From Eukaryota sp. GEM-RC1 (lineage: Eukaryota): DNA of 64,000 bases. The stretch lies in assembly GCA_040285855.1 (NCBI GenBank), contig JAUFOQ010000001.1, positions 248,001 through 312,000 on the forward strand. Reading direction: 5' to 3'. How positions within the stretch are numbered: position 1 is the first letter of the stretch; every line of letters begins with the position of its first letter. Below are positions 1 through 64,000 of this stretch, piece after piece. The notes below the pieces were generated by a model that saw only the letters and a program-made list of their open reading frames with translations, did no database searches and had not been told where the DNA came from. The translations under genes were made by a program, and so were the position numbers.

Positions 1-579
1 CGAACTTATGTGCACTATGAGCGCTAAAAACTCCCTATTTGTAGACATAGGGACTTTATAAGGCCTCAGGCACAGTTATAAGAAAAAAGTGTAATTTTTT
101 TGGGGGTGTGCATTTATAGAGTGTGCATTTATAGAGAGTTGACTGTATATTATTTATATATTTAGACTCTGGGTAAATGTTAGTTGCTGGGTCACCAATA
201 TGTTTGATGTCTCATTCGGCGATATGCAATAATACTGCAATGTAATTCAATATTGTGACCGTACTTGTAAAATACCCGAGTTTTCATTTGAACAATACAA
301 AAATACATAGAATACAAAATTACAAAAAATACTAAAATACAAAGTAAAATACAAACATATCAGTCTGATAATCTTCTTCAACATGAACTCAACGATAACG
401 TTCACCACTGGTGATGTTATTGAAGTTCGTGTAAATTTTATCGATCAGTTGCTTTAGTAGATTGTATTAAAATTCATTTTTCGATATGATTTGATCAAAT
501 ATATTTGACATTACCAAGAACATCATTTTGTTTCATGGAATTATTGGGATACTTTTGAAAAATTTAAAAAATTTGAGGC

Positions 580-1254
580 CTACACTTCAACTTTTGCACT
601 TCCCAGATTCCTGTTGTGTAGAAGGTGCAAGACGGGAAAATCGTCTGGAGGAGTTAGAGTGTCTTCAAATGGTGAAGGGATAGTGGCGGCGGTTACTCCT
701 GTCACGTTTTCTTCGGCTTCAGCAGTAATGGCGGAGCGAGCACTTTCTAATTGTTCTTTTAGTTCTGGTGAGAGGTTCAGTTCTAACAGGGAGTCAAGGG
801 AACCGATGGTAGGTTCAGAGGTAGCAGTGGAGGTTCTTGGTACCGTGTAAATATAGCTTCCGAAAAGTGAGTTATCGGAGTCTTCTTTTGTAATGGCATA
901 AGCGGCCATATCGTCTATCCAGGATAGAATGTGTTCGGCGTCCAAAGTCTTGAGAAGGGGTACTTTGGTTCTTATTCCCTTTCTTCCGAGGGAGGAGTTC
1001 AGCAAGGCGACGTTACGGTCGGAGTTCCTTGTTTCTTGGACAGTTTCTTCGAGGTCTGTGTCCGAGGCGTAGTTCAGCGAACGGAGGGACAGAGGAGCGG
1101 CGGCAACTTCTGGGCGGCGGCTCGAATAAAGGTTCGGATGAGAGGAGGCATGGCAGCAGTCCTCATCATCTACGGTGACATGAATATGGTCACAATAATT
1201 ATTGTTGACTATACCGTCAAATGGGGTACTAGTATCAGAGAAAATATAAGACAT
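580..1254 (-). CDS. Repeat-unit ORF (unit 1); truncated, possibly retroelement gag-like N-terminus with a junction-derived C-terminal tail
   Basis: Open frame, GC-richer than its flanks. The likely start is MSYIFSD at 1254, because the upstream ATG at 1314 is GTG in units 2, 5 and 6. The last ~16 codons lie beyond the array junction at 630/631. The gag-like call is inference only. Confidence 0.45.
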   Translation of the reverse strand: MSYIFSDTSTPFDGIVNNNYCDHIHVTVDDEDCCHASSHPNLYSSRRPEVAAAPLSLRSLNYASDTDLEETVQETRNSDRNVALLNSSLGRKGIRTKVPLLKTLDAEHILSWIDDMAAYAITKEDSDNSLFGSYIYTVPRTSTATSEPTIGSLDSLLELNLSPELKEQLESARSAITAEAEENVTGVTAATIPSPFEDTLTPPDDFPVLHLLHNRNLGSAKVEV

Positions 1255-2321
1255 AGGTTTATGAGACGGAGATAAGTAAAATCTATAAGGTAAAAATATA
1301 AAAATAAACAACATCTACACCCCATATCAGCCTTGCTCACTTCATTTTCTTCTAACCCACTGTGTTAGCATTTGGGTGGTTCGTTTGGACATTTGAGAGG
1401 CCTGATAGCAAAAATAACGTGTCTGGTGATAGGTCAAGGTGGTTTTCTTGGAAGATATGAGATGTAGGCAAAATTGTTCTTAAGGAAAATTGCCACTGCT
1501 ACTCCTAAAATACCTTGTGGAATTCAGATATGACTCAAAACAGCAGTTTTAGACATGATTTATTGATTGCATGAAAGCCAAGTTAGAGAACGACGATACT
1601 ATACGGATGCTACAGAAGAGTGGCAGGATTACTAGTAGCTGAAAGGTTAAGCGCATCAAGTAAGAAGAGATGCTCAACTGACACATATGAACCATCATTA
1701 TGAGTAAGATTCTAGGAGGTCAAGAGAGGACACATGGTTTCACGAACTTATGTGCACTATGAGCGCTAAAAACTCCCTATTTGTAGACATAGGGACTTTA
1801 TAAGGCCTCAGGCACAGTTATAAGAAAAAAGTGTAATTTTTTTGGGGGTGTGCATTTATAGAGTGTGCATTTATAGAGAGTTGACTGTATATTATTTATA
1901 TATTTAGACTCTGGGTAAATGTTAGTTGCTGGGTCACCAATATGTTTGATGTCTCATTCGGCGATATGCAATAATACTGCAATGTAATTCAATATTGTGA
2001 CCGTACTTGTAAAATACCCGAGTTTTCATTTGAACAATACAAAAATACATAGAATACAAAATTACAAAAAATACTAAAATACAAAGTAAAATACAAACAT
2101 ATCAGTCTGATAATCTTCTTCAACATGAACTCAACGATAACGTTCACCACTGGTGATGTTATTGAAGTTCGTGTAAATTTTATCGATCAGTTGCTTTAGT
2201 AGATTGTATTAAAATTCATTTTTCGATATGATTTGATCAAATATATTTGACATTACCAAGAACATCATTTTGTTTCATGGAATTATTGGGATACTTTTGA
2301 AAAATTTAAAAAATTTGAGGC

Positions 2322-2996
2322 CTACACTGCAACTTTTGCACTTCCCAGATTCCTGTTGTGTAGAAGGTGCAAGACGGGAAAATCGTCTGGAGGAGTTAGA
2401 GTGTCTTCAAATGGTGAAGGGATAGTGGCGGCGGTTACTCCTGTCACGTTTTCTTCGGCTTCAGCAGTAATGGCGGAGCGAGCACTTTCTAATTGTTCTT
2501 TTAGTTCTGGTGAGAGGTTCAGTTCTAACAGGGAGTCAAGGGAACCGATGGTAGGTTCAGAGGTAGCAGTGGAGGTTCTTGGTACCGTGTAAATATAGCT
2601 TCCGAAAAGTGAGTTATCGGAGTCTTCTTTTGTAATGGCATAAGCGGCCATATCGTCTATCCAGGATAGAATGTGTTCGGCGTCCAAAGTCTTGAGAAGG
2701 GGTACTTTGGTTCTTATTCCCTTTCTTCCGAGGGAGGAGTTCAGCAAGGCGACGTTACGGTCGGAGTTCCTTGTTTCTTGGACAGTTTCTTCGAGGTCTG
2801 TGTCCGAGGCGTAGTTCAGCGAACGGAGGGACAGAGGAGCGGCGGCAACTTCTGGGCGGCGGCTCGAATAAAGGTTCGGATGAGAGGAGGCATGGCAGCA
2901 GTCCTCATCATCTACGGTGACATGAATATGGTCACAATAATTATTGTTGACTATACCGTCAAATGGGGTACTAGTATCAGAGAAAATATAAGACAT
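2322..2996 (-). CDS. Repeat-unit ORF (unit 2)
   Basis: Copy of the unit 1 ORF at +1742. Confidence 0.45.
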   Translation of the reverse strand: MSYIFSDTSTPFDGIVNNNYCDHIHVTVDDEDCCHASSHPNLYSSRRPEVAAAPLSLRSLNYASDTDLEETVQETRNSDRNVALLNSSLGRKGIRTKVPLLKTLDAEHILSWIDDMAAYAITKEDSDNSLFGSYIYTVPRTSTATSEPTIGSLDSLLELNLSPELKEQLESARSAITAEAEENVTGVTAATIPSPFEDTLTPPDDFPVLHLLHNRNLGSAKVAV

Positions 2997-4063
2997 AGGT
3001 TTATGAGACGGAGATAAGTAAAATCTATAAGGTAAAAATATAAAAATAAACAACACCTACACCCCATATCAGCCTTGCTCACTTCATTTTCTTCTAACCC
3101 ACTGTATTAGCATTTGGGTGGTTCGTTTGGACATTTGAGAGGCCTGATAGCAAAAATAACGTGTCTGGTGATAGGTCAAGGTGGTTTTCTTGGAAGATAT
3201 GAGATGTAGGCAAAATTGTTCTTAAGGAAAATTGCCACTGCTACTCCTAAAATACCTTGTGGAATTCAGATATGACTCAAAACAGCAGTTTTAGACATGA
3301 TTTATTGATTGCATGAAAGCCAAGTTAGAGAACGACGATACTATACGGATGCTACAGAAGAGTGGCAGGATTACTAGTAGCTGAAAGGTTAAGCGCATCA
3401 AGTAAGAAGAGATGCTCAACTGACACATATGAACCATCATTATGAGTAAGATTCTAGGAGGTCAAGAGAGGACACATGGTTTCACGAACTTATGTGCACT
3501 ATGAGCGCTAAAAACTCCCTATTTGTAGACATAGGGACTTTATAAGGCCTCAGGCACAGTTATAAGAAAAAAGTGTAATTTTTTTGGGGGTGTGCATTTA
3601 TAGAGTGTGCATTTATAGAGAGTTGACTGTATATTATTTATATATTTAGACTCTGGGTAAATGTTAGTTGCTGGGTCACCAATATGTTTGATGTCTCATT
3701 CGGCGATATGCAATAATACTGCAATGTAATTCAATATTGTGACCGTACTTGTAAAATACCCGAGTTTTCATTTGAACAATACAAAAATACATAGAATACA
3801 AAATTACAAAAAATACTAAAATACAAAGTAAAATACAAACATATCAGTCTGATAATCTTCTTCAACATGAACTCAACGATAACGTTCACCACTGGTGATG
3901 TTATTGAAGTTCGTGTAAATTTTATCGATCAGTTGCTTTAGTAGATTGTATTAAAATTCATTTTTCGATATGATTTGATCAAATATATTTGACATTACCA
4001 AGAACATCATTTTGTTTCATGGAATTATTGGGATACTTTTGAAAAATTTAAAAAATTTGAGGC

Positions 4064-4738
4064 CTACACTGCAACTTTTGCACTTCCCAGATTCCTGTTG
4101 TGTAGAAGGTGCAAGACGGGAAAATCGTCTGGAGGAGTTAGAGTGTCTTCAAATGGTGAAGGGATAGTGGCGGCGGTTACTCCTGTCACGTTTTCTTCGG
4201 CTTCAGCAGTAATGGCGGAGCGAGCACTTTCTAATTGTTCTTTTAGTTCTGGTGAGAGGTTCAGTTCTAACAGGGAGTCAAGGGAACCGATGGTAGGTTC
4301 AGAGGTAGCAGTGGAGGTTCTTGGTACCGTGTAAATATAGCTTCCGAAAAGTGAGTTATCGGAGTCTTCTTTTGTAATGGCATAAGCGGCCATATCGTCT
4401 ATCCAGGATAGAATGTGTTCGGCGTCCAAAGTCTTGAGAAGGGGTACTTTGGTTCTTATTCCCTTTCTTCCGAGGGAGGAGTTCAGCAAGGCGACGTTAC
4501 GGTCGGAGTTCCTTGTTTCTTGGACAGTTTCTTCGAGGTCTGTGTCCGAGGCGTAGTTCAGCGAACGGAGGGACAGAGGAGCGGCGGCAACTTCTGGGCG
4601 GCGGCTCGAATAAAGGTTCGGATGAGAGGAGGCATGGCAGCAGTCCTCATCATCTACGGTGACATGAATATGGTCACAATAATTATTGTTGACTATACCG
4701 TCAAATGGGGTACTAGTATCAGAGAAAATATAAGACAT
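4064..4738 (-). CDS. Repeat-unit ORF (unit 3)
   Basis: Copy of the unit 1 ORF. Confidence 0.45.
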   Translation of the reverse strand: MSYIFSDTSTPFDGIVNNNYCDHIHVTVDDEDCCHASSHPNLYSSRRPEVAAAPLSLRSLNYASDTDLEETVQETRNSDRNVALLNSSLGRKGIRTKVPLLKTLDAEHILSWIDDMAAYAITKEDSDNSLFGSYIYTVPRTSTATSEPTIGSLDSLLELNLSPELKEQLESARSAITAEAEENVTGVTAATIPSPFEDTLTPPDDFPVLHLLHNRNLGSAKVAV

Positions 4739-5805
4739 AGGTTTATGAGACGGAGATAAGAAAAATCTATAAGGTAAAAATATAAAAATAAACAACATCT
4801 ACACCCCATATCAGCCTTGCTCACTTCATTTTCTTCTAACCCACTGTGTTAGCATTTGGGTGGTTCGTTTGGACATTTGAGAGGCCTGATAGCAAAAATA
4901 ACGTGTCTGGTGATAGGTCAAGGTGGTTTTCTTGGAAGATATGAGATGTAGGCAAAATTGTTCTTAAGGAAAATTGCCACTGCTACTCCTAAAATACCTT
5001 GTGGAATTCAGATATGACTCAAAACAGCAGTTTTAGACATGATTTATTGATTGCATGAAAGCCAAGTTAGAGAACGACGATACTATACGGATGCTACAGA
5101 AGAGTGGCAGGATTACTAGTAGCTGAAAGGTTAAGCGCATCAAGTAAGAAGAGATGCTCAACTGACACATATGAACCATCATTATGAGTAAGATTCTAGG
5201 AGGTCAAGAGAGGACACATGGTTTCACGAACTTATGTGCACTATGAGCGCTAAAAACTCCCTATTTGTAGACATAGGGACTTTATAAGGCCTCAGGCACA
5301 GTTATAAGAAAAAAGTGTAATTTTTTTGGGGGTGTGCATTTATAGAGGTTGCATTTATAGAGAGTTGACTGTATATTATTTATATATTTAGACTCTGGGT
5401 AAATGTTAGTTGCTGGGTCACCAATATGTTTGATGTCTCATTCGGCGATATGCAATAATACTGCAATGTAATTCAATATTGTGACCGTACTTGTAAAATA
5501 CCCGAGTTTTCATTTGAACAATACAAAAATACATAGAATACAAAATTACAAAAAATACTAAAATACAAAGTAAAATACAAACATATCAGTCTGATAATCT
5601 TCTTCAACATGAACTCAACGATAACGTTCACCACTGGTGATGTTATTGAAGTTCGTGTAAATTTTATCGATCAGTTGCTTTAGTAGATTGTATTAAAATT
5701 CATTTTTCGATATGATTTGATCAAATATATTTGACATTACCAAGAACATCATTTTGTTTCATGGAATTATTGGGATACTTTTGAAAAATTTAAAAAATTT
5801 GAGGC

Positions 5806-6480
5806 CTACACTGCAACTTTTGCACTTCCCAGATTCCTGTTGTGTAGAAGGTGCAAGACGGGAAAATCGTCTGGAGGAGTTAGAGTGTCTTCAAATGGTG
5901 AAGGGATAGTGGCGGCGGTTACTCCTGTCACGTTTTCTTCGGCTTCAGCAGTAATGGCGGAGCGAGCACTTTCTAATTGTTCTTTTAGTTCTGGTGAGAG
6001 GTTCAGTTCTAACAGGGAGTCAAGGGAACCGATGGTAGGTTCAGAGGTAGCAGTGGAGGTTCTTGGTACCGTGTAAATATAGCTTCCGAAAAGTGAGTTA
6101 TCGGAGTCTTCTTTTGTAATGGCATAAGCGGCCATATCGTCTATCCAGGATAGAATGTGTTCGGCGTCCAAAGTCTTGAGAAGGGGTACTTTGGTTCTTA
6201 TTCCCTTTCTTCCGAGGGAGGAGTTCAGCAAGGCGACGTTACGGTCGGAGTTCCTTGTTTCTTGGACAGTTTCTTCGAGGTCTGTGTCCGAGGCGTAGTT
6301 CAGCGAACGGAGGGACAGAGGAGCGGCGGCAACTTCTGGGCGGCGGCTCGAATAAAGGTTCGGATGAGAGGAGGCATGGCAGCAGTCCTCATCATCTACG
6401 GTGACATGAATATGGTCACAATAATTATTGTTGACTATACCGTCAAATGGGGTACTAGTATCAGAGAAAATATAAGACAT
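5806..6480 (-). CDS. Repeat-unit ORF (unit 4)
   Basis: Copy of the unit 1 ORF. Confidence 0.45.
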   Translation of the reverse strand: MSYIFSDTSTPFDGIVNNNYCDHIHVTVDDEDCCHASSHPNLYSSRRPEVAAAPLSLRSLNYASDTDLEETVQETRNSDRNVALLNSSLGRKGIRTKVPLLKTLDAEHILSWIDDMAAYAITKEDSDNSLFGSYIYTVPRTSTATSEPTIGSLDSLLELNLSPELKEQLESARSAITAEAEENVTGVTAATIPSPFEDTLTPPDDFPVLHLLHNRNLGSAKVAV

Positions 6481-7547
6481 AGGTTTATGAGACGGAGATA
6501 AGAAAAATCTATAAGGTAAAAATATAAAAATAAACAACATCTACACCCCATATCAGCCTTGCTCACTTCATTTTCTTCTAACCCACTGTGTTAGCATTTG
6601 GGTGGTTCGTTTGGACATTTGAGAGGCCTGATAGCAAAAATAACGTGTCTGGTGATAGGTCAAGGTGGTTTTCTTGGAAGATATGAGATGTAGGCAAAAT
6701 TGTTCTTAAGGAAAATTGCCACTGCTACTCCTAAAATACCTTGTGGAATTCAGATATGACTCAAAACAGCAGTTTTAGACATGATTTATTGATTGCATGA
6801 AAGCCAAGTTAGAGAACGACGATACTATACGGATGCTACAGAAGAGTGGCAGGATTACTAGTAGCTGAAAGGTTAAGCGCATCAAGTAAGAAGAGATGCT
6901 CAACTGACACATATGAACCATCATTATGAGTAAGATTCTAGGAGGTCAAGAGAGGACACATGGTTTCACGAACTTATGTGCACTATGAGCGCTAAAAACT
7001 CCCTATTTGTAGACATAGGGACTTTATAAGGCCTCAGGCACAGTTATAAGAAAAAAGTGTAATTTTTTTGGGGGTGTGCATTTATAGAGGTTGCATTTAT
7101 AGAGAGTTGACTGTATATTATTTATATATTTAGACTCTGGGTAAATGTTAGTTGCTGGGTCACCAATATGTTTGATGTCTCATTCGGCGATATGCAATAA
7201 TACTGCAATGTAATTCAATATTGTGACCGTACTTGTAAAATACCCGAGTTTTCATTTGAACAATACAAAAATACATAGAATACAAAATTACAAAAAATAC
7301 TAAAATACAAAGTAAAATACAAACATATCAGTCTGATAATCTTCTTCAACATGAACTCAACGATAACGTTCACCACTGGTGATGTTATTGAAGTTCGTGT
7401 AAATTTTATCGATCAGTTGCTTTAGTAGATTGTATTAAAATTCATTTTTCGATATGATTTGATCAAATATATTTGACATTACCAAGAACATCATTTTGTT
7501 TCATGGAATTATTGGGATACTTTTGAAAAATTTAAAAAATTTGAGGC

Positions 7548-8222
7548 CTACACTGCAACTTTTGCACTTCCCAGATTCCTGTTGTGTAGAAGGTGCAAGA
7601 CGGGAAAATCGTCTGGAGGAGTTAGAGTGTCTTCAAATGGTGAAGGGATAGTGGCGGCGGTTACTCCTGTCACGTTTTCTTCGGCTTCAGCAGTAATGGC
7701 GGAGCGAGCACTTTCTAATTGTTCTTTTAGTTCTGGTGAGAGGTTCAGTTCTAACAGGGAGTCAAGGGAACCGATGGTAGGTTCAGAGGTAGCAGTGGAG
7801 GTTCTTGGTACCGTGTAAATATAGCTTCCGAAAAGTGAGTTATCGGAGTCTTCTTTTGTAATGGCATAAGCGGCCATATCGTCTATCCAGGATAGAATGT
7901 GTTCGGCGTCCAAAGTCTTGAGAAGGGGTACTTTGGTTCTTATTCCCTTTCTTCCGAGGGAGGAGTTCAGCAAGGCGACGTTACGGTCGGAGTTCCTTGT
8001 TTCTTGGACAGTTTCTTCGAGGTCTGTGTCCGAGGCGTAGTTCAGCGAACGGAGGGACAGAGGAGCGGCGGCAACTTCTGGGCGGCGGCTCGAATAAAGG
8101 TTCGGATGAGAGGAGGCATGGCAGCAGTCCTCATCATCTACGGTGACATGAATATGGTCACAATAATTATTGTTGACTATACCGTCAAATGGGGTACTAG
8201 TATCAGAGAAAATATAAGACAT
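7548..8222 (-). CDS. Repeat-unit ORF (unit 5)
   Basis: Copy of the unit 1 ORF. Confidence 0.45.
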   Translation of the reverse strand: MSYIFSDTSTPFDGIVNNNYCDHIHVTVDDEDCCHASSHPNLYSSRRPEVAAAPLSLRSLNYASDTDLEETVQETRNSDRNVALLNSSLGRKGIRTKVPLLKTLDAEHILSWIDDMAAYAITKEDSDNSLFGSYIYTVPRTSTATSEPTIGSLDSLLELNLSPELKEQLESARSAITAEAEENVTGVTAATIPSPFEDTLTPPDDFPVLHLLHNRNLGSAKVAV

Positions 8223-9289
8223 AGGTTTATGAGACGGAGATAAGTAAAATCTATAAGGTAAAAATATAAAAATAAACAACACCTACACCCCATATCAGCC
8301 TTGCTCACTTCATTTTCTTCTAACCCACTGTATTAGCATTTGGGTGGTTCGTTTGGACATTTGAGAGGCCTGATAGCAAAAATAACGTGTCTGGTGATAG
8401 GTCAAGGTGGTTTTCTTGGAAGATATGAGATGTAGGCAAAATTGTTCTTAAGGAAAATTGCCACTGCTACTCCTAAAATACCTTGTGGAATTCAGATATG
8501 ACTCAAAACAGCAGTTTTAGACATGATTTATTGATTGCATGAAAGCCAAGTTAGAGAACGACGATACTATACGGATGCTACAGAAGAGTGGCAGGATTAC
8601 TAGTAGCTGAAAGGTTAAGCGCATCAAGTAAGAAGAGATGCTCAACTGACACATATGAACCATCATTATGAGTAAGATTCTAGGAGGTCAAGAGAGGACA
8701 CATGGTTTCACGAACTTATGTGCACTATGAGCGCTAAAAACTCCCTATTTGTAGACATAGGGACTTTATAAGGCCTCAGGCACAGTTATAAGAAAAAAGT
8801 GTAATTTTTTTGGGGGTGTGCATTTATAGAGGTTGCATTTATAGAGAGTTGACTGTATATTATTTATATATTTAGACTCTGGGTAAATGTTAGTTGCTGG
8901 GTCACCAATATGTTTGATGTCTCATTCGGCGATATGCAATAATACTGCAATGTAATTCAATATTGTGACCGTACTTGTAAAATACCCGAGTTTTCATTTG
9001 AACAATACAAAAATACATAGAATACAAAATTACAAAAAATACTAAAATACAAAGTAAAATACAAACATATCAGTCTGATAATCTTCTTCAACATGAACTC
9101 AACGATAACGTTCACCACTGGTGATGTTATTGAAGTTCGTGTAAATTTTATCGATCAGTTGCTTTAGTAGATTGTATTAAAATTCATTTTTCGATATGAT
9201 TTGATCAAATATATTTGACATTACCAAGAACATCATTTTGTTTCATGGAATTATTGGGATACTTTTGAAAAATTTAAAAAATTTGAGGC

Positions 9290-9965
9290 CTACACTGCAA
9301 CTTTTGCACTTCCCAGATTCCTGTTGTGTAGAAGGTGCAAGACGGGAAAATCGTCTGGAGGAGTTAGAGTGTCTTCAAATGGTGAAGGGATAGTGGCGGC
9401 GGTTACTCCTGTCACGTTTTCTTCGGCTTCAGCAGTAATGGCGGAGCGAGCACTTTCTAATTGTTCTTTTAGTTCTGGTGAGAGGTTCAGTTCTAACAGG
9501 GAGTCAAGGGAACCGATGGTAGGTTCAGAGGTAGCAGTGGAGGTTCTTGGTACCGTGTAAATATAGCTTCCGAAAAGTGAGTTATCGGAGTCTTCTTTTG
9601 TAATGGCATAAGCGGCCATATCGTCTATCCAGGATAGAATGTGTTCGGCGTCCAAAAGTCTTGAGAAGGGGTACTTTGGTTCTTATTCCCTTTCTTCCGA
9701 GGGAGGAGTTCAGCAAGGCGACGTTACGGTCGGAGTTCCTTGTTTCTTGGACAGTTTCTTCGAGGTCTGTGTCCGAGGCGTAGTTCAGCGAACGGAGGGA
9801 CAGAGGAGCGGCGGCAACTTCTGGGCGGCGGCTCGAATAAAGGTTCGGATGAGAGGAGGCATGGCAGCAGTCCTCATCATCTACGGTGACATGAATATGG
9901 TCACAATAATTATTGTTGACTATACCGTCAAATGGGGTACTAGTATCAGAGAAAATATAAGACAT
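9290..9965 (-). pseudogene. Repeat-unit ORF (unit 6), frameshifted
   Basis: tccaaaagtc instead of tccaaagtc at ~9654-9657 splits the ORF; this may be a sequencing error. Confidence 0.5.
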
Positions 9966-11799
9966 AGGTTTATGAGACGGAGATAAGTAAAATCTATAAG
10001 GTAAAAATATAAAAATAAACAACACCTACACCCCATATCAGCCTTGCTCACTTCATTTTCTTCTAACCCACTGTATTAGCATTTGGGTGGTTCGTTTGGA
10101 CATTTGAGAGGCCTGATAGCAAAAATAACGTGTCTGGTGATAGGTCAAGGTGGTTTTCTTGGAAGATATGAGATGTAGGCAAAATTGTTCTTAAGGAAAA
10201 TTGCCACTGCTACTCCTAAAATACCTTGTGGAATTCAGATATGACTCAAAACAGCAGTTTTAGACATGATTTATTGATTGCATGAAAGCCAAGTTAGAGA
10301 ACGACGATACTATACGGATGCTACAGAAGAGTGGCAGGATTACTAGTAGCTGAAAGGTTAAGCGCATCAAGTAAGAAGAGATGCTCAACTGACACATATG
10401 AACCATCATTATGAGTAAGATTCTAGGAGGTCAAGAGAGGACACATGGTTTCACGAACTTATGTGCACTATGAGCGCTAAAAACTCCCTATTTGTAGACA
10501 TAGGGACTTTATAAGGCCTCAGGCACAGTTATAAGAAAAAAGTGTAATTTTTTTGGGGGTGTGCATTTATAGAGTGTGCATTTATAGAGAGTTGACTGTA
10601 TATTATTTATATATTTAGACTCTGGGTAAATGTTAGTTGCTGGGTCACCAATATGTTTGATGTCTCATTCGGCGATATGCAATAATACTGCAATGTAATT
10701 CAATATTGTGACCGTACTTGTAAAATACCCGAGTTTTCATTTGAACAATACAAAAATACATAGAATACAAAATTACAAAAAATACTAAAATACAAAGTAA
10801 AATACAAACATATCAGTCTGATAATCTTCTTCAACATGAACTCAACGATAACGTTCACCACTGGTGATGTTATTGAAGTTCGTGTAAATTTTATCGATCA
10901 GTTGCTTTAGTAGATTGTATTAAAATTCATTTTTCGATATGATTTGATCAAATATATTTGACATTACCAAGAACATCATTTTGTTTCATGGAATTATTGG
11001 GATACTTTTGAAAAATTTAAAAAATTTGAGGCCTACACTTCAACTTTTGCACTTCCCAGATTCCTGTTGTGTAGAAGGTGCAACATATCAGTTGACCTTT
11101 CAAGCGAATGTACATGTCGTTATCCACTTTTTTCTTCGTTTTCTTCACTAAAACAATATCAAGCTAACTGTATACTAAAGCTTCTGACTAAATCTGAGTT
11201 TGTTAGAATTTCCTACACAGATCACTTCGATTGGTTTTGTTGAACCTACTCTTTCAACTGAGTCTCTCACCGTGTCAAACTTACCAATCCCGACTCCAAA
11301 TGTAGTCATTCCAACCTTGATTTTTGATAGACCAAACACTGATGCTTCTGAACCAGCAAAACTCTACCAGAATTGCCAAAACGCCACTGGGCCAAGTAGA
11401 TAAATTGTAAAAGCAGAATGTAATCTTAATTTAATGATTATAGCTGTAGTGCAATGGCAAGGGCAAGGGAATCAAAAAGGACACGACAAAAAGTGGGCAG
11501 TGAAAATTTTACCTTAATGGGAGGGTAGACTGTACTTGTTTTTCGGTTGTTTTTCAATCCCAAACTGAAACACAGTACTTTATCGTTACACTCTGCTAAA
11601 GTACTTTCACTATCATCTTATATGATGTATACAATTGTTTTTGACCAACAACATTTTTATACACTTTAATTAATATACTGTAAATGTAATTGACTAAACA
11701 GCTAAAATTTAAAAAAACAACAACACCCGTCGCTATCAAATCTTATAACAGCTTTGTCCTCATAAACGGAACTCACAGCTACTAAAGCTTTGGAGATGA

Positions 11800-12200
11800 T
11801 TAGGGGAATTGTTTTAAAAGCAGTAAAAACGATACGAATCAACCATAACGCACGTTAAGACGTTTATTTATCCTCTTATTTACGATTTTTTCGAAATTGA
11901 TTAAAACAATCAATGCACTTTTTCCTAAACGTTCATAAATTGAAACAGCAAAAGTGCATAATTCGTATTCAACATGTTTTACATGTTTTAGAGCCATCAA
12001 TGGTTTCTTGTAACCATTCTGTTTGGCTTGATCAGAAATGTCTAAAGGGGAAGTTTCAGAGTAAGCATTCAAGGATGTCTTATTACAAACATCCACTGAC
12101 ACTACATCAACAACAAACAATTTGTATGCAGAAGAAGGGACAACAAAATCTGCTCTCCTTTACCAAAAAATTGGTTCTGTTTTTCGACATTACAATTATT
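11800..12200 (-). mobile_element. Decayed 3' fragment of an RLE-type (CRE/R2-like) non-LTR retrotransposon
   Basis: Peptide VDVVSVDVCNK...DQAKQNGY...FAVSIYERLG resembles the restriction-like endonuclease tail (D..K..KY...F..S.FG.L) and the fragment at 37340-38290. Confidence 0.6.
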
Positions 12201-13182
12201 AATTATTTTTAAAGATCTTAGCAGTGGTTCAACAAATGACTCAATTTTGAGGACTTATACATAGCATGTATTTGGTCTCTTGCAGCATCATGCATACACG
12301 TTCGATAAATAATATAGCGGTTACCATTTATTATCTGCTGTTGTGGCTCAAATGAATGCAATGTCTATATGTGGTAGTGCCAGCTTTTCAATCAAATAAA
12401 GTAGTAATGTTGCTCCTGAACACAGAGTCTCAGGGAAGATCTATCTTGTCGTCAACTGAAGTGTACACACATTTGAAATCTCCTTAGTCAAGACAGAAGA
12501 TGAACGAGTTCACGTAATGGATAGTGATGGTGATCGCAATCTCGGTATTTCAAACTTTCAAAATACACTGTTCCATCACTGTTCAGAAAGAGTGGTCGAA
12601 CTATTTGACGATGATATGCGTAATAATGCCCAGTTCATGTCACGACTGAGAGATCAATGTTTGACATGTGTAGTGTGTCTTTCAGATCTACAAGAAGACA
12701 CCATTGTTGTAAATACAACTTTTGTTTCTTTTAACGAGAAAGATGCACCAAAAGTACAAATGATTGAATGAGCTTTTAAAGTTAGAAGCACTTTTATACT
12801 GATGAGATCAACTTAAAACTGTACTTAACCATTATGATTCCCCTCTCACCTATCTAAATCAATTTTTTTGGCTTCATTCGTAGCTATAAGGCTCAGAGCA
12901 TCTTCAAAGATCCATTTGGAGATGATACTGTAGTTTGGCATGAATATAAGTTGATCTTTGATCTTCAAGAAATCGTGAAGAAACACAGATGGATCAAGGA
13001 CAAAGTTTCTTTCTTAAAGAGAATGGTAACTTGAATTAGGGGTAGAGTTTCAAAGAAAAATGATACCATGTTTATAAATATTTAGTGAGACTAATTCCGA
13101 TATGTGATAAATGAAAATGACGTGCAATATTAGTCTCAGTGAGACTAATTGAAACAATCGGTGAACTACAATAATTTTCAAC

Positions 13183-13546
13183 CAGTGTTCGAAAACACAC
13201 GTGTCATTCAGAAAACCAAGCTGTGAAACCCGTTTCCACAACGCACAGGTGTCTGAATGGTGTGAATTCAACAATTCCATCCTTCCAAAGATTTCTCACT
13301 CTCCCCTCATTTCGGGATGACTGGCTCTCAACAAATCCTAATGAAGATGACATTAACGATGTAACTGACGTTGAAGACTCAGAGGACGATGTGATAGAGG
13401 ACCCTTTTCTTGTAGTTAGTGACTAGTGACAAAAATAAAGTACCTCTACTTTTTGAAAACAAAAGGTGCACACGTGTCCAAAAACAAAACGAACGTGTGA
13501 AACACGTTTCGTAACCGTACACGTGTCCGACACATTTCTAACACTG
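13183..13546. mobile_element. Non-autonomous hAT element (364 bp)
   Basis: TIRs cagtgttcgaaa / tttctaacactg; perfect 8-bp TSD ttttcaac (13175-13182, 13547-13554); internal acidic tail resembling a transposase C-terminus; subterminal cacgtg repeats. Confidence 0.85.
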
Positions 13547-16039
13547 TTTTCAACTACATATTCTTTGTTTTAAACATTTCCCTCCTTCATTTTTAAATAA
13601 ATTCCACATACAGTGGATCTATCAATATATTGATTACAAAACTAGTTTACGATGAGCAACTATTTCAGCAAATTAAATACCCCACTGATACTCTTCCATC
13701 GGATGAAAAAGCCCCATGTTTCAGATAAATAATCACATGGATCTCTTACTGTCGATTTGGTAAGACAGCTTTGATCGTTGAATTTGGTTGCTTTACTTTT
13801 AGGGTCATACCACTACAAAATCAGCTGACATATTTCGTCTTTTTAAATCCATCATCTTAGTTACACCTACATTATAGCCTTAGCAGCACGTGCCAATTAG
13901 TCATAATAATAGACTATACTACTGGTAAATCAAGGATAAAACAATAGAATATGTATAAAAATCGTCTGTGTTCTGCAGCCAGGCAAACTTCGTCCTGATA
14001 AACGTAGCAACTATGACCCCAGAGTTGATTGCTAGTACTGTTCAGATGACACGGAATATACACTTATATATTTTTGGCTGATGACTGTTGAGCGATGTAC
14101 GATCACCGATACTTGAACAATTTGCCATCTAATTGGCTCATTCATTCAAAACAAACGACGAAACATACTTAAAACGACACTCTCAGATCAAAAACACCCG
14201 ATTACATTTCCAATGAGATGAATGACGCGTAGGTTCAGTTTTCAATGAAGTCTATAACCTGCATATTTATTATCATGTCACAGAGTGTCAGTGTCGTAGA
14301 AGGTCAATTAGAGATAAATAATCGAAATGGTCATGGCAAAAACACAAAATGGCATAAACATGTGGACGTATGGACTCCCCCATACGTGCATGGCAAACAC
14401 TTGCCCAACATGGGTCAACACTCATTCTGACAATGTTTGTTTATGGAGCACCAAACACAATGCTGCTTTGTTATATGAGTTGGTCTTTTCAAACTTTGGA
14501 GTAGACTTCTTACGATGTTCATTTCGCTTGAATCTTGAATGAGGAGTGACTAATCGGTCGCAAATCTCAGCGTTTCGAGCTCAAAGTGTACGTATCATTT
14601 TTGCAATTGACCATTTAGTTTTGTTTTCTACCATAATCATATCTAACACAATAACCTAAATTAGCTAAGATCGTTCTTCAGTTTTTCATTTGTTAATAAT
14701 ATTTACTTAATATTGATAATATTCCTCATTTATAATTGTAAATAAAAGTCGTTTCTCTTTCAGTTAGTAACATCAGCGAAAAAAGTAATCATTGATATTT
14801 GTGTCTACTGCCCTTTTTCAATTCAGTGGTGACCAGCGTGCACGACGTCATGTGCTGTTCATTGTAAGGATGAACGTTTGATGAAGCAGATAGAAGGACA
14901 GTTTGACAAATAGTTTGCCACTTTGTCTTATTGGAGTAAGAAGGTCGACAATGGAAAGTTCAAACGTTGTTGAGCCAAATGACCATTATTCTCCATCATA
15001 TACTCAGTATCCTTCACTATAAAGGAACCAACAGTGATCAGATGCTAGTACTGGGTTTAAACGATTCAAGATATGATCAAGAAGAGTCACATGACTTCTG
15101 AACTTCAAGTCTAAGCTGTTTTGTCATTCCAATCTTGGAAAGGGCAAAGACGATTGTGAAGAACATAAACGAGAAAATTTGACACGCTGAAATCGTATTG
15201 AAAAATTTATTGGAACGACAATGCAAAGTGAGCAAACAAGTGTTTACACTGGAATATTCTTAATGCACAGACTATGATATCTTCCCACCTTGTCCGTGTT
15301 AACACCGTTAGATGAGCAGTTTGCATCATCTACATGGTGTTCTCCTTCCAATATCAAATGACCATGTCTGCAAAGATCGAACTCTAAAAGATCTGGTTGC
15401 TGCAAATGTGAGGACGTAGTGAAAAGTTGAACTGCACTTTTTGAACGTTTTTTATTAAATTGGAATAAAACGTATAAAACGCTAAACATAGTTTTTTACA
15501 AGCCTACTGGAATGCAGTATTTTAACAGGTACAAATTTGGTGCTATTTTGGCCTTCTAATTGACCTGAGAGTAAAATCTTCATCTCAAACACAGTCCTGA
15601 ATGTTGTTTCGATCGTTAATTTCTCCCATTACAAAGGTTCTAATATTTAGAACTAAAGCCAAATACAAAAGAATTACAGCATACCGTTTAAATAGTCGGC
15701 TATAGTGTTAACAAAACTAATATTTGAAATGTCTTCTCAGTTTTGAACTGACTTTGGATCGGTGTAAGTCTCAGAATAAGAGATTTAACTTTTCAATTTG
15801 GTATATCTAGCACTGACCTTTGTTCCGTTTGATGCCTAAGATTTTGACATCAATTATCACAAAGTTGTGTAAAAACTGTGGTGCTGTTGACCAGGAATTT
15901 CTGTGTCTAGTCTTTCATAGCTTGTATTTTTGTGCCTTCATGATGGACTTTTTTTTCAATACAAATTTGTAGTTCCTTGCTTTTATTATTAATCAACAAA
16001 CAAAACAATGGATTACTACCCAAAGAGTTGAGTGTCGAG

Positions 16040-16653
16040 CAGGGCTCCTCAAAATAAATTTAAATTCTATTTAGTTTTATATAATTTTATTTATAATTAT
16101 TTTTGAGCCGTTTGGCGATCAAGCAAATAAAATAAAACCAAACAAAACATAAATAAATATAAATAAAATGTTGGACAGTAAACTTCAGTGATCTTTACAT
16201 TACATGAGTTAATTTAGTGCCCGAGATCGTTAATTGGCTTTTGACATGAAGTGTGAAATACTCAAGCTCGTTCGTTGAGACATTTGCCCTCAAAGGTAGA
16301 TTCAACCGATGCAGACGAGGCTTTCATCTGTGTTCTAAGCCAATCCAACGACTATATCCGGGAATATGATTTGTGAACGATTCTCATGGTCGTCCATGAT
16401 GCTGATTGTGGAACTAATGTTGAAGGTCCACAGATCTCTATGAAATGGCGACACAGTTAGAGTAATTATACGAAGCAGAAAGTCAACTAACCTATTTCGA
16501 CAAGAAAAGAATGATCAAATGGATTGTGTATTCATCGATAGTGACTGAGAGAAAATGTACTAATAAAATATTTGGTTTTTATTTGGTTTTTATTTCACAT
16601 TTTTTGGCACTTTTTGATGTTCAAATTATTTTAAATTATCTTATGAGAGGGCC
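16040..16653. repeat. Dispersed ~600-bp repeat, probable non-autonomous DNA transposon; diverged second copy at ~41045-41680
   Basis: Both copies start gcagggctcctca, share internal blocks (gaagcagaaagtcaact, tgtgtattcatcgatagtgact) and end ttaaattatct.atgagag. Terminal inverted similarity is imperfect. Confidence 0.7.
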
Positions 16654-16714
16654 AGGTATCGAACAAAAGAAACACAAGTGGACACGATTTATATTTGGGA
16701 TTTTGCTTGACAAA

Positions 16715-18162
16715 ATGCCGATTGTGTCATACAAGTATCTCTGGATATTAACCATACTATTGTCTCCAGTTGTGTCCTTCGTGTATTCTAGAGATGACCT
16801 TTGTGGGTATGATCCAGCTTATGTTGCTGCCAACATTTCTGGTTCCGAGGTCAGTTTCTTTCTACACCCATGTAATGCTCCGAAATCAATGTCCAATTGT
16901 ACCTCTCCAGCTTGTATGCATGTTGGTAATGACTTTGTTAGCATTGGCTCAAAATTGGCTCGTTTTGAGACATTTCGTCGTGAACTCTATTTTTCTCTCA
17001 GCGATAGTGATTCCTGCGAAGCTGATGGGAAAAAAGGTGATTATGAAACAGTGATCGTGTTCAAGTGTGATCCATCTTTGGGAAAGGGCAACCAATCTGT
17101 TGTTGTTTCAGATTCAGAACTTCCCGTTACACTATGTACCGCATCTACAACCACTACTTTCCATTTCGAATGGTCCATCAATGACGAAGATCTTTGTGTG
17201 GTATTGGAACTGCCAAGTTTGGGTTTCATTATATTCACCGTGCTTCTTGGTCTTTGCTGTGTTTCCTGCTTTGCTGGCATTGTTCAGAGAAACTGGTGTA
17301 TCCATAAAAGTCTGTTTTCTCATACTGACAACGTTACCGAGTTTCTGTGGTATATTCCTATTATTTGTTCCATTCTTATGTTTGCCGGAGGGGCTGCTTT
17401 CGGTATTTCGATTGTTATTGTGATGGTGCTGACTTTCACCATTTATAAGATCATGTACGTGGAATCAAATATCAATCGATGGACTCGAATTTTCTGGTGC
17501 ATTCCAATCGGGCTTCTGCCACTTCTTTTGTTGCACTCACATTCATCAGTCTTTTGGAGCGTTTGGATCATAGTATGGAGCTGTCTGATTTTTGGTTCTA
17601 TGTAATCAGTGCAATCGTTAACGCATTTTTCTCCTCTTCATTACTTGAAGAAGCTCTTAAGTGGTTTGTTATCGTATCACATTCAGTATCCGTGGAGTTC
17701 CAAGCAGCAGGCATATCCTCTGGAGCATTTTATGGGGCCGCTGCAGGTTTTGGATTTGCTTCCTTTGAGAACATTCTTTATGTTATTCAAGCAGCTGCAC
17801 AAGGTCCTTCATGGATGATTGCTGTTGCAATTATGAGAATTTTACCAATGTGTTCCCATATATTTTACGCATGGTTTATGGGCTTGGTCTTTGCAACTCA
17901 TGCTAATAATGTTGAAAACCCAATTAATCCTAACAACTCTTTTGTCATTCCCTTCGTTTGTCATGCCCTTTGGAATTTTAGTTTGATGATTGTTCCTGCT
18001 GTGGAAATCGCTTTAGGGGAATCTGTAGCTGAAATGTATTCTATTGTGGTCATCGTCATTTTGATTGGGTTTCTGTTTTGCTTTAAACGTTATGTTAAAG
18101 GTAAAATTGAACATTTTGAAAGAGTCACAAAAAAGCCAGTGAATCTTGAGTCTGCAGTTTAA
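16715..18162 (+). CDS. MRH (mannose-6-phosphate-receptor homology)-like domain fused to a PrsW-family intramembrane protease, ~480 aa, with one frameshift near 17510
   Basis: Signal-like N-terminus MPIVSYKYLWIL; Cys-spaced domain with YETVIVFKCDPS and FHFEW; multi-TM region with PrsW motifs EEALK, GFGFASFENILY, R..PM..H and HALWN. The listed start at 16511 lies inside a repeat. Confidence 0.7.
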
Positions 18163-18741
18163 TTTCAGTAATATATAAATACTTGTAAATTTCTTGATAA
18201 AATTGTTGACAATCTACAATTTTGGGCTTGTAGACCGTATAAAAAAGTAAGTAAGTAAAGTAAACAAGGCCAACAGTTCAACTCAGCTAGACGTTGAAGG
18301 AAAAGTGTTATATTAAGTTCTTTTCAAATTTCGACTGCACCAAAAGTTGAACATCAACATCATTGTTGATATCTACCTCTACAGATCGAAATACGTGCTA
18401 TTAATGATACCTCGCTATTGTTTATAGCCCTTCTCTAATCAGTTGTGAATGACAAATTCGTAATTCATGTGGAAGATGAAAGTTTGGGGATTATTGTCCT
18501 ATAAATCACTAACAAACTGGTCCATTTCAGTTAATCTACGCTAAATATATTCAGTTGAGTGAATACATAATTCAAATCTCATTGGTTGTGCAGACTAAGC
18601 TAAGATCGATGAAGTCAAGATCAATATATCGATATGTCCTGAAGCCACATGCTAGTACATCAAATGTAATACATGTATATAATATATCCATCAATAACTG
18701 TTTTTTAATATATAATATTATGTTTATGACAAATTAAGACA

Positions 18742-20859
18742 ATGAGTTCAATCGAAACAAGAGTGTGCAAACACGTGTTGGTACGTGTTGACACGCTTTC
18801 AAAATTCTTGACATCAAGTGTTTGGTCACTTTTGGATATTTAACACTCCATATTTAGAGTCATGCCCTGTTACATCTGCGGGACTGCTGGACCTTCCATT
18901 ATACCCATCTGCTGTGGTCGCTATGTCTGCCTCAATGATTGTATTGCTAAGTGGAGATCTAGAACATGTCCTTGTCATTTGTGCAATAAACATCACTTCA
19001 TTTCCCTCAAGAAGACGGATACGTTTCTTGATGCTATAACGTCTTGTTACACCTACCATCCTTGGTCCCCGAGCATCTCCTCCCCATTCATCTTCCACAT
19101 TCTCTGTTAGTCTTGCTCAGCTTTCATCTTCTAGACCGTATGTACAAGCCTTTCTGGGAAAGGTCTCCACCTCACCGATTCATCCATTTTCGCTCCCAAT
19201 TTAAACTCTTCTTAGAAAAGGTGGGCTATGTCAGTCAACGTTTCTTTGAATCGTGTTTCCCAGCAGTACGAGTCTTTTTTGAAAGATGTTCATTTTCGAT
19301 AGAGTGTAAACACCTTCCACTAATTTTTGAGTCTGCTAATTTGTTTGAAACATATCCCAGGAATATTGAAATGAACGTGAATCGTTTTACTACGGCAGAT
19401 AGTATTTGTCATGTCGTTACTGATATGAATATTGTTTCAAGCTTAACAATATTGCCTGACTTTGATTTGGACATGTTACTTGAGTGTGATTTTTTCTTGC
19501 CTTGCCATGTCTTCGAGTTTTTGACGTTGCCATGAAGTTACCTCGTGATGTTTTGACTGCTCTTTGTAAATGTCTACTAATTAACACCACTGTTATCGAT
19601 TTCAGAATTAAAATTAATCAAATTTCACTAGAAGAAGCTACATCCCTGGCAGAAGTGATACGTTCAAAGACCACATTGAAGAAGCTTCTATTGACATGTC
19701 ATAATGAAAAATCTTTAGATGATCAATTTCGTGTTTTGTTTTCTGCTATTTCAAGTCATTCACTTATTGAAGAACTTGATATATCTGGCCTTAGAGTTCA
19801 CGATTCAATCATTCTTTTACCACTGTCAGAGAGTTCTAGCCTTAGGACTGTTTTGTTTCCTAGTATTTATGAACACAACACTCCACTCCATGATGCTCTA
19901 AAATGTAATTCAAATATTAGAAAAGTTGCTATATATAGTCAGACCGCCGCTGGTGAAGATCTTGGTGATGTTCTCCCGTTTTTGTTTGTTTAAAAGTACT
20001 TGTAATTACAGGATTTTATGTATATCCATCAATTTACAAATCTCTTGAGACAAATTCTTCCTTGTTGGAGCTACAGTTTATGCATGTCTTACAGGATTGG
20101 AGATCAAGAATAACTGACCAAGATGTTCAATCATTAGTGGAAATGTTTCATTTGAATAGTACTTTGCTGGTCTTAAATCTAGAAGGATTAAACTGCAACT
20201 CCTCGCAGTTTAGAACAATGCTAAAAGGACTGGAAAAGAATAAGACATTGAGAAAAGTTCGTTTTTATTTAATGGATTTAAGTTCATTAATCATGGTTTT
20301 TGATGTAATTGTATCACACAAATTGATTCCATGTATTGAACTTGCTCGTCATTATATCGATGTTCATCTTGGGCTCATTTGTTTTGACAATAGAGTTGAA
20401 GCAGATGATTTAGCTTCACTCTTGCGGGCTTTAAAGTCAAATGTTCCTATTCAACGTGTTGAATGTCTTGGATTTGGAAGTCCAAGTCTAGAAGAACTTG
20501 TTGTTCTATATGAAATTCTTTTCATCAACAAGACAGTTATCGATGCTGATATTTCACCACATTCAATTGACGTTAACAATGGTTTGTTTTGTTTTTCACC
20601 TGAAAAACCTAGTCAAATATCTTATGAAGAAGTTTCATCACTGCAAACTCTTTCGAAGCGTTTTAGTCTTGCAGAGCTGACGTTTAAACAATGTCATTTT
20701 AAAGACGATACAATCACTATTATGAGTGATTTCATCACGGGTAACAGTTCATTGACTTCTGTTGACTTCAATGATTGTGATTTGCCTGATATCATGACCC
20801 GTGTTTTTGAGGAATATACATTTGTTCAGTTTCAAAAGGCTGAATCTCAATCAAAATAG
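18742..20859 (+). CDS. RING-finger + leucine-rich-repeat protein (RI/NLRC3-like LRRs), interrupted by introns/frameshifts; possibly a pseudogene
   Basis: CYICG...CCGRYVCLNDC...CHLC RING-like motif; LRR motifs such as NTTVIDFRI, NSTLLVLNLEG and NSSLTSVDFNDC across ORFs 18862, 19044, 19502 and 20062. Exact exon boundaries are uncertain. Confidence 0.65.
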
Positions 20860-21187
20860 AATTTACTGGAAGTTGATTAATTTGGAAATGATTGTACGTG
20901 GGTATATTACACATTATCGTATCGATTACTTTGTCCTTATTTCTTTTGATTTCATGCATTAGGAGTATCAGATTGATATATGTGATTTATGTTTACTACT
21001 GGAACAATACACTAATAAATTTACTTTTCTACATTGTCAGTGTATATGTGCATTTACAAGACAACAAGTTGTAATGTAAAATGCTTTTAAGGCAAATATT
21101 GTTGATTCAATATTACAAAATTTAATATTAAGAATATCAGTATTACAGTCAGGGAGGAAAATACATATTTAAATAACTATGATATTG

Positions 21188-21346
21188 TAGACCTGTCAAA
21201 AGGGCTCGACTCAAGCCATAAGCCGATCGACTTGAGCCAAATGATATTCAAATTTGTGTTGGCTTGCTCAAATGACTCAAGCCAAAGCCAAACCAGTTTG
21301 GAATTTTCCAAGCTAAAGCATATGGCTCAAGCCGATTACAGGTCTA
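21188..21346. mobile_element. hAT-type MITE (159 bp)
   Basis: TIR tagacctgt / acaggtcta; perfect 8-bp TSD tgatattg; internal ctcaagcc repeats. Confidence 0.9.
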
Positions 21347-21645
21347 TGATATTGTGATTCGATGAAAATATCTACTACATGTACTTATTCAAATTGGATA
21401 ATGTGTAAATATTTTTACAATATTTAAATTCGTAATTAGTATGAACCTTAGTCGTAATAGCATTTATTATGACAATAAATCAAATTTAAACAAACAAACA
21501 AACTCATCAACATCACTTTTATCTCTTCTTGTGTTAACAATGTAATCTGATGTGGTATTCCAAAACTCACGGTTTTCGCTTAGATCTAACTGGCTTAACG
21601 GAAGGACAACTATGGATTTTGATCTTTTGCAGTGTTGCACGAAAC

Positions 21646-22108
21646 TAAGGCTGTTAAAAGCTATCAGGTCACAGGTCAGGTCAAAGTCTTGACACTATCT
21701 TGAATTGACCTTTGACCGATGGCAGAACTATTGTGTTTTATAGCTGAACTAGTTGCTGTTAAATTGTTTGTTATGTTTGAAATAAAAAAATAGTAAAATA
21801 ATTACTTTTTAAATCTATCAATTCAAAACAGCATTCTTTATTTGCATTCCGACAGACAAGAGCTTGAGCAACGTACAATTGTAAATGGTGTCATTCTCAC
21901 CACCGACAGATTGTATAATCCACACATCCCGGAATCTTTAGCTAGTGTGGAACATTTTGATACATAATAATAGATCGGTGATGTCATGATTTTCAACTAT
22001 AGCACAGACATTGAGCAGTGAAAATCGAATCTGAGGTGTCTTGACCTGACCCGAGACCTAACCTGAACCGAGTTCCGGATGTCTTTTCTTAACTTTTTAA
22101 CATCCTTA
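21646..22108. mobile_element. Non-autonomous hAT element (463 bp)
   Basis: TIR taaggctgttaaaa / ttttaacatcctta; perfect 8-bp TSD cacgaaac; subterminal aggtc/gacct repeats. Confidence 0.9.
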
Positions 22109-23395
22109 CACGAAACGAAAAAATGAAAATTCCTGTGGAAACGCGTTTCACTTTCCATACGTCAATTTATGATTCAACAGCTCAATTGTTCTCCACTAAC
22201 CTTCTCTCTTCGAAAAACTACCGGTTAACGGCTATATTTCATTTTTATCAAATCTTGATTGTGTTTGCAGGTGTTTATACTAGTACATGTTGCTATGGAC
22301 TGTACTTGCCAGTGAAATGACAATGAGAGAGAATACTGGATCACAAACTCAAGTTATTTCTATAAGTGTTTTCGTTTTAGCGGTTTGTTACTCTGCATAC
22401 AATCTTATTGATAACATTCATATAAAGAACATTAAAGTACAATAAACTGAACGTATTTTTCACCAAATTTACAGTATGTATCAAGGTTGGATACGTTTAT
22501 TAACGTTTCGGATGCGTTCACTACCGCTTCGTTCAACACCAAATCGTTGTTTAGCTTTACTGAACAGTCAGGGGAGTTCGAATAACTTATTGATGATTAC
22601 ATTTCTCCAATCCAGTATTTCGTTGTTAGGCAAAGTTTGCCTAAATGACCAATTTGTCTACATCGTCCACACAGCTCTTCTGATAATGACCTAAAAGCAG
22701 ACAGTTCTTACACACATCTTTCTTTGCTGAAATTGCTGCAAAAGTATGAATACCATGAACTTTGGTTTCATCAATACAGGGAGTGACAGCTGAGTAAAAG
22801 GTCACTTAGGCTCTACAGTGTTTGTTATAGATGTTTCCTCGCTCTCATCTTCTGGACAGCTGTGGAAGAACGGCGATTCCTGTTTTTTTAGATATCGATC
22901 ACATCTTCTTCATCATCCTGTTGTTCACCAACAACACATTCCACAACCCATTGTTGGTGATACACTTCCAGTCTTACTCTCTTTCGTACTTCCAGATAAA
23001 CCATATACTCTTCGTTGATATCCTTGACATACAAGTTCCTCACTATATGGGTCCCTGTTAATAGTTTTGAAGTTGTTGAAGGTTCTCCTTTAATATTCTT
23101 TTGTTTAGATCCACAAAAACAATAAAAATAGAGTATTATATACTAGAAGTGTTTCTTTCAGTCTAATTCCTCCGGAAAAAACACCACGCCGGCGGTAATT
23201 CCTGTGCGTTCCTCTGTATCCAGGTTCTACACAACATCAACAATGGAAGTACATGTAGTGATCAAAAGCACTTTTTTCAAAGACTTTCAGCAAGTATATC
23301 AAAGTTACAACAACGTCTTTTGGGTATAACTTATGCCACATAAGCAATTAGAAGAGAGAAAGTGTTATGTCGCAACTTTACAAATTCCCAGCTAA

Positions 23396-24748
23396 ATGAA
23401 CAGATCTATTGATGAGGTCCTATCGTTGAATCATAATGCTGAACCCTTGAAGAAACGGCATTTGTGTGCGATTTTTGCTGTTCTTGTGGCCAAGAGTACA
23501 CTTCAACACTCTATCTACGTGTGTTTTGGTCCTCTTCTGGTTGTAAGGCTGTATCAGGGATCTTCAACTGTTCTGGGACTTGTTACTGGAGTGGGAACTT
23601 TGTGTCAATTGATAGCTATTCCGTGTGCAGTACTTTCTGACAAAGTTGAGTTTCTATCTGGTTTGTTCTGTATCAGGTCTTTACCTTAGGACGCCGACGA
23701 CCTTTCATCATCTGGGGGTCTTTTTTGATGATGATTGGAGCAATCTTGTGGTTATTGATCGATGTCTGGGATGTCTCGATCTTTGTTCAGCGGATACTTT
23801 TTTCTTTCTGGGTTTGCTACTGCAGCTTGTGGTATTAGTATTGTGCAGATATTTCATGTTGCCTTGGTAGTTGATGCATTCCCTTCATCATCAATTCCAA
23901 AAAGCAGATCACAATACTGGACGGTACTGGCCCACTGTTTTGGTTATTTAATTACACAAAGTGCGTTTGAAGAAGATGTGGATTTCACACGGTTCAACAT
24001 CCTGTTTCTGCTGGTCACCATCATTTCCTGTATATCCACTCTTTGTGCCTGCAAGGAGACACCTTTCAAACGAAAGATAGACACCCCTTTTAAGCTTTGT
24101 TCGGTACTGGATGACTTAGAGTTTAGCGCTTCTGAAAATTGGAATTTTGTGATCTTTGGCTATATTCAACTGCTGTTTTTTACAACTTTTGCTATTCATT
24201 CTTACGTTTTCTTTTTTATGAGAGATATATTCAACTCAACCTTGGAAAATCTACCAATGATTATCTGCATTGCGTTTGACCCGAGAGCCAGTCTTCGAGA
24301 TCTCTTGTTATTAAATTATCATGGAAAAAGTCTCTATCATATTTGTATTCTTTTACGTATCATTTCCCTGGTTGCTCTTATTTTTGGAACTGAAGGTTAT
24401 GTCATTCTCGGGTTTTATATTTTCTTTGCTTCATCATATTTGTTTTTTGTTCAATTCTATGACACCGTTCCGCTATATTTACCTCCCAAAAAACAAGCAG
24501 GAACTTATGGAGCTCTCCTTGCATTTCCTGCTGTCATTGGATTAGCTTTAGGATGTATCACCTACGGAGTCATTCTAAGCTTCTTTCCTGACGGAGAACC
24601 TGAGCCTGGTATGCCTCAACAGTACACAAGAGACGGTTATAGTGTATGTTGGATGGTCTCAATTTGTATTCTTGTTCTATCTTCTTTGATAACATGTAGA
24701 TTAAGAGCTGCGACTTCTGAAATCAAGGAAATGTATAATTCAGTATAA
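23396..24748 (+). CDS. MFS transporter (SLC45/sucrose-symporter-like); intron 23645-23676; one further frameshift near 23760
   Basis: Splicing a 32-nt GT-AG intron gives SDKVFTLGRRRPFIIWG (MFS motif A variant); many hydrophobic segments. Confidence 0.75.
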
Positions 24749-25314
24749 TAATAGTATATTATATTAAGCGAATCAAAAATCTATCTCTAAATACTCGATC
24801 GAATAAATCCTGTCTTAATTTGCAAATCCTTCCATTTAAGAATCAAGGATGAAAATGCTACAATAAAACTGGAACATACTACATTAGTCGGCAAAATTCA
24901 GAAAGAAATACTTTACCAGTGCCTTGTTGCAGTGTCTGTATCAGTGTTAATTAGATTAGAGAATGTAAGAACTGGACAGGTGCCAGTCAAATATTACTTG
25001 ATTCGGTTCGTGAAACTTTCTATTCGTCTTAATAACCACTGTTTTTCTTAATATATGCTGATCCTTTGAAAGACCTGAAACACGTTGTCCATGTTGTATA
25101 TTCACTTGTCCCTTTGTGGGAGACTACCTATAGCAACTAAAAAGCGTGAAACAAGATACGAAGCTGTACTTCAAAGAGTTGGTGTTTTGATCAGACGGAT
25201 CATTCGACAGCAGAAACGTCTGACTGGAAGATAATACAAAGATGACAATAACAACAATTAGATCAGTACTAGTAGATATTTCATGTTCAGATAATTTGTT
25301 GATTTTAGCTGTTA

Positions 25315-25372
25315 CAGTCTACCCTCCCAATATGACCAGGTGTCGGACCGGTCTTATTGGGAGAGTATGGTG
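25315..25372. mobile_element. Tiny hairpin, probably a pogo/Tc1-like mini element; related single ends at ~11518-11533 and ~27165
   Basis: ta|cagtctaccctcccaatatgacc ... ggtcttattgggagagta inverted repeat; gggagggtagactg|ta at ~11520. Confidence 0.5.
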
Positions 25373-26093
25373 TTTATATAGTGAACAGCGATCGACGATC
25401 GTTTATAACAAATAAAACAACCAGCTAAGACAACTAATGCTTGGGAAAAACAAAGAGACATCGTGACAATTTTGACGAATATGAACTAGTACAGAGTTTT
25501 TGCTTTCAGCGTATATCAACAGATAACATCTACAGAGAGAAAGAGCAAAGGTTAGGAACAAGAAAACAACGATCTTGCACAGGATTTCAGATCGATAAAG
25601 GGAATGTAATAGCTTACAGAGTGCCCATCTAGGGAGAGGATGAAGTTATGTGACTCACAAAAAGCGGATATGAGTTATTTGAAGTGAACAATGTCCACCA
25701 ACATGCAAATAGGAGAGAACTATGAACGTACGAGTAGACAACATCATCTCTGGTGATTGAATCTTTGATGAATGAAGAAGGCTGAAAAGGCGATGTTGAG
25801 GGGAAGTGACTGTTTTTGAGGGAGCTCCTCCCAACACAATTTTCATCAACAGACAAGACCAAGACATTGTTTGACATGCGGTTCGCAGGGGAGATTATAA
25901 AGAATAGATCTGACAAAAACACTCAAGCTATCTTAGCCACGAGATAATAATTCACATCATGTGAGGTGAGCAAGCAATAAAAGATGTTTTAGCTTTAGGA
26001 TATAGATATGTGAAGTGTGAAATGATTCGGTATGGAAACCAGCAACATCATAAGCGGAAGAGATTACGATACGGGTTTTGGTTCGAAGCAAAT

Positions 26094-26680
26094 CATGGAA
26101 CGCAAATGTTCCGTACCGCGGCGATTTTAGGCGTACCGTACCGTACGTCGTACGTCCAGTACAAGTACCGGTACTGTACTTCTGACCAACTAAAATAGAT
26201 TATTTCTATTTTGAACATGATGATCCAATGTGACATTTTAACAGTTACCATCGTCATAAATTCTACCGTTAAACATCGCTCAGAATATCAATATCGTGAT
26301 TGTCACATATATTCACATTTAAGGTACGTCATTTGGTGACCACAACTTCCCCAAAATGACATTTCTACGAACGAAGCTCATTAATCGCTCGCAAGCAACA
26401 ATAGTAGTAACGTCTCTGAATCGCAATGCATTTATTGAGTGGCTACGACGGAATATAACAATGATAAAGGGACCAAAGACCCACAGAATGCATTTCTGAA
26501 CGATCAGATGATGCAGTAGCAATTTATACTAGTACTCTGTTGGACTAGTGATTGAACCTCCTCTTAAACAGTAGTACTTGTAAATACATTTCGATCATTC
26601 ATAAAAAGACTTGTAATAAAATCAAAGGACATCGGTACGGATAAAATAAATCGGCACGTAACAAAAATTTGCGCACATTG
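26094..26680. mobile_element. Non-autonomous TIR element (587 bp) with 9-bp TSD; inverted-orientation relatives at 41779-42363 and 51074-51658, partial ends at ~35546 and ~49626
   Basis: Termini catggaacgcaaat / atttgcgcacattg; TSD gaagcaaat on both sides; subterminal cgtac repeats. Confidence 0.85.
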
Positions 26681-27250
26681 GAAGCAAATCAAGGAAATGA
26701 ACAACTCAAAGTATAATGGTAACACTACAATTTTGCAATACAGTAATTAACCGATGTAACAATAAATAATTATCCACCTTAAAGAGCGGACATAAATATT
26801 AGAGCAATACCCATGTGACTGATTCTCTTCAAATACTTCAGTAAAACACTCAATAAATGACCTTTTGGCCATCAGAAAGGAAGATAATCTCATCACAACA
26901 AATCTGCTCCTTCTCACGTGCAGTCTTCAAATGTTGGAAACAGTAAGTTCAGTTATCCAGATTTTCCACACTTAAAACAGCATAACATAACCGAAATAGA
27001 TGTCCGTCAGCATCTAAAGTTGTTGCTGTTAACAAAATGCCCTTATATTTTTCGAAAGGTATGATAGAGATGATAAGGTGTTTTATATTTCACTGTTATA
27101 GATACAATTATATCAAAACAATATTGTCTTCATACCTCTGAATGGGTGCTCATATCATATTTGAAGGGTAGACTGCAGTAAAATTTGCAGAATCAAGTGA
27201 TAACAAAGTACAGTATACATTTATACATAACAATAGATCATGTCTTAACT

Positions 27251-30200
27251 TCATGTTTTTTTGCTTAAACCAAGACTCCACACTTTCTGCCATTGTTCTG
27301 GATACTGAAGTTTGGATAAGAAATCGTGGAGATATGGGACCTTAAGGTTAGGGTCTTCTGATGTGGGCATTCTTTTCTTAGGAACGTATTCAAACAAATT
27401 GTGAAATAATGCGAATATTCGGAAAAATGATAGAAGAAGTCGATAAAATGGAAATAGAAACACGATTAAAAGTGGAGCTTGTAAATCCTTTCTTCTTCTT
27501 AATTTGACATAATTAAAGATGAAAAAGATAACGTATTGGATCAATAAAACACGAATATAGATCAATCCAAGTAGATATCCATCTTTCATAATGATGAAAT
27601 AGGAAATAATCAACAAGTGAAAATAGTCTCTGATGATAGTCACAAGTTCATACATGTAAAATGGTTTAAGAATCAGCGTGTTCAAACTCCAGAATCGAAG
27701 CAAATGTTCCAAATATTTAAAAAAGAACCGATGTGCACACGCATCCCACGATTTAACACGTTGATTAAACAACGACTTATCACCTAAGGATTCATCCCCA
27801 AATAAGTCCTGCGAAACACGAATCAGATCTGCAGGGACTTGTGTGAGAGCAGGAGTAGCAGCAAACGTGATCAGCTTCTTATTAGGCATGAGTTCTCTCG
27901 TGAGAAAACCCATGAGAGCATCTTCTCCGTGAAAAGCAGTACTATGATGAGAAATCAAGCAAAACAAAACAAACTTGTGATGATCGAGAATTTCAATTAA
28001 AACGTCCTTTTCCAAATACTAATGGCACCATGGGGATAAGAAGCAGTACCGAGGTTACTCTGACATTGCTTCATCATTCCGGAAAGCATATACTCCTAGA
28101 GTTATCTTGAAAAAAGTGAATTACATACCATATCTTGAAACCACACCAAAAAGCTGCGTCTGAAAAGACTTTTGCATTGAGACTCATTGCGATTGGGTAC
28201 AGCAGAACTATCTTTTTTGGGGAAATTCATATCAGCTCTAATAGTAATAACAGCTCCAGCAATATCTTTCTTCTTCAACTTGTCGGTTTGCCAGCTCATA
28301 TCACGGGGAATGACCACGTCATCATCCATAATCACAACATACTCGATTTCTGACCGTCGAGCCAGAATATTTTTAGCAACCTATTGTAAGAAGAAGTGCA
28401 GAAGCATACATAGTATAGAGAAAATGTTTTGTTGCCAGCCGGAACATAAACCTATAGTTAGTTAGAACAACAACCATACGTAATTAACATTGCGACCCCA
28501 CAGTTTTGTTTGGTAAATGATATCAACGGTTGTATCCGTGTTATGTGGTGCATCGTCATTGGTGTTATGACACACATACACATTACCATTAGCTATTGTG
28601 AGCAACACATTGTAGTACATACCTACTGAATCCGAAGCTAATCGCAAAGTGCGGATGAATTGTGTTTGAACATCTTTTGAAGATCCGCGATTTGTTTATC
28701 ATTTTTCTTGAAGAAATTGGACTCAATCTTCTCTATGGCCAATTCAGAACTAAAACCTCCTGACATGTGACTTGCAATTAAAATGGCAACATTGGGAGCT
28801 TTAATATCATACCCTTTAACGTTCCGGTGAACAGGCCATGAGACAGTGAAGAAAGCAAGAACAATAAGAAAATGCTCAAGCCCTAAGATGAACAAAGTGA
28901 CATAAACTGATGAAACTTGGTGGAAGAACTTGGTAGCAAGAATGTAGTCTCGGTAAAATACGAGAAGCAAAAACAACAAGACAATGGACAAAAACATCCA
29001 GAAGCATACACCCATTGTATCACGTTTCACGGAACCAAAACCACGAATATTTCGAAATTCTTGAAGAAGGCCAAGCCATCTATCATCAACAGGAACATCA
29101 GTGTTTTCAGGTCTTTTAGGATCATCTGGAACATAATCAGGCCGGACATGAGTGTCTTCAAGAACATGATACATCTCCTTGTCAGTATTAATCGAGCCTT
29201 GTAATTTGGGTTTGTACATTTCAGATAGAACAGCAGTTATAACAAGACAAAGAAAACCAGAAACAAGAGCAACATCAATCAAATCTAGTGTTTCAGAGTG
29301 TTCGTCCAAAGCAAAGTATCTGAAAGAAAGATTCACCATGGAGTTCTTTTGGAAGGAAATACCGACAGAAAATCCGGTAAACGAAACATTAGAAATATCA
29401 CATTTGTAGGAAATGGAAGAGTTAGTAGCATCAAATCCATCGAGATATACATAAACAGTAGGAAATCGAATAAATTCTTCAGTGAAAAGAATGTCTTTGA
29501 TCACGTAATCATTTGGTGAGTCATCATTAAGATCAGAGCCATTAACAAAGAAGGTACCAACATCAATGGTATTATACAGAACATTAGTTGCATTTAAAAC
29601 CAATGAATTATGTCGGTACTCGGAAGCACGTCCTGAAGTTTCAACTGAAGAAAAGATGTGTAAAAAATCGGTACCATCATCCAAAACCACTTCTTGATGA
29701 TATGAAAGCGTATCCAATTCATCAAAGAAAAACCCTTGTGGAGCAGAGAGTAGAAGCAAAGAGCCATCAGCAGGATAAGGAAAAGGAGTTTGGCTGAGCC
29801 ATTGAAGTTCGTGTTCAACAAAAGAGTATTGAGAACTTACATAGGCCTTTGAGTTGTCAGAACAAGAAGCTCCGACTGCTATCCAAGTGATTGACAGTCG
29901 GTCAATAAAAGATTCTCGTGGATAAGCACCAGGAATCCTTGTTCTAATAGTCAACAGAAAAGAATGTGAAGTGATACTGGATGCAAAAACATCAACTGTC
30001 AAAATCTGTGATGAATCAATATCATGTAAAGCAACAAAGACAGCGGGAGGAAATGGAAACTCAAAGTGAAACCATACTTGAAATTCCATGTGAAATCCGA
30101 GGGCTCCGTGGTGAAGGTTGAACTGTTGATTGGTTGGACCGACTGAGAGTAAGTCTGTATCCAAGATAGTAGTTGGTGGACAAAGTAAAGCGTGTTCGAA

Positions 30201-31998
30201 GACGATTGAGGATGTGTATGGTACCGCAGCAAACAGTACAACCAATAAAGCAATGAGAAAACCATAAAAGCAACATCCTTTGCTTTTGGCGAAATAATTA
30301 GGACCTTTTGACTCTGATTTGGATCCAGAAACATTCTCCGTTTTTGATTGAGAACCAGGAGTTATTGGCATTGTTCGATATTCTGGAGTATTCACATGAA
30401 CATCATTTGGATCAATGGTTTGAGGTAATGCCTGATTTCCAACAACCTGGTTTGACGTAACTGAATTGGGTGAGTGATCTGCAGGTGGTTGAGAATGACC
30501 TTGAGACGGAGTACCTGATTGGTCAGGGGTATAAGATGGTTTTGGATCAGGAACAGTTGAGACCTGGTGAATCGCACTTTGTCTTTCCCTTTTTTTAGCA
30601 TCATTATACACTTTGCGTAAGCTATTAACAGATGGTCTTAAACCCAACTCTTGGCTAATCTTGTCTATGATTTTCTTACATTCGGTCCGTTGAAACTTAG
30701 TGAGCTTAAAATGACTGTTGGAAAGTTTGTTACTTACGTCATCCCGAAGTTGTAGCAAATCATTGACCAGTGTTCTAATTTGACGGCTCACTATTTCATT
30801 CGAGGTCACAGTTTCAGTTGCAAGAAAGCTCTTTTGGGCGTGAGCAAATCTAGCAAATGATGCTGCTCCTTTAGCAGTAAAGTATTCTAAGGATACATTA
30901 CTAACATGACTCACAGATCCTGTGCAAGCCCTTTGAACAAGTTGGTTGATGTTTGGGATATTTGAACCGAGACCAACCATGAGCAAGACTTTGTATGATG
31001 ATTTGTACTTTCTTAATGCAGTTTGAAGGAACTCTTGACATTTGTCATACACACTTTGCACAACGTGTTGAAATTGACTGTGTGAAAGCTTTTGCTTAAA
31101 TTCATAGTTATGGTTCATTAACGTACCTGAGAACGACACGGTCACAGATGATTCTGGAAGCGACAGCGATTCTTTAATTGATTTGGTCCGTGTAAGAAGT
31201 TTGTTTTTGAATTGAACATGTTCAACTATAAGAGGGGGAATTCCTTGAGATTTTGCTTGTTCAATGAACCAATTGTGGATCGCTTTGTCAATCACATCTC
31301 CTGACACTTCATCAGTTTCTTCTGATTCAACGGCATACCTATCTTGCAGAAAAGACACAGCTGAAAGCTCCAATTTAGTTGCTCCAAGGTCGAGTATCAG
31401 AACCTTATTTGGGTTAGTTTTGTGGGTATTCTGGAATCCATAAGTACTGTACGCAAACGCAGCAGCAACACAATCGTAGATCACCCCCAAAACTTCCAAC
31501 CCAGCTAATTCAGCTGCCTGTTTCATACAACCGCGTTGTGTTTCCGTAAAGGAAGTAGGTACTGTGAGAATACATTTGCTCGGTTTTGTAGTTAGAGAGA
31601 ATCTTCTCACATGTCGATCAATCAGTCTGTTCAAGAGGTTAGCGAAGAGTTGTTGAGGTTTGTATTGGGTGTTTAAAAGTTCAACGGCACAGTCACCGTC
31701 TGTGGAAGATTTGATGGAAAAGGGCCAACGATCATAATACTGAGGAGGAGAAGCATCGTATTGTTTTCCAATCAAGCTTTTAAATCCGTAAGCGCAAGAA
31801 CTAGGCGATATTTCAAATGCTTGCAATGCTTGTTCCCCATACACAATGTCATTTCCACATACAGCAAGAGCTGTTGGGATGTTGCTTATCTGTCTGAAAT
31901 GAGATCTTTGGGTGAACAAACTGCACTCGATTGCCAAGAGAAACAATACGACATTGATGCCCTCCAAAATCTATACCAAGAGTGAGTTCGCTGGACAT
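27251..31998 (-). CDS. Hsp70-NBD / H-type lectin / GT2 processive glycosyltransferase fusion membrane protein, ~1520 aa
   Basis: Introns 31894-31921, 28593-28622, 28452-28479, 28381-28409, 28096-28128 and 27942-27974 (all GT-AG, 28-33 nt), plus two 1-nt A-run deletions (~28677, ~28010), join four listed ORFs. Motifs: GIDFG, FKSLIG, TVPTSF, DLGAT (Hsp70); F..PP.VFV...D...W/Y.A repeats (H-lectin); YVPAGNK, DDD, QDMEY, HGAISIW, HGED, QRVKSW (GT2). Confidence 0.85.
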
Positions 31999-32519
31999 GA
32001 CTGGAAGTGCTCAGCCGATTGAAATGTGAAATTTAACAAGAATCAGTTCTTAGGTCAATACATGAAGACACGCATACACACGTACAAGTAGACAAAGATG
32101 CAAAATGGCCCTTCTAGACTAGCAAATCTAGAAGACTTCCCTCATTACTCTTATACTTGCATCTATACACAATACACTACACTATCAGCAAGAAGTAGCC
32201 AAATTACTGGAAAAACGCGCTATCATCCAAAAGTGACCTATTCATCTCCATAGAACCCAAAGAACTACGACTCGTAGGATGTCAGTTAAAGGCAAGAATG
32301 GGTCCAAAGTATTGCAGATTTTCTTTAAAACACACAAAGAAAAAATCAAAGACCCACGAAAAGACTTGTGGTCATGAGCTCATAAAAATCGAAACGTTGT
32401 CCAAACACAAAAAGGGGGGTTTAATCGCGTTTTTTTTCTGGCTTTAACAGAAGTCGTTCAGTATATCATTGTCAACTTTTCATTACATTAACACTTCATG
32501 TTATTCAGCCAGATCATTC

Positions 32520-33185
32520 AAATACCAGCGTAATCGAATTTAATTGATCAGAGTGTAGAACAGATCTAATATAATGATTGCGACCAAACCTCTGTGCCGA
32601 CTAGGAATGATAATTAGTTCAGTTCAGTTCACACCTCCATGAACTGAACTGAACTGAACTAAATGAACTTACATTTTTATTCCATTTTTTCTTACTACCT
32701 ACTAGTGCAGTAAGGTGCACTTTTTCACCACATATAAGGAAACGTAGGATGAAGTACAATAGTGTTATGAAATGGTCAACTTAAAGCAACGTAAGAACGC
32801 AAGTGTTTAAGATCAAATTTACCTTTTTCATAGGGGTACCCTAGATTGTCAACGTCATTTTGGAGAAATGTAACAATTCAAGCAAGTAGTGTTGCGTCTG
32901 AGCCTTCGTTTTTACTTGCAGGACTGATTGCATGTAACCCAGTTAATTAGAGTATGTTTTTAACATGTTGTTTTATTAAATTTTGCAGCGATTGAGTACT
33001 ACATGTACTTGTTGATGACCTTTTGATTTGATCCTAGGTACATTATTGTGGAAACAATGGTATATTTGCTCAAGTTCACATAGTTCAGTTCATGGTAATC
33101 AGTGAACTAGTTCAGTTCAGTTCACACTTTTTTGAACTGAACTGAACTATTTCACATTCCTAGTGTCGACACTTGAAACTAATTT
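32520..33185 (-). pseudogene. Short relic of a paralogue of the 46030-48644 gene, split by the 32602-33162 element
   Basis: The joined flanks read ttgatcagagtgtagaaca...atgattgcgaccaaacctctgtgccgac|acttgaa and match 46900-46990. Confidence 0.65.
32602..33162. mobile_element. Non-autonomous hAT element (561 bp)
   Basis: TIR taggaatg / cattccta; 8-bp TSD gtgccgac/gtgtcgac (1 mismatch); (agttc)n/(gaact)n subterminal repeats. Confidence 0.85.
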
Positions 33186-33949
33186 ACTTTTATTCGTACA
33201 TCCTTTCAAAATATGTTCAGATTACAAATTGCACCAATGATACCTCTGCTATCTTCATTCTTATCACTTCTAGTTAGAAAAAAATGGTATATTACAAAAA
33301 AGTCCCCGATGAGTGTGTCTCAAGAATGGTGAATTTGCTGCATCGTGTGTTTGCATATCATACTAAAACGGGTTCGTGATCAATAATAGACATTTAGCTA
33401 ATTTCTTCCCTCAGACACTTTGCAAAATCGAAAAACAACCAACTTACTGCAAATGCTCTTGATAAAAACTTTGCAATCTAAGCAGACTTGGTATGTCAAC
33501 ACAATCAGCTGACGACAACTGGAAAGTCACGAATTGTAACAATATTGTTCTAGTTTCTAGAGCTCCTTATTCACCCAGACCACCCCCAGTGTCACTTGAT
33601 GAGAGTTTTTTGATAGACATTTTCATACCGATTTGTCACAATTGGATTTTCTTCTATAGTTTGTTTTTAAGTTATTGTTCGAGCTGATAATACATTTGTA
33701 CGAAGAACAAATATTGAATTCATTTTGCATAAAAGAGCTGACCTCAACTAATCAGAATGTCACCCCAAATGACCCCAGTCATCTGCAATGAATCCAGACG
33801 AGAACAGAAACCATAGAACCGAGCTCATCACCCATTACATTCACAACCGTGTGGCTTTTGTTGTGGAGAATGATGGTGCATCCACGATCAAGAAAAGTAA
33901 TGATCGGACAAAGACATAGAATTGAGCTCCAACGTTGATGAGAGACTAT

Positions 33950-34520
33950 GATGATAGTAACTATCTTCAACGAGTTCTTCTACCAAGATACTGAATTTTT
34001 GGAGTCATCAATCAGTAGGGGAAGATGTACCGAATTTGAAGAGATGACAGTCGGCTCAGGACACAGGCAAAGGTCTTTTCCACTAAAAAAGCAGGTGTTA
34101 TTAAAAATAAAGAGCATAAAGATTAGTGATTCGTTATCCTCAACGCTTTATTCTTAATTGGAAGGATCAAGAATGGGTAATTAACATACGTTTGAAATAG
34201 GGACTCTGGGCTAATGGCTTCCCTAAACAGTCCAAGTGCATCTGTAGTGCTGTAAAGCATGCTGCATTTCACACATGGATAATTGCCTTAAAGTTATTCA
34301 TATGAAATCTGTTCGTCGTAGCAGTATTCTTTCTTTATTTGAATCAAACGGATTTCATGTCAAACAAAAACCTCTATTATCCGCATTTTCTGATTCTTTC
34401 ATTCGTGATAAGAGTCGTGGCGATTTAATTGCCATGGTTTAATTGTAAAGAAGTTGTTTTGGATTTCACCACTGTGGATGCATGTAATGAAACTGCTTGT
34501 AAAAATATAGGTTGATCAAT
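33950..34520 (+). mobile_element. Decayed RLE non-LTR retrotransposon fragment
   Basis: Remnants cgtggcgattta (RGDL) and gatttcaccactgtggatg (DFTTVD) match the DFTTVDVCN peptide of the 37528-37812 ORF. Confidence 0.55.
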
Positions 34521-35619
34521 TTTCACCTGAATAGTATTGTTAATTTTGTTTACGTCTTTAGATTTTATGTCTCTTTAAGAGATAAAAGAATTATTTTAAA
34601 GAGCGAATATAAAAATGTGGATGAGTTAGAGAAATACCTAGACGATAAGTAGTACTTGTGGACTTCTTGCATCAACTCTTGAAAAGATCCGCAACTCATG
34701 GCCACACATATTTCAAATTTGCCACAGCGTGTGTTTGCGTTAGATGTTTTTGTTGTATGTGTTTTTATACACGCATTTTAACTCAAAAACCAAAAATTCT
34801 TCTCTAAATTGCAAATTAATTCGAACCAGCAATGAAAAAACTTATTTGACTGTTATCTTATTATTTTTCCGACATTCAGCAATAAATACAGCTTTCAATT
34901 TAGTATCATATCGTATTTATTGTTATTCTTGGGTCAAAACAATAAGTATATCTTCAATAACTACAATTTCGGTGTCTAGTGTTTCATAGCTTTTATTATG
35001 ATATGTATTTTTGTACCCTCCATCAATAAACTGTCTTGTATATCTTCAATAACTACAATTTGTAATCACTAAGAACAAGAATTTGATCATATTTATCAAC
35101 TGTGGTCTGATTGATTGAGGTGTGAACAATCATTATTAAAATTTTCCGATAGACGATGGATGGCCAGATCAAAACTGTGCAACCAATACAGTTACTTTCC
35201 TAACGCTTTGATCTCAGATTTTGTTTAGTGTTTCTTAAAGTCCTCATCAGCTCTCTTGATAAGCATCCCATCTTCATTTCTAGTTGCAGGTATCCAACAT
35301 AAATCTATATATTATCAGTCTTGATTAGTTCGCTGCTGGTTAAGTTTCTTCTATCTTTTGTTTAAGCCACCGTGACTACTTGGTTTGCTGTTACCTTGGA
35401 GTTCAAATGATGTAACACAATTCAACTTTAATCTAAATTAACATCACGATTAAATCAGGTTACAGAAAGGAAAAGAATGTTCTTGACTTATCTTATCTTT
35501 TTGAAATATATCTTACATTGTTGAGTTTTCTAGATAAATATACATCAATGTGCGCAAATCTTTGGTACGTACCCTACGTACGGTTGAATTGTATGGTAAA
35601 TAGAAGTAGTTTTAAAAGG

Positions 35620-36130
35620 TTGCTGATCATGAGACTTGCTCAAATGTCACTGCTATTGCATACTGGCCACGTCATCAATCAAATTTGATTGTTTTCTCCA
35701 CTAGTAATAGATTGTTACACCTTTTTGATCTCAACTCTCAACAAATCATTTCAACTTTTGATTCCAACCACACTCGAAATATTTGTAACATTTCAAATAA
35801 TGATTGGCAGCCACTCATCATCTTCATACACTGTCTTTGCCACTTGCTTCGTCAGACTCCACGGTCAGACTTTTTGATACCAGAACTTCTACGTGTTCAA
35901 TGTTTTTATCAGATCACTCCTCAAATCTAGGGTCACCTCAAGTTTCAATTGACAACAATTTTAAATATTTGGCCGTTGGTGGAGATTCCTTTTCTACAAT
36001 GTATGATTTATGATGTTTAAAACCTATTTCTTTAATTAAACAACAAACAGATATTACAAATGGTTATATGTTTTTACATTCTACAGATTTTTTTGTTCTA
36101 GCAATTCAAATGGTGTTGGAGTATTCAGTT
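35620..36130 (+). pseudogene. WD40-repeat gene 3' fragment (second copy ~49700-50210)
   Basis: LHLFDL, HTRNICNI, ASSDSTVRLFDTR and YLAVGGD WD40-like peptides in broken frames; no 5' part (preceded by a TE end). Confidence 0.6.
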
Positions 36131-36199
36131 ATAAATCAAACTACTAACATTTTTAATACAGTTTTACAAGAAACAATTAACTATCTGAACTAAAGATTT

Positions 36200-36775
36200 A
36201 ATCATCTTTTACTTTCATATACAGCAAGTATTGTTGATCATCAACAAGCAGAATATTTGCTGGTTTCAGATCACCATGAACAACTGACTTTAGGTGGAGG
36301 AACTTAACAGCTTGGCATAGCTCCTTGGCGTATCTCAAAGTTGATGACGTGAAAGAGTTAGGGGAGGGAAGAAGAAGCTCTTTCCATTACAATACCAATA
36401 GAATCTTGGAAGAAGGAGATTCCAAAGACACGAAGTATGGACGGATGGTTGATGAGGAGATTCAGGTCTTGTTGAAGTTTGAGCTTTCCTTTCTCAGTTA
36501 GAGACACCATTTTGACGGTCACGGGGAGATCGAATCATTTAGCAGAGTATACAACAACGAAACCTCCTTTCGCAATCCTTTCTCCAAGAACGATCTGGGT
36601 GGAATTTGGGGGCAGAGATCGCCATTACGGGAAGCTTGTACAAGATCCTGCAATGTAAAGTTCACCTTTCTCTCTTCCGAGCAGTGACTAGCACAAAGAG
36701 GACATTTATTCAGTTGCGCTGAACAATGAGAGCAAGCAGTGTGACCTTCGATAGATAAGAAGGGGAAGATTGAAA
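36200..36775 (-). pseudogene. RING-finger protein kinase pseudogene (second copy ~50300-50860)
   Basis: GHTACSHCSAQLNKCPLC half-RING and a kinase catalytic loop HGDLKPANILL at ~36245-36280, separated by deletions and frameshifts. Confidence 0.7.
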
Positions 36776-36785
36776 GAACGAATAC

Positions 36786-37272
36786 ACCTACTAGTAGACT
36801 AATCCTGGGAATTAGTCTCACATTCGTAATTAGTCTCACTCAGACTACTTCCCATGTTGCAACACTTTAAACTGAAAAACGATTGGAAACTACTAATTAC
36901 TCAAATTAGTCTCACTTTTTGTGATAAAATCCCTATAAAATAGAACAACATTCAACGAATACAAATTCTGAACCACGTTGATATTTCTTCTATTTTCCTG
37001 TGAATAGCATCTCCGCTGATGTTTGTGTTTACAAGTCAAGAAATTGAGCCAGGACGTGGTTTTTTCAATAATGAGCTTGTTCTAGCACATCCTTCTAGTT
37101 GGTATACCCATTTTAATATGATTGCTGTGGGAGAAAATCGAGCAGACGTACCGAACGAATGTTTTCCTACTCTATTGGTCATATTGAATGACCTCAATTT
37201 TTTTTGGAGGTGAGACTAATTACCAACAATGATAATTAGTCTGAGTGAGACTAATTACCAAGATTAGTGACT
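36786..37272. mobile_element. ~490-bp inverted-repeat element present in duplicate A and absent from B; related end at ~13085-13150
   Basis: Nested aattagtctcac / gtgagactaatt inverted repeats; empty site at ~50933 (gaacgaatac|ttcttttaaata). Confidence 0.75.
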
Positions 37273-37339
37273 TTTTTTAAATAAAATTTGATTTTTTATG
37301 GAACAAAAACACTAAAACATCATGTTTATTCGGCACCCA

Positions 37340-38290
37340 ATAAGGTAACCTTTCTACAAACTATGAAATTGTAAAAACAAACAAATAATACTAAGATTAA
37401 ATCCAAACGACTTCATCACCACCCGGTAAAAGATTACGTTTATCTACATGAACCTTCACACCAAACTTGTACAATTTCTCAATTAATCTAGAGAAATAGA
37501 AAGGCATATTCCGATATATGGAAAACACTATACGGTTTTTCCATTCAGCCATTCTAAACTTACGCTTCTTTTCTTTACACAATTCTTCGAAATCCTTGAA
37601 AAATTGATCACCAGCAGGACTAATAGATCCAAAAGAGAAACAACAAAAGGTTGAAACACAAATTTGGAATATGAGTTTCTATTTAATTCTTCTACTTGAG
37701 AGTCATACTTGGAGTGTTTGAGCTTTTCAGCTGCTGTTAATGGATTAAAAGAAGAATCTAATATCCTACTAACACAAGATTTGTTACATACATCAACTGT
37801 AGTAAAATCCATTAATGAGTGACTCGATTTAAGCCACGGAGTATGTAGATCCCCTCTTTTTGATCAGTAAATTCATTTTCTGAAAGATGATTCAAAACTG
37901 GTTCAACTTTAGACTGAAAACCATGTGCTTTAAACATGGAATAACAAGAATCACGTACACCATCATGAATTACTGCACGGAGATGAATAAAATAACGACA
38001 ATTAATTAAATGACAAAAACACCATTAGCTCCACAAGAGCACGTTGAATAGTTTAATAAATTTGCAGGCCAAATAGCCAAACGAAGACGCATATTGATCA
38101 TCCAAGCTTCATCAGATAGATGTAATCCATACACCTTTGGAATTTGAGAAATAAATCCAGAAGGTCCACTATCACAAAGATCGATTAAAAAAGCAGCGAA
38201 CTCGGGACTATTAGTTTTAGCCAAGCTAATACGATTATTAAAGTCCAAGAGTTCAAACTCCTTTGTCAATTTATTTTGCAGCTTACATAC
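37340..38290 (-). mobile_element. 3' portion of an RLE-type (CRE-like) non-LTR retrotransposon, frameshifted
   Basis: Peptides MRLRL, CSCG, HDGVRD, KVEP, RGDL, DFTTVD, AAEKLKHSKY and FQPFVVS: zinc knuckle plus PD-(D/E)xK-like endonuclease; adjoins the hAT element at its upstream end. Confidence 0.75.
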
Positions 38291-38362
38291 AGCAGACGGT
38301 AGAGATGAAATATTTTTTAAAGGAAAAACACTAAAATAACCACAAATACATGTACTCAGGGC

Positions 38363-41039
38363 CAGGCTTCACTAAAGTAGTCCAAAATTCCAAATTAAAG
38401 TAAAGTAAAGTACTTTACTTTACTTTAGGCTTTACTTTACTTTAACAAATAAAGTTACTTTAAGGACATTAAAGTTGGATCCGATCTCAACTCCTCTCCT
38501 ATACATTCTCTCCTGGAAATTGAAAATAGATTTCCATGACATTCCTTCCTTCCGAAGAATGGAAGTCAGTATGTGAAGTTGTTGAGGTGTTGGGTAAAAC
38601 ATGTGCCCGCATACATTGCAAACTGTGTGACCAAAACTATTCAGTCAATAGATGGGCTATGGAGGGACACTACATCCCGAATCGTCTTCCTAAACGACCA
38701 ATAAAACTGTGCTCCGCTCTTTCTATTCCTCAAAACAAAGTATTGGTGGGTGCTCTGGAATCATATCTAGCGACTCATTCGCGAAAGCGCCGAACCACTA
38801 CAAAGCAATCTTCTTCCTCTGTTAAACGAGCCGCTTTGCCTACATTGTTATCACCCGACGACCCTCCAAATGATGTAGTACACGTATTCGCAGATGGTAC
38901 GCTCCCCAGTGCTTCTTCTCCCATCTTTTCCCCCCATTCTTCCCCTAACTCCCCACTTCTTTATACTACTTCCACATCCTCTGCCGCGGACATCGCCAAT
39001 TCAACGGTTTCAGTAACGGAAGCTGCTCTTACACCGTCATCACAGCCCGCTGTCACTATTTCTAAAAAAAAGTAAGAAGAATCTAAAGCAGTTGTCCTTG
39101 TTTGCCTCACAAAAACGTTATAATTGTAGTAGACTGGACAAGCTTACTGCCGTATATGCCCTGAGTGAAGGGATGCCATTGACAAAAGTCTCATCTGGAA
39201 CTTTTCTTCAACATATTATTGACAACTGTATTGACCATTATAGAAAATTTGAAGAAGTTTATCAACTGCCCTCATACACGAAACTTTCGGATAGTGTAGC
39301 TCCTGCAGTGGTCTGCCAAATTAAAAGTGACGTAAAAAAACGGATTCAGTCTGAAAATGTGAAAGGCTTTGCATTGGTTGTAGATGGTTCTGAGGTTAAT
39401 CACAATTCATTGATAAATTTTTGTTTAGTTTCTGCAAACGAAAGTATTTTTTTCAAGACCATTGAAGTCAATGATGAACGAAAAACAGAACTATTTTTGA
39501 CTGACCAGTTTTCCAAAATTATTGAAGAAGTTGGTGAGAATCAAGTGAATATTGTAATTTCTGATGGTGCATCAAACTATCTTAATGCAGCAATGAATCA
39601 AAAAAATAAGTTCAAGCACGTACGTGGAATTCGATGTGCTATTCATGCGTTAAATTCTTTTCTGAAAGACATCTGCTGTCAAGAATCTTGTCACAATCTA
39701 CCGTCAATCGTGACTCTTTTACAAAAAGCCACAACGGTGAGTCAATTTGTTTTAGACAAACCATTTATTCGAAAGTTGATGAAGAAGCTGGGATCTCCCA
39801 AAAAGTTAAAAAGAATAGCAATGACCAGGTTCTACACGCATTTTTTGGTCATGGAACGTCTTTTGGAGTTGTATACTCAAATTAACAACACACTAACCCA
39901 CGCAGAGTACACACAATGGATCAACCACAGTCAGCAGCGCCACTTAAGAAGTAAATCATCAGAAGTGAAACAAATCGTGGCTGATGATGAGTACTGGATG
40001 CATGTTAAAGAATTCATTGACTTTTTGAGGCCCATCATCAATTTGATGTTGAAATTGGACAGCTTAACACCCATTATGGGAAAATTGTGCCGATATCTGG
40101 AAATTGAACGTCAACGACAGGAAATCATTAATTTATCTTTCATTTCAGAAGGAGAGAAAATTTTGTTAAGACAACGCTTTGAATTTCGAACTTATCAAAT
40201 CGTTAGCGATTTCCACCAAGCAGCATTTTGCTTAGACCCTGAGTATAGACCAATCATCACAAAGAGGAATTATTTGGAGCATCGAAATGCGTTATACAAA
40301 TTATTTGAAGACCTCTACGGTTTGGATAAAAAACCAGAACTGATGCACCAGTGGTCAATGTACATTTCTGGGATGGAAGAATTTGAACACAAGGAAGTGT
40401 TTCTCACGGCTTCTAAAATGGCTGCACACGATTGGTGGATTGCATACGGAGGACAAACTGAATTGGCAAAATTAGCCGTCAGACTGCTTAGTATGGTTTC
40501 TTCAAATTCGGAAGCAGAACGGAACTGGTCAGATTTCAAAGTGATTTGTACGAAAGAAAGAGGAAGAATGAGCAGTCAACGAGCCAATGACTGTGTGTTA
40601 GTGAAACACCATGTCAGAGGGGGAAGAGCTCCTTCAAGAAAGTTCTTCGACTGGCAACCAGCAGAGGAAGTGGTCTATGTCTTTGAGGATGATGACCTAG
40701 AAGTGTCCGATGAAGATCTAGAAGAGAATGAAGAAGATGTGGTCCAAGTTGAAGAAGTGAACCCAGATGGAGAAGTGGTCCAAGTTGATCCATAGTGAAA
40801 ATGATATTTTCTTAAGCGCTCACCCGCTTTCCATTAAGAATTGTAGTTTTTGGTGAGTTTCTACAATAAAACATGTATAATAGTGTACTTTTGGTGTCAC
40901 AGAGTTATTTACTGTGCTCAAAAAGCAAAATAAACAAGATTGAGGTTTGTCACTTTACCGTTCCAAATTTTAAAGTAAAGTAAAGTAAAGTAAAGTAAAG
41001 TAAAGTCACTTTATCACTTTACTACTTTAGTGAAGCCTG
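38363..41039 (+). mobile_element. Near-intact autonomous-type hAT DNA transposon (2677 bp)
   Basis: 19-bp perfect TIRs caggcttcactaaagtagt / actactttagtgaagcctg; subterminal (taaag)n arrays; the TSD is only partial (cagggc shared). Confidence 0.93.
38536..40795 (+). CDS. hAT transposase (BED-like zinc finger, DUF659-type core, dimerisation domain), ~750 aa, frameshift in the A8 run at 39064-39071
   Basis: W...CKLC...H...C; VDGS, SDGASN, CAIH, TRF, WW, SNSEAERNWS; acidic tail. Confidence 0.9.
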
Positions 41040-42368
41040 GTTGCAGGGCTCCTCATAAATAAATATAGTTTCTATTCATTAATATCTATATTTATTTTTG
41101 ACACTTTTCCACGATCATACAAGTAAAACAATATATAAATAAAATATATATAATATGCTGCAAAGTAAACTTCATTGATCTTTATACTACATGAGTTGAT
41201 TTAGTACTCAAGGTTGTTGATTGACTTGAGACATGTTGTGTGAACATATTCAAGCTCAGCCAAGAATCAAAGTCTAGTCATTTTCCCTCAAACTTTGCCA
41301 TTTCCATGTCGAACCTAACCGATGCAGTTGAGCCTTTACCTGTGTTCGAAGCCAATCCAACGACTATAACCGGGAGTGAACGGTTCTCATAGTCGTTCAA
41401 GATGCTGATTATTGAACTTATGTGTTATTGAAGATCCACAGATGTCTATGGAATAACGACACAGTCAGAGCAATTATACGAAGCAGAAAGTCAACTCACC
41501 TTTTTCGACAAGAAAGGGATGAACAAATAGATTGTGTATTCATCGATAGTGACTCAGATTAGATGTACTATTACAATAATTTGTTTGTATTTGGGTTTTA
41601 TTTTGTCTTAATTATATTTATTTCACATTTATTTTTGGCACTTTTGGATGTTCAAATTATTTTTAAATTATCTAATGAGAGAACGTGCAAATATTAGTAC
41701 TCAATATCAGTAAAGCAACAATCGTTGCCAATAAAACTCACATCAGCTGTTTCTTCATAAAAAATACTGAGAGGTAATCAATGTGCGCAAATCTTTGGTA
41801 CGTCCCGATCTACAGTCTTTTATCCGTACCGATGTCATTTGATCTCGTTAAAAGCCTATTTATGAATAATCTAAAAGGATGTAAAAATACTATCTTTTCA
41901 GTGGAGGTTCATTCACTAGTCATACACAGTACTAGTGCAAATTGTTACTGCATCTTCTGACCGTTTAGAAATCCAATCTGTGGCTTTTTGGCACTGTATC
42001 TTTGTCATATTACGTCGTAGTCACTCGTTAAATGCTCTGTAATTCGAAGATGCTACTACTATTGTTGATTTCGAGCGATTGCTGAGCTTCGTAAGTAGAA
42101 ATGTCATTTTGGGGAAGTTGTGGTCACCAAATGACGTACCCTAATTATGAATATGTGTGACAATCACGACATTGATATTCTGAGCGATGTTTAACGGTTA
42201 GAATTGATGACGATGGTAGCTGTTAAAGTCTGACATTCGATCATCATGCTAAAAATAGTAATAATTTATTTTAGTCGGTGAAAAGTACAGTGCCGGTACT
42301 TGCAACGCACGTACGGTACGGTACGTCTAAAATCCCCGCGGTACGTAACATTTGCGTTCCATGTTATA

Positions 42369-43312
42369 CAGTCAACCCTGTCTATAGCGTAACCCTCTAT
42401 ATAGCGTAAAACTCTTTATAATGTTAGTTTTTTCACCGACACGACATTTTTTCTGGAACGACAATCTGTTTGTCTCTGTTACGAGTGTAGAATGAAGTGA
42501 TAAAGTATTTAGTAGAAGCTAAACAGTCAATTCTATTCATCATATCCAACATCTTGCTGATGCTTTGGCAGCCTTTGTCTCACATCATTGTTCTGGTGTA
42601 GTTTCTCATCTTCCTTCAAGGTCTACATCGCCTTACGAAGCAACCTAAGTTCACACGTAGAAAACCTTCTTCAACATCTACATTTCTGTTAATATAGACA
42701 TCTCTTGTGAATAGAGTCAAGAGAGTAAAGATACAACGTCGAAGGCGCACCATCCTCAAAACGAAGGTGTTTAGATCTATCACCTTCTCAAACTCGAAAG
42801 ACGTTTTCCCTTGTTTCGTCATCCCCACTCTGCTGAACCAATACTATAACCTTAAGATACGAAGACGAAGTGTTTCTCATGTTGTAAGAACAAATACCAA
42901 CGTAGAAACCACAAAATGTGTACTATGTGACATAGGTATCCCACCTACATACAGAAGAAGACGGTAAGGGTGGATCGAACATAGATCATGATGTGAAGAC
43001 ATCATCATTCAACCTTCCTCCCATATACAAATATGGTTTATGTAAAGTTATCATCAGTTGAACTCTTCGTTCAATTTCATTGGTCAAAATTTGGCATCAC
43101 CACATTTTGGCATTGACCGCTGATCTCATCATTGACATGGTTGTTGCATCTACTTTGGCGATGAACGAATGGCCCACTCGTAGTTCTCTTCATTTGCTTT
43201 GTATATAAAGACTCAACTCAATTTGTAGAACTGCACAAGGTGTTCATTGGATATGGCGTAAAACTGGTTCTACTGTAAGGACATATAGTGACGCTATAGA
43301 CAGGGTTGACTG
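42369..43312. mobile_element. Non-autonomous Tc1/mariner-pogo-like element (944 bp); the copy at 51664-~52435 lacks the right end
   Basis: 22-bp perfect TIR cagtcaaccctgtctatagcgt; TA on both flanks. Confidence 0.9.
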
Positions 43313-44015
43313 TATTGTTATGTGATACCAGTATGTTTCAATAAGATAACAATAAATAAATTTATAGATATTGTATTCATGTTTCGTTGTTTCGTACATC
43401 CCTTCCAAAAATGTTCAGAATACACAATTGCACTATTGATACCTCTGCTATCGTCATTCTTATTACTTCTAGTAAGAAAATACTATTTAAGATGTCCAAC
43501 AATGCGAAGAGAAGGAAAGGGCCGTACACAGGACATTTTAATAAAATGAGTTGTGTTTCATTTATTTAATTGAATTTTAATTATAATTCATTTTTTGGAT
43601 TTTTTGGATTTTTGAAAATGTTTAAAAATAAATTGACAGATACTCTGGTTAACAGTCGTAACAGTCGAAATTGATCTTTCAAGTGTGAGAAGAAGACACT
43701 GAACATGAATAGGAAAGAATGGAGCATACTAGAACCAGTTGTGCCACTTCATCGGATTGTGATTTGTCCAATATCCCTGCAGTTTCTTGTCAGGTTGAAC
43801 GCCTATTCTTTTCCACATCATCAATCTGTTCAGAAAGGTTTTCACTGTCCTCCAAAATGCTGAATGTAGCGCTGATGTTGAAGATAAACAACAATCTGTG
43901 GAACACGAAAACTGCTAGACCCTCCAAATAAATGTGAAACAGGGGTTTTCAGCACGAATAAATTGCCAGTTGATTACTATAACGTTTATATACAATTAAA
44001 ATACTTGTGAGATGT

Positions 44016-44815
44016 TCAAGTTGAAACATCAAATTCCTGAATGACACACAAAAGACAATCTTGATACAGAAGATCATCAAAGTTTGAACCACCAAGATTA
44101 GCATCGCCATCGGTGTCAATTACAACATGGGACTGTTGTTCACCAGCTTTGATTATCGTAATGTCAAAAGTACCTCCACCAAGATCAAAAACAAGAAAGA
44201 GTTTGCCAATAATATCTATGTCTGGATTAGCGTGAAAATAAGCCAAAGCAGCAGCAATCGGTTCTTCCAAAACTCTGATAACATTGAGCCCAGCAAGATC
44301 GCCAGCTGCCTGACGTGTAGCGAGTTTTTGACTGTCATTGAAGTAAGCTGGTACAGTTACAACAGTATCAATTTGACCCGGGTCAAGACCAAACTGGTTT
44401 TGGGCATAAGTTTTGATTCTCTTTAGAATTTCAGCACTCAGACTTTGAGGAGTAAACAACTCATTATTGAGATTAACAACAGCCAATTCACTGTAGGGGT
44501 CCTGTTGAACTGTGAAAGGAAAGCTCCTGAAGTCATTGAGATCGATTTCAGGAAAGGGGCGTCCTATCAACCGTTTAAACTCTCGAGCTACAGTGGGTGC
44601 TCGTCTTGGAAGATCGTCAATAATTGTCAAAGCTGGTGCACCACAAATTAGCCCCCTTTCAGTACAAGCTACGGCGGATGGCATGGTGAGCTGATTTTGC
44701 TAGAATACAAGAACAGGTCTTGAGTTAGATCAAAAATGTGCACATACATTTCATTATGCCCGCATAGGAAACCACAACTATTTGTAGTTCCTAAATCGAT
44801 ACCAAATGTGGGCAT
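44016..44815 (-). pseudogene. Truncated copy of the Hsp70-VWA gene (N-terminal part of the NBD only); intron 44719-44747
   Basis: Close paralogue of 54176-54958; lacks 1425 bp (52751-54175 in copy B); 'caa' microhomology at the junction ~44030. Confidence 0.9.
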
Positions 44816-45544
44816 TATCGCAGAAAAATGAAACTGAAGATTCCACTCCAACCCAAACACTCTCACATTTATTATTGTCTGTACCGTATCACAACCGTCC
44901 TTGTCCAAATCTGAGCTAGGCTTGGTTTAACAACTTAACTTTATGATGTTGCGGTGATTAGATGTGATTTCTAACATCTTAATCACATTGTCACATACCA
45001 CAGATTATATATCTGGGATTCTCAACTACATGACGTAGGGTTAAGCTTTATGTTCTTTCTCAAAGCCATACTGATGTAGGAAGATGACGGCTAGCTTACT
45101 ACTCCTTCTTCATTTCTATGAGACTTTACCATTGTCTTCTTTCAGCAAGGTATTGTTACTGAAATACATCGGTTCCTTCCCCTTTCTCTTTTCTTCCTCA
45201 AAAAAGCAATTCCGATCATGCTGGTTTCGTTTTGAATGTACACAGAGGCATTTGGGTCTCTAGTAAGTTTGTGCTCCATTAGAAAGCACTTGACCTGAAT
45301 AGAACACTTTCTCCCTATAAACACTTTATATGTCTGTTGTCCTGACCGGGAAAGTATGAAATGTCCGTGATATCCACATCACCTGACATATGAAAGGAAG
45401 TAGGACATCAGTGTTGAAGTTACATAATATACCCCTTCCTTTGTTTTCTACAAGTGTTTGTTGCAACAGAATTGCTTGTCAAATGATGTTTGCAAAGTTT
45501 TTGAGTGGAATGGCTTATTTCAACAAACACAAATTTAACGAAGT

Positions 45545-45955
45545 TTATACTCCACAACAACAAAATAGTCTGTGTAGCAACGAATGACGAGGAATCGGAC
45601 TGTTTATGTCCAGATCTATATCTGATATATCTTTAACTGGTGGGTCTACATCTGAGTCACTGCCATCTGCAACAGTTGGATCCACAGCAATGTTCTGTGG
45701 ACTCGCAATGTCTAATTCCAGATCAAATATATAGTCCAGGCCTAACACATACGCCAGGTCAATTCTTTCTGGATCTACAGCAACTGGTGGCTCTACATAC
45801 AACCTACCGACATTGTTCTGAGCCTGGTTCTTAAGATCCTCTCGAACATGGTCATTTTCAATAACTGAAAGGGAATTTCTGATAAATCCGTCACCCTTGA
45901 GTTGCATTTCAGCATAAAGATTGATTAGATGAGTTCCTGATTGTAGACAATAACT
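45545..45955 (-). pseudogene. 3' remnant of the CCCGV-ending gene family
   Basis: Matches 55688-56107 only; upstream it switches to unrelated sequence. Confidence 0.75.
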
Positions 45956-46029
45956 CAAAAAGGAAAGTTATTGATTTGCAATTTCTTTTCCAGTATACAC
46001 AATTAACATTTATGGACATGTACATGTAT

Positions 46030-48644
46030 CTACAAACCAAATAGAAGACTTGGCAACCTTTTAAATATTGTCCACAGACGTTCTTTACCTGTTGTTTTAG
46101 TTCGTTCTAAGTTGTCCTCAATTTTAGCTGAATCATCTGGGTTGTACACGTACAATTGAGGTAGTGAAACTCCACTTAACAGATTTGAGACTTTTGGTTG
46201 AAGTAGATGAATTAATGTAGAAATATCATCGCGATGATGAACATCATCAGGAATTACATGATATTCGTGTTCAAGAGTAGCTAGAATTCTGTTCATACCA
46301 TTTACTTCTGTTTTCTGATAGTAGTGAGACCATAGTAACAGGAAATTGAGATCGTCTTCTGAAATTAGATTCCAACTTTTTCCAGCATGAATACAGTGGA
46401 GAATTAAATTAGCTGAGGAGGTAGCTGTCTTGTTGTCACCAATAAAACGCTGCAATGCAAAATAAATGTCATTCTTGATTGCAGAAAATGTATGTGACAC
46501 CCAATGTATTCCTAACTCTCCATTAACGTTGCTGTTATGAAGATGAATGACGAAATTCCACTTTGACAGTAATTTTCTTGTTGAAAATGACCAACGAAAA
46601 CACTTTTTGGGGTCAAATTCAGAATCAATTCTTGAGCATTCCTTGATGACATCAAAGAGGGGACATATGTAGAACAAATCCTTTTCAAATCGGCAACAAG
46701 CGAGATATTCTACCATTTTGAGGAATAGTTTAAATAGCGAATTGTCATCAGTGAGATTCCGCTTTGTCAGTTCAATCAGAAACCACTCAAAACGAATTAA
46801 ATCGTTATTGATGAGAAACAGCTTTGAATAATAGAAATAGACAAGCACAGCTTCTGGCGTTTCACAAACATATTCATAATGCCTACAAAGACTATCAAGT
46901 AACAGCGTCATCGAATCTAATTGATCAGAGTGTAGAACATAAGGACTAAAATGATTGAGACCAAACTTCTGCGCCAATACTTGAACGAATTCCTGTCGAA
47001 TATTCCGACAGTCTTGACAAAACTGCTGTACATCTCCAAGAAACTGTGGCGCCAAAACTTGAACAAATTCCATTGGAACATTTTCACCCATTAATAACCT
47101 ACAGACATTTCCTAATAGCTCTGAGACAACGTTTGGATCTTCTGTATTCCTGAGCTCTTCTGCCAGCCGGCGAACAGGATCAGGTGAACGGGGAATGACG
47201 AAATTCTCTGGAATAACAGTTTCTGATGCTTGAAAAATAGCCTCCAGTGTTTCGTCTTCCAAATTAGGATTGACTTTGAATCCATCATGAAACAATTTTG
47301 TAAGTTTAATCAGAGCACCCCCAGAACAAAGCTCAAAATCGGGATTGCGTACAGGAGCGTTTCTATATAGTGCGTTGAATCGTGCTGAACAACGTGAGAG
47401 GGTTTGCCTCGATTGAGAGGTAGCTGACTCGCGGTTAGACAAGTAATTATTCAAAGAGGGATATACAGACATTGGAACTCCATGAATTCGAAGATTTTCA
47501 ATGTAGTCTCCCTGGTGGAAGTTCAATTGACCATCAGGGAGAGTACAATACAGTGCACCACCAATTTTGATACTGTCAACATCATAAACTGTAAATCTAC
47601 ACTGTGGGAATGTTGCTTCGAGTATTGCTGTTATCTCTGGAATTTGACAAAATTCTCCAGTCAGATACACATCGTTGACTTGACCAAAGCGGTTTTGAGC
47701 AACCCTTTCCAATGCATTGCTGATAAGACTAGTGAAGTCTTGAATCGAATTTAAAATAATAGTGTAGAATTGCGTGCGAGTAATTTCAAGAGCGGGAATA
47801 TTGGGCAATATTCCACTAAAGTTTTCAACATGAACATGTTCTTCTTCACCAGCGCGAAAAAAAACACGTCTAGCGGATTTGCAATGTTCAAATAGCTCAA
47901 ATTGGGCTCTACGATCGGTTAAAAAGTGTGCGTATCTTTGGACATCTCTTTCATTGATATGGTCAGTAAAATACTTGTACAGGTCGTAGTCCCATGTTTT
48001 CCCACTGAAACTAGAGATTGCTTGAAAAGAATCAGGAATGAAGGAATCCTTATTAAAAGCAACGACTCCAGTAGAAGAATAAGAAATGTTACACATTAAG
48101 TGAGTGCCAATCGGATTATCTTGATGTGGAAATGTAAAAACGGCAGACACCACTGCGGGGATGATGGCTTTGAGATCAATATCGAAATGTCCTAGAACTC
48201 TTTTGATGATGGACTTTGTAACATTAGTTTCATCGACGAAGGACGGAGTATGGGTAACAACTGCACGAATCGGATTGTCTCTAAAAGGCGGATCATTCTT
48301 CAAACGAGATATAACTCGATACAGAAGAAAGGCCACAGAAAGCGGCATTTCTAGTCCATCAAAATCTACTGAAGTGACAGAGTCTGATTTATGAGTACAC
48401 TGGGGGAAGGCAACGTCATCGCCATGAAGATAGTTAACAAATAGAGTGTCGGATGGATCTATATTCAGTGTTTCAGGCGAACGAAACAATGAAACAGAGG
48501 AAGTCTTGAAAGCATGACTTCAATAAGAAAGGAACACGGAACATACCTCAATATAAAGGAAATGGGCCCTGCACCTCTGCCCCCGACATTCTTTACCACT
48601 CGCAGCGAGTTATGAGAAACATCGATTCCAATGTTAATGACCAT
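46030..48644 (-). CDS. Highly divergent Hsp70/actin-fold NBD fused to a helical C-terminal region, ~860 aa; intron 48518-48546
   Basis: Spliced N-terminus MVINIGIDVSH; VVTHTPSF, IIPAVVSAV, FSGKTWDYDLY and VYLTGEFCQIPEI occur in Hsp70 NBD motif order; long uninterrupted ORF. Confidence 0.75.
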
Positions 48645-48752
48645 GAATATGGAAAGAAAACAATTGGTCAAGAAATTCAAGAAATTCATTTCTGGACACC
48701 AAAATGCAGGTCCACAACTCATGGACACACGGATTACAATATTGCCACATCA

Positions 48753-48902
48753 TAGAGCTGGGCATTCGACTAGACTAGTCTACTGACTACGGACTAGACT
48801 AAGCTTTTAGTCTAAATCTTAGTCTACTCACTTAGTCTTAGTCTAGTCGGTATTCAGTTGTTGTAGTCTTAGTCTAGTCTAGTCAGTCTGTGCCCAGCTC
48901 CA
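48753..48902. mobile_element. hAT-type MITE (150 bp), specific to copy B
   Basis: TIR tagagctgggca / tgcccagctcca; TSD ccacatca/ccacagca; (gacta)n/(tagtc)n subterminal repeats; empty site ccacagcg at ~34722. Confidence 0.88.
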
Positions 48903-51900
48903 CCACAGCATGTGTTTGCGTTTGACGTTTTTGCTGTATGTGTTTTTATACATGTATTGTAACTCAAAAAGCCAAAAGTTCATCTCTAAAATTGCAAATT
49001 AAATCGAACCAGCAATGAAAAAATTTTCTTAGTTATCTTATTGTTTTTCTGACATTCAACAATAAATACAGTTTTCAATTTAATATCATATCGTATTTAT
49101 TGTCTTGAGTCAATCAACAACAACAAAAATATTTGTAATAACTACAGTTTGTAATCACTAAGAACAAGAATTTGATCAACTGTGGTCTGATTGATTGACG
49201 TGTGAACAATCTTTATTAAAATTTACTGGTAGATGATGGATCCCCAGATCAAAATTGTACAACCAATACAGTTACTTTTCTAACGCTTTGATCTCAGATT
49301 TTGTTTAGTGTTTCTTAAAGTCCTCATCAGCTCTCTTGATAAGCATCCCATCTTCATTTCTAGTTGCAGGTATCCAACATAAATCTATATATTATCAGTC
49401 TTGATTAGTTCGCTGCTGATTAAGTTTCTTCTATCTTTTGTTTAAGCCACCGTGACTACTTGGTTTGCTGTTACCTTGGAGTTCAAATGCTGCAACACAA
49501 TTCAACTTTATTCTAAATTAACGTCACGATTAAATCAGGTTACAGAAAGGAAAAGAATGTTCTTGACTTATCTTATCTTTTTGAAATATATCTTACATTG
49601 TTGAGTTTTCTAGATAAATATACATCAATGTGCGCAAATCTTTGGTACGTACCCTACGTACGGTTGAATTGTATGGTAAATAGAAGTAGTTTTAAAAGGT
49701 TACTGATCATGAGACTTGCTCAAATGTCACTGCTATTGCATCCTGGCCACGTCATCAATCAAATTTGATTGTTTTCTCCACCAGTAATAGATTGTTACAC
49801 CTTTTTGATCTCAACTCTCAACAAATCATTTCAACTTTTGATTCCAATCACACTCGAAATATTTGTAACATTTCAAATAATGATGGCTTTGGCAGCCACT
49901 CATCATCTTCATACACCGTCTTTGCCACTGCTTCGCAGACTCCACGGTCAGACTTTTTGATACCAGAACTTCTACTTGTTCAATGTTTTCATCAGATCAC
50001 TCCTCAAAACTAGGGTCACCTCAAGTTTCAATTGACAACAATTTTAAATATTTGGCCCTTGGTGGAGATTCCTTTTCTACAATGTATGATTTATGATGTT
50101 TAAAACCTATTTCTTTAATTAAACAACCATCATATATTACAAGTGGTTATATGTTTTTACATTCTACAGATTTTTTGTTCTTTCAATTCAAATGGTGTTG
50201 GAGTATTCAGTTATAAATCAAAATACTAACATTTTTAATACAGTTTTACAAGAAACAATTAACTATCTGAACTAATGATTTAATCATCTTTTACTTTCAT
50301 ATACAGCAAGTATTGTTGATCATCAACAAGCAGAATATTTGCTGGTTTCAGATCACCATGAACTACTGACTTTAGGTGGAGGAACTTAACAGCTTGGCAT
50401 AGCTCCTTGGCGTATCTCAAAGTTGATGACGTGAAAGAGTTAGGGGAGGAAAGAAGAAGCTCTTTCCATTACAGGACCAATAGAATCTTGGAAGAAGAAG
50501 ATTCCAAAGACACGAAGTATGGACTGATGATTGAGGTTGATGAGGAGATTCAGGTCTTGTTGAAGTTTGAGCTTTCCTTTCTCAGTTAGAGACACCATTT
50601 TGACGGCCACGGGGAGATCGAATCATTTAGCAGAGTATACAACAACGAAACCTCCTTTCGCAATCCTTTCTCCAAGAACGATCTGGGTGGAATTTGGGGG
50701 CAGAGATCGCCATTACGGGAAGCTTGTACAAGATCCTGCAATGTAAAGTTCACCTTTCTCTCTTCCGAGCAGTGACTAGCACAAAGAGGACATCTATTCA
50801 GTTGCGCTGAACAATGAGAGCAAGCAGTGTGACCTTCGATAGATAAGAAGGGGAAAGTGGTCGGAGAGATTGAAAGATAGATGCAGACTTTAAGAACTTC
50901 TTTTTTAGAAGTGTATTCAATTGGAACGAATACTTCTTTTAAATACAATTTCATTTTTTATGGAACAAAAACACTAAGATAAACATAAATACTAGAATTC
51001 AATATCAGTAAAGCAATCATTGCCATTAAAACTCACATCAGCTGTTTCTTCATAAAAAATACTGAGAGGTAATCAATGTGCGCAAATTTTTAGTACGTCC
51101 CGATCTACAGTCTTTTATCCGTACCGATGTCATTTGATCTCGTTAAAAGCCTATTTATGAATAATCTAAAAGGATGTAAAAATACTATCTTTTCAGTGGA
51201 GGTTCATTCACTAGTCATACACAGTACTAGTGCAAATTGTTACTGCATCTTCTGACCGTTTAGAAATCCAATCTGTGGCTTTTTGGCACTGTATCTTTGT
51301 CATATTACGTCGTAGTCACTCGTTAAATGCTCTGTAATTCGAAGATGCTACTACTATTGTTGATTTCGAGCGATTGCTGAGCTTCGTAAGTAGAAATGTC
51401 ATTTTGGGGAAGTTGTGGTCACCAAATGACGTACCCTAATTATGAATATGTGTGACAATCACGATATTGATATTCTGAGCGATGTTTAACGGTTAGAATT
51501 GATGACGATGGTAGCTGTTAAAGTCTGACATTCGATCATCATGCTAAAAATAGTAATAATTTATGTTAGTCGGTGAAAAGTACAGTGCCGGTACTTGCAA
51601 CGCACGTACGGTACGGTACGTCTAAAATCCCCGCGGTACGGAACATTTGCGTTCCATGTTATACAGTCAACCCTGTCTATAGCGTAACCCTCTATATAGC
51701 GTAAAACTCTTTATAATGTTAGTTTTTTCACCGACACGACATTTTTTCTGGAACGACAATCTGTTTGTCTCTGTTACGAGTGTAGAATGAAGTGATAAAG
51801 TATTTAGTAGAAGCTAAACAGTCAATTCTATTCATCATATCCAACATCTTGCTGATGCTTTGGCAGCCTTTGTCTCACATCATTGTTCTGGTGTAGTTTC

Positions 51901-52766
51901 TCATCTTCCTTCAAGGTCTACATCGCCTTACGAAGCAACCTAAGTTCACACGTAGAAAACCTTCTTCAACATCTACATTTCTGTTAATATAGACATCTCT
52001 TGTGAATAGAGTCAAGAGAGTAAAGATACAACGTCGAAGGCGCACCATCCTCAAAACGAAGGTGTTTAGATCTATCACCTTCTCAAACTCGAAAGACGTT
52101 TTCCCTTGTTTCGTCATCCCCACTCTGCTGAACCAATACTATAACCTTAAGATACGAAGACGAAGTGTTTCTCATGTTGTAAGAACAAATACCAACGTAG
52201 AAACCACAAAATGTGTACTATGTGACATAGGTATCCCACCTACATACAGAAGAAGACGGTAAGGGTGGATCGAACATAGATCATGATGTGAAGACATCAT
52301 CATTCAACCTTCCTCCCATATACAAATATGGTTTATGTGAAGCTACAACACATGGATGTCTTCAGTTGAACTCTTCGTTCAATTTCATTGGTCAAAATTT
52401 GACATCACATTTGGGCGTTGACCGCTGATCCCATCAATGGAGCATACTAGAACCAGTTGTGCCACTTCATCGTATTGTGATTTGTCCAATATCCCTGCAG
52501 TTTCTTGTCAGGTTGAACGCCTATTCTTTTCCTCATCATCAATCTGTTCAGAAAGGTTTTCACTGTCCTCCAAAATGCTGAATGTAGCGCTGATGTTGAA
52601 GATCAACAACAATCTGTGGAACACGAAAACTGCTAGACCCTCCAAATAAATGTGAAACAGGGGTTTTCAGAACGAATAAATTGCCAGTTGATTACTATAA
52701 CGTTTATATACAATTAAAATACTTGTGAGATGTTCAAGTTGAAACATCAAGAGTTGATACAGAACT

Positions 52767-54958
52767 CTATTCTGATCTATTTAATCTTGCGGTCTGTTGT
52801 CGACTTGCCTCAATTTGATCATCAGTCAACACTCCTGGTCTTTGATCAATGGTAACCGACTGAGTTTCTCCATCAGCTTCAGCAGTCACCCGTAAGATGT
52901 TATTGTTGTTAATAGCAAAAGTAATAAAGACCTGATTCTGGCCAGCTGGACGAGGTTCAATTGGAACACTGAATTGACCAAGTAGACTGTTCTCTGCAGC
53001 CAATTCGCTCTCACCTTCCAAAACCTTAACTGAAACCCTTTTCTGGTTGTCTTCGAGATTCACAAATTTTTTAGTATTTGAATAAGGAATTTGAGTCCTT
53101 CGTGAAATCAAGGGATAACATCTTTCAGTTTCCTGTCCAGAAGCCCCAGAGCTTTTGGCTAAAGTGTCAAAGGCTTCTCTAAGAGAAATACTATCAGAGG
53201 GTGAGAGATGTTGACCATGTCCAATCTGTGATAAATTTCGTAGTCGTTCAAAAGATTCTGATTCTTGACCAGAAAAACCAATGGTATGTAATTCCGCGTC
53301 TGTTTGCCCATCAAAGTAGTTTGTCACGAGATTTACAACAGCATCTGGACGGTTTCCATCTTGCCCATCAGACAACATGACAAACAATGGAGTTAGAGTA
53401 TCTGAGGAATGGCTACCAGCGAGTGTAAAGGCTGCATCCAATGCAGCATGATAGTCAGTTCGGCCGATTGGTGTAATGGAATTCAATCGCTCTCTAAGTT
53501 CTTCAACATCATTAACTGAAGCAGTGTCAACAACTACAGAAGCTTCGTCATTGAAAGCAATCACAGAAATCAAATCAGTTGGAGATTCATTTGCTCTTCG
53601 TGCAATGAAATTCATAGCATTTTCAACAACAGCACCTAATCTGTTCTGTTGGCAAACCCATTCAGCACTAGGAATGACATCGATGGAACTCATGCTGTAA
53701 GATCTGTCAATTACCAGATAAGTATGGAACCTATTAGATTTGAGAACACAGTCAGTTCCAAATGAATGAGGAGTGATTGCATGGACTGAAGCAGTTCCAA
53801 TAAGTGAAGCTCCTCGTGCCACAATTTCGTCCACCTCCAAACTTCCATCGACCTTCTCAAAACCGAACATTTGATGCAACATGTGGCGGACTTTCAAGAT
53901 TCTTGTAGAACCTCCAACGAGTAGAACTTGTTCGATATCTTCCACAGTTAGATCATTTCTAGAGAGCAACTGTTCAACTTGCGAAATGCATTGGTCAAAT
54001 TTTTCAGCACACATTTCTTCAAAATCTTCTCGATTAACGGTTTTTTGAAACATTTCATCACCTATGGCCAGTTGGATACTAAAAAAATCTTCAGCGTCCA
54101 GCATTTCTTTACCTAAGACACATTTTTTCTTAAGTGCACTTGTAAAGGAAATGTTATCGCCAATATCTTCACCAAATTCCTGAATGGCACACAAAAGACA
54201 ATCTTGATACAGAAGATCATCAAAGTTTGAACCACCAAGATTAGCATCGCCATCAGTGTCAATTACATCATGGGACTGTTGTTCACCAGCTTTGATTATC
54301 GTAATGTCAAAAGTACCTCCACCAAGATCAAAAACAAGAAAGAGCTTGCCAATAATATCTAAGTCTGGATTAGCGTGAAAATATGCCAAAGCCGCAGCAA
54401 TCGGTTCTTCCAAAACTCTGATAACATTGAGCCCAGCAAGATCGCCAGCTGCCTGACGTGTAGCGAGTTTTTGACTGTCATTGAAGTAAGCTGGTACGGT
54501 AACAACAGTATCAATTTGACCCGGGTCAAGACCAAATTGGTTTTGGGCATAAGTTTTGATTCTCTTTAGAATTTCAGCACTCAGACTTTGAGGAGTAAAC
54601 AACTCATTATTGAGATTAACAACAGCCAATTCACTGGAGGGGTCCTGTTGAACTGTGAAAGGAAAGCTCCTGAAGTCATTGAGATCGATTTCAGAAAAGG
54701 GTCGTCCTATCAACCGTTTAAACTCTCGAGCAACAGCAGGTGCTCGTCTTGGAAAATCGTCAATGAGAGTCAACGCTGGTGCACCACAAATTAGTCCCCT
54801 TTCGGCACAAGCTACAGCGGATGGCATGGTGCGCTGATTTTGCAAGAATACAAGAACAGGTCTTGAGTTAGATGAAAAACGTGCACATACATTTCATTAT
54901 GCCCGCATAGGAAACCACAACTGTTAGTAGTTCCTAAATCGATACCAAGTGTGGGCAT
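52767..54958 (-). CDS. Hsp70 family protein with a VWA domain inserted in the substrate-binding domain, ~720 aa; intron 54862-54890
   Basis: Intact NBD motifs GIDLGTTNS, FKRLIGR, TVPAYF, EPIAAA, DLGGGTFD, LVGGSTRI. After ITPHSFG comes a VWA domain (IDRSYSM, GRTDY, LSDG, LHTIGF; ~53158-53735). SBD-beta then resumes (RRTQIP, DNQ, VLEGE, LLGQF, ILRVTA). No lid and no EEVD. Confidence 0.92.
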
Positions 54959-55687
54959 TGTCGCAAAAAAATGAAACTGAAGATTCCACTCCAACCCAAA
55001 CACTCTCACATTTATTATTGTCTGTACCGTATCACAACCGTCCTTGTCCAAATCTGAGCTAGGCTTGGTTTAACAACTTAACTTTATGATGTTGCGGTGA
55101 TTAGATGTGATTTCTAACATCTTAATCACATTGTCACATACCACAGATTATATATCTGGGATTCTCAACTACATGACGTAGGGTTAAGCTTTATGTTCTT
55201 TCTCAAAGCCATACTGATGTAGGAAGATGACGGCTAGCTTACTACTCCTTCTTCATTTCTATGAGACTTTACCATTGTCTTCTTTCAGCAAGGTATTGTT
55301 ACTGAAATACATCGGTTCCTTCCCCTTTCTCTTTTCTTCCTCAAAAAAGCAATTCCGATCATGCTGGTTTCGTTTTGAATGTACACAGAGGCATTTGGGT
55401 CTCTAGTAAGTTTGTGTTTTATTAGAAAGCACTTGACCTGAATAGAACACTTTCTCCCTATAAACACTTTATATGTCTGTTGTCCTGACCGGGAAAGTAT
55501 GAAATGTCCGTGATATCCACATCACCTGACATATGAAAGGAAGTAGGACAGCAGTGTTGAAGTTACATAATATACCCCTTCCTTTGTTTTCTACAAGTGT
55601 TTGTTGCAACAGAATTGCTTGTCAAATGATGTTTGCAAAGTTTTTGAGTGGAATGGCTTATTTCAACAAACACAAATTTAACGAAGT

Positions 55688-57648
55688 TTATACTCCACAA
55701 CAACAAAATAGTCTGCGAAGCAACGAATGACGAGGAATCGGACTGTTTATGCCCAAGTCTATATCTGATATATCTTTAAGTGGTGGGACTACATCTGAGT
55801 CACTGTCATCAACAACAGTTGGATCCACAGCAATGTTCTGTGGACTCGCAATGTCTAATTCCAGATCAAATATATAGTCCAGGCCTAACACATACGCCAG
55901 GTCAATTCTTTCTGGATCTACAACAACTGGTGGCTCTACATACAACCTACCGACATTGTTCCGAGCCTGGCTCCTAAGATCCTCTCGAACATGGTCATTT
56001 TCAATAACTGAAAGGGAATTTCTGATAAATCCATCACCTGTAAGTTGAATTTTAGCATAAAGGTTGATTACATTGGGATCAGTTGAGTTACTGATTGTAG
56101 ACAATAATCGGCAACGAAAGAGCTCAGAAATAGGTGAATCAATGTTCAAAAATCGTTCACTGATGTCAAGAATCTGACCAACAGCAGCAACTTGTGAATC
56201 GATAAACTCAGCATGGTGATTGATCCAGTAATTCCACTTCTCCATACGTACGCTGTTCTTTTGCTGAAGGAGATGGAGGACTGAAGGAAAACGACCAGGG
56301 TGCAGTTCCTGCTTTTTCAGTAAGATAACGATTCGCTTCAGTTGCAATATCAGGTCGATAAATATTGAACCATAGAAAGACATCAATGGTTTGGAAATAT
56401 TCATTTGAGTCAATTAAGAATTGAACTTGTTGTGCTGTTTCAGAGTTACTTAACTCAACCAAGTTTCTCGCCAAGTCAAATCTTCCAACGCATAAATACA
56501 CTTTCATAGACAAATCAATGCAGCTAGTTTTTGTGTTGGGATTCAAGTAATTTAAATAAGCACATCCTTCTTTAGCAAAGAGAAAAGCTTCCATGAACAT
56601 CTTGCGTTTGAAAAAGATTTCAGCAACATTGAAGAGGTTGTATGTATGTCTTATTTGAGGTGTAACAACAACGCCATCATTTGTTGTAATCAAGGCAAAT
56701 GGACAACCAAGTTCAGCTGCGGCTCTACACATAGAGGGTCTATTAACTCCATCCAAGATACATTTGCCCAAAATATACTTGACAGTTGAGTGGTCCGGTA
56801 AGATATCAGACATAAAATGAACGACATTTTTAAATGAAGTATGAAGAGCCGATTGAAGTAAGATGTCTTGGAGGTTGGTGGAATTTGGAGGGCGACGTGT
56901 AAGAATTCTGTTATTAATGTCAGCACGCATTTTCTTCAATGTGGCAGGAACATCATTAGTTGTTAAATGACACCTTTCACACAGTAAAACCAGCCAAACG
57001 GCACTGTCGGTGATTTCTTGTTGTCCATAATTGGGAATTACTCGATCTCGCAAAACCTGGATACGATGGTTGACAAAGGATGTAAAGTGTTTTTCAGCTT
57101 TGTAGTAAACGACTTCAACAGGCAGACTGTTTTCATAAACAGAATCTAACTCAGGGAATTCTACCGGAACTGGGAGCAGTCGACGAATTCTCCTCAGGAA
57201 TTGTGTTGCAGTATCAGTATCACGTACAAAGTACGGAAAGTGGGCGATGATGGACAAACAGAAATAACACTGAGTCAGAGGGTCATCACAATTGCGAATC
57301 AAGGCTTGGTTGTCACAATGATAGGTAGGGAAGGAGCAAAGTTCTTCACAGCGATCAAGAAGTACAGATTCGCGAAAGAACTGACACACAGTGTTGTCAT
57401 CTCCCCTCAAAAACAGCTCTGGAAAGGTGTTTCATTCCGAGACGGCGATCTGGTTGGTTCTGGGCCAATAACAACGTTGCTGCTGGTAAATGTGCTTCTG
57501 GAAGACTCCGTTGGACTGCAAATAGAAGGGCTTCGTGTCTTTCTGCATCGGGTTGTTGGTGATCCTGATATACAGCAAAGCGTTCTCTGGCTTCCTGGAT
57601 TCTCACATCGTTGTCGATGTCAACAACTGGAACAATGGCGATATCCAT
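55688..57648 (-). CDS. Uncharacterised helical (Sel1/TPR-like) protein ending ...LFCCCGV, ~650 aa, with two frameshifts relative to the inverted copy
   Basis: ORFs 57397, 56208 and 55688 join when corrected against 62626-64000 (indels at ~57404 and ~56310); AAAELGCPFA and HLSRAVFQGD resemble Sel1 repeat ends. Confidence 0.7.
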
Positions 57649-57810
57649 ATCTTTCTAACCGATTCCAAATTACGTGGAAATGATTTATAATCATTCTTCA
57701 ATGTTTTGCTATCTCATTTACCGCAATTTTCAGTGAATAGAGGTTACTACTGTTCTTCTGAATTTGAGAGTTATAACAAGCATCAGTTTAATTTGCCAGT
57801 GATTCTTTCG
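56272..57810. repeat. Inverted duplication, left arm (partner 62464 to the right edge)
   Basis: Reverse-complement identity, e.g. cagtgaatagaggttactac vs gtagtaacctctattcactg; same small ORFs on opposite strands. Confidence 0.95.
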
Positions 57811-58284
57811 ATTCCGCAACCAATTCAGGAACTTACCTGAACCGTTAGACGGTTGTCTATTTATACTCATACTACAGTAGAAGAAGACAATATATGTTGT
57901 GAAGGTCAATAGGTTTTGTGAATCAAGAAGATACACAAACGCAGTACTAAACAATTCTTTGGATCAGCGTTTGTTTAAAGAGTAGGGAAAGCCAAGAACT
58001 ACGTTAAAAGCGAGTCGTGAGCTACCTGAATGTTGTATTGTACTAAGATTGAGAATGTCATCAATTTTGTCAGTCAGGGACAAACAGAACGTACTAGAAA
58101 AATATTTACAGGGGTATCAACGATTAGTCAGTATCTAATAGACACCGCACTACATCATCACAAAAAACCAAACACCAAGAAGAAAAACTTAGTACAATAG
58201 TAAGAATAGAAGGATGTCGTAGGTGAGAAATGCTCGAAAACTATACACAATAGATTTATATTATAAGTAGACACTTGCTTTGAA

Positions 58285-61200
58285 TTAGTTTGAAAACTGG
58301 TGTAAAATCATCTTATCGTCATCAATCAGTACATCGTCCAACTGATTACTACCTTCCTCATAATTAAAGGTGATGGAATATGTTCCTTTAGGTAACACCA
58401 TACTGAAAAATCCTTCAACATTGGTTGTGGTCTGTACATAATCAGTATCAACTTCAACACTGTCCAATACATTGCCTTCATTATCAATCACAAAGCCACT
58501 GAATAGGAAAGAGATCGGAGTGAGTGTGAAATTATGAAGATTAGTGGAAGTAGCACCATCAATAGTCAATAAAACTTGTTTAGATTCATAATCCACATAG
58601 TAAAGGGTCAATTGGTGTTGTCCATAAGGCACGCTGAGTAACTCAAAATCCCCATCATCATTTGTTACATCGTAAACAACATTACCCAGACTGACCTCAA
58701 CACCACTGAAACGATTACCATCAGAGTCCAATACTCGACCATAGAGATCCATTGTTTTCAGGTACATTTCAGCTTTGTAAGTAGAAAACCCTGAAACCAC
58801 AATATCAAAAACAACGATATTATACTCGTCTGCTTGAACTTCTACTTCATAAGATCCTAAAAACACGTCTTCGAATTCAACAACACCTTTCCTATTAGTA
58901 ACCAATTCTTGAACAATATCATTAGATTGTTTCAGTTTCACAGAAGCACCAGATAGCAAGGTCATTGAAGTATTATCATAAACATAAACTTTTACGACAA
59001 ATGGTTTGGAATCGAGATAGATATTTTCAAGAATTACATCTGACCTCAATTCTACTGTTTGTTCAAAAATGTCATAATCAGAATGGGAAAACGTTAAAGT
59101 ATAATTATCCTGACGTAATTGTGGGAAGTTAAACTGCCCTTCATCATTAGTAAAAGTAGAAAATACAGTTTCATCAATAGCTACTGATACATCATTAACT
59201 TTGGATTCTTGGTAATAAATTGTTCCAGAAAGTGAAAAAAAGAATGGATCTAGAGCAATATCCAGGGTCACGTCATCATTAATTAGAATATTGGAATTAA
59301 CAGTAAAATAACCATCTTTTTCTACAATAATTGTATAATCTCCAATAGATAGATCATTGAACAATGAAATTCCACGATCATCAGTGATGATGACGTTTAC
59401 AAGAGAACCCTCAGATGACTCAAGAAGTACAGAAGTGTCCCTCAAGTATTGGTCAGATTCACTATCAAAAACAACAATTTTTAAATTGAATATTTTTGAT
59501 TCCAGTTCAAATATTCCAAGATTGTCATCATTAGAAACAGATATAGAAACTTCTTTTGTCTGATATAAATCATGAGTAAAAACCAGGGTGTAAGTTCCAT
59601 TACGAATATCAGAAAATTGGAAAACTCCATGATGATCGGAAGTGGTAGTGACAGTGGAAAATTTGATAGTGACTGTAACATCATCAATTTCTTCTGATTG
59701 ATGGACAACAGATCCAGAGATTTGATAGAGCTCCGGTTCTAACGTGACATATACTTTGATAGAACCATTAACTAAAACGGCATTAGAATAAGTGTGAAAG
59801 CCCAACACTTCAACTGCTACTTCATAAGATCCTAAAAACACGTCTTCGAATTCAACAACACCTTTCCTATTAGTAACCAATTCCTGAACAATATCATTAG
59901 ATTGTTTCAGTTTCACAGAAGCACCAGATAGCAAGGTCATTGAAGTATTATCATAAACATAAACTTTTACGACAAATGGTTTGGAATCGAGATAGATATT
60001 TTCAAGAATTACATCTGACCTCAATTCTACAGCTTGTTCAAAAGTTTCATAATCAGAATGGGAAAAAGTTAAAGTATAATTATCCTGACGTAATTGTGGG
60101 AAGTTAAACTGCCCTTCATCATTAGTAAAAGTAGAAAATACAGTTTCATCAATAGCTACTGATACATCATTGACTTTGGATTCTTGGTAATAAATTGTTC
60201 CAGAAAGTGAAAAAAAGAATGGATCTAGAGCAATATCCAGGGTCACGTCATCATTAATTAGAATATTGGAATTAACAGGAAAATAACCATCTTTTTCTAC
60301 AATAAATGTATAATCTCCAATAGATAGATCATTGAACAATGAAATTCCACGATCATCAGTGGTGATGACGTTTACAAGAGAACCCTCAGCTGACTCAAGA
60401 AGTACAGAAGTTTTTTCAAGAACTTGTCAGATTCACTGTCAAAAACAACAATTTTTAAATTGAATAGTTTTGATTCCAGTTCAAATATTCCAAGATTGTC
60501 ATCATTAGAAACAGATATAGAAACCTCTTTTGTCTGATACAAATCATGAGTAAATACCAAGGTGTAAGTTCCATAACGAATATCAGAAAATTGGAAAACT
60601 CCGTGATGATCGGAAGTGGTGGCGACAGTGGAAAATTTGATAGTGACTGTAACGTCATCAATTGCTTCTGATTGATGGACAAAAGATCCAGAGATTTGAT
60701 AGAGTTCCGGTTCTAAAACAATCTGAATCATAGTACCAGACGAAGGATCTAAAGAAATCAATTCATCAATGAAACCAACTTTCGATAGACGTAATTCGTA
60801 CAATACCAGCATTAAATCAAACTCAACTCTTCCCACATCATTTTGAAAACGAAGAGTCAACCTCGACACCATCAAGAAAGATTGTAGCATTAACATTAGA
60901 GAGAAGAACTGCAGAGAGTGAATCAGAAATGATACAGATAACAGTTTCAAATATAGGTTCAAGTAATACTTCAAAAGCTTCTGTTTCTCCTTCAATTACT
61001 TCAAGTGTGTAGAAAGTAGTGTTAAATCGTCTATGAGAGATCTCAAGAATAATAAAAGACTTCAACCTGAGATTACTTAAGGTAAAAACACCGTCACTAT
61101 CAGTAATGACTGATTGATCAACCACCTTGACTCTTGCTCCTTCAATAGGTGAATTGTCATTGGATAAGACCTGACCAGTCCTTGAGACCAAGACAGGATC

Positions 61201-62396
61201 CAACGAAGTAACAATAGTTAAAGGAGGGAGACCAAGATCAACAAGGATGGTTTTGTTAAAATACAAATGATGAGACAACTCAAATTCATACAAATCAAGC
61301 CGTAAGTTATCAAACACCAGTAACCCATTTTCATTAGGAGTACTACTAGACAAGGAGGTGTTGACGTCAGCAGAACCATACATCAAAGGAACATTAGATA
61401 GACTATCATGAATAGAGATAACTACTTGGCTGGTCAAATGAGTCAGCTTAAGTGATTGTGGAGTTGTGGAGCCATGGTTAACGACTGTGGTGATGTTGTG
61501 ATACAGAGGATGGTAAAGAGAAAGAAAATAGAGTCCAGGTCTTAAGTTGGAAAACAAAACTTCTCCATTTAGTGATGACGTGGAAAAGACATCAAATGAC
61601 TCTAAAACTACAACAACATCACCGAGTGGTAAACCAAATTCCTTGTCAAGCACAATGATATTGAGATTGTGTGTGTATCTAGAGAGAGCAAATGGTAAGA
61701 TACCATCAAAAGAAGATAGACCAAACGATTCTGTCATTGAATGATATCCTAGAAGATCAAGAGTAATAGAGTAAGAACCAGACCAAAGACCAATGGTAAA
61801 TACTCCTTGACTGTTGGTGACTACTGTTTCTTTGGACTGTGGAGTTGTTAGAGTGACCTTCACTTCCTTCAAGAGTTGTCCTGTCACGTCATCAGAAACA
61901 ATGCCTGAGTATTGGTAAAACATTGGATCGAGATTGACTAAGAGATGGTTATCGTCCTTGTTGAGATGTCCGATTTGTTGAGTGTGGTTGTAGTAGGTTG
62001 AATGCGTAAGCGATAGACGAAGGAGACCGACTTTGACCTTTGGAAAGGAGAAAGATCCTTCAGAATCAGTGAGTGTTTGAAGTGAGAGTTCTCCATCGAG
62101 GAGAAGAAGGACAGAGACGGAGGGTACAGGAAGATCGCTTCGACTATCAACTACCTTGCCAACTAGATCAGCGGAAGGAGTATGAGCAGCAACAAAGATA
62201 ACAACTAGAAGAGTAAACGATAATATCCACAGACAAATCTCTAAAGGTGAACTAACAGAACTAGAAACAAACTCAAATAGGATGGCCGAAACTTTGGATG
62301 AAAGTCAACTTTTACATCAATGGGGTCGACACCCAGCTGATATTTACGCTTTATATGCTCCAAAAAAAGAATTGGTTGCGGAGTTTCAGGATGCAT
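58285..62396 (-). CDS. Type II membrane protein with tandem carboxypeptidase-regulatory/PEGA-like beta-sandwich repeats (adhesin-like), ~1360 aa; intron 62241-62272; frameshifts at ~60843 and ~60413
   Basis: Spliced N-terminus MHPETP...KICLWILSFTLLVVIFVAA (single TM); repeated G.V.D...L..V.V....T...G.F.F..L..G.Y.L.....Y motif; many N-X-S/T sequons. Confidence 0.78.
58842..60717. repeat. Intragenic tandem duplication, period 975 bp (325 codons)
   Basis: 58842-59742 is nearly identical to 59817-60717. Confidence 0.93.
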
Positions 62397-62625
62397 TGCA
62401 ATCGATTCGAAATTTGGATTTTGAATTCAAACAAAATAGCTTTACTGAATCAAAACAGTCAAACGAAAGAATCACTGGCAAATTAAACTGATGCTTGTTA
62501 TAACTCTCAAATTCAGAAGAACAGTAGTAACCTCTATTCACTGAAAATTGCGGTAAATGAGATAGCAAAACATTGAAGAATGATTATAAATCATTTCCAC
62601 ATAATTTGGAATCGGTTAGTAAGAT

Positions 62626-64000
62626 ATGGATATCGCCAATGCTCCAGTTGTTGACATCGACAACGATGTGAGAATCCAGGAAGCCAGAGAACGCTTTGCT
62701 GTATATCAGGATCACCAACAACCCGATGCAGAAAGACACGAAGCCCTTCTATTTGCAGTCCAACGGAGTCTTCCAGAAGCACATTTACCAGCAGCAACGT
62801 TGTTATTGGCCCAGAACCAACCAGATCGCCGTCTCGGAATGAAACACCTTTCCAGAGCTGTTTTCCAGGGAGATGACAACACGGTGTGTCAGTTCTTTCG
62901 CGAATCTGTAATTCTTGATCGTTGTGAAGAACTTTGCTCCTTCCCTACATATCATTGTGACAAGCAAGCCTTGATTCGCAATTGTGATGACCCACTGACT
63001 CAGTGTTATTTCTGTTTGTCCATCATCGCCCACTTTCCGTACTTTGTACGTGATACTGATACTGCAACACGATTCCTGAGGAGAATTCGTCAACTGCTCC
63101 CAGTTCCGGTAGAATTCCCTGAGTTAGATTCTGTCTATGATAAACGTGTGCCGGATGAAGTCGTTTACAAAGCTGAAAAACACTTTACATCCTTTGTCAA
63201 CCATCGTATCCAGGTTTTGCGAGATCGAGTAATTCCCAATTATGGACAACAAGAAATCACCGACAGTGACGTTTGGCTGGTTTTACTGTGTGAAAGGTGT
63301 CATTTAACAACTAATGATGTTCCTGCCACATTGAAGAAAATGCGTGCTGACATTAATAACAGAATTCTTACACGTCGCCCTCCAAATTCCACCAACCTCC
63401 AAGACATCTTACTTCAATCGGCTCTTCATACTTCATTTAAAAATGTCGTTCATTTTATGTCTGATATCGTACCGGACCACTCAACTGTCAAGTATATTTT
63501 GGGCAAATGTATCTTGGATGGAGTTAATAGACCCTCTATGTGTAGAGCCGCAGCTGAACTTGGTTGTCCATTTGCCTTGATTACAACAAATGATGGCGTT
63601 GTTGTTGCACCTCAAATAAGACATACATACAACCTCTTCAATGTTGCTGAAATCTTTTTCAAACGCAAGATGTTCATGGAAGCTTTTCTCTTTGCTAAAG
63701 AAGGATGTGCTTATTTAAATTACTTGAATCCCAACACAAAAACTAGCTGCATTGATTTGTCTATGAAAGTGTATTTATGCGTTGGAAGATTTGACTTGGC
63801 GAGAAACTTGGTTGAGTTAAGTAACTCTGAAACAGCACAACAAGTTCAATTCTTAATTGACTCAAATGAATATTTCCAAACCATTGATGTCTTTCTATGG
63901 TTCAATATTTATCGACCTGATATTGCAACTGAAGCGAATCGTTATCTTACTGAAAAAGCAAGGGAACTGCACCCTGGTCGTTTTCCTTCAGTCCTCCATC
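62626..64000 (+). CDS. Apparently intact inverted paralogue of the CCCGV-ending protein; runs off the right edge
   Basis: ATG at 62626 (MDIANAPVVD...) reads in frame through both positions that are frameshifted in 55688-57648. It is absent from the ORF track because it has no stop inside the window. Confidence 0.8.
   Translation, partial: MDIANAPVVDIDNDVRIQEARERFAVYQDHQQPDAERHEALLFAVQRSLPEAHLPAATLLLAQNQPDRRLGMKHLSRAVFQGDDNTVCQFFRESVILDRCEELCSFPTYHCDKQALIRNCDDPLTQCYFCLSIIAHFPYFVRDTDTATRFLRRIRQLLPVPVEFPELDSVYDKRVPDEVVYKAEKHFTSFVNHRIQVLRDRVIPNYGQQEITDSDVWLVLLCERCHLTTNDVPATLKKMRADINNRILTRRPPNSTNLQDILLQSALHTSFKNVVHFMSDIVPDHSTVKYILGKCILDGVNRPSMCRAAAELGCPFALITTNDGVVVAPQIRHTYNLFNVAEIFFKRKMFMEAFLFAKEGCAYLNYLNPNTKTSCIDLSMKVYLCVGRFDLARNLVELSNSETAQQVQFLIDSNEYFQTIDVFLWFNIYRPDIATEANRYLTEKARELHPGRFPSVLH

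What the first reader, a model, noticed from the sequence alone, without database searches (positions are those of the whole stretch)
27251..31998. Hsp70 ATPase domain + extracellular H-type lectin repeats + GT2 polysaccharide synthase in one polypeptide
Seen: six short GT-AG introns and two single-A corrections merge four ORFs into one frame (4569 nt, ~1522 aa). The order is Hsp70 NBD with no substrate-binding domain, Pro/Ser linker, TM, 2-3 H-lectin-like repeats rich in N-glycosylation sequons (~29300-30090), TM, loop, 2 TMs, GT2 catalytic domain (DDD, QxxEY, GED, QRxxSW), then TMs. Established: D, DxD, (G)ED and QxxRW-type motifs mark processive GT2 synthases such as chitin, cellulose and hyaluronan synthases, and H-type lectins bind Gal/GalNAc. 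Inference: the NBD and GT2 face the cytosol and the lectins face outside, as expected for a glycan-sensing, nucleotide-regulated cell-coat or cyst-wall synthase. It would be loosely analogous to myosin-motor chitin synthases. I do not know of this architecture being described.
Basis: partly seen in the sequence, partly recalled or inferred. Interest (0 to 1): 0.92.

Follow-up and report, generated by a model that had tools for sequence, protein, structure and literature searches.

The report
Polysaccharide synthase with swappable Hsp70/kinesin heads
A protist gene joins a worn-down Hsp70 chaperone ATPase domain, three lectin-fold repeats and a membrane glycosyltransferase of the hyaluronan/chitin-synthase fold, and sister genes carry a kinesin head in the same slot, so the head likely anchors a predicted cell-coat or cyst-wall synthase at a set place in the cell.

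Summary
The fusion is real. One stop-free 1110-codon frame runs from the Hsp70 domain through the lectin repeats into the GT2 domain. Six introns plus one base at each of two A-runs give 1522 aa, collinear with an intact 1532-aa orthologue, P0003. The two breaks are probably assembly errors; no reads could be checked. The lectin-GT2 module forms one skoliomonad/barthelonid clade (100/100) in headless, ectodomain-headed, kinesin-9-headed and Hsp70-headed versions; kinesin and Hsp70 versions group together (99/98). The predicted GT2 fold matches hyaluronan synthase, tied with a lipid mannosyltransferase. The lectin pocket tryptophan is kept in repeat 1 of 3 of 3 headless paralogues but 0 of 8 headed ones. 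The Hsp70 ATPase motifs are degenerate. Best reading: a surface-polysaccharide synthase whose cytosolic head is a docking tether, as in myosin-chitin synthases. Ten literature searches found no description. New variant of a known kind; interest 0.76.

The parts
27251..31998 (-). Whole gene: 7 exons, 1522 aa when the two one-base frame breaks are bridged
   Evidence: collinear with intact P0003
30837..31998 (-). Degenerate Hsp70 nucleotide-binding domain (aa 1-378, includes intron 1); no substrate-binding beta domain follows
   Evidence: Pfam PF00012 E 1.9e-39; PDB DnaK E 1.5e-23; motif comparison
31894..31921 (-). Intron 1 (28 nt, GT-AG)
   Evidence: restores the N-terminal phosphate-1 motif; same junction as record P0001
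30576..30836 (-). Probably helical segment after the NBD (aa 379-465), 34% identical to P0003; origin unassigned
   Evidence: no usable PDB or Atlas hit
30288..30575 (-). Pro/Ser/Gln-rich linker (aa 466-561), poorly conserved (25%)
30201..30287 (-). TM1, preceded by basic residues; headless paralogues start just upstream of this helix
   Evidence: hydropathy; alignment
29871..30173 (-). H-type lectin-fold repeat 1, flanked by a conserved Cys pair (aa 597, 703); pocket Trp and Arg lost
29592..29846 (-). Repeat 2: beta-sandwich in the model, no sequence match here, but a clear H-lectin repeat in headless paralogue P0155
29304..29582 (-). H-type lectin-fold repeat 3; Phe and Val at the discoidin W238 and Y244 positions
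29214..29294 (-). TM2
28836..29021 (-). TM3-TM4 hairpin before the catalytic domain (72% identical to P0003)
27695..28793 (-). GT2 (GT-A) catalytic domain: CHN in place of the first Asp motif (28572), GNK (28436), DDD (28329 region), QxxEY, GED (27928), QRVKSW (27763)
28675..28678 (-). Frame break 1: A4 run, one base short relative to P0003; leads to the TAG at 28640-28638
28008..28011 (-). Frame break 2: A4 run, one base short relative to P0003
28593..28622 (-). Intron 2 (30 nt)
28452..28479 (-). Intron 3 (28 nt)
28381..28409 (-). Intron 4 (29 nt)
28096..28128 (-). Intron 5 (33 nt)
27942..27974 (-). Intron 6 (33 nt)
27422..27646 (-). Three C-terminal hydrophobic helices (TM5-7), predicted to pack with TM3-4 as in hyaluronan synthase

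Best explanation
This is one gene for a multi-pass membrane protein with an Hsp70-type head, three lectin-fold repeats and a GT2 domain, predicted to polymerise a cytosolic nucleotide sugar and thread the chain out through its own membrane helices, while the head likely acts as a docking tether that holds the enzyme at a particular cellular site. Shown: the domain order, an intact orthologue, the family of head variants, the degenerate head and lectin motifs, and the predicted folds. Inferred: topology (head and GT2 inside, repeats outside as a single-chain pseudo-trimer); processive synthesis of a surface or cyst-wall glycan; and the tether role. In the kinesin-9-headed sisters the tether would bind microtubules. 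In this Hsp70-headed form it would bind an unknown cytosolic partner, as a pseudo-ATPase that may still hold nucleotide. The repeats would have lost canonical Gal/GalNAc binding and serve as a structural or altered-specificity ectodomain beside the exit pore. My odds by step: one gene with two assembly errors 0.85; active GT2 0.85; processive polymerase 0.65; head as tether rather than regulator 0.6.
For: One gene: stop-free ORF across head, lectin and GT2 start; intact collinear P0003; 424 stop-free codons downstream of break 1; both breaks on A-runs. Of 8 truncated family records examined, 3 end clearly in the one-base-deletion frame (P0002, P0010, P0016), 1 marginally (P0022), 1 stops at the same WKK codons as break 2 (P0021) and 3 end in frame. 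Another gene in the window has a one-base A-run break against its own internal repeat. Synthase: the GT2 part is the most conserved region (75-80%); DxD and GED are kept; the model of P0003 aa 1011-1532 (pLDDT 79) matches hyaluronan synthases first (Foldseek E 5e-11; VIA Z 25.1, rmsd 3.4, 373 aligned), then chitin and cellulose synthases. Head as swappable module: 4 full kinesin-headed records (P0004-6, P0009), 2 signal-peptide/ectodomain-headed (P0007-8), 3 headless (P0098, P0103, P0155). All are one clade (100/100); the NTPase-headed six are one clade (99/98), and grouping the Hsp70 forms with the headless ones is rejected (p-AU 0.0002). Both head types look catalytically worn: the switch II Gly is Ala in 4 of 4 kinesin heads; the Hsp70 phosphate-1, phosphate-2 and adenosine motifs are altered relative to DnaK and to a canonical neighbour in this window. 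Precedent: the myosin head of class V chitin synthase shows no motor activity and tethers vesicles (PMC4425547 passages). Topology: conserved Cys pair in the ectodomain; P0007 has a signal-like N-terminus plus three extra helices, which keeps the repeats on the same side. One skoliomonad isolate makes double-walled plugged cysts (PMC11603281 passages).
Against: No activity, localisation or partner data exist. The VIA top hit, a lipid-linked mannosyltransferase (PcManGT, Z 25.5), ties with hyaluronan synthase. The first signature Asp is His in the whole lectin clade, and there is no strict QxxRW. Pfam GT2 scores are below the curated cut-off for P0003 (19.8 bits against 27). Paralogues share the breaks (P0002 break 1; P0016 and P0021 break 2), which inherited frameshifts would also explain; A/T-run lengths show no window-wide depletion, and the 11-kb tandem array has only one indel between copies. 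The K71-equivalent Lys and both acidic positions of the NBD are kept, so nucleotide binding, and thus regulation, is not excluded. Cysts were reported in only one isolate, whose two recovered long records are kinesin- and ectodomain-headed; no Hsp70-headed copy was seen from it.
Confidence: 0.5

Rival explanations
1. One reading: a regulated synthase in which the Hsp70 domain senses ATP/ADP or a co-chaperone and switches the GT2 domain, while the lectin repeats sense or hold the glycan outside.
For: The NBD fold, the K71-equivalent Lys and acidic residues are retained in two species. The pocket Asp is kept in repeats 1 and 3 of the window protein. Fused regulatory domains on synthases are known (PilZ on bacterial cellulose synthase; recalled).
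Against: The pocket Trp is lost in repeat 1 of 8 of 8 headed forms and is absent from repeat 3 of all 12 rows; W238F/Y244S abolishes most discoidin binding. The Gly-rich ATPase motifs are altered. The slot is also filled by kinesin, by an unrelated ectodomain or by nothing. The NBD drifts fast (32%) against 47-52% for kinesin heads compared between species.
Confidence: 0.2
2. The GT2 domain is a non-processive transferase that glycosylates a lipid or lipid-linked acceptor in ER, Golgi-like or plasma membranes, and the heads position it in the endomembrane system.
For: VIA ranks PcManGT (6yv7) first, Z 25.5, tied with hyaluronan synthase. The signature departs from D,D,D,QxxRW. One Atlas look-alike cluster is automatically named a putative ceramide glucosyltransferase (a lead only).
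Against: The hyaluronan synthase matches cover more residues (367-382 against 320) and dominate both lists. Helices on both sides of the catalytic domain and a large outward domain suit a polymer exporter (inference).
Confidence: 0.18
3. In this organism the copy is really broken (a recent pseudogene or a truncated Hsp70-lectin membrane protein ending at the TAG at 28638), or is read by ribosomal frameshifting; the fusion is intact only in relatives.
For: Paralogous records share the same breaks. There is no window-wide homopolymer depletion.
Against: There is no decay downstream: 0 stops in 424 codons and 75-80% identity. Breaks at different sites in different paralogues are one-base losses. 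Other paralogues from the same organism read through the WKK site (P0006, P0010). Neither site is a canonical X XXY YYZ slippery heptamer in frame (read; rule recalled).
Confidence: 0.09
4. The GT2 domain is catalytically dead and the protein is a surface receptor or adhesin coupled to a cytosolic head.
For: The first Asp is replaced by His.
Against: His at that position occurs in 24 of 119 stored relatives with the motif, in several clades. DxD, GED and the Q/R/W positions are invariant or nearly so. The domain is the most conserved part of the protein.
Confidence: 0.03

Closest known systems
Myosin-motor chitin synthases (fungal class V/VII CsmA, Mcs1; independently in lophotrochozoans)
   Same: A GT2 membrane synthase with an N-terminal cytosolic NTPase-fold head; the fungal head shows no motor activity and tethers the enzyme near secretion sites (PMC4425547 passages); such fusions arose more than once (PMC3942024 passages).
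   Different: The head is an Hsp70 NBD here and a kinesin-9-type motor in sister genes, not myosin. The GT2 is not a chitin synthase (no QRRRW; no Chitin_synth match for P0003). A three-repeat lectin-fold ectodomain lies between head and enzyme.
Hyaluronan synthase (Chlorella virus, Xenopus HAS1) and related processive GT2s
   Same: Best overall fold match for the catalytic and membrane part; DxD and ED motifs kept.
   Different: Only 12-18% identity, no sequence-level PDB hit for the family profile at E 0.01, His for the first Asp, QRxxSW motif; donor and product unknown.
Chitin and cellulose synthases with other accessory domains: oomycete MIT-chitin synthases, PH-domain CesA, amphioxus discoidin(F5/8C)-SAM chitin synthases
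   Same: A targeting or sugar-binding domain fused to a GT2 synthase (passage; PMC4937987 abstract and section 7).
   Different: The amphioxus domain is F5/8C, not the H-type lectin domain; none has an Hsp70 or kinesin head in the text read.
H-type lectins (Helix pomatia agglutinin, SLL-2, discoidin C-terminal domain)
   Same: Pfam match and fold (Foldseek probability 1.0, TM by target 0.69-0.72; VIA Z 8.2-8.3 to discoidins).
   Different: Three repeats in one membrane-anchored chain instead of a homotrimer; the whole model aligns with the three-module PCSK9 C-terminal domain (Z 9.9, rmsd 3.8, 208 aligned); pocket aromatics lost in headed forms.
Atypical Hsp70-family NBDs (Hsp110/Sse1, Ssz1/HSPA14; recalled)
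   Same: An NBD with altered catalytic motifs, used as a binding module.
Unnamed eukaryotic QRxxSW GT2 subfamily (fungi, Capsaspora, Chromosphaera, Stygiella, Phalansterium, barthelonids)
   Same: The catalytic domain belongs to it: 571 representatives at E<=0.001 for relative P0023; names.
   Different: Of 63 long representatives scanned (of 150 listed), 3 had H_lectin, all skoliomonad or barthelonid, and 0 had HSP70 or kinesin. I found no characterised member.

Membership tests
Canonical Hsp70 chaperone | Actin-like nucleotide-binding domain | tested here: met
   PF00012 E 1.9e-39; DnaK structures E 1.5e-23
Canonical Hsp70 chaperone | Substrate-binding beta domain after the NBD | tested here: not met
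   Match ends at profile position 374 of 599, one stretch only; a helical segment, linker and TM follow
Canonical Hsp70 chaperone | Intact ATPase motifs (GIDLGTT, EP.AAA, DLGGGT.D, GGS.R.P; roles recalled) | tested here: not met
   GIDFGGH, DCVAAA, DLGATK, GLGSNIP here; P0003 similarly altered; K71-equivalent kept; a neighbour gene has the canonical set
Hsp110/Ssz1-type atypical Hsp70 | NBD plus helical bundle used to bind another Hsp70 or a J-protein | tested here: inconclusive
   The segment after the NBD gave no usable PDB or Atlas hit
H-type lectin | H-type beta-sandwich fold | tested here: met
   PF09458 above cut-off; Foldseek and VIA matches to HPA, SLL-2, discoidins
H-type lectin | Three-fold assembly with pockets between subunits | tested here: inconclusive
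   Model pTM 0.79 aligns across all three repeats to the three-module PCSK9 domain; prediction only
H-type lectin | Pocket aromatics (discoidin II W238, Y244) | tested here: not met
   Phe/Val in repeat 3, Arg at the Trp position in repeat 1; Trp kept only in headless paralogues
H-type lectin | Gal/GalNAc binding | not testable with these tools
   needs a glycan array
Processive membrane GT2 synthase | GT-A domain packed on membrane helices from both sides | tested here: met
   Model of P0003 aa 1011-1532 matches HAS, CHS and CesA
Processive membrane GT2 synthase | DxD and catalytic (G)ED | tested here: met
   DDD and GED present and conserved
Processive membrane GT2 synthase | First Asp of the D,D,D,QxxRW signature | tested here: not met
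   His in the whole lectin clade; Asp in 95 of 119 relatives with the motif
Processive membrane GT2 synthase | QxxRW | tested here: not met
   QRxxSW, one residue longer, family-wide; may be the functional equivalent, not shown
Processive membrane GT2 synthase | Processive polymer synthesis and export | not testable with these tools
   needs an enzyme assay
Chitin synthase (including myosin-motor classes) | QRRRW and a Chitin_synth profile match; myosin head | tested here: not met
   No Chitin_synth family for P0003-P0010; no myosin
Motile kinesin-9 (sister genes P0004-6, P0009) | Kinesin motor fold, nearest to KIF9/kinesin-9 | tested here: met
   PF00225 E<=2e-52; top three PDB hits are 7n61 and two KIF9 entries
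Motile kinesin-9 (sister genes P0004-6, P0009) | Switch II DLAGSE | tested here: not met
   Gly is Ala in 4 of 4, Glu kept in 1 of 4; P-loop GK[ST] kept in 4 of 4; importance of the Gly recalled

The most novel reading that the evidence does not exclude
Skoliomonads have built a family of wall- or coat-polymer synthases on one lectin-GT2 chassis and address them to different cellular sites by swapping cytosolic heads. A kinesin-9 head would give the first microtubule-motor-fused polysaccharide synthase. An Hsp70 NBD head would be used as a nucleotide-gated or co-chaperone-docking switch that ties wall synthesis to the chaperone network during encystment. If the headless forms with intact pockets bind their own product, the family may make a GalNAc-type cyst polymer like Giardia's, whose synthase was unidentified in the 2010 paper read.
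Probability: 0.2. Interest if true: 0.92.

Novelty: new variant of a known kind. Interest (0 to 1): 0.76.

Why it matters
Fusing a cytoskeletal head to a wall-building synthase was known for myosin and actin. This family does the same with a kinesin and, more oddly, with an Hsp70 ATPase domain stripped of its chaperone half, which suggests the Hsp70 NBD can serve as a free-standing targeting module on a membrane enzyme. Headless, kinesin-headed and Hsp70-headed versions of one enzyme exist in culturable free-living protists, so what a head does for a synthase can be tested by direct comparison. It also names candidate enzymes for the double-walled, plugged cysts of a lineage close to fornicates, and points to a large, apparently uncharacterised eukaryotic GT2 subfamily.

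Tried and rejected
Reads: the one run search listed none (no RNA holder listed, none was listed), so introns and A-runs could not be checked; this is no evidence either way. No whole genome is held. A scan of metagenome contigs with the last exon confirmed no relative among 175 pattern matches. The complex prediction of head with GT2 domain was not available; nothing was folded. The wide VIA search was not run.

Cryptic introns as a fix for either break: none of 20-60 nt in the right phase. Window-wide homopolymer shortening: not seen. Idea that the segment after the NBD is the Hsp70 lid: no PDB or Atlas support, left open. Sequence searches of the PDB with the GT2 family profile gave 0 hits at E 0.01 and with P0010 0 hits at E 1; searches used thresholds too strict to inform. 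Repeat 2 had no sequence match to repeats 1 and 3 in headed forms (hhalign 0.1% and 3%). The order of head gain is unresolved: kinesin forms are one clade only at 67/86 and 71/83, and the root of the lectin clade is open. No Giardia record appeared among the 23 named or unnamed rows or the 30 look-ups; most of the 571 representatives were not named, so this is not absence. NCBIfam gave only weak NodC/PgaC matches far below cut-off. Rfam: 0 hits in the window. Earlier findings: four look-ups gave nothing that bears on this.

Literature searches for the architecture: searches returned 0 papers; the listings showed nothing on it; (kinesin switch II mutants) returned 0, so that point is recalled.


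Full report
1. The observation. The minus strand holds a stop-free ORF of 1110 codons at 31970..28638. Pfam finds HSP70 at aa 32-375 (E 1.9e-39, profile 34-374 of 599) and two H_lectin stretches (E 5.8e-15) in it. Its last 40 residues are the start of a GT2 domain, so the head-lectin-GT2 junctions are continuous in the raw sequence. The rest of the GT2 domain lies in shorter frames downstream.

2. An intact orthologue. A search with the membrane half found 5 proteins among 7997 candidates scored. P0001 matches the model's first 1099 residues except at the bridged position, and P0002 is an 85% identical paralogue; both are named as records of Eukaryota sp. GEM-RC1. P0003 (1532 aa, Eukaryota sp. 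TZLM1-RC) carries HSP70, H_lectin and a weak GT2 match in one chain and is collinear with the model: 32% identity over the NBD, 25% linker, 38% ectodomain, 72% TM3-4, 75% between the breaks and 80% after break 2. These isolate names are Skoliomonas, free-living anaerobic metamonads, sister to barthelonids and near fornicates (PMC11603281, passages). P0003 is a predicted gene model; I saw no transcript for it.

3. The two frame breaks. Homology places both on A4G runs; only 7.5% of the coding bases lie in runs of four or more. No intron can replace either, and the 424 codons downstream are stop-free. Of 8 truncated family records, three end clearly in the frame expected from a one-base loss, one marginally, one stops at the same WKK codons as break 2, and three end in frame. 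A repeat gene at 58285-62304 shows a one-base A-run break against its own internal repeat. Against an error: paralogues share the breaks, run lengths are not depleted window-wide, and the tandem array has one indel in 11 kb. I put assembly error at about 0.85.

4. The family. Searches with the GT2 part gave 14 of 3531 and 9 of 6469 candidates. A search of 1.84 billion representatives with relative P0023 gave 571 at E<=0.001, of which 150 were listed. I scanned 63 long ones: 3 had H_lectin and 0 had HSP70 or kinesin; the three are from GEM-RC1, TZLM3-RCL and Barthelona sp. PCE. The lectin-GT2 module thus comes in four forms: headless (P0098, P0103, P0155), signal peptide plus ectodomain plus three helices (P0007, P0008), kinesin-headed (P0004, P0005, P0006, P0009; P0010 is a fragment) and Hsp70-headed (P0001, P0002, P0003). 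On the GT2 core with 12 outgroup rows, the 11 lectin rows are one clade (100/100), the six NTPase-headed rows one clade (99/98) and the two Hsp70 rows sisters (100/99). Holding Hsp70 and headless forms together is rejected (p-AU 0.0002). Kinesin monophyly is weak (71/83), so which head came first is open. Short fragments and near-duplicates were left out of these trees. The GT2 itself belongs to a wide eukaryotic subfamily with a QRxxSW motif; named members include Capsaspora, Chromosphaera, Stygiella, Phalansterium and a fungus.

5. The enzyme. A model of P0003 aa 1011-1532 (pLDDT 79, pTM 0.80, 18 sequences) matches hyaluronan synthases best by Foldseek (E 5e-11), then chitin and cellulose synthases. 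VIA ties the lipid mannosyltransferase PcManGT (Z 25.5, rmsd 3.0, 320 aligned) with viral hyaluronan synthase (Z 25.1, rmsd 3.4, 373 aligned). DxD and GED are kept. The first signature Asp is His in the lectin clade and in 24 of 119 stored relatives with the motif (a redundant set), and the Q motif is one residue longer than QxxRW. It works like a processive synthase by fold but fails the strict signature, and it is not a chitin synthase.

6. The ectodomain. The model of the window's ectodomain (pLDDT 79, pTM 0.79) matches SLL-2, Helix agglutinin and discoidins (Foldseek probability 0.99-1.0 but E only about 0.01; VIA Z 8.2-8.3 for discoidins). As a whole it aligns with the three-module C-terminal domain of PCSK9 (Z 9.9), which fits a single-chain pseudo-trimer; these Z values are middling and the fold call leans on the Pfam match. 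Repeats 1 and 3 are homologous (hhalign 98.6%); repeat 2 has no sequence match here but is a Pfam H_lectin stretch in P0155 and aligns with Helix agglutinin. Discoidin II needs W238 and Y244 for binding, and its pocket lies between trimer subunits (bioRxiv 10.64898/2026.06.18.733164, passages). The window's repeat 3 has Phe and Val there. The Trp is present in repeat 1 of 3 of 3 headless forms and 0 of 8 headed forms, and in repeat 3 of 0 of 12 rows. So canonical sugar binding probably decayed as the heads were gained.

7. The heads. Against DnaK and a canonical Hsp70 gene in this window, the NBD has altered phosphate-1, phosphate-2 and adenosine motifs but keeps the K71-equivalent Lys and acidic residues (motif roles recalled). 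There is no substrate-binding domain. The kinesin heads are nearest kinesin-9, keep the P-loop, and have Ala for the switch II Gly in 4 of 4. They are 47-52% identical between species, against 32% for the Hsp70 heads. Two unrelated, worn NTPase folds in one slot, on a long linker, suggest a binding role more than a catalytic one.

8. Mechanism. Inferred: TM1 anchors the chain with its N-terminus inside; the repeats sit outside; the GT2 domain faces the cytosol, polymerises a nucleotide sugar and exports it through TM3-7; the head fixes where this happens. For kinesin forms the site would be microtubules; for this form the partner is unknown. The product is unknown. One skoliomonad isolate makes double-walled plugged cysts, and Giardia's GalNAc-polymer synthase was unidentified in 2010 (PMC2924369, passages), which makes a cyst-wall role attractive but untested. 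Rivals, with odds, are listed separately.

9. Comparison and novelty. The closest known system is the myosin-motor chitin synthase, whose head shows no motor activity and tethers (PMC4425547, passages) and which arose at least twice (PMC3942024, passages). Other accessory domains on GT2 synthases are known (PMC4937987, abstract and section 7). PMC11546553 (passages) was read for processivity background only. Ten searches of the open library showed no paper on an Hsp70- or kinesin-headed GT2 or an H-lectin-GT2. The main text of the genome preprint on these organisms (10.1101/2023.05.03.539051, term counts and passages) has 0 occurrences of glycosyltransferase, chitin, lectin or kinesin. Its supplements and most subscription journals were not seen and could list the architecture. 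Verdict: real, apparently undescribed, a new variant of a known kind; interest 0.76.

Noticed in passing
proteins P0004, P0005, P0006, P0009 (not in the window): Kinesin-9-type motor domain fused to the same lectin-GT2 module in three skoliomonad isolates, with a degenerate switch II; arguably the more striking member of the family.
   Followed up: partly
proteins P0098, P0103, P0155: Headless H-lectin-GT2 paralogues in two skoliomonads and Barthelona that keep the lectin pocket Asp/Arg/Trp; the best targets for a glycan array.
   Followed up: partly
window 52767-54990 (-), truncated copy 44016-44830 (-): Hsp70 gene with canonical NBD motifs and a VWA domain inserted between the NBD and a second HSP70-matching stretch (Pfam HSP70 2 stretches, VWA_2 E 2.7e-11); the second copy is 96% identical in DNA. 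Hsp70 domains seem to be shuffled freely in this genome.
   Followed up: partly
window 46030-48580 (-): 829-aa ORF whose first 330 residues look like a far more degenerate Hsp70-type NBD by eye and alignment, with no Pfam hit at E 0.01.
   Followed up: partly
window 1-11083: Tandem array of a 1742-bp unit, about 6.4 copies, 99.7-99.8% identical, each with a 244-codon minus-strand ORF without a Pfam hit.
   Followed up: no
window 38530-40795 (+): hAT-type transposase (DUF659, Dimer_Tnp_hAT) in two frames, flanked by 5-bp microsatellites at 38411 and 40971.
   Followed up: no
window 32600-33164; 26094-26680, 41779-42363, 51074-51658: A MITE-like element with 56-nt inverted ends about 600 bp upstream of the gene, and a second ~590-bp repeat in three copies, one just downstream of the gene.
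   Followed up: no
window 58285-62304 (-): Large surface-type protein of CarboxypepD_reg-like repeats with frame breaks near 60845 and 60411, the latter a one-base A-run loss against its internal repeat.
   Followed up: partly
window 16466-18162 (+): Membrane protein ending in a PrsW-family intramembrane protease domain (E 8.5e-22), a family mostly known from bacteria (recalled).
   Followed up: no
proteins P0070, P0072, P0088, P0092, P0014: Very long relatives of the same GT2 subfamily (1258-3186 aa) in barthelonids, skoliomonads and Capsaspora whose large N-terminal parts have no Pfam match.
   Followed up: no

Follow-up and report, generated by a model that had tools for sequence, protein, structure and literature searches.

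What becomes of a chaperone when a ligand-binding domain is built into the loop that forms the arch of its peptide cleft is the question raised by a locus of Eukaryota sp. GEM-RC1, in which an Hsp70 gene carries a VWA domain between two parts of its SBD-beta. VWA domains bind their targets through a Mg-MIDAS, and the original prediction, made from the letters of the DNA, held that VWA-directed capture of this kind had replaced generic peptide binding and was coupled to the Hsp70 ATPase cycle. We examined the gene, its relatives, the origin of its two parts and the residues on which peptide binding and allosteric signalling depend in other Hsp70s. Throughout, the window is the whole stretch of DNA that was analysed (64,000 nucleotides of contig JAUFOQ010000001.1), and papers identified by a PMC number are cited from those parts of each that were covered.

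Gene model and domain layout

The window has a GC content of 33–41% and is eukaryotic-looking DNA. The gene, its parts and a second copy of the locus are as follows:

54958 to 52767, minus strand: gene for the Hsp70-VWA protein, 720 aa with the predicted splice
54891..54958, minus strand: exon 1, with the ATG and the GIDLGTTNS phosphate-1 motif
54862..54890, minus strand: predicted 29-nt GT..AG intron, at a position common to the duplicate copy
53790..54861, minus strand: rest of the Hsp70 NBD, after the predicted intron
53778..53789, minus strand: interdomain linker, degenerate and shortened (SVHA for LLLD)
53745..53777, minus strand: SBD-beta strand 1 region, ITPHSFGTDCV, equivalent to DnaK 394-404 (ITPHSFG at 53777-53757)
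53145..53735, minus strand: VWA domain, inserted in loop L1,2
53694-53708, minus strand: MIDAS DxSxS (DRSYS)
53643-53660, minus strand: Skoliomonas-type WxxQxN loop in the VWA
within 53451-53465, minus strand: MIDAS T
within 53364-53375, minus strand: MIDAS D
52827..53120, minus strand: SBD-beta strands 2-8, with 43% identity to DnaK across 94 columns
52767..52826, minus strand: truncated lid (helix A and the first part of helix B) up to and including the stop codon; EEVD absent
43718..45927, minus strand: tandem duplicate of the locus, 96.8-98.7% identical

Read unspliced from its ATG the gene meets stop codons, and the remainder is a single uninterrupted open frame of 699 codons. Five in-frame GT..AG splice candidates are available, among which the shortest, the 29-nt intron at 54890-54862, was chosen because its 720-aa product aligns from residue 1 with the full-length P0004, an unspliced-looking relative that served as the reference for the register of exon 1, with the N-terminal strand motif in register. 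Removal of the VWA segment itself by splicing was considered and rejected; the domain lies within the one open frame and contains no stop.

Pfam recognises two HSP70 stretches (E 3.9e-89), separated by matches to VWA_2 (E 2.6e-11) and VWA (7.9e-8). When E. coli DnaK is used as the reference for alignment and residue numbering, the ITPHSFG motif falls in the strand 1 region and so marks the start of SBD-beta, as originally proposed, and the residues after the VWA align to human HSPA2 residues 415-529 (i-E 3e-15), confirming that the remainder of SBD-beta follows the insert. The interval between DnaK T403 and I412 holds 213 residues here, against 8 in 64 of the 66 control Hsp70s and 12 and 16 in the other two, HscC and a Nostoc Hsp70. 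These controls comprised 8 bacterial, 6 eukaryotic and 52 giant-virus sequences, the last taken from 80 loci after exclusion of 28 that were split, partial or duplicate. On this alignment the VWA is inserted at loop L1,2 of SBD-beta, at DnaK 404-406, and adds approximately 205 residues, which places it after strand 1 as had been predicted. In DnaK, M404 is the tip of this loop and forms an arch above the bound peptide (PMC8215388).

The Hsp70 copy in the tandem duplicate has no equivalent of 52750-54170 (the end of the NBD, the VWA and the SBD), owing to a 1.42-kb deletion at a 3-base microhomology, and is likely to be a pseudogene. Over 230 codons the two copies differ by 14 synonymous and 12 non-synonymous changes that are assignable to neither. 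A hAT transposase gene is located nearby in the same window, as are four further odd and divergent Hsp70 pieces, and with the deleted duplicate these give the locus the look of a birth-and-death cluster. No GTPase gene was found within the 64-kb window.

Relatives of the Hsp70-VWA protein

A search for further proteins of split HSP70-VWA-HSP70 layout, which the original prediction had recommended, returned six from three Skoliomonas isolates. Three of them are P0002 and P0003, both from Eukaryota sp. GEM-RC1, and P0004, from TZLM1-RC, which we take to be S. litria. The others came from a profile search against 1.84 billion representatives: P0019 and the fragment P0032, together with P0168 of the same cluster as P0032, are GEM-RC1 proteins, and P0020 is from TZLM3-RCL. 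At least five records come from a single isolate. The name Skoliomonas, for a genus of free-living anaerobic metamonads, is applied to GEM-RC and TZLM3-RCL by Williams et al. 2024 (PMC11316075), and the layout was found in this genus only. In its VWA and SBD the window protein shares 79-88% of residues with P0002, a closeness that by itself makes a Skoliomonas the most likely source of the window; its identity to P0004 is 51% in the NBD, 49% in the VWA and 53% in the SBD, and to P0020 39%, 40% and 42% (the last for SBD strands 2-8). The VWA is thus about as conserved as the domains that flank it, and SBD strands 2-8 are the best conserved part in every pair tested.

A literature search, to which subscription papers and figures were not open, found no published description of such a protein, and neither the locus tags nor the term 'VWA' occur in six supplements to the paper on the Skoliomonas genome, with one image-only PDF unsearchable. 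The Hsp70-VWA family is real and conserved, and apparently undescribed. Relatives of the VWA were also sought beyond eukaryotic genomes: 81 pattern matches in viral contigs and 32 in prokaryotic genomes yielded no confirmed case, and there was one weak match among 281 in metagenomes. Small samples of genomic neighbourhoods contained no VWA near giant-virus Hsp70s (1293 ORFs around 80 loci) or near prokaryotic Hsp70s (1507 ORFs around 80 loci), nor any Hsp70-VWA fusion in three equally small, hand-picked sets of 9, 11 and 32 further loci. Among 428 and 425 plasmid records, none held a place covering 80% of P0004 or P0020, respectively. A word search with the NBD (E 1e-60) mainly hit tandem records from plants.

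Origin of the two parts

With the insert removed, a tree of 25 rows united four members (100/100) within the cytosolic-type group (95/99), separate from the ER (99/98) and DnaK (100/100) groups; its sampling was thin, the family sits on a long branch and the rows included no metamonad or mitochondrial reference. An earlier quick tree of 42 rows, prepared without P0020, placed a pair of members, with a long branch, basally on the eukaryote-type side, and the indel signatures and lengths of the Hsp70 part are of eukaryote type as well. Of the two origins between which the original prediction left the choice, a eukaryotic cytosolic and a bacterial NBD, these trees support the former. An origin from bacterial or mitochondrial DnaK was rejected by the same placement, apart from DnaK, in a tree without mitochondrial rows.

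The best non-Hsp70 matches to the VWA are three Skoliomonas proteins, P0021 (2110 aa), P0022 (1516 aa) and P0023 (300 aa), which score 137-151 bits where the next match scores 102. In P0021 and P0022 a GTPase domain is followed by a Cys/His-rich region and then by a terminal VWA; their GTPase domains score below the Pfam cut-off for RHD3 and URGCP, and several relatives pass the cut-off for GBP. A GTPase domain or Cys/His region is carried by 45 of the 148 other VWA matches, and among the named bearers are a fern, a red alga, a malawimonad and an amoebozoan. No paper on this giant GTPase-VWA family was found in the literature search.

In a tree of 39 VWA rows the seven inserts group together (99/97), and this group branches from within the three Skoliomonas GTPase-type VWAs with support of 93/92, just under the firm-branch threshold of the tool. 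A loop motif after DxSxS, Q.N..G[AS][VA].E, occurs in all seven inserts and all three of these GTPase-type VWAs, and in 1 of 100 other matches that cover the stretch. The single nested clade and the shared motif together indicate that the insert arose once, by shuffling within the lineage, and that its donor was the VWA at the C-terminus of giant GBP/RHD3/URGCP-like GTPases, also from Skoliomonas. The likeness to MoxR- and midasin-associated VWAs noted in the original prediction is accordingly an analogy of function, since the nearest relatives lie in these GTPases. A common origin with HSPA12-type NBD-VWA fusions was also considered, and a joint clade with three such proteins was rejected (p-AU 0.0196).

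The VWA, the peptide pocket and the lid

The complete MIDAS announced for the window protein (DxSxS, T and D) is borne out and is present in all seven family members. In the model of P0004 the VWA matches a solved VWA structure, 4fx5_A, over 179 aligned residues (Z 23.0, rmsd 2.4), in a structure search (VIA) that barely covered the SBD part. The linker on the N-side of the VWA is short and constant, at 7-10 residues. The linker on the C-side, from the last VWA helix to strand 2, is variable in sequence and measures 21-25 residues in all six members counted; in the window protein it is rich in Gly and Ser, a length and composition that would suit a tether.

The pocket appears to have lost less than 'replaced' implies. 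Its floor is kept in the window protein (F426, V436, I438V, Q433), and across the family F426 and Q433 persist in five of six members and positions 436 and 438 are V or I in six of six. Wall and rim are altered in a fixed pattern, with L397H, I401T, E402D and T428N in every one of the six (Thr at 401 occurs in none of the 66 controls), together with S427V in the window protein, and the arch (M404/A429) bears the insert. The latch residue R467 is replaced in all seven members. Judged by these residues, the peptide pocket appears to be remodelled, not removed.

The original prediction reported neither lid nor EEVD. The second half stands, for EEVD is absent from all seven members; the first does not, because the protein runs through helix A into the beginning of helix B, and its lid is cut short. 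After the PGVL motif the window protein has 19 residues, P0002 23 and P0003 28, against 131 in DnaK, and a hidden lid in another frame 3' of the stop codon was looked for and not found. These three proteins form a subclade (91/88), to which loss of the lid is confined. The other four members possess a lid-like tail of 69-83 residues that still matches the Hsp70 profile, modelled in P0004 as three helices with low confidence, which speaks against lid loss as part of the design.

ATP site and allosteric residues

The canonical NBD motifs and ATP site are intact, as originally described: 15 of 17 positions are identical in the window protein and 17 of 17 in P0004. The residues kept are D8, T11, T12, K70, E171, D194, T199, D201, G341, G342 and R345, which include all the catalytic ones, and the two changes in the window protein are E267V and S274D. 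Loss of the K55-E267 bridge accompanies fast ADP release in HscA (PMC8215388).

The proposal that target capture is coupled to the ATPase cycle is, as stated, doubtful. In the ATP-state interface of DnaK, D393 contacts N170 and T173, K414 pairs with D326, and either D393A or R151A blocks signalling (PMC12406271). These residues are close to invariant in the controls (D393 and T173 in 66 of 66, N170 and R151 in 65, D326 in 61), and the window protein has D393A, N170E, T173I, D326R, F216H and the conservative change R151K; its linker, at 13 residues, is 8 shorter than the 21 of DnaK and reads SVHA, with no hydrophobic run ending in D393. Other positions are retained in the window protein, namely P143, Y145, F146, D148, R167, V218, P419, V440, L454, N481 and L484, of which P143, F146, D148, R167, V440 and L484 are kept in every member that covers them. 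P0020 retains R151 and, alone in the family, D393 as D, so that uncoupling is not a family-wide rule.

Predicted structures

Two AlphaFold2 models, built on alignments of 4-5 sequences, have mean pLDDT of 59 and 65 and pTM of 0.37 and 0.45. The NBD, the VWA and six SBD strands form in them, and the linker and strands 1 and 2 are low-confidence coil, so that re-pairing of strand 1 is not demonstrated by these models; by sequence, all strands of SBD-beta are present. The ESM Atlas model of P0020 (pTM 0.65) superimposes on a 657-aa plant-type Hsp70, likewise a prediction, over 555 residues with a TM of 0.81, which fits a re-formed sandwich from which the VWA loops out. Foldseek with the window model gave only Hsp70s among the matches listed.

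Proposed function and alternatives

The reading that we favour, at about an even chance of being right, is that the VWA is a built-in targeting tether beside a weak, lidless and remodelled cleft, with the ATPase probably only loosely coupled. The MIDAS would bind Mg together with an acidic residue of the target. In integrin I domains the termini lie opposite the MIDAS face, and the VWA may similarly loop out of a re-formed beta-sandwich with its binding face pointing away from its attachment. Conservation of the MIDAS-side loop between the inserts and the donor GTPase VWAs suggests a target class common to the two kinds of protein. The insert might obstruct closure of the lid, which could have shrunk before it was lost in one subclade, and HscC, in which a 4-8 residue insertion in L1,2 goes with a deletion in helix B (PMC8215388), is a precedent on a small scale. 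The window copy, with its E267V, may cycle nucleotide fast and signal poorly to the cleft. The VWA would bring the remodelled cleft to a narrow set of partners, and hold the target beside a cleft that is weak, fast-exchanging and re-specialised.

An ATP-driven switch, which we regard as unlikely, would invert this relationship: a scissor motion of SBD-beta would pull on the termini of the VWA and toggle the affinity of its MIDAS, as happens in integrin I domains, making the VWA the regulated binding site that succeeds the cleft. Loop L1,2 moves upon ATP binding (PMC8215388), and the insert sits in that loop behind a short and constant N-side linker; the positions listed above as retained, the R151 and D393 of P0020 and the overlay of its Atlas model on a whole Hsp70 also agree with a switch. 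Against it are the replacement of D393, N170, T173, D326 and F216 and the shortened interdomain linker in the window copy, and a C-side linker that is long and variable in sequence.

Alternatively, although we give it only a minor share of the probability, the protein could be an adaptor or decoy in defence, one of a fast-evolving, cell-autonomous set. It would share a non-self or damage ligand with the giant GTPase-VWAs or regulate their assembly, and its Hsp70 part would provide an ATP-dependent threshold or a disassembly unit, a role compatible with the tether. The family of the VWA donor is related to GBP/URGCP-type GTPases, and in human cells GVIN1 and GBP1 form coats on bacteria in the cytosol (PMC11974893); bacterial conflict systems that bring together GTPase, HSP70 and vWA offer a parallel (PMC7159879). 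The multiple records of one isolate, the long branches of the family and the birth-and-death features of the locus point in the same direction. Weighing on the other side are the lack of a GTPase gene in the window, a kinship to GVIN1 that depends on Pfam scores below cut-off, and the many possible causes of gene expansion. A bolder version, improbable and slightly more so, would make the protein an Hsp70 'receptor-chaperone': the VWA of a giant GBP/GVIN-like GTPase, moved to the arch loop, would bind the same, possibly non-self, ligand and control or disassemble the GTPase coat, and the local set of Hsp70 ATPases with their swapped binding modules (VWA, H-lectin) would be a diversifying protist defence family paralleling the bacterial GTPase-HSP70-vWA systems.

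Hsp110 and Ssz1 are uncoupled, scaffold-type relatives of Hsp70, and the Skoliomonas proteins might resemble them, the NBD holding nucleotide and docking on a canonical Hsp70 or other machine, SBD-beta reduced to a stalk whose cleft is dead, and the VWA acting as the sole binding site. The fixed changes at I401, T428 and R467 and the replaced allosteric residues are in keeping with such a scaffold; the fully kept catalytic residues, the pocket floor retained in five or six of six members and the strong conservation of SBD strands 2-8 are not, and we consider it very unlikely. That the gene is an assembly chimera or dead can be set aside almost entirely: the neighbouring duplicate is broken and some database relatives are truncated gene models, but the same junctions recur in three isolates at 40-80% identity with the MIDAS intact, and the frame is uninterrupted.

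The family also matters more widely. SBD-beta is the part of Hsp70 most averse to indels, which Gala et al. (PMC8910936) record there in 1 of 90 bacterial sequences, and a natural protein with a domain of 200 residues at the tip of L1,2 marks a site at which the fold can accommodate a guest. The seven homologues make up a graded series, with the lid kept or lost and the allosteric residues kept or lost, which permits a test of the passage from generalist chaperone to specialist, and of built-in targeting against targeting supplied by J-proteins. They also provide a handle on the widespread giant GTPase-VWA family of microbial eukaryotes.

Comparison with known systems

With cytosolic Hsp70 and DnaK (PF00012) the protein shares the catalytic NBD residues, SBD-beta strands 1-8 as judged by sequence, and membership of the cytosolic-type clade; it differs in the insert in L1,2, the degenerate linker, the polar pocket wall, the replacement of D393, N170, T173, D326 and R151, the short lid and the missing EEVD. 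By tree and alignment it is a descendant of cytosolic Hsp70 that lacks the linker, interface and lid of a canonical allosteric Hsp70. Bacterial HscC also combines an insertion in L1,2 with partial loss of helix B, but its insertion is of 4-8 residues and not a domain (PMC8215388), it keeps D393, N170 and T173, and it belongs to a separate clade.

Prokaryotic proteins with Hsp70 and VWA on one chain are known from ESM Atlas clusters of 676-721 aa, similar in length to ours and with feature scores of 0.92-0.96 to P0020 in a comparison made at cluster level; they differ in that the Hsp70 part here is of eukaryotic cytosolic type. The best 150 VWA matches included no DnaK-type fusion other than those of Skoliomonas. 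Proteins that join an NBD, which we take from its motifs to be of HSPA12 type, to a VWA (P0084 of Anaeramoeba flamelloides, P0055, P0105) likewise pair an Hsp70-fold ATPase with a VWA of the same broad subfamily, but the VWA is C-terminal, the NBD is divergent and the joint VWA clade was rejected. The giant GBP/RHD3/URGCP-like GTPases P0021 and P0022 have the same MIDAS-side loop and are the source of the VWA, which in them is terminal and accompanies a GTPase as the NTPase.

In bacteria, MoxR-vWA systems and the GAP1-N2 conflict systems pair an NTPase chaperone with a peptide-binding vWA, the latter combining GTPases with HSP70 or vWA genes (Kaur et al. 2020, PMC7159879), so that GTPase, HSP70 and vWA meet in one class of system; these are built from separate genes around an AAA+ or DO-GTPase core, and the parts of that paper covered describe no Hsp70-vWA fusion. 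The Hsp70-like domains of CoCoNuT systems lie near VWAs that are encoded by separate genes (PMC11090510), a layout unrelated to the present one. The presence of Hsp70 and VWA on one chain is therefore not unique to Skoliomonas, and what is new here is the donor from which the VWA came and, among the sequences compared, its setting into loop L1,2 of an Hsp70.

Duplications and divergent Hsp70 sequences in the window

A segmental duplication relates positions 34722-45927 to 48903-56070 at 96-99% identity, and its first copy contains both a hAT transposase gene and the deleted Hsp70-VWA copy. The features are as follows.

1-11083, tandem array with a period of ~1742 bases, units 99.7% identical
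12415-12771, plus strand, lone Hsp70 nucleotide-binding domain (NBD) fragment (Pfam, E 1.5e-8)
27251-31970, minus strand, Hsp70-NBD/H-type lectin frame (1110 aa, Pfam)
39092-40795, hAT transposase gene (DUF659 and Dimer_Tnp_hAT) in the first copy of the segmental duplication
46030-48749, minus strand, degenerate Hsp70-like NBD frame (829 aa, local profile)
56272-57813 and 62461-64000, inverted duplicate (98%)

Most units of the tandem array carry a 244-aa ORF on the minus strand, and the single such ORF that was scanned had no Pfam match. The genes between the arms of the inverted duplicate (58285-61923) encode many carboxypeptidase-regulatory-like beta-sandwich repeats.

In the 1110-aa frame a degenerate Hsp70 NBD (Pfam E 1.8e-39) shares the chain with hydrophobic segments and with two stretches of H-type lectin. 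The next two frames contain DDD and QRVKSW motifs reminiscent of a processive glycosyltransferase; the Pfam scan gave no glycosyltransferase match for them. Together, the three frames possibly constitute a single Hsp70-lectin-synthase gene. The NBD of the 829-aa frame is very degenerate, being detected by the local profile (E 7e-6) and without a match in Pfam, and is followed by a long C-terminal part assigned to no known family.

Comparison with other Hsp70 and VWA genes

A family of giant GTPases resembling GBP, RHD3 and URGCP is widespread in eukaryotes (P0021 and P0022 from Skoliomonas, P0025, P0030, P0035, P0037, P0053 and P0057). Its members also have a Cys/His-rich region and end in a VWA domain with a MIDAS, and our literature searches found no paper on the family.

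In 16 of 80 giant-virus loci (L068-L075, L077-L081, L083, L084 and L086) an insert interrupts the Hsp70 gene within DLGGGT, at the position of DnaK residue 197/198. The inserts range from a few hundred bases to ~1500 and are likely to be introns at one conserved site.

On a Halorubrum plasmid (L188:1081-4168), a VWA gene lies immediately upstream of an Hsp70-family gene; the two are separate genes.
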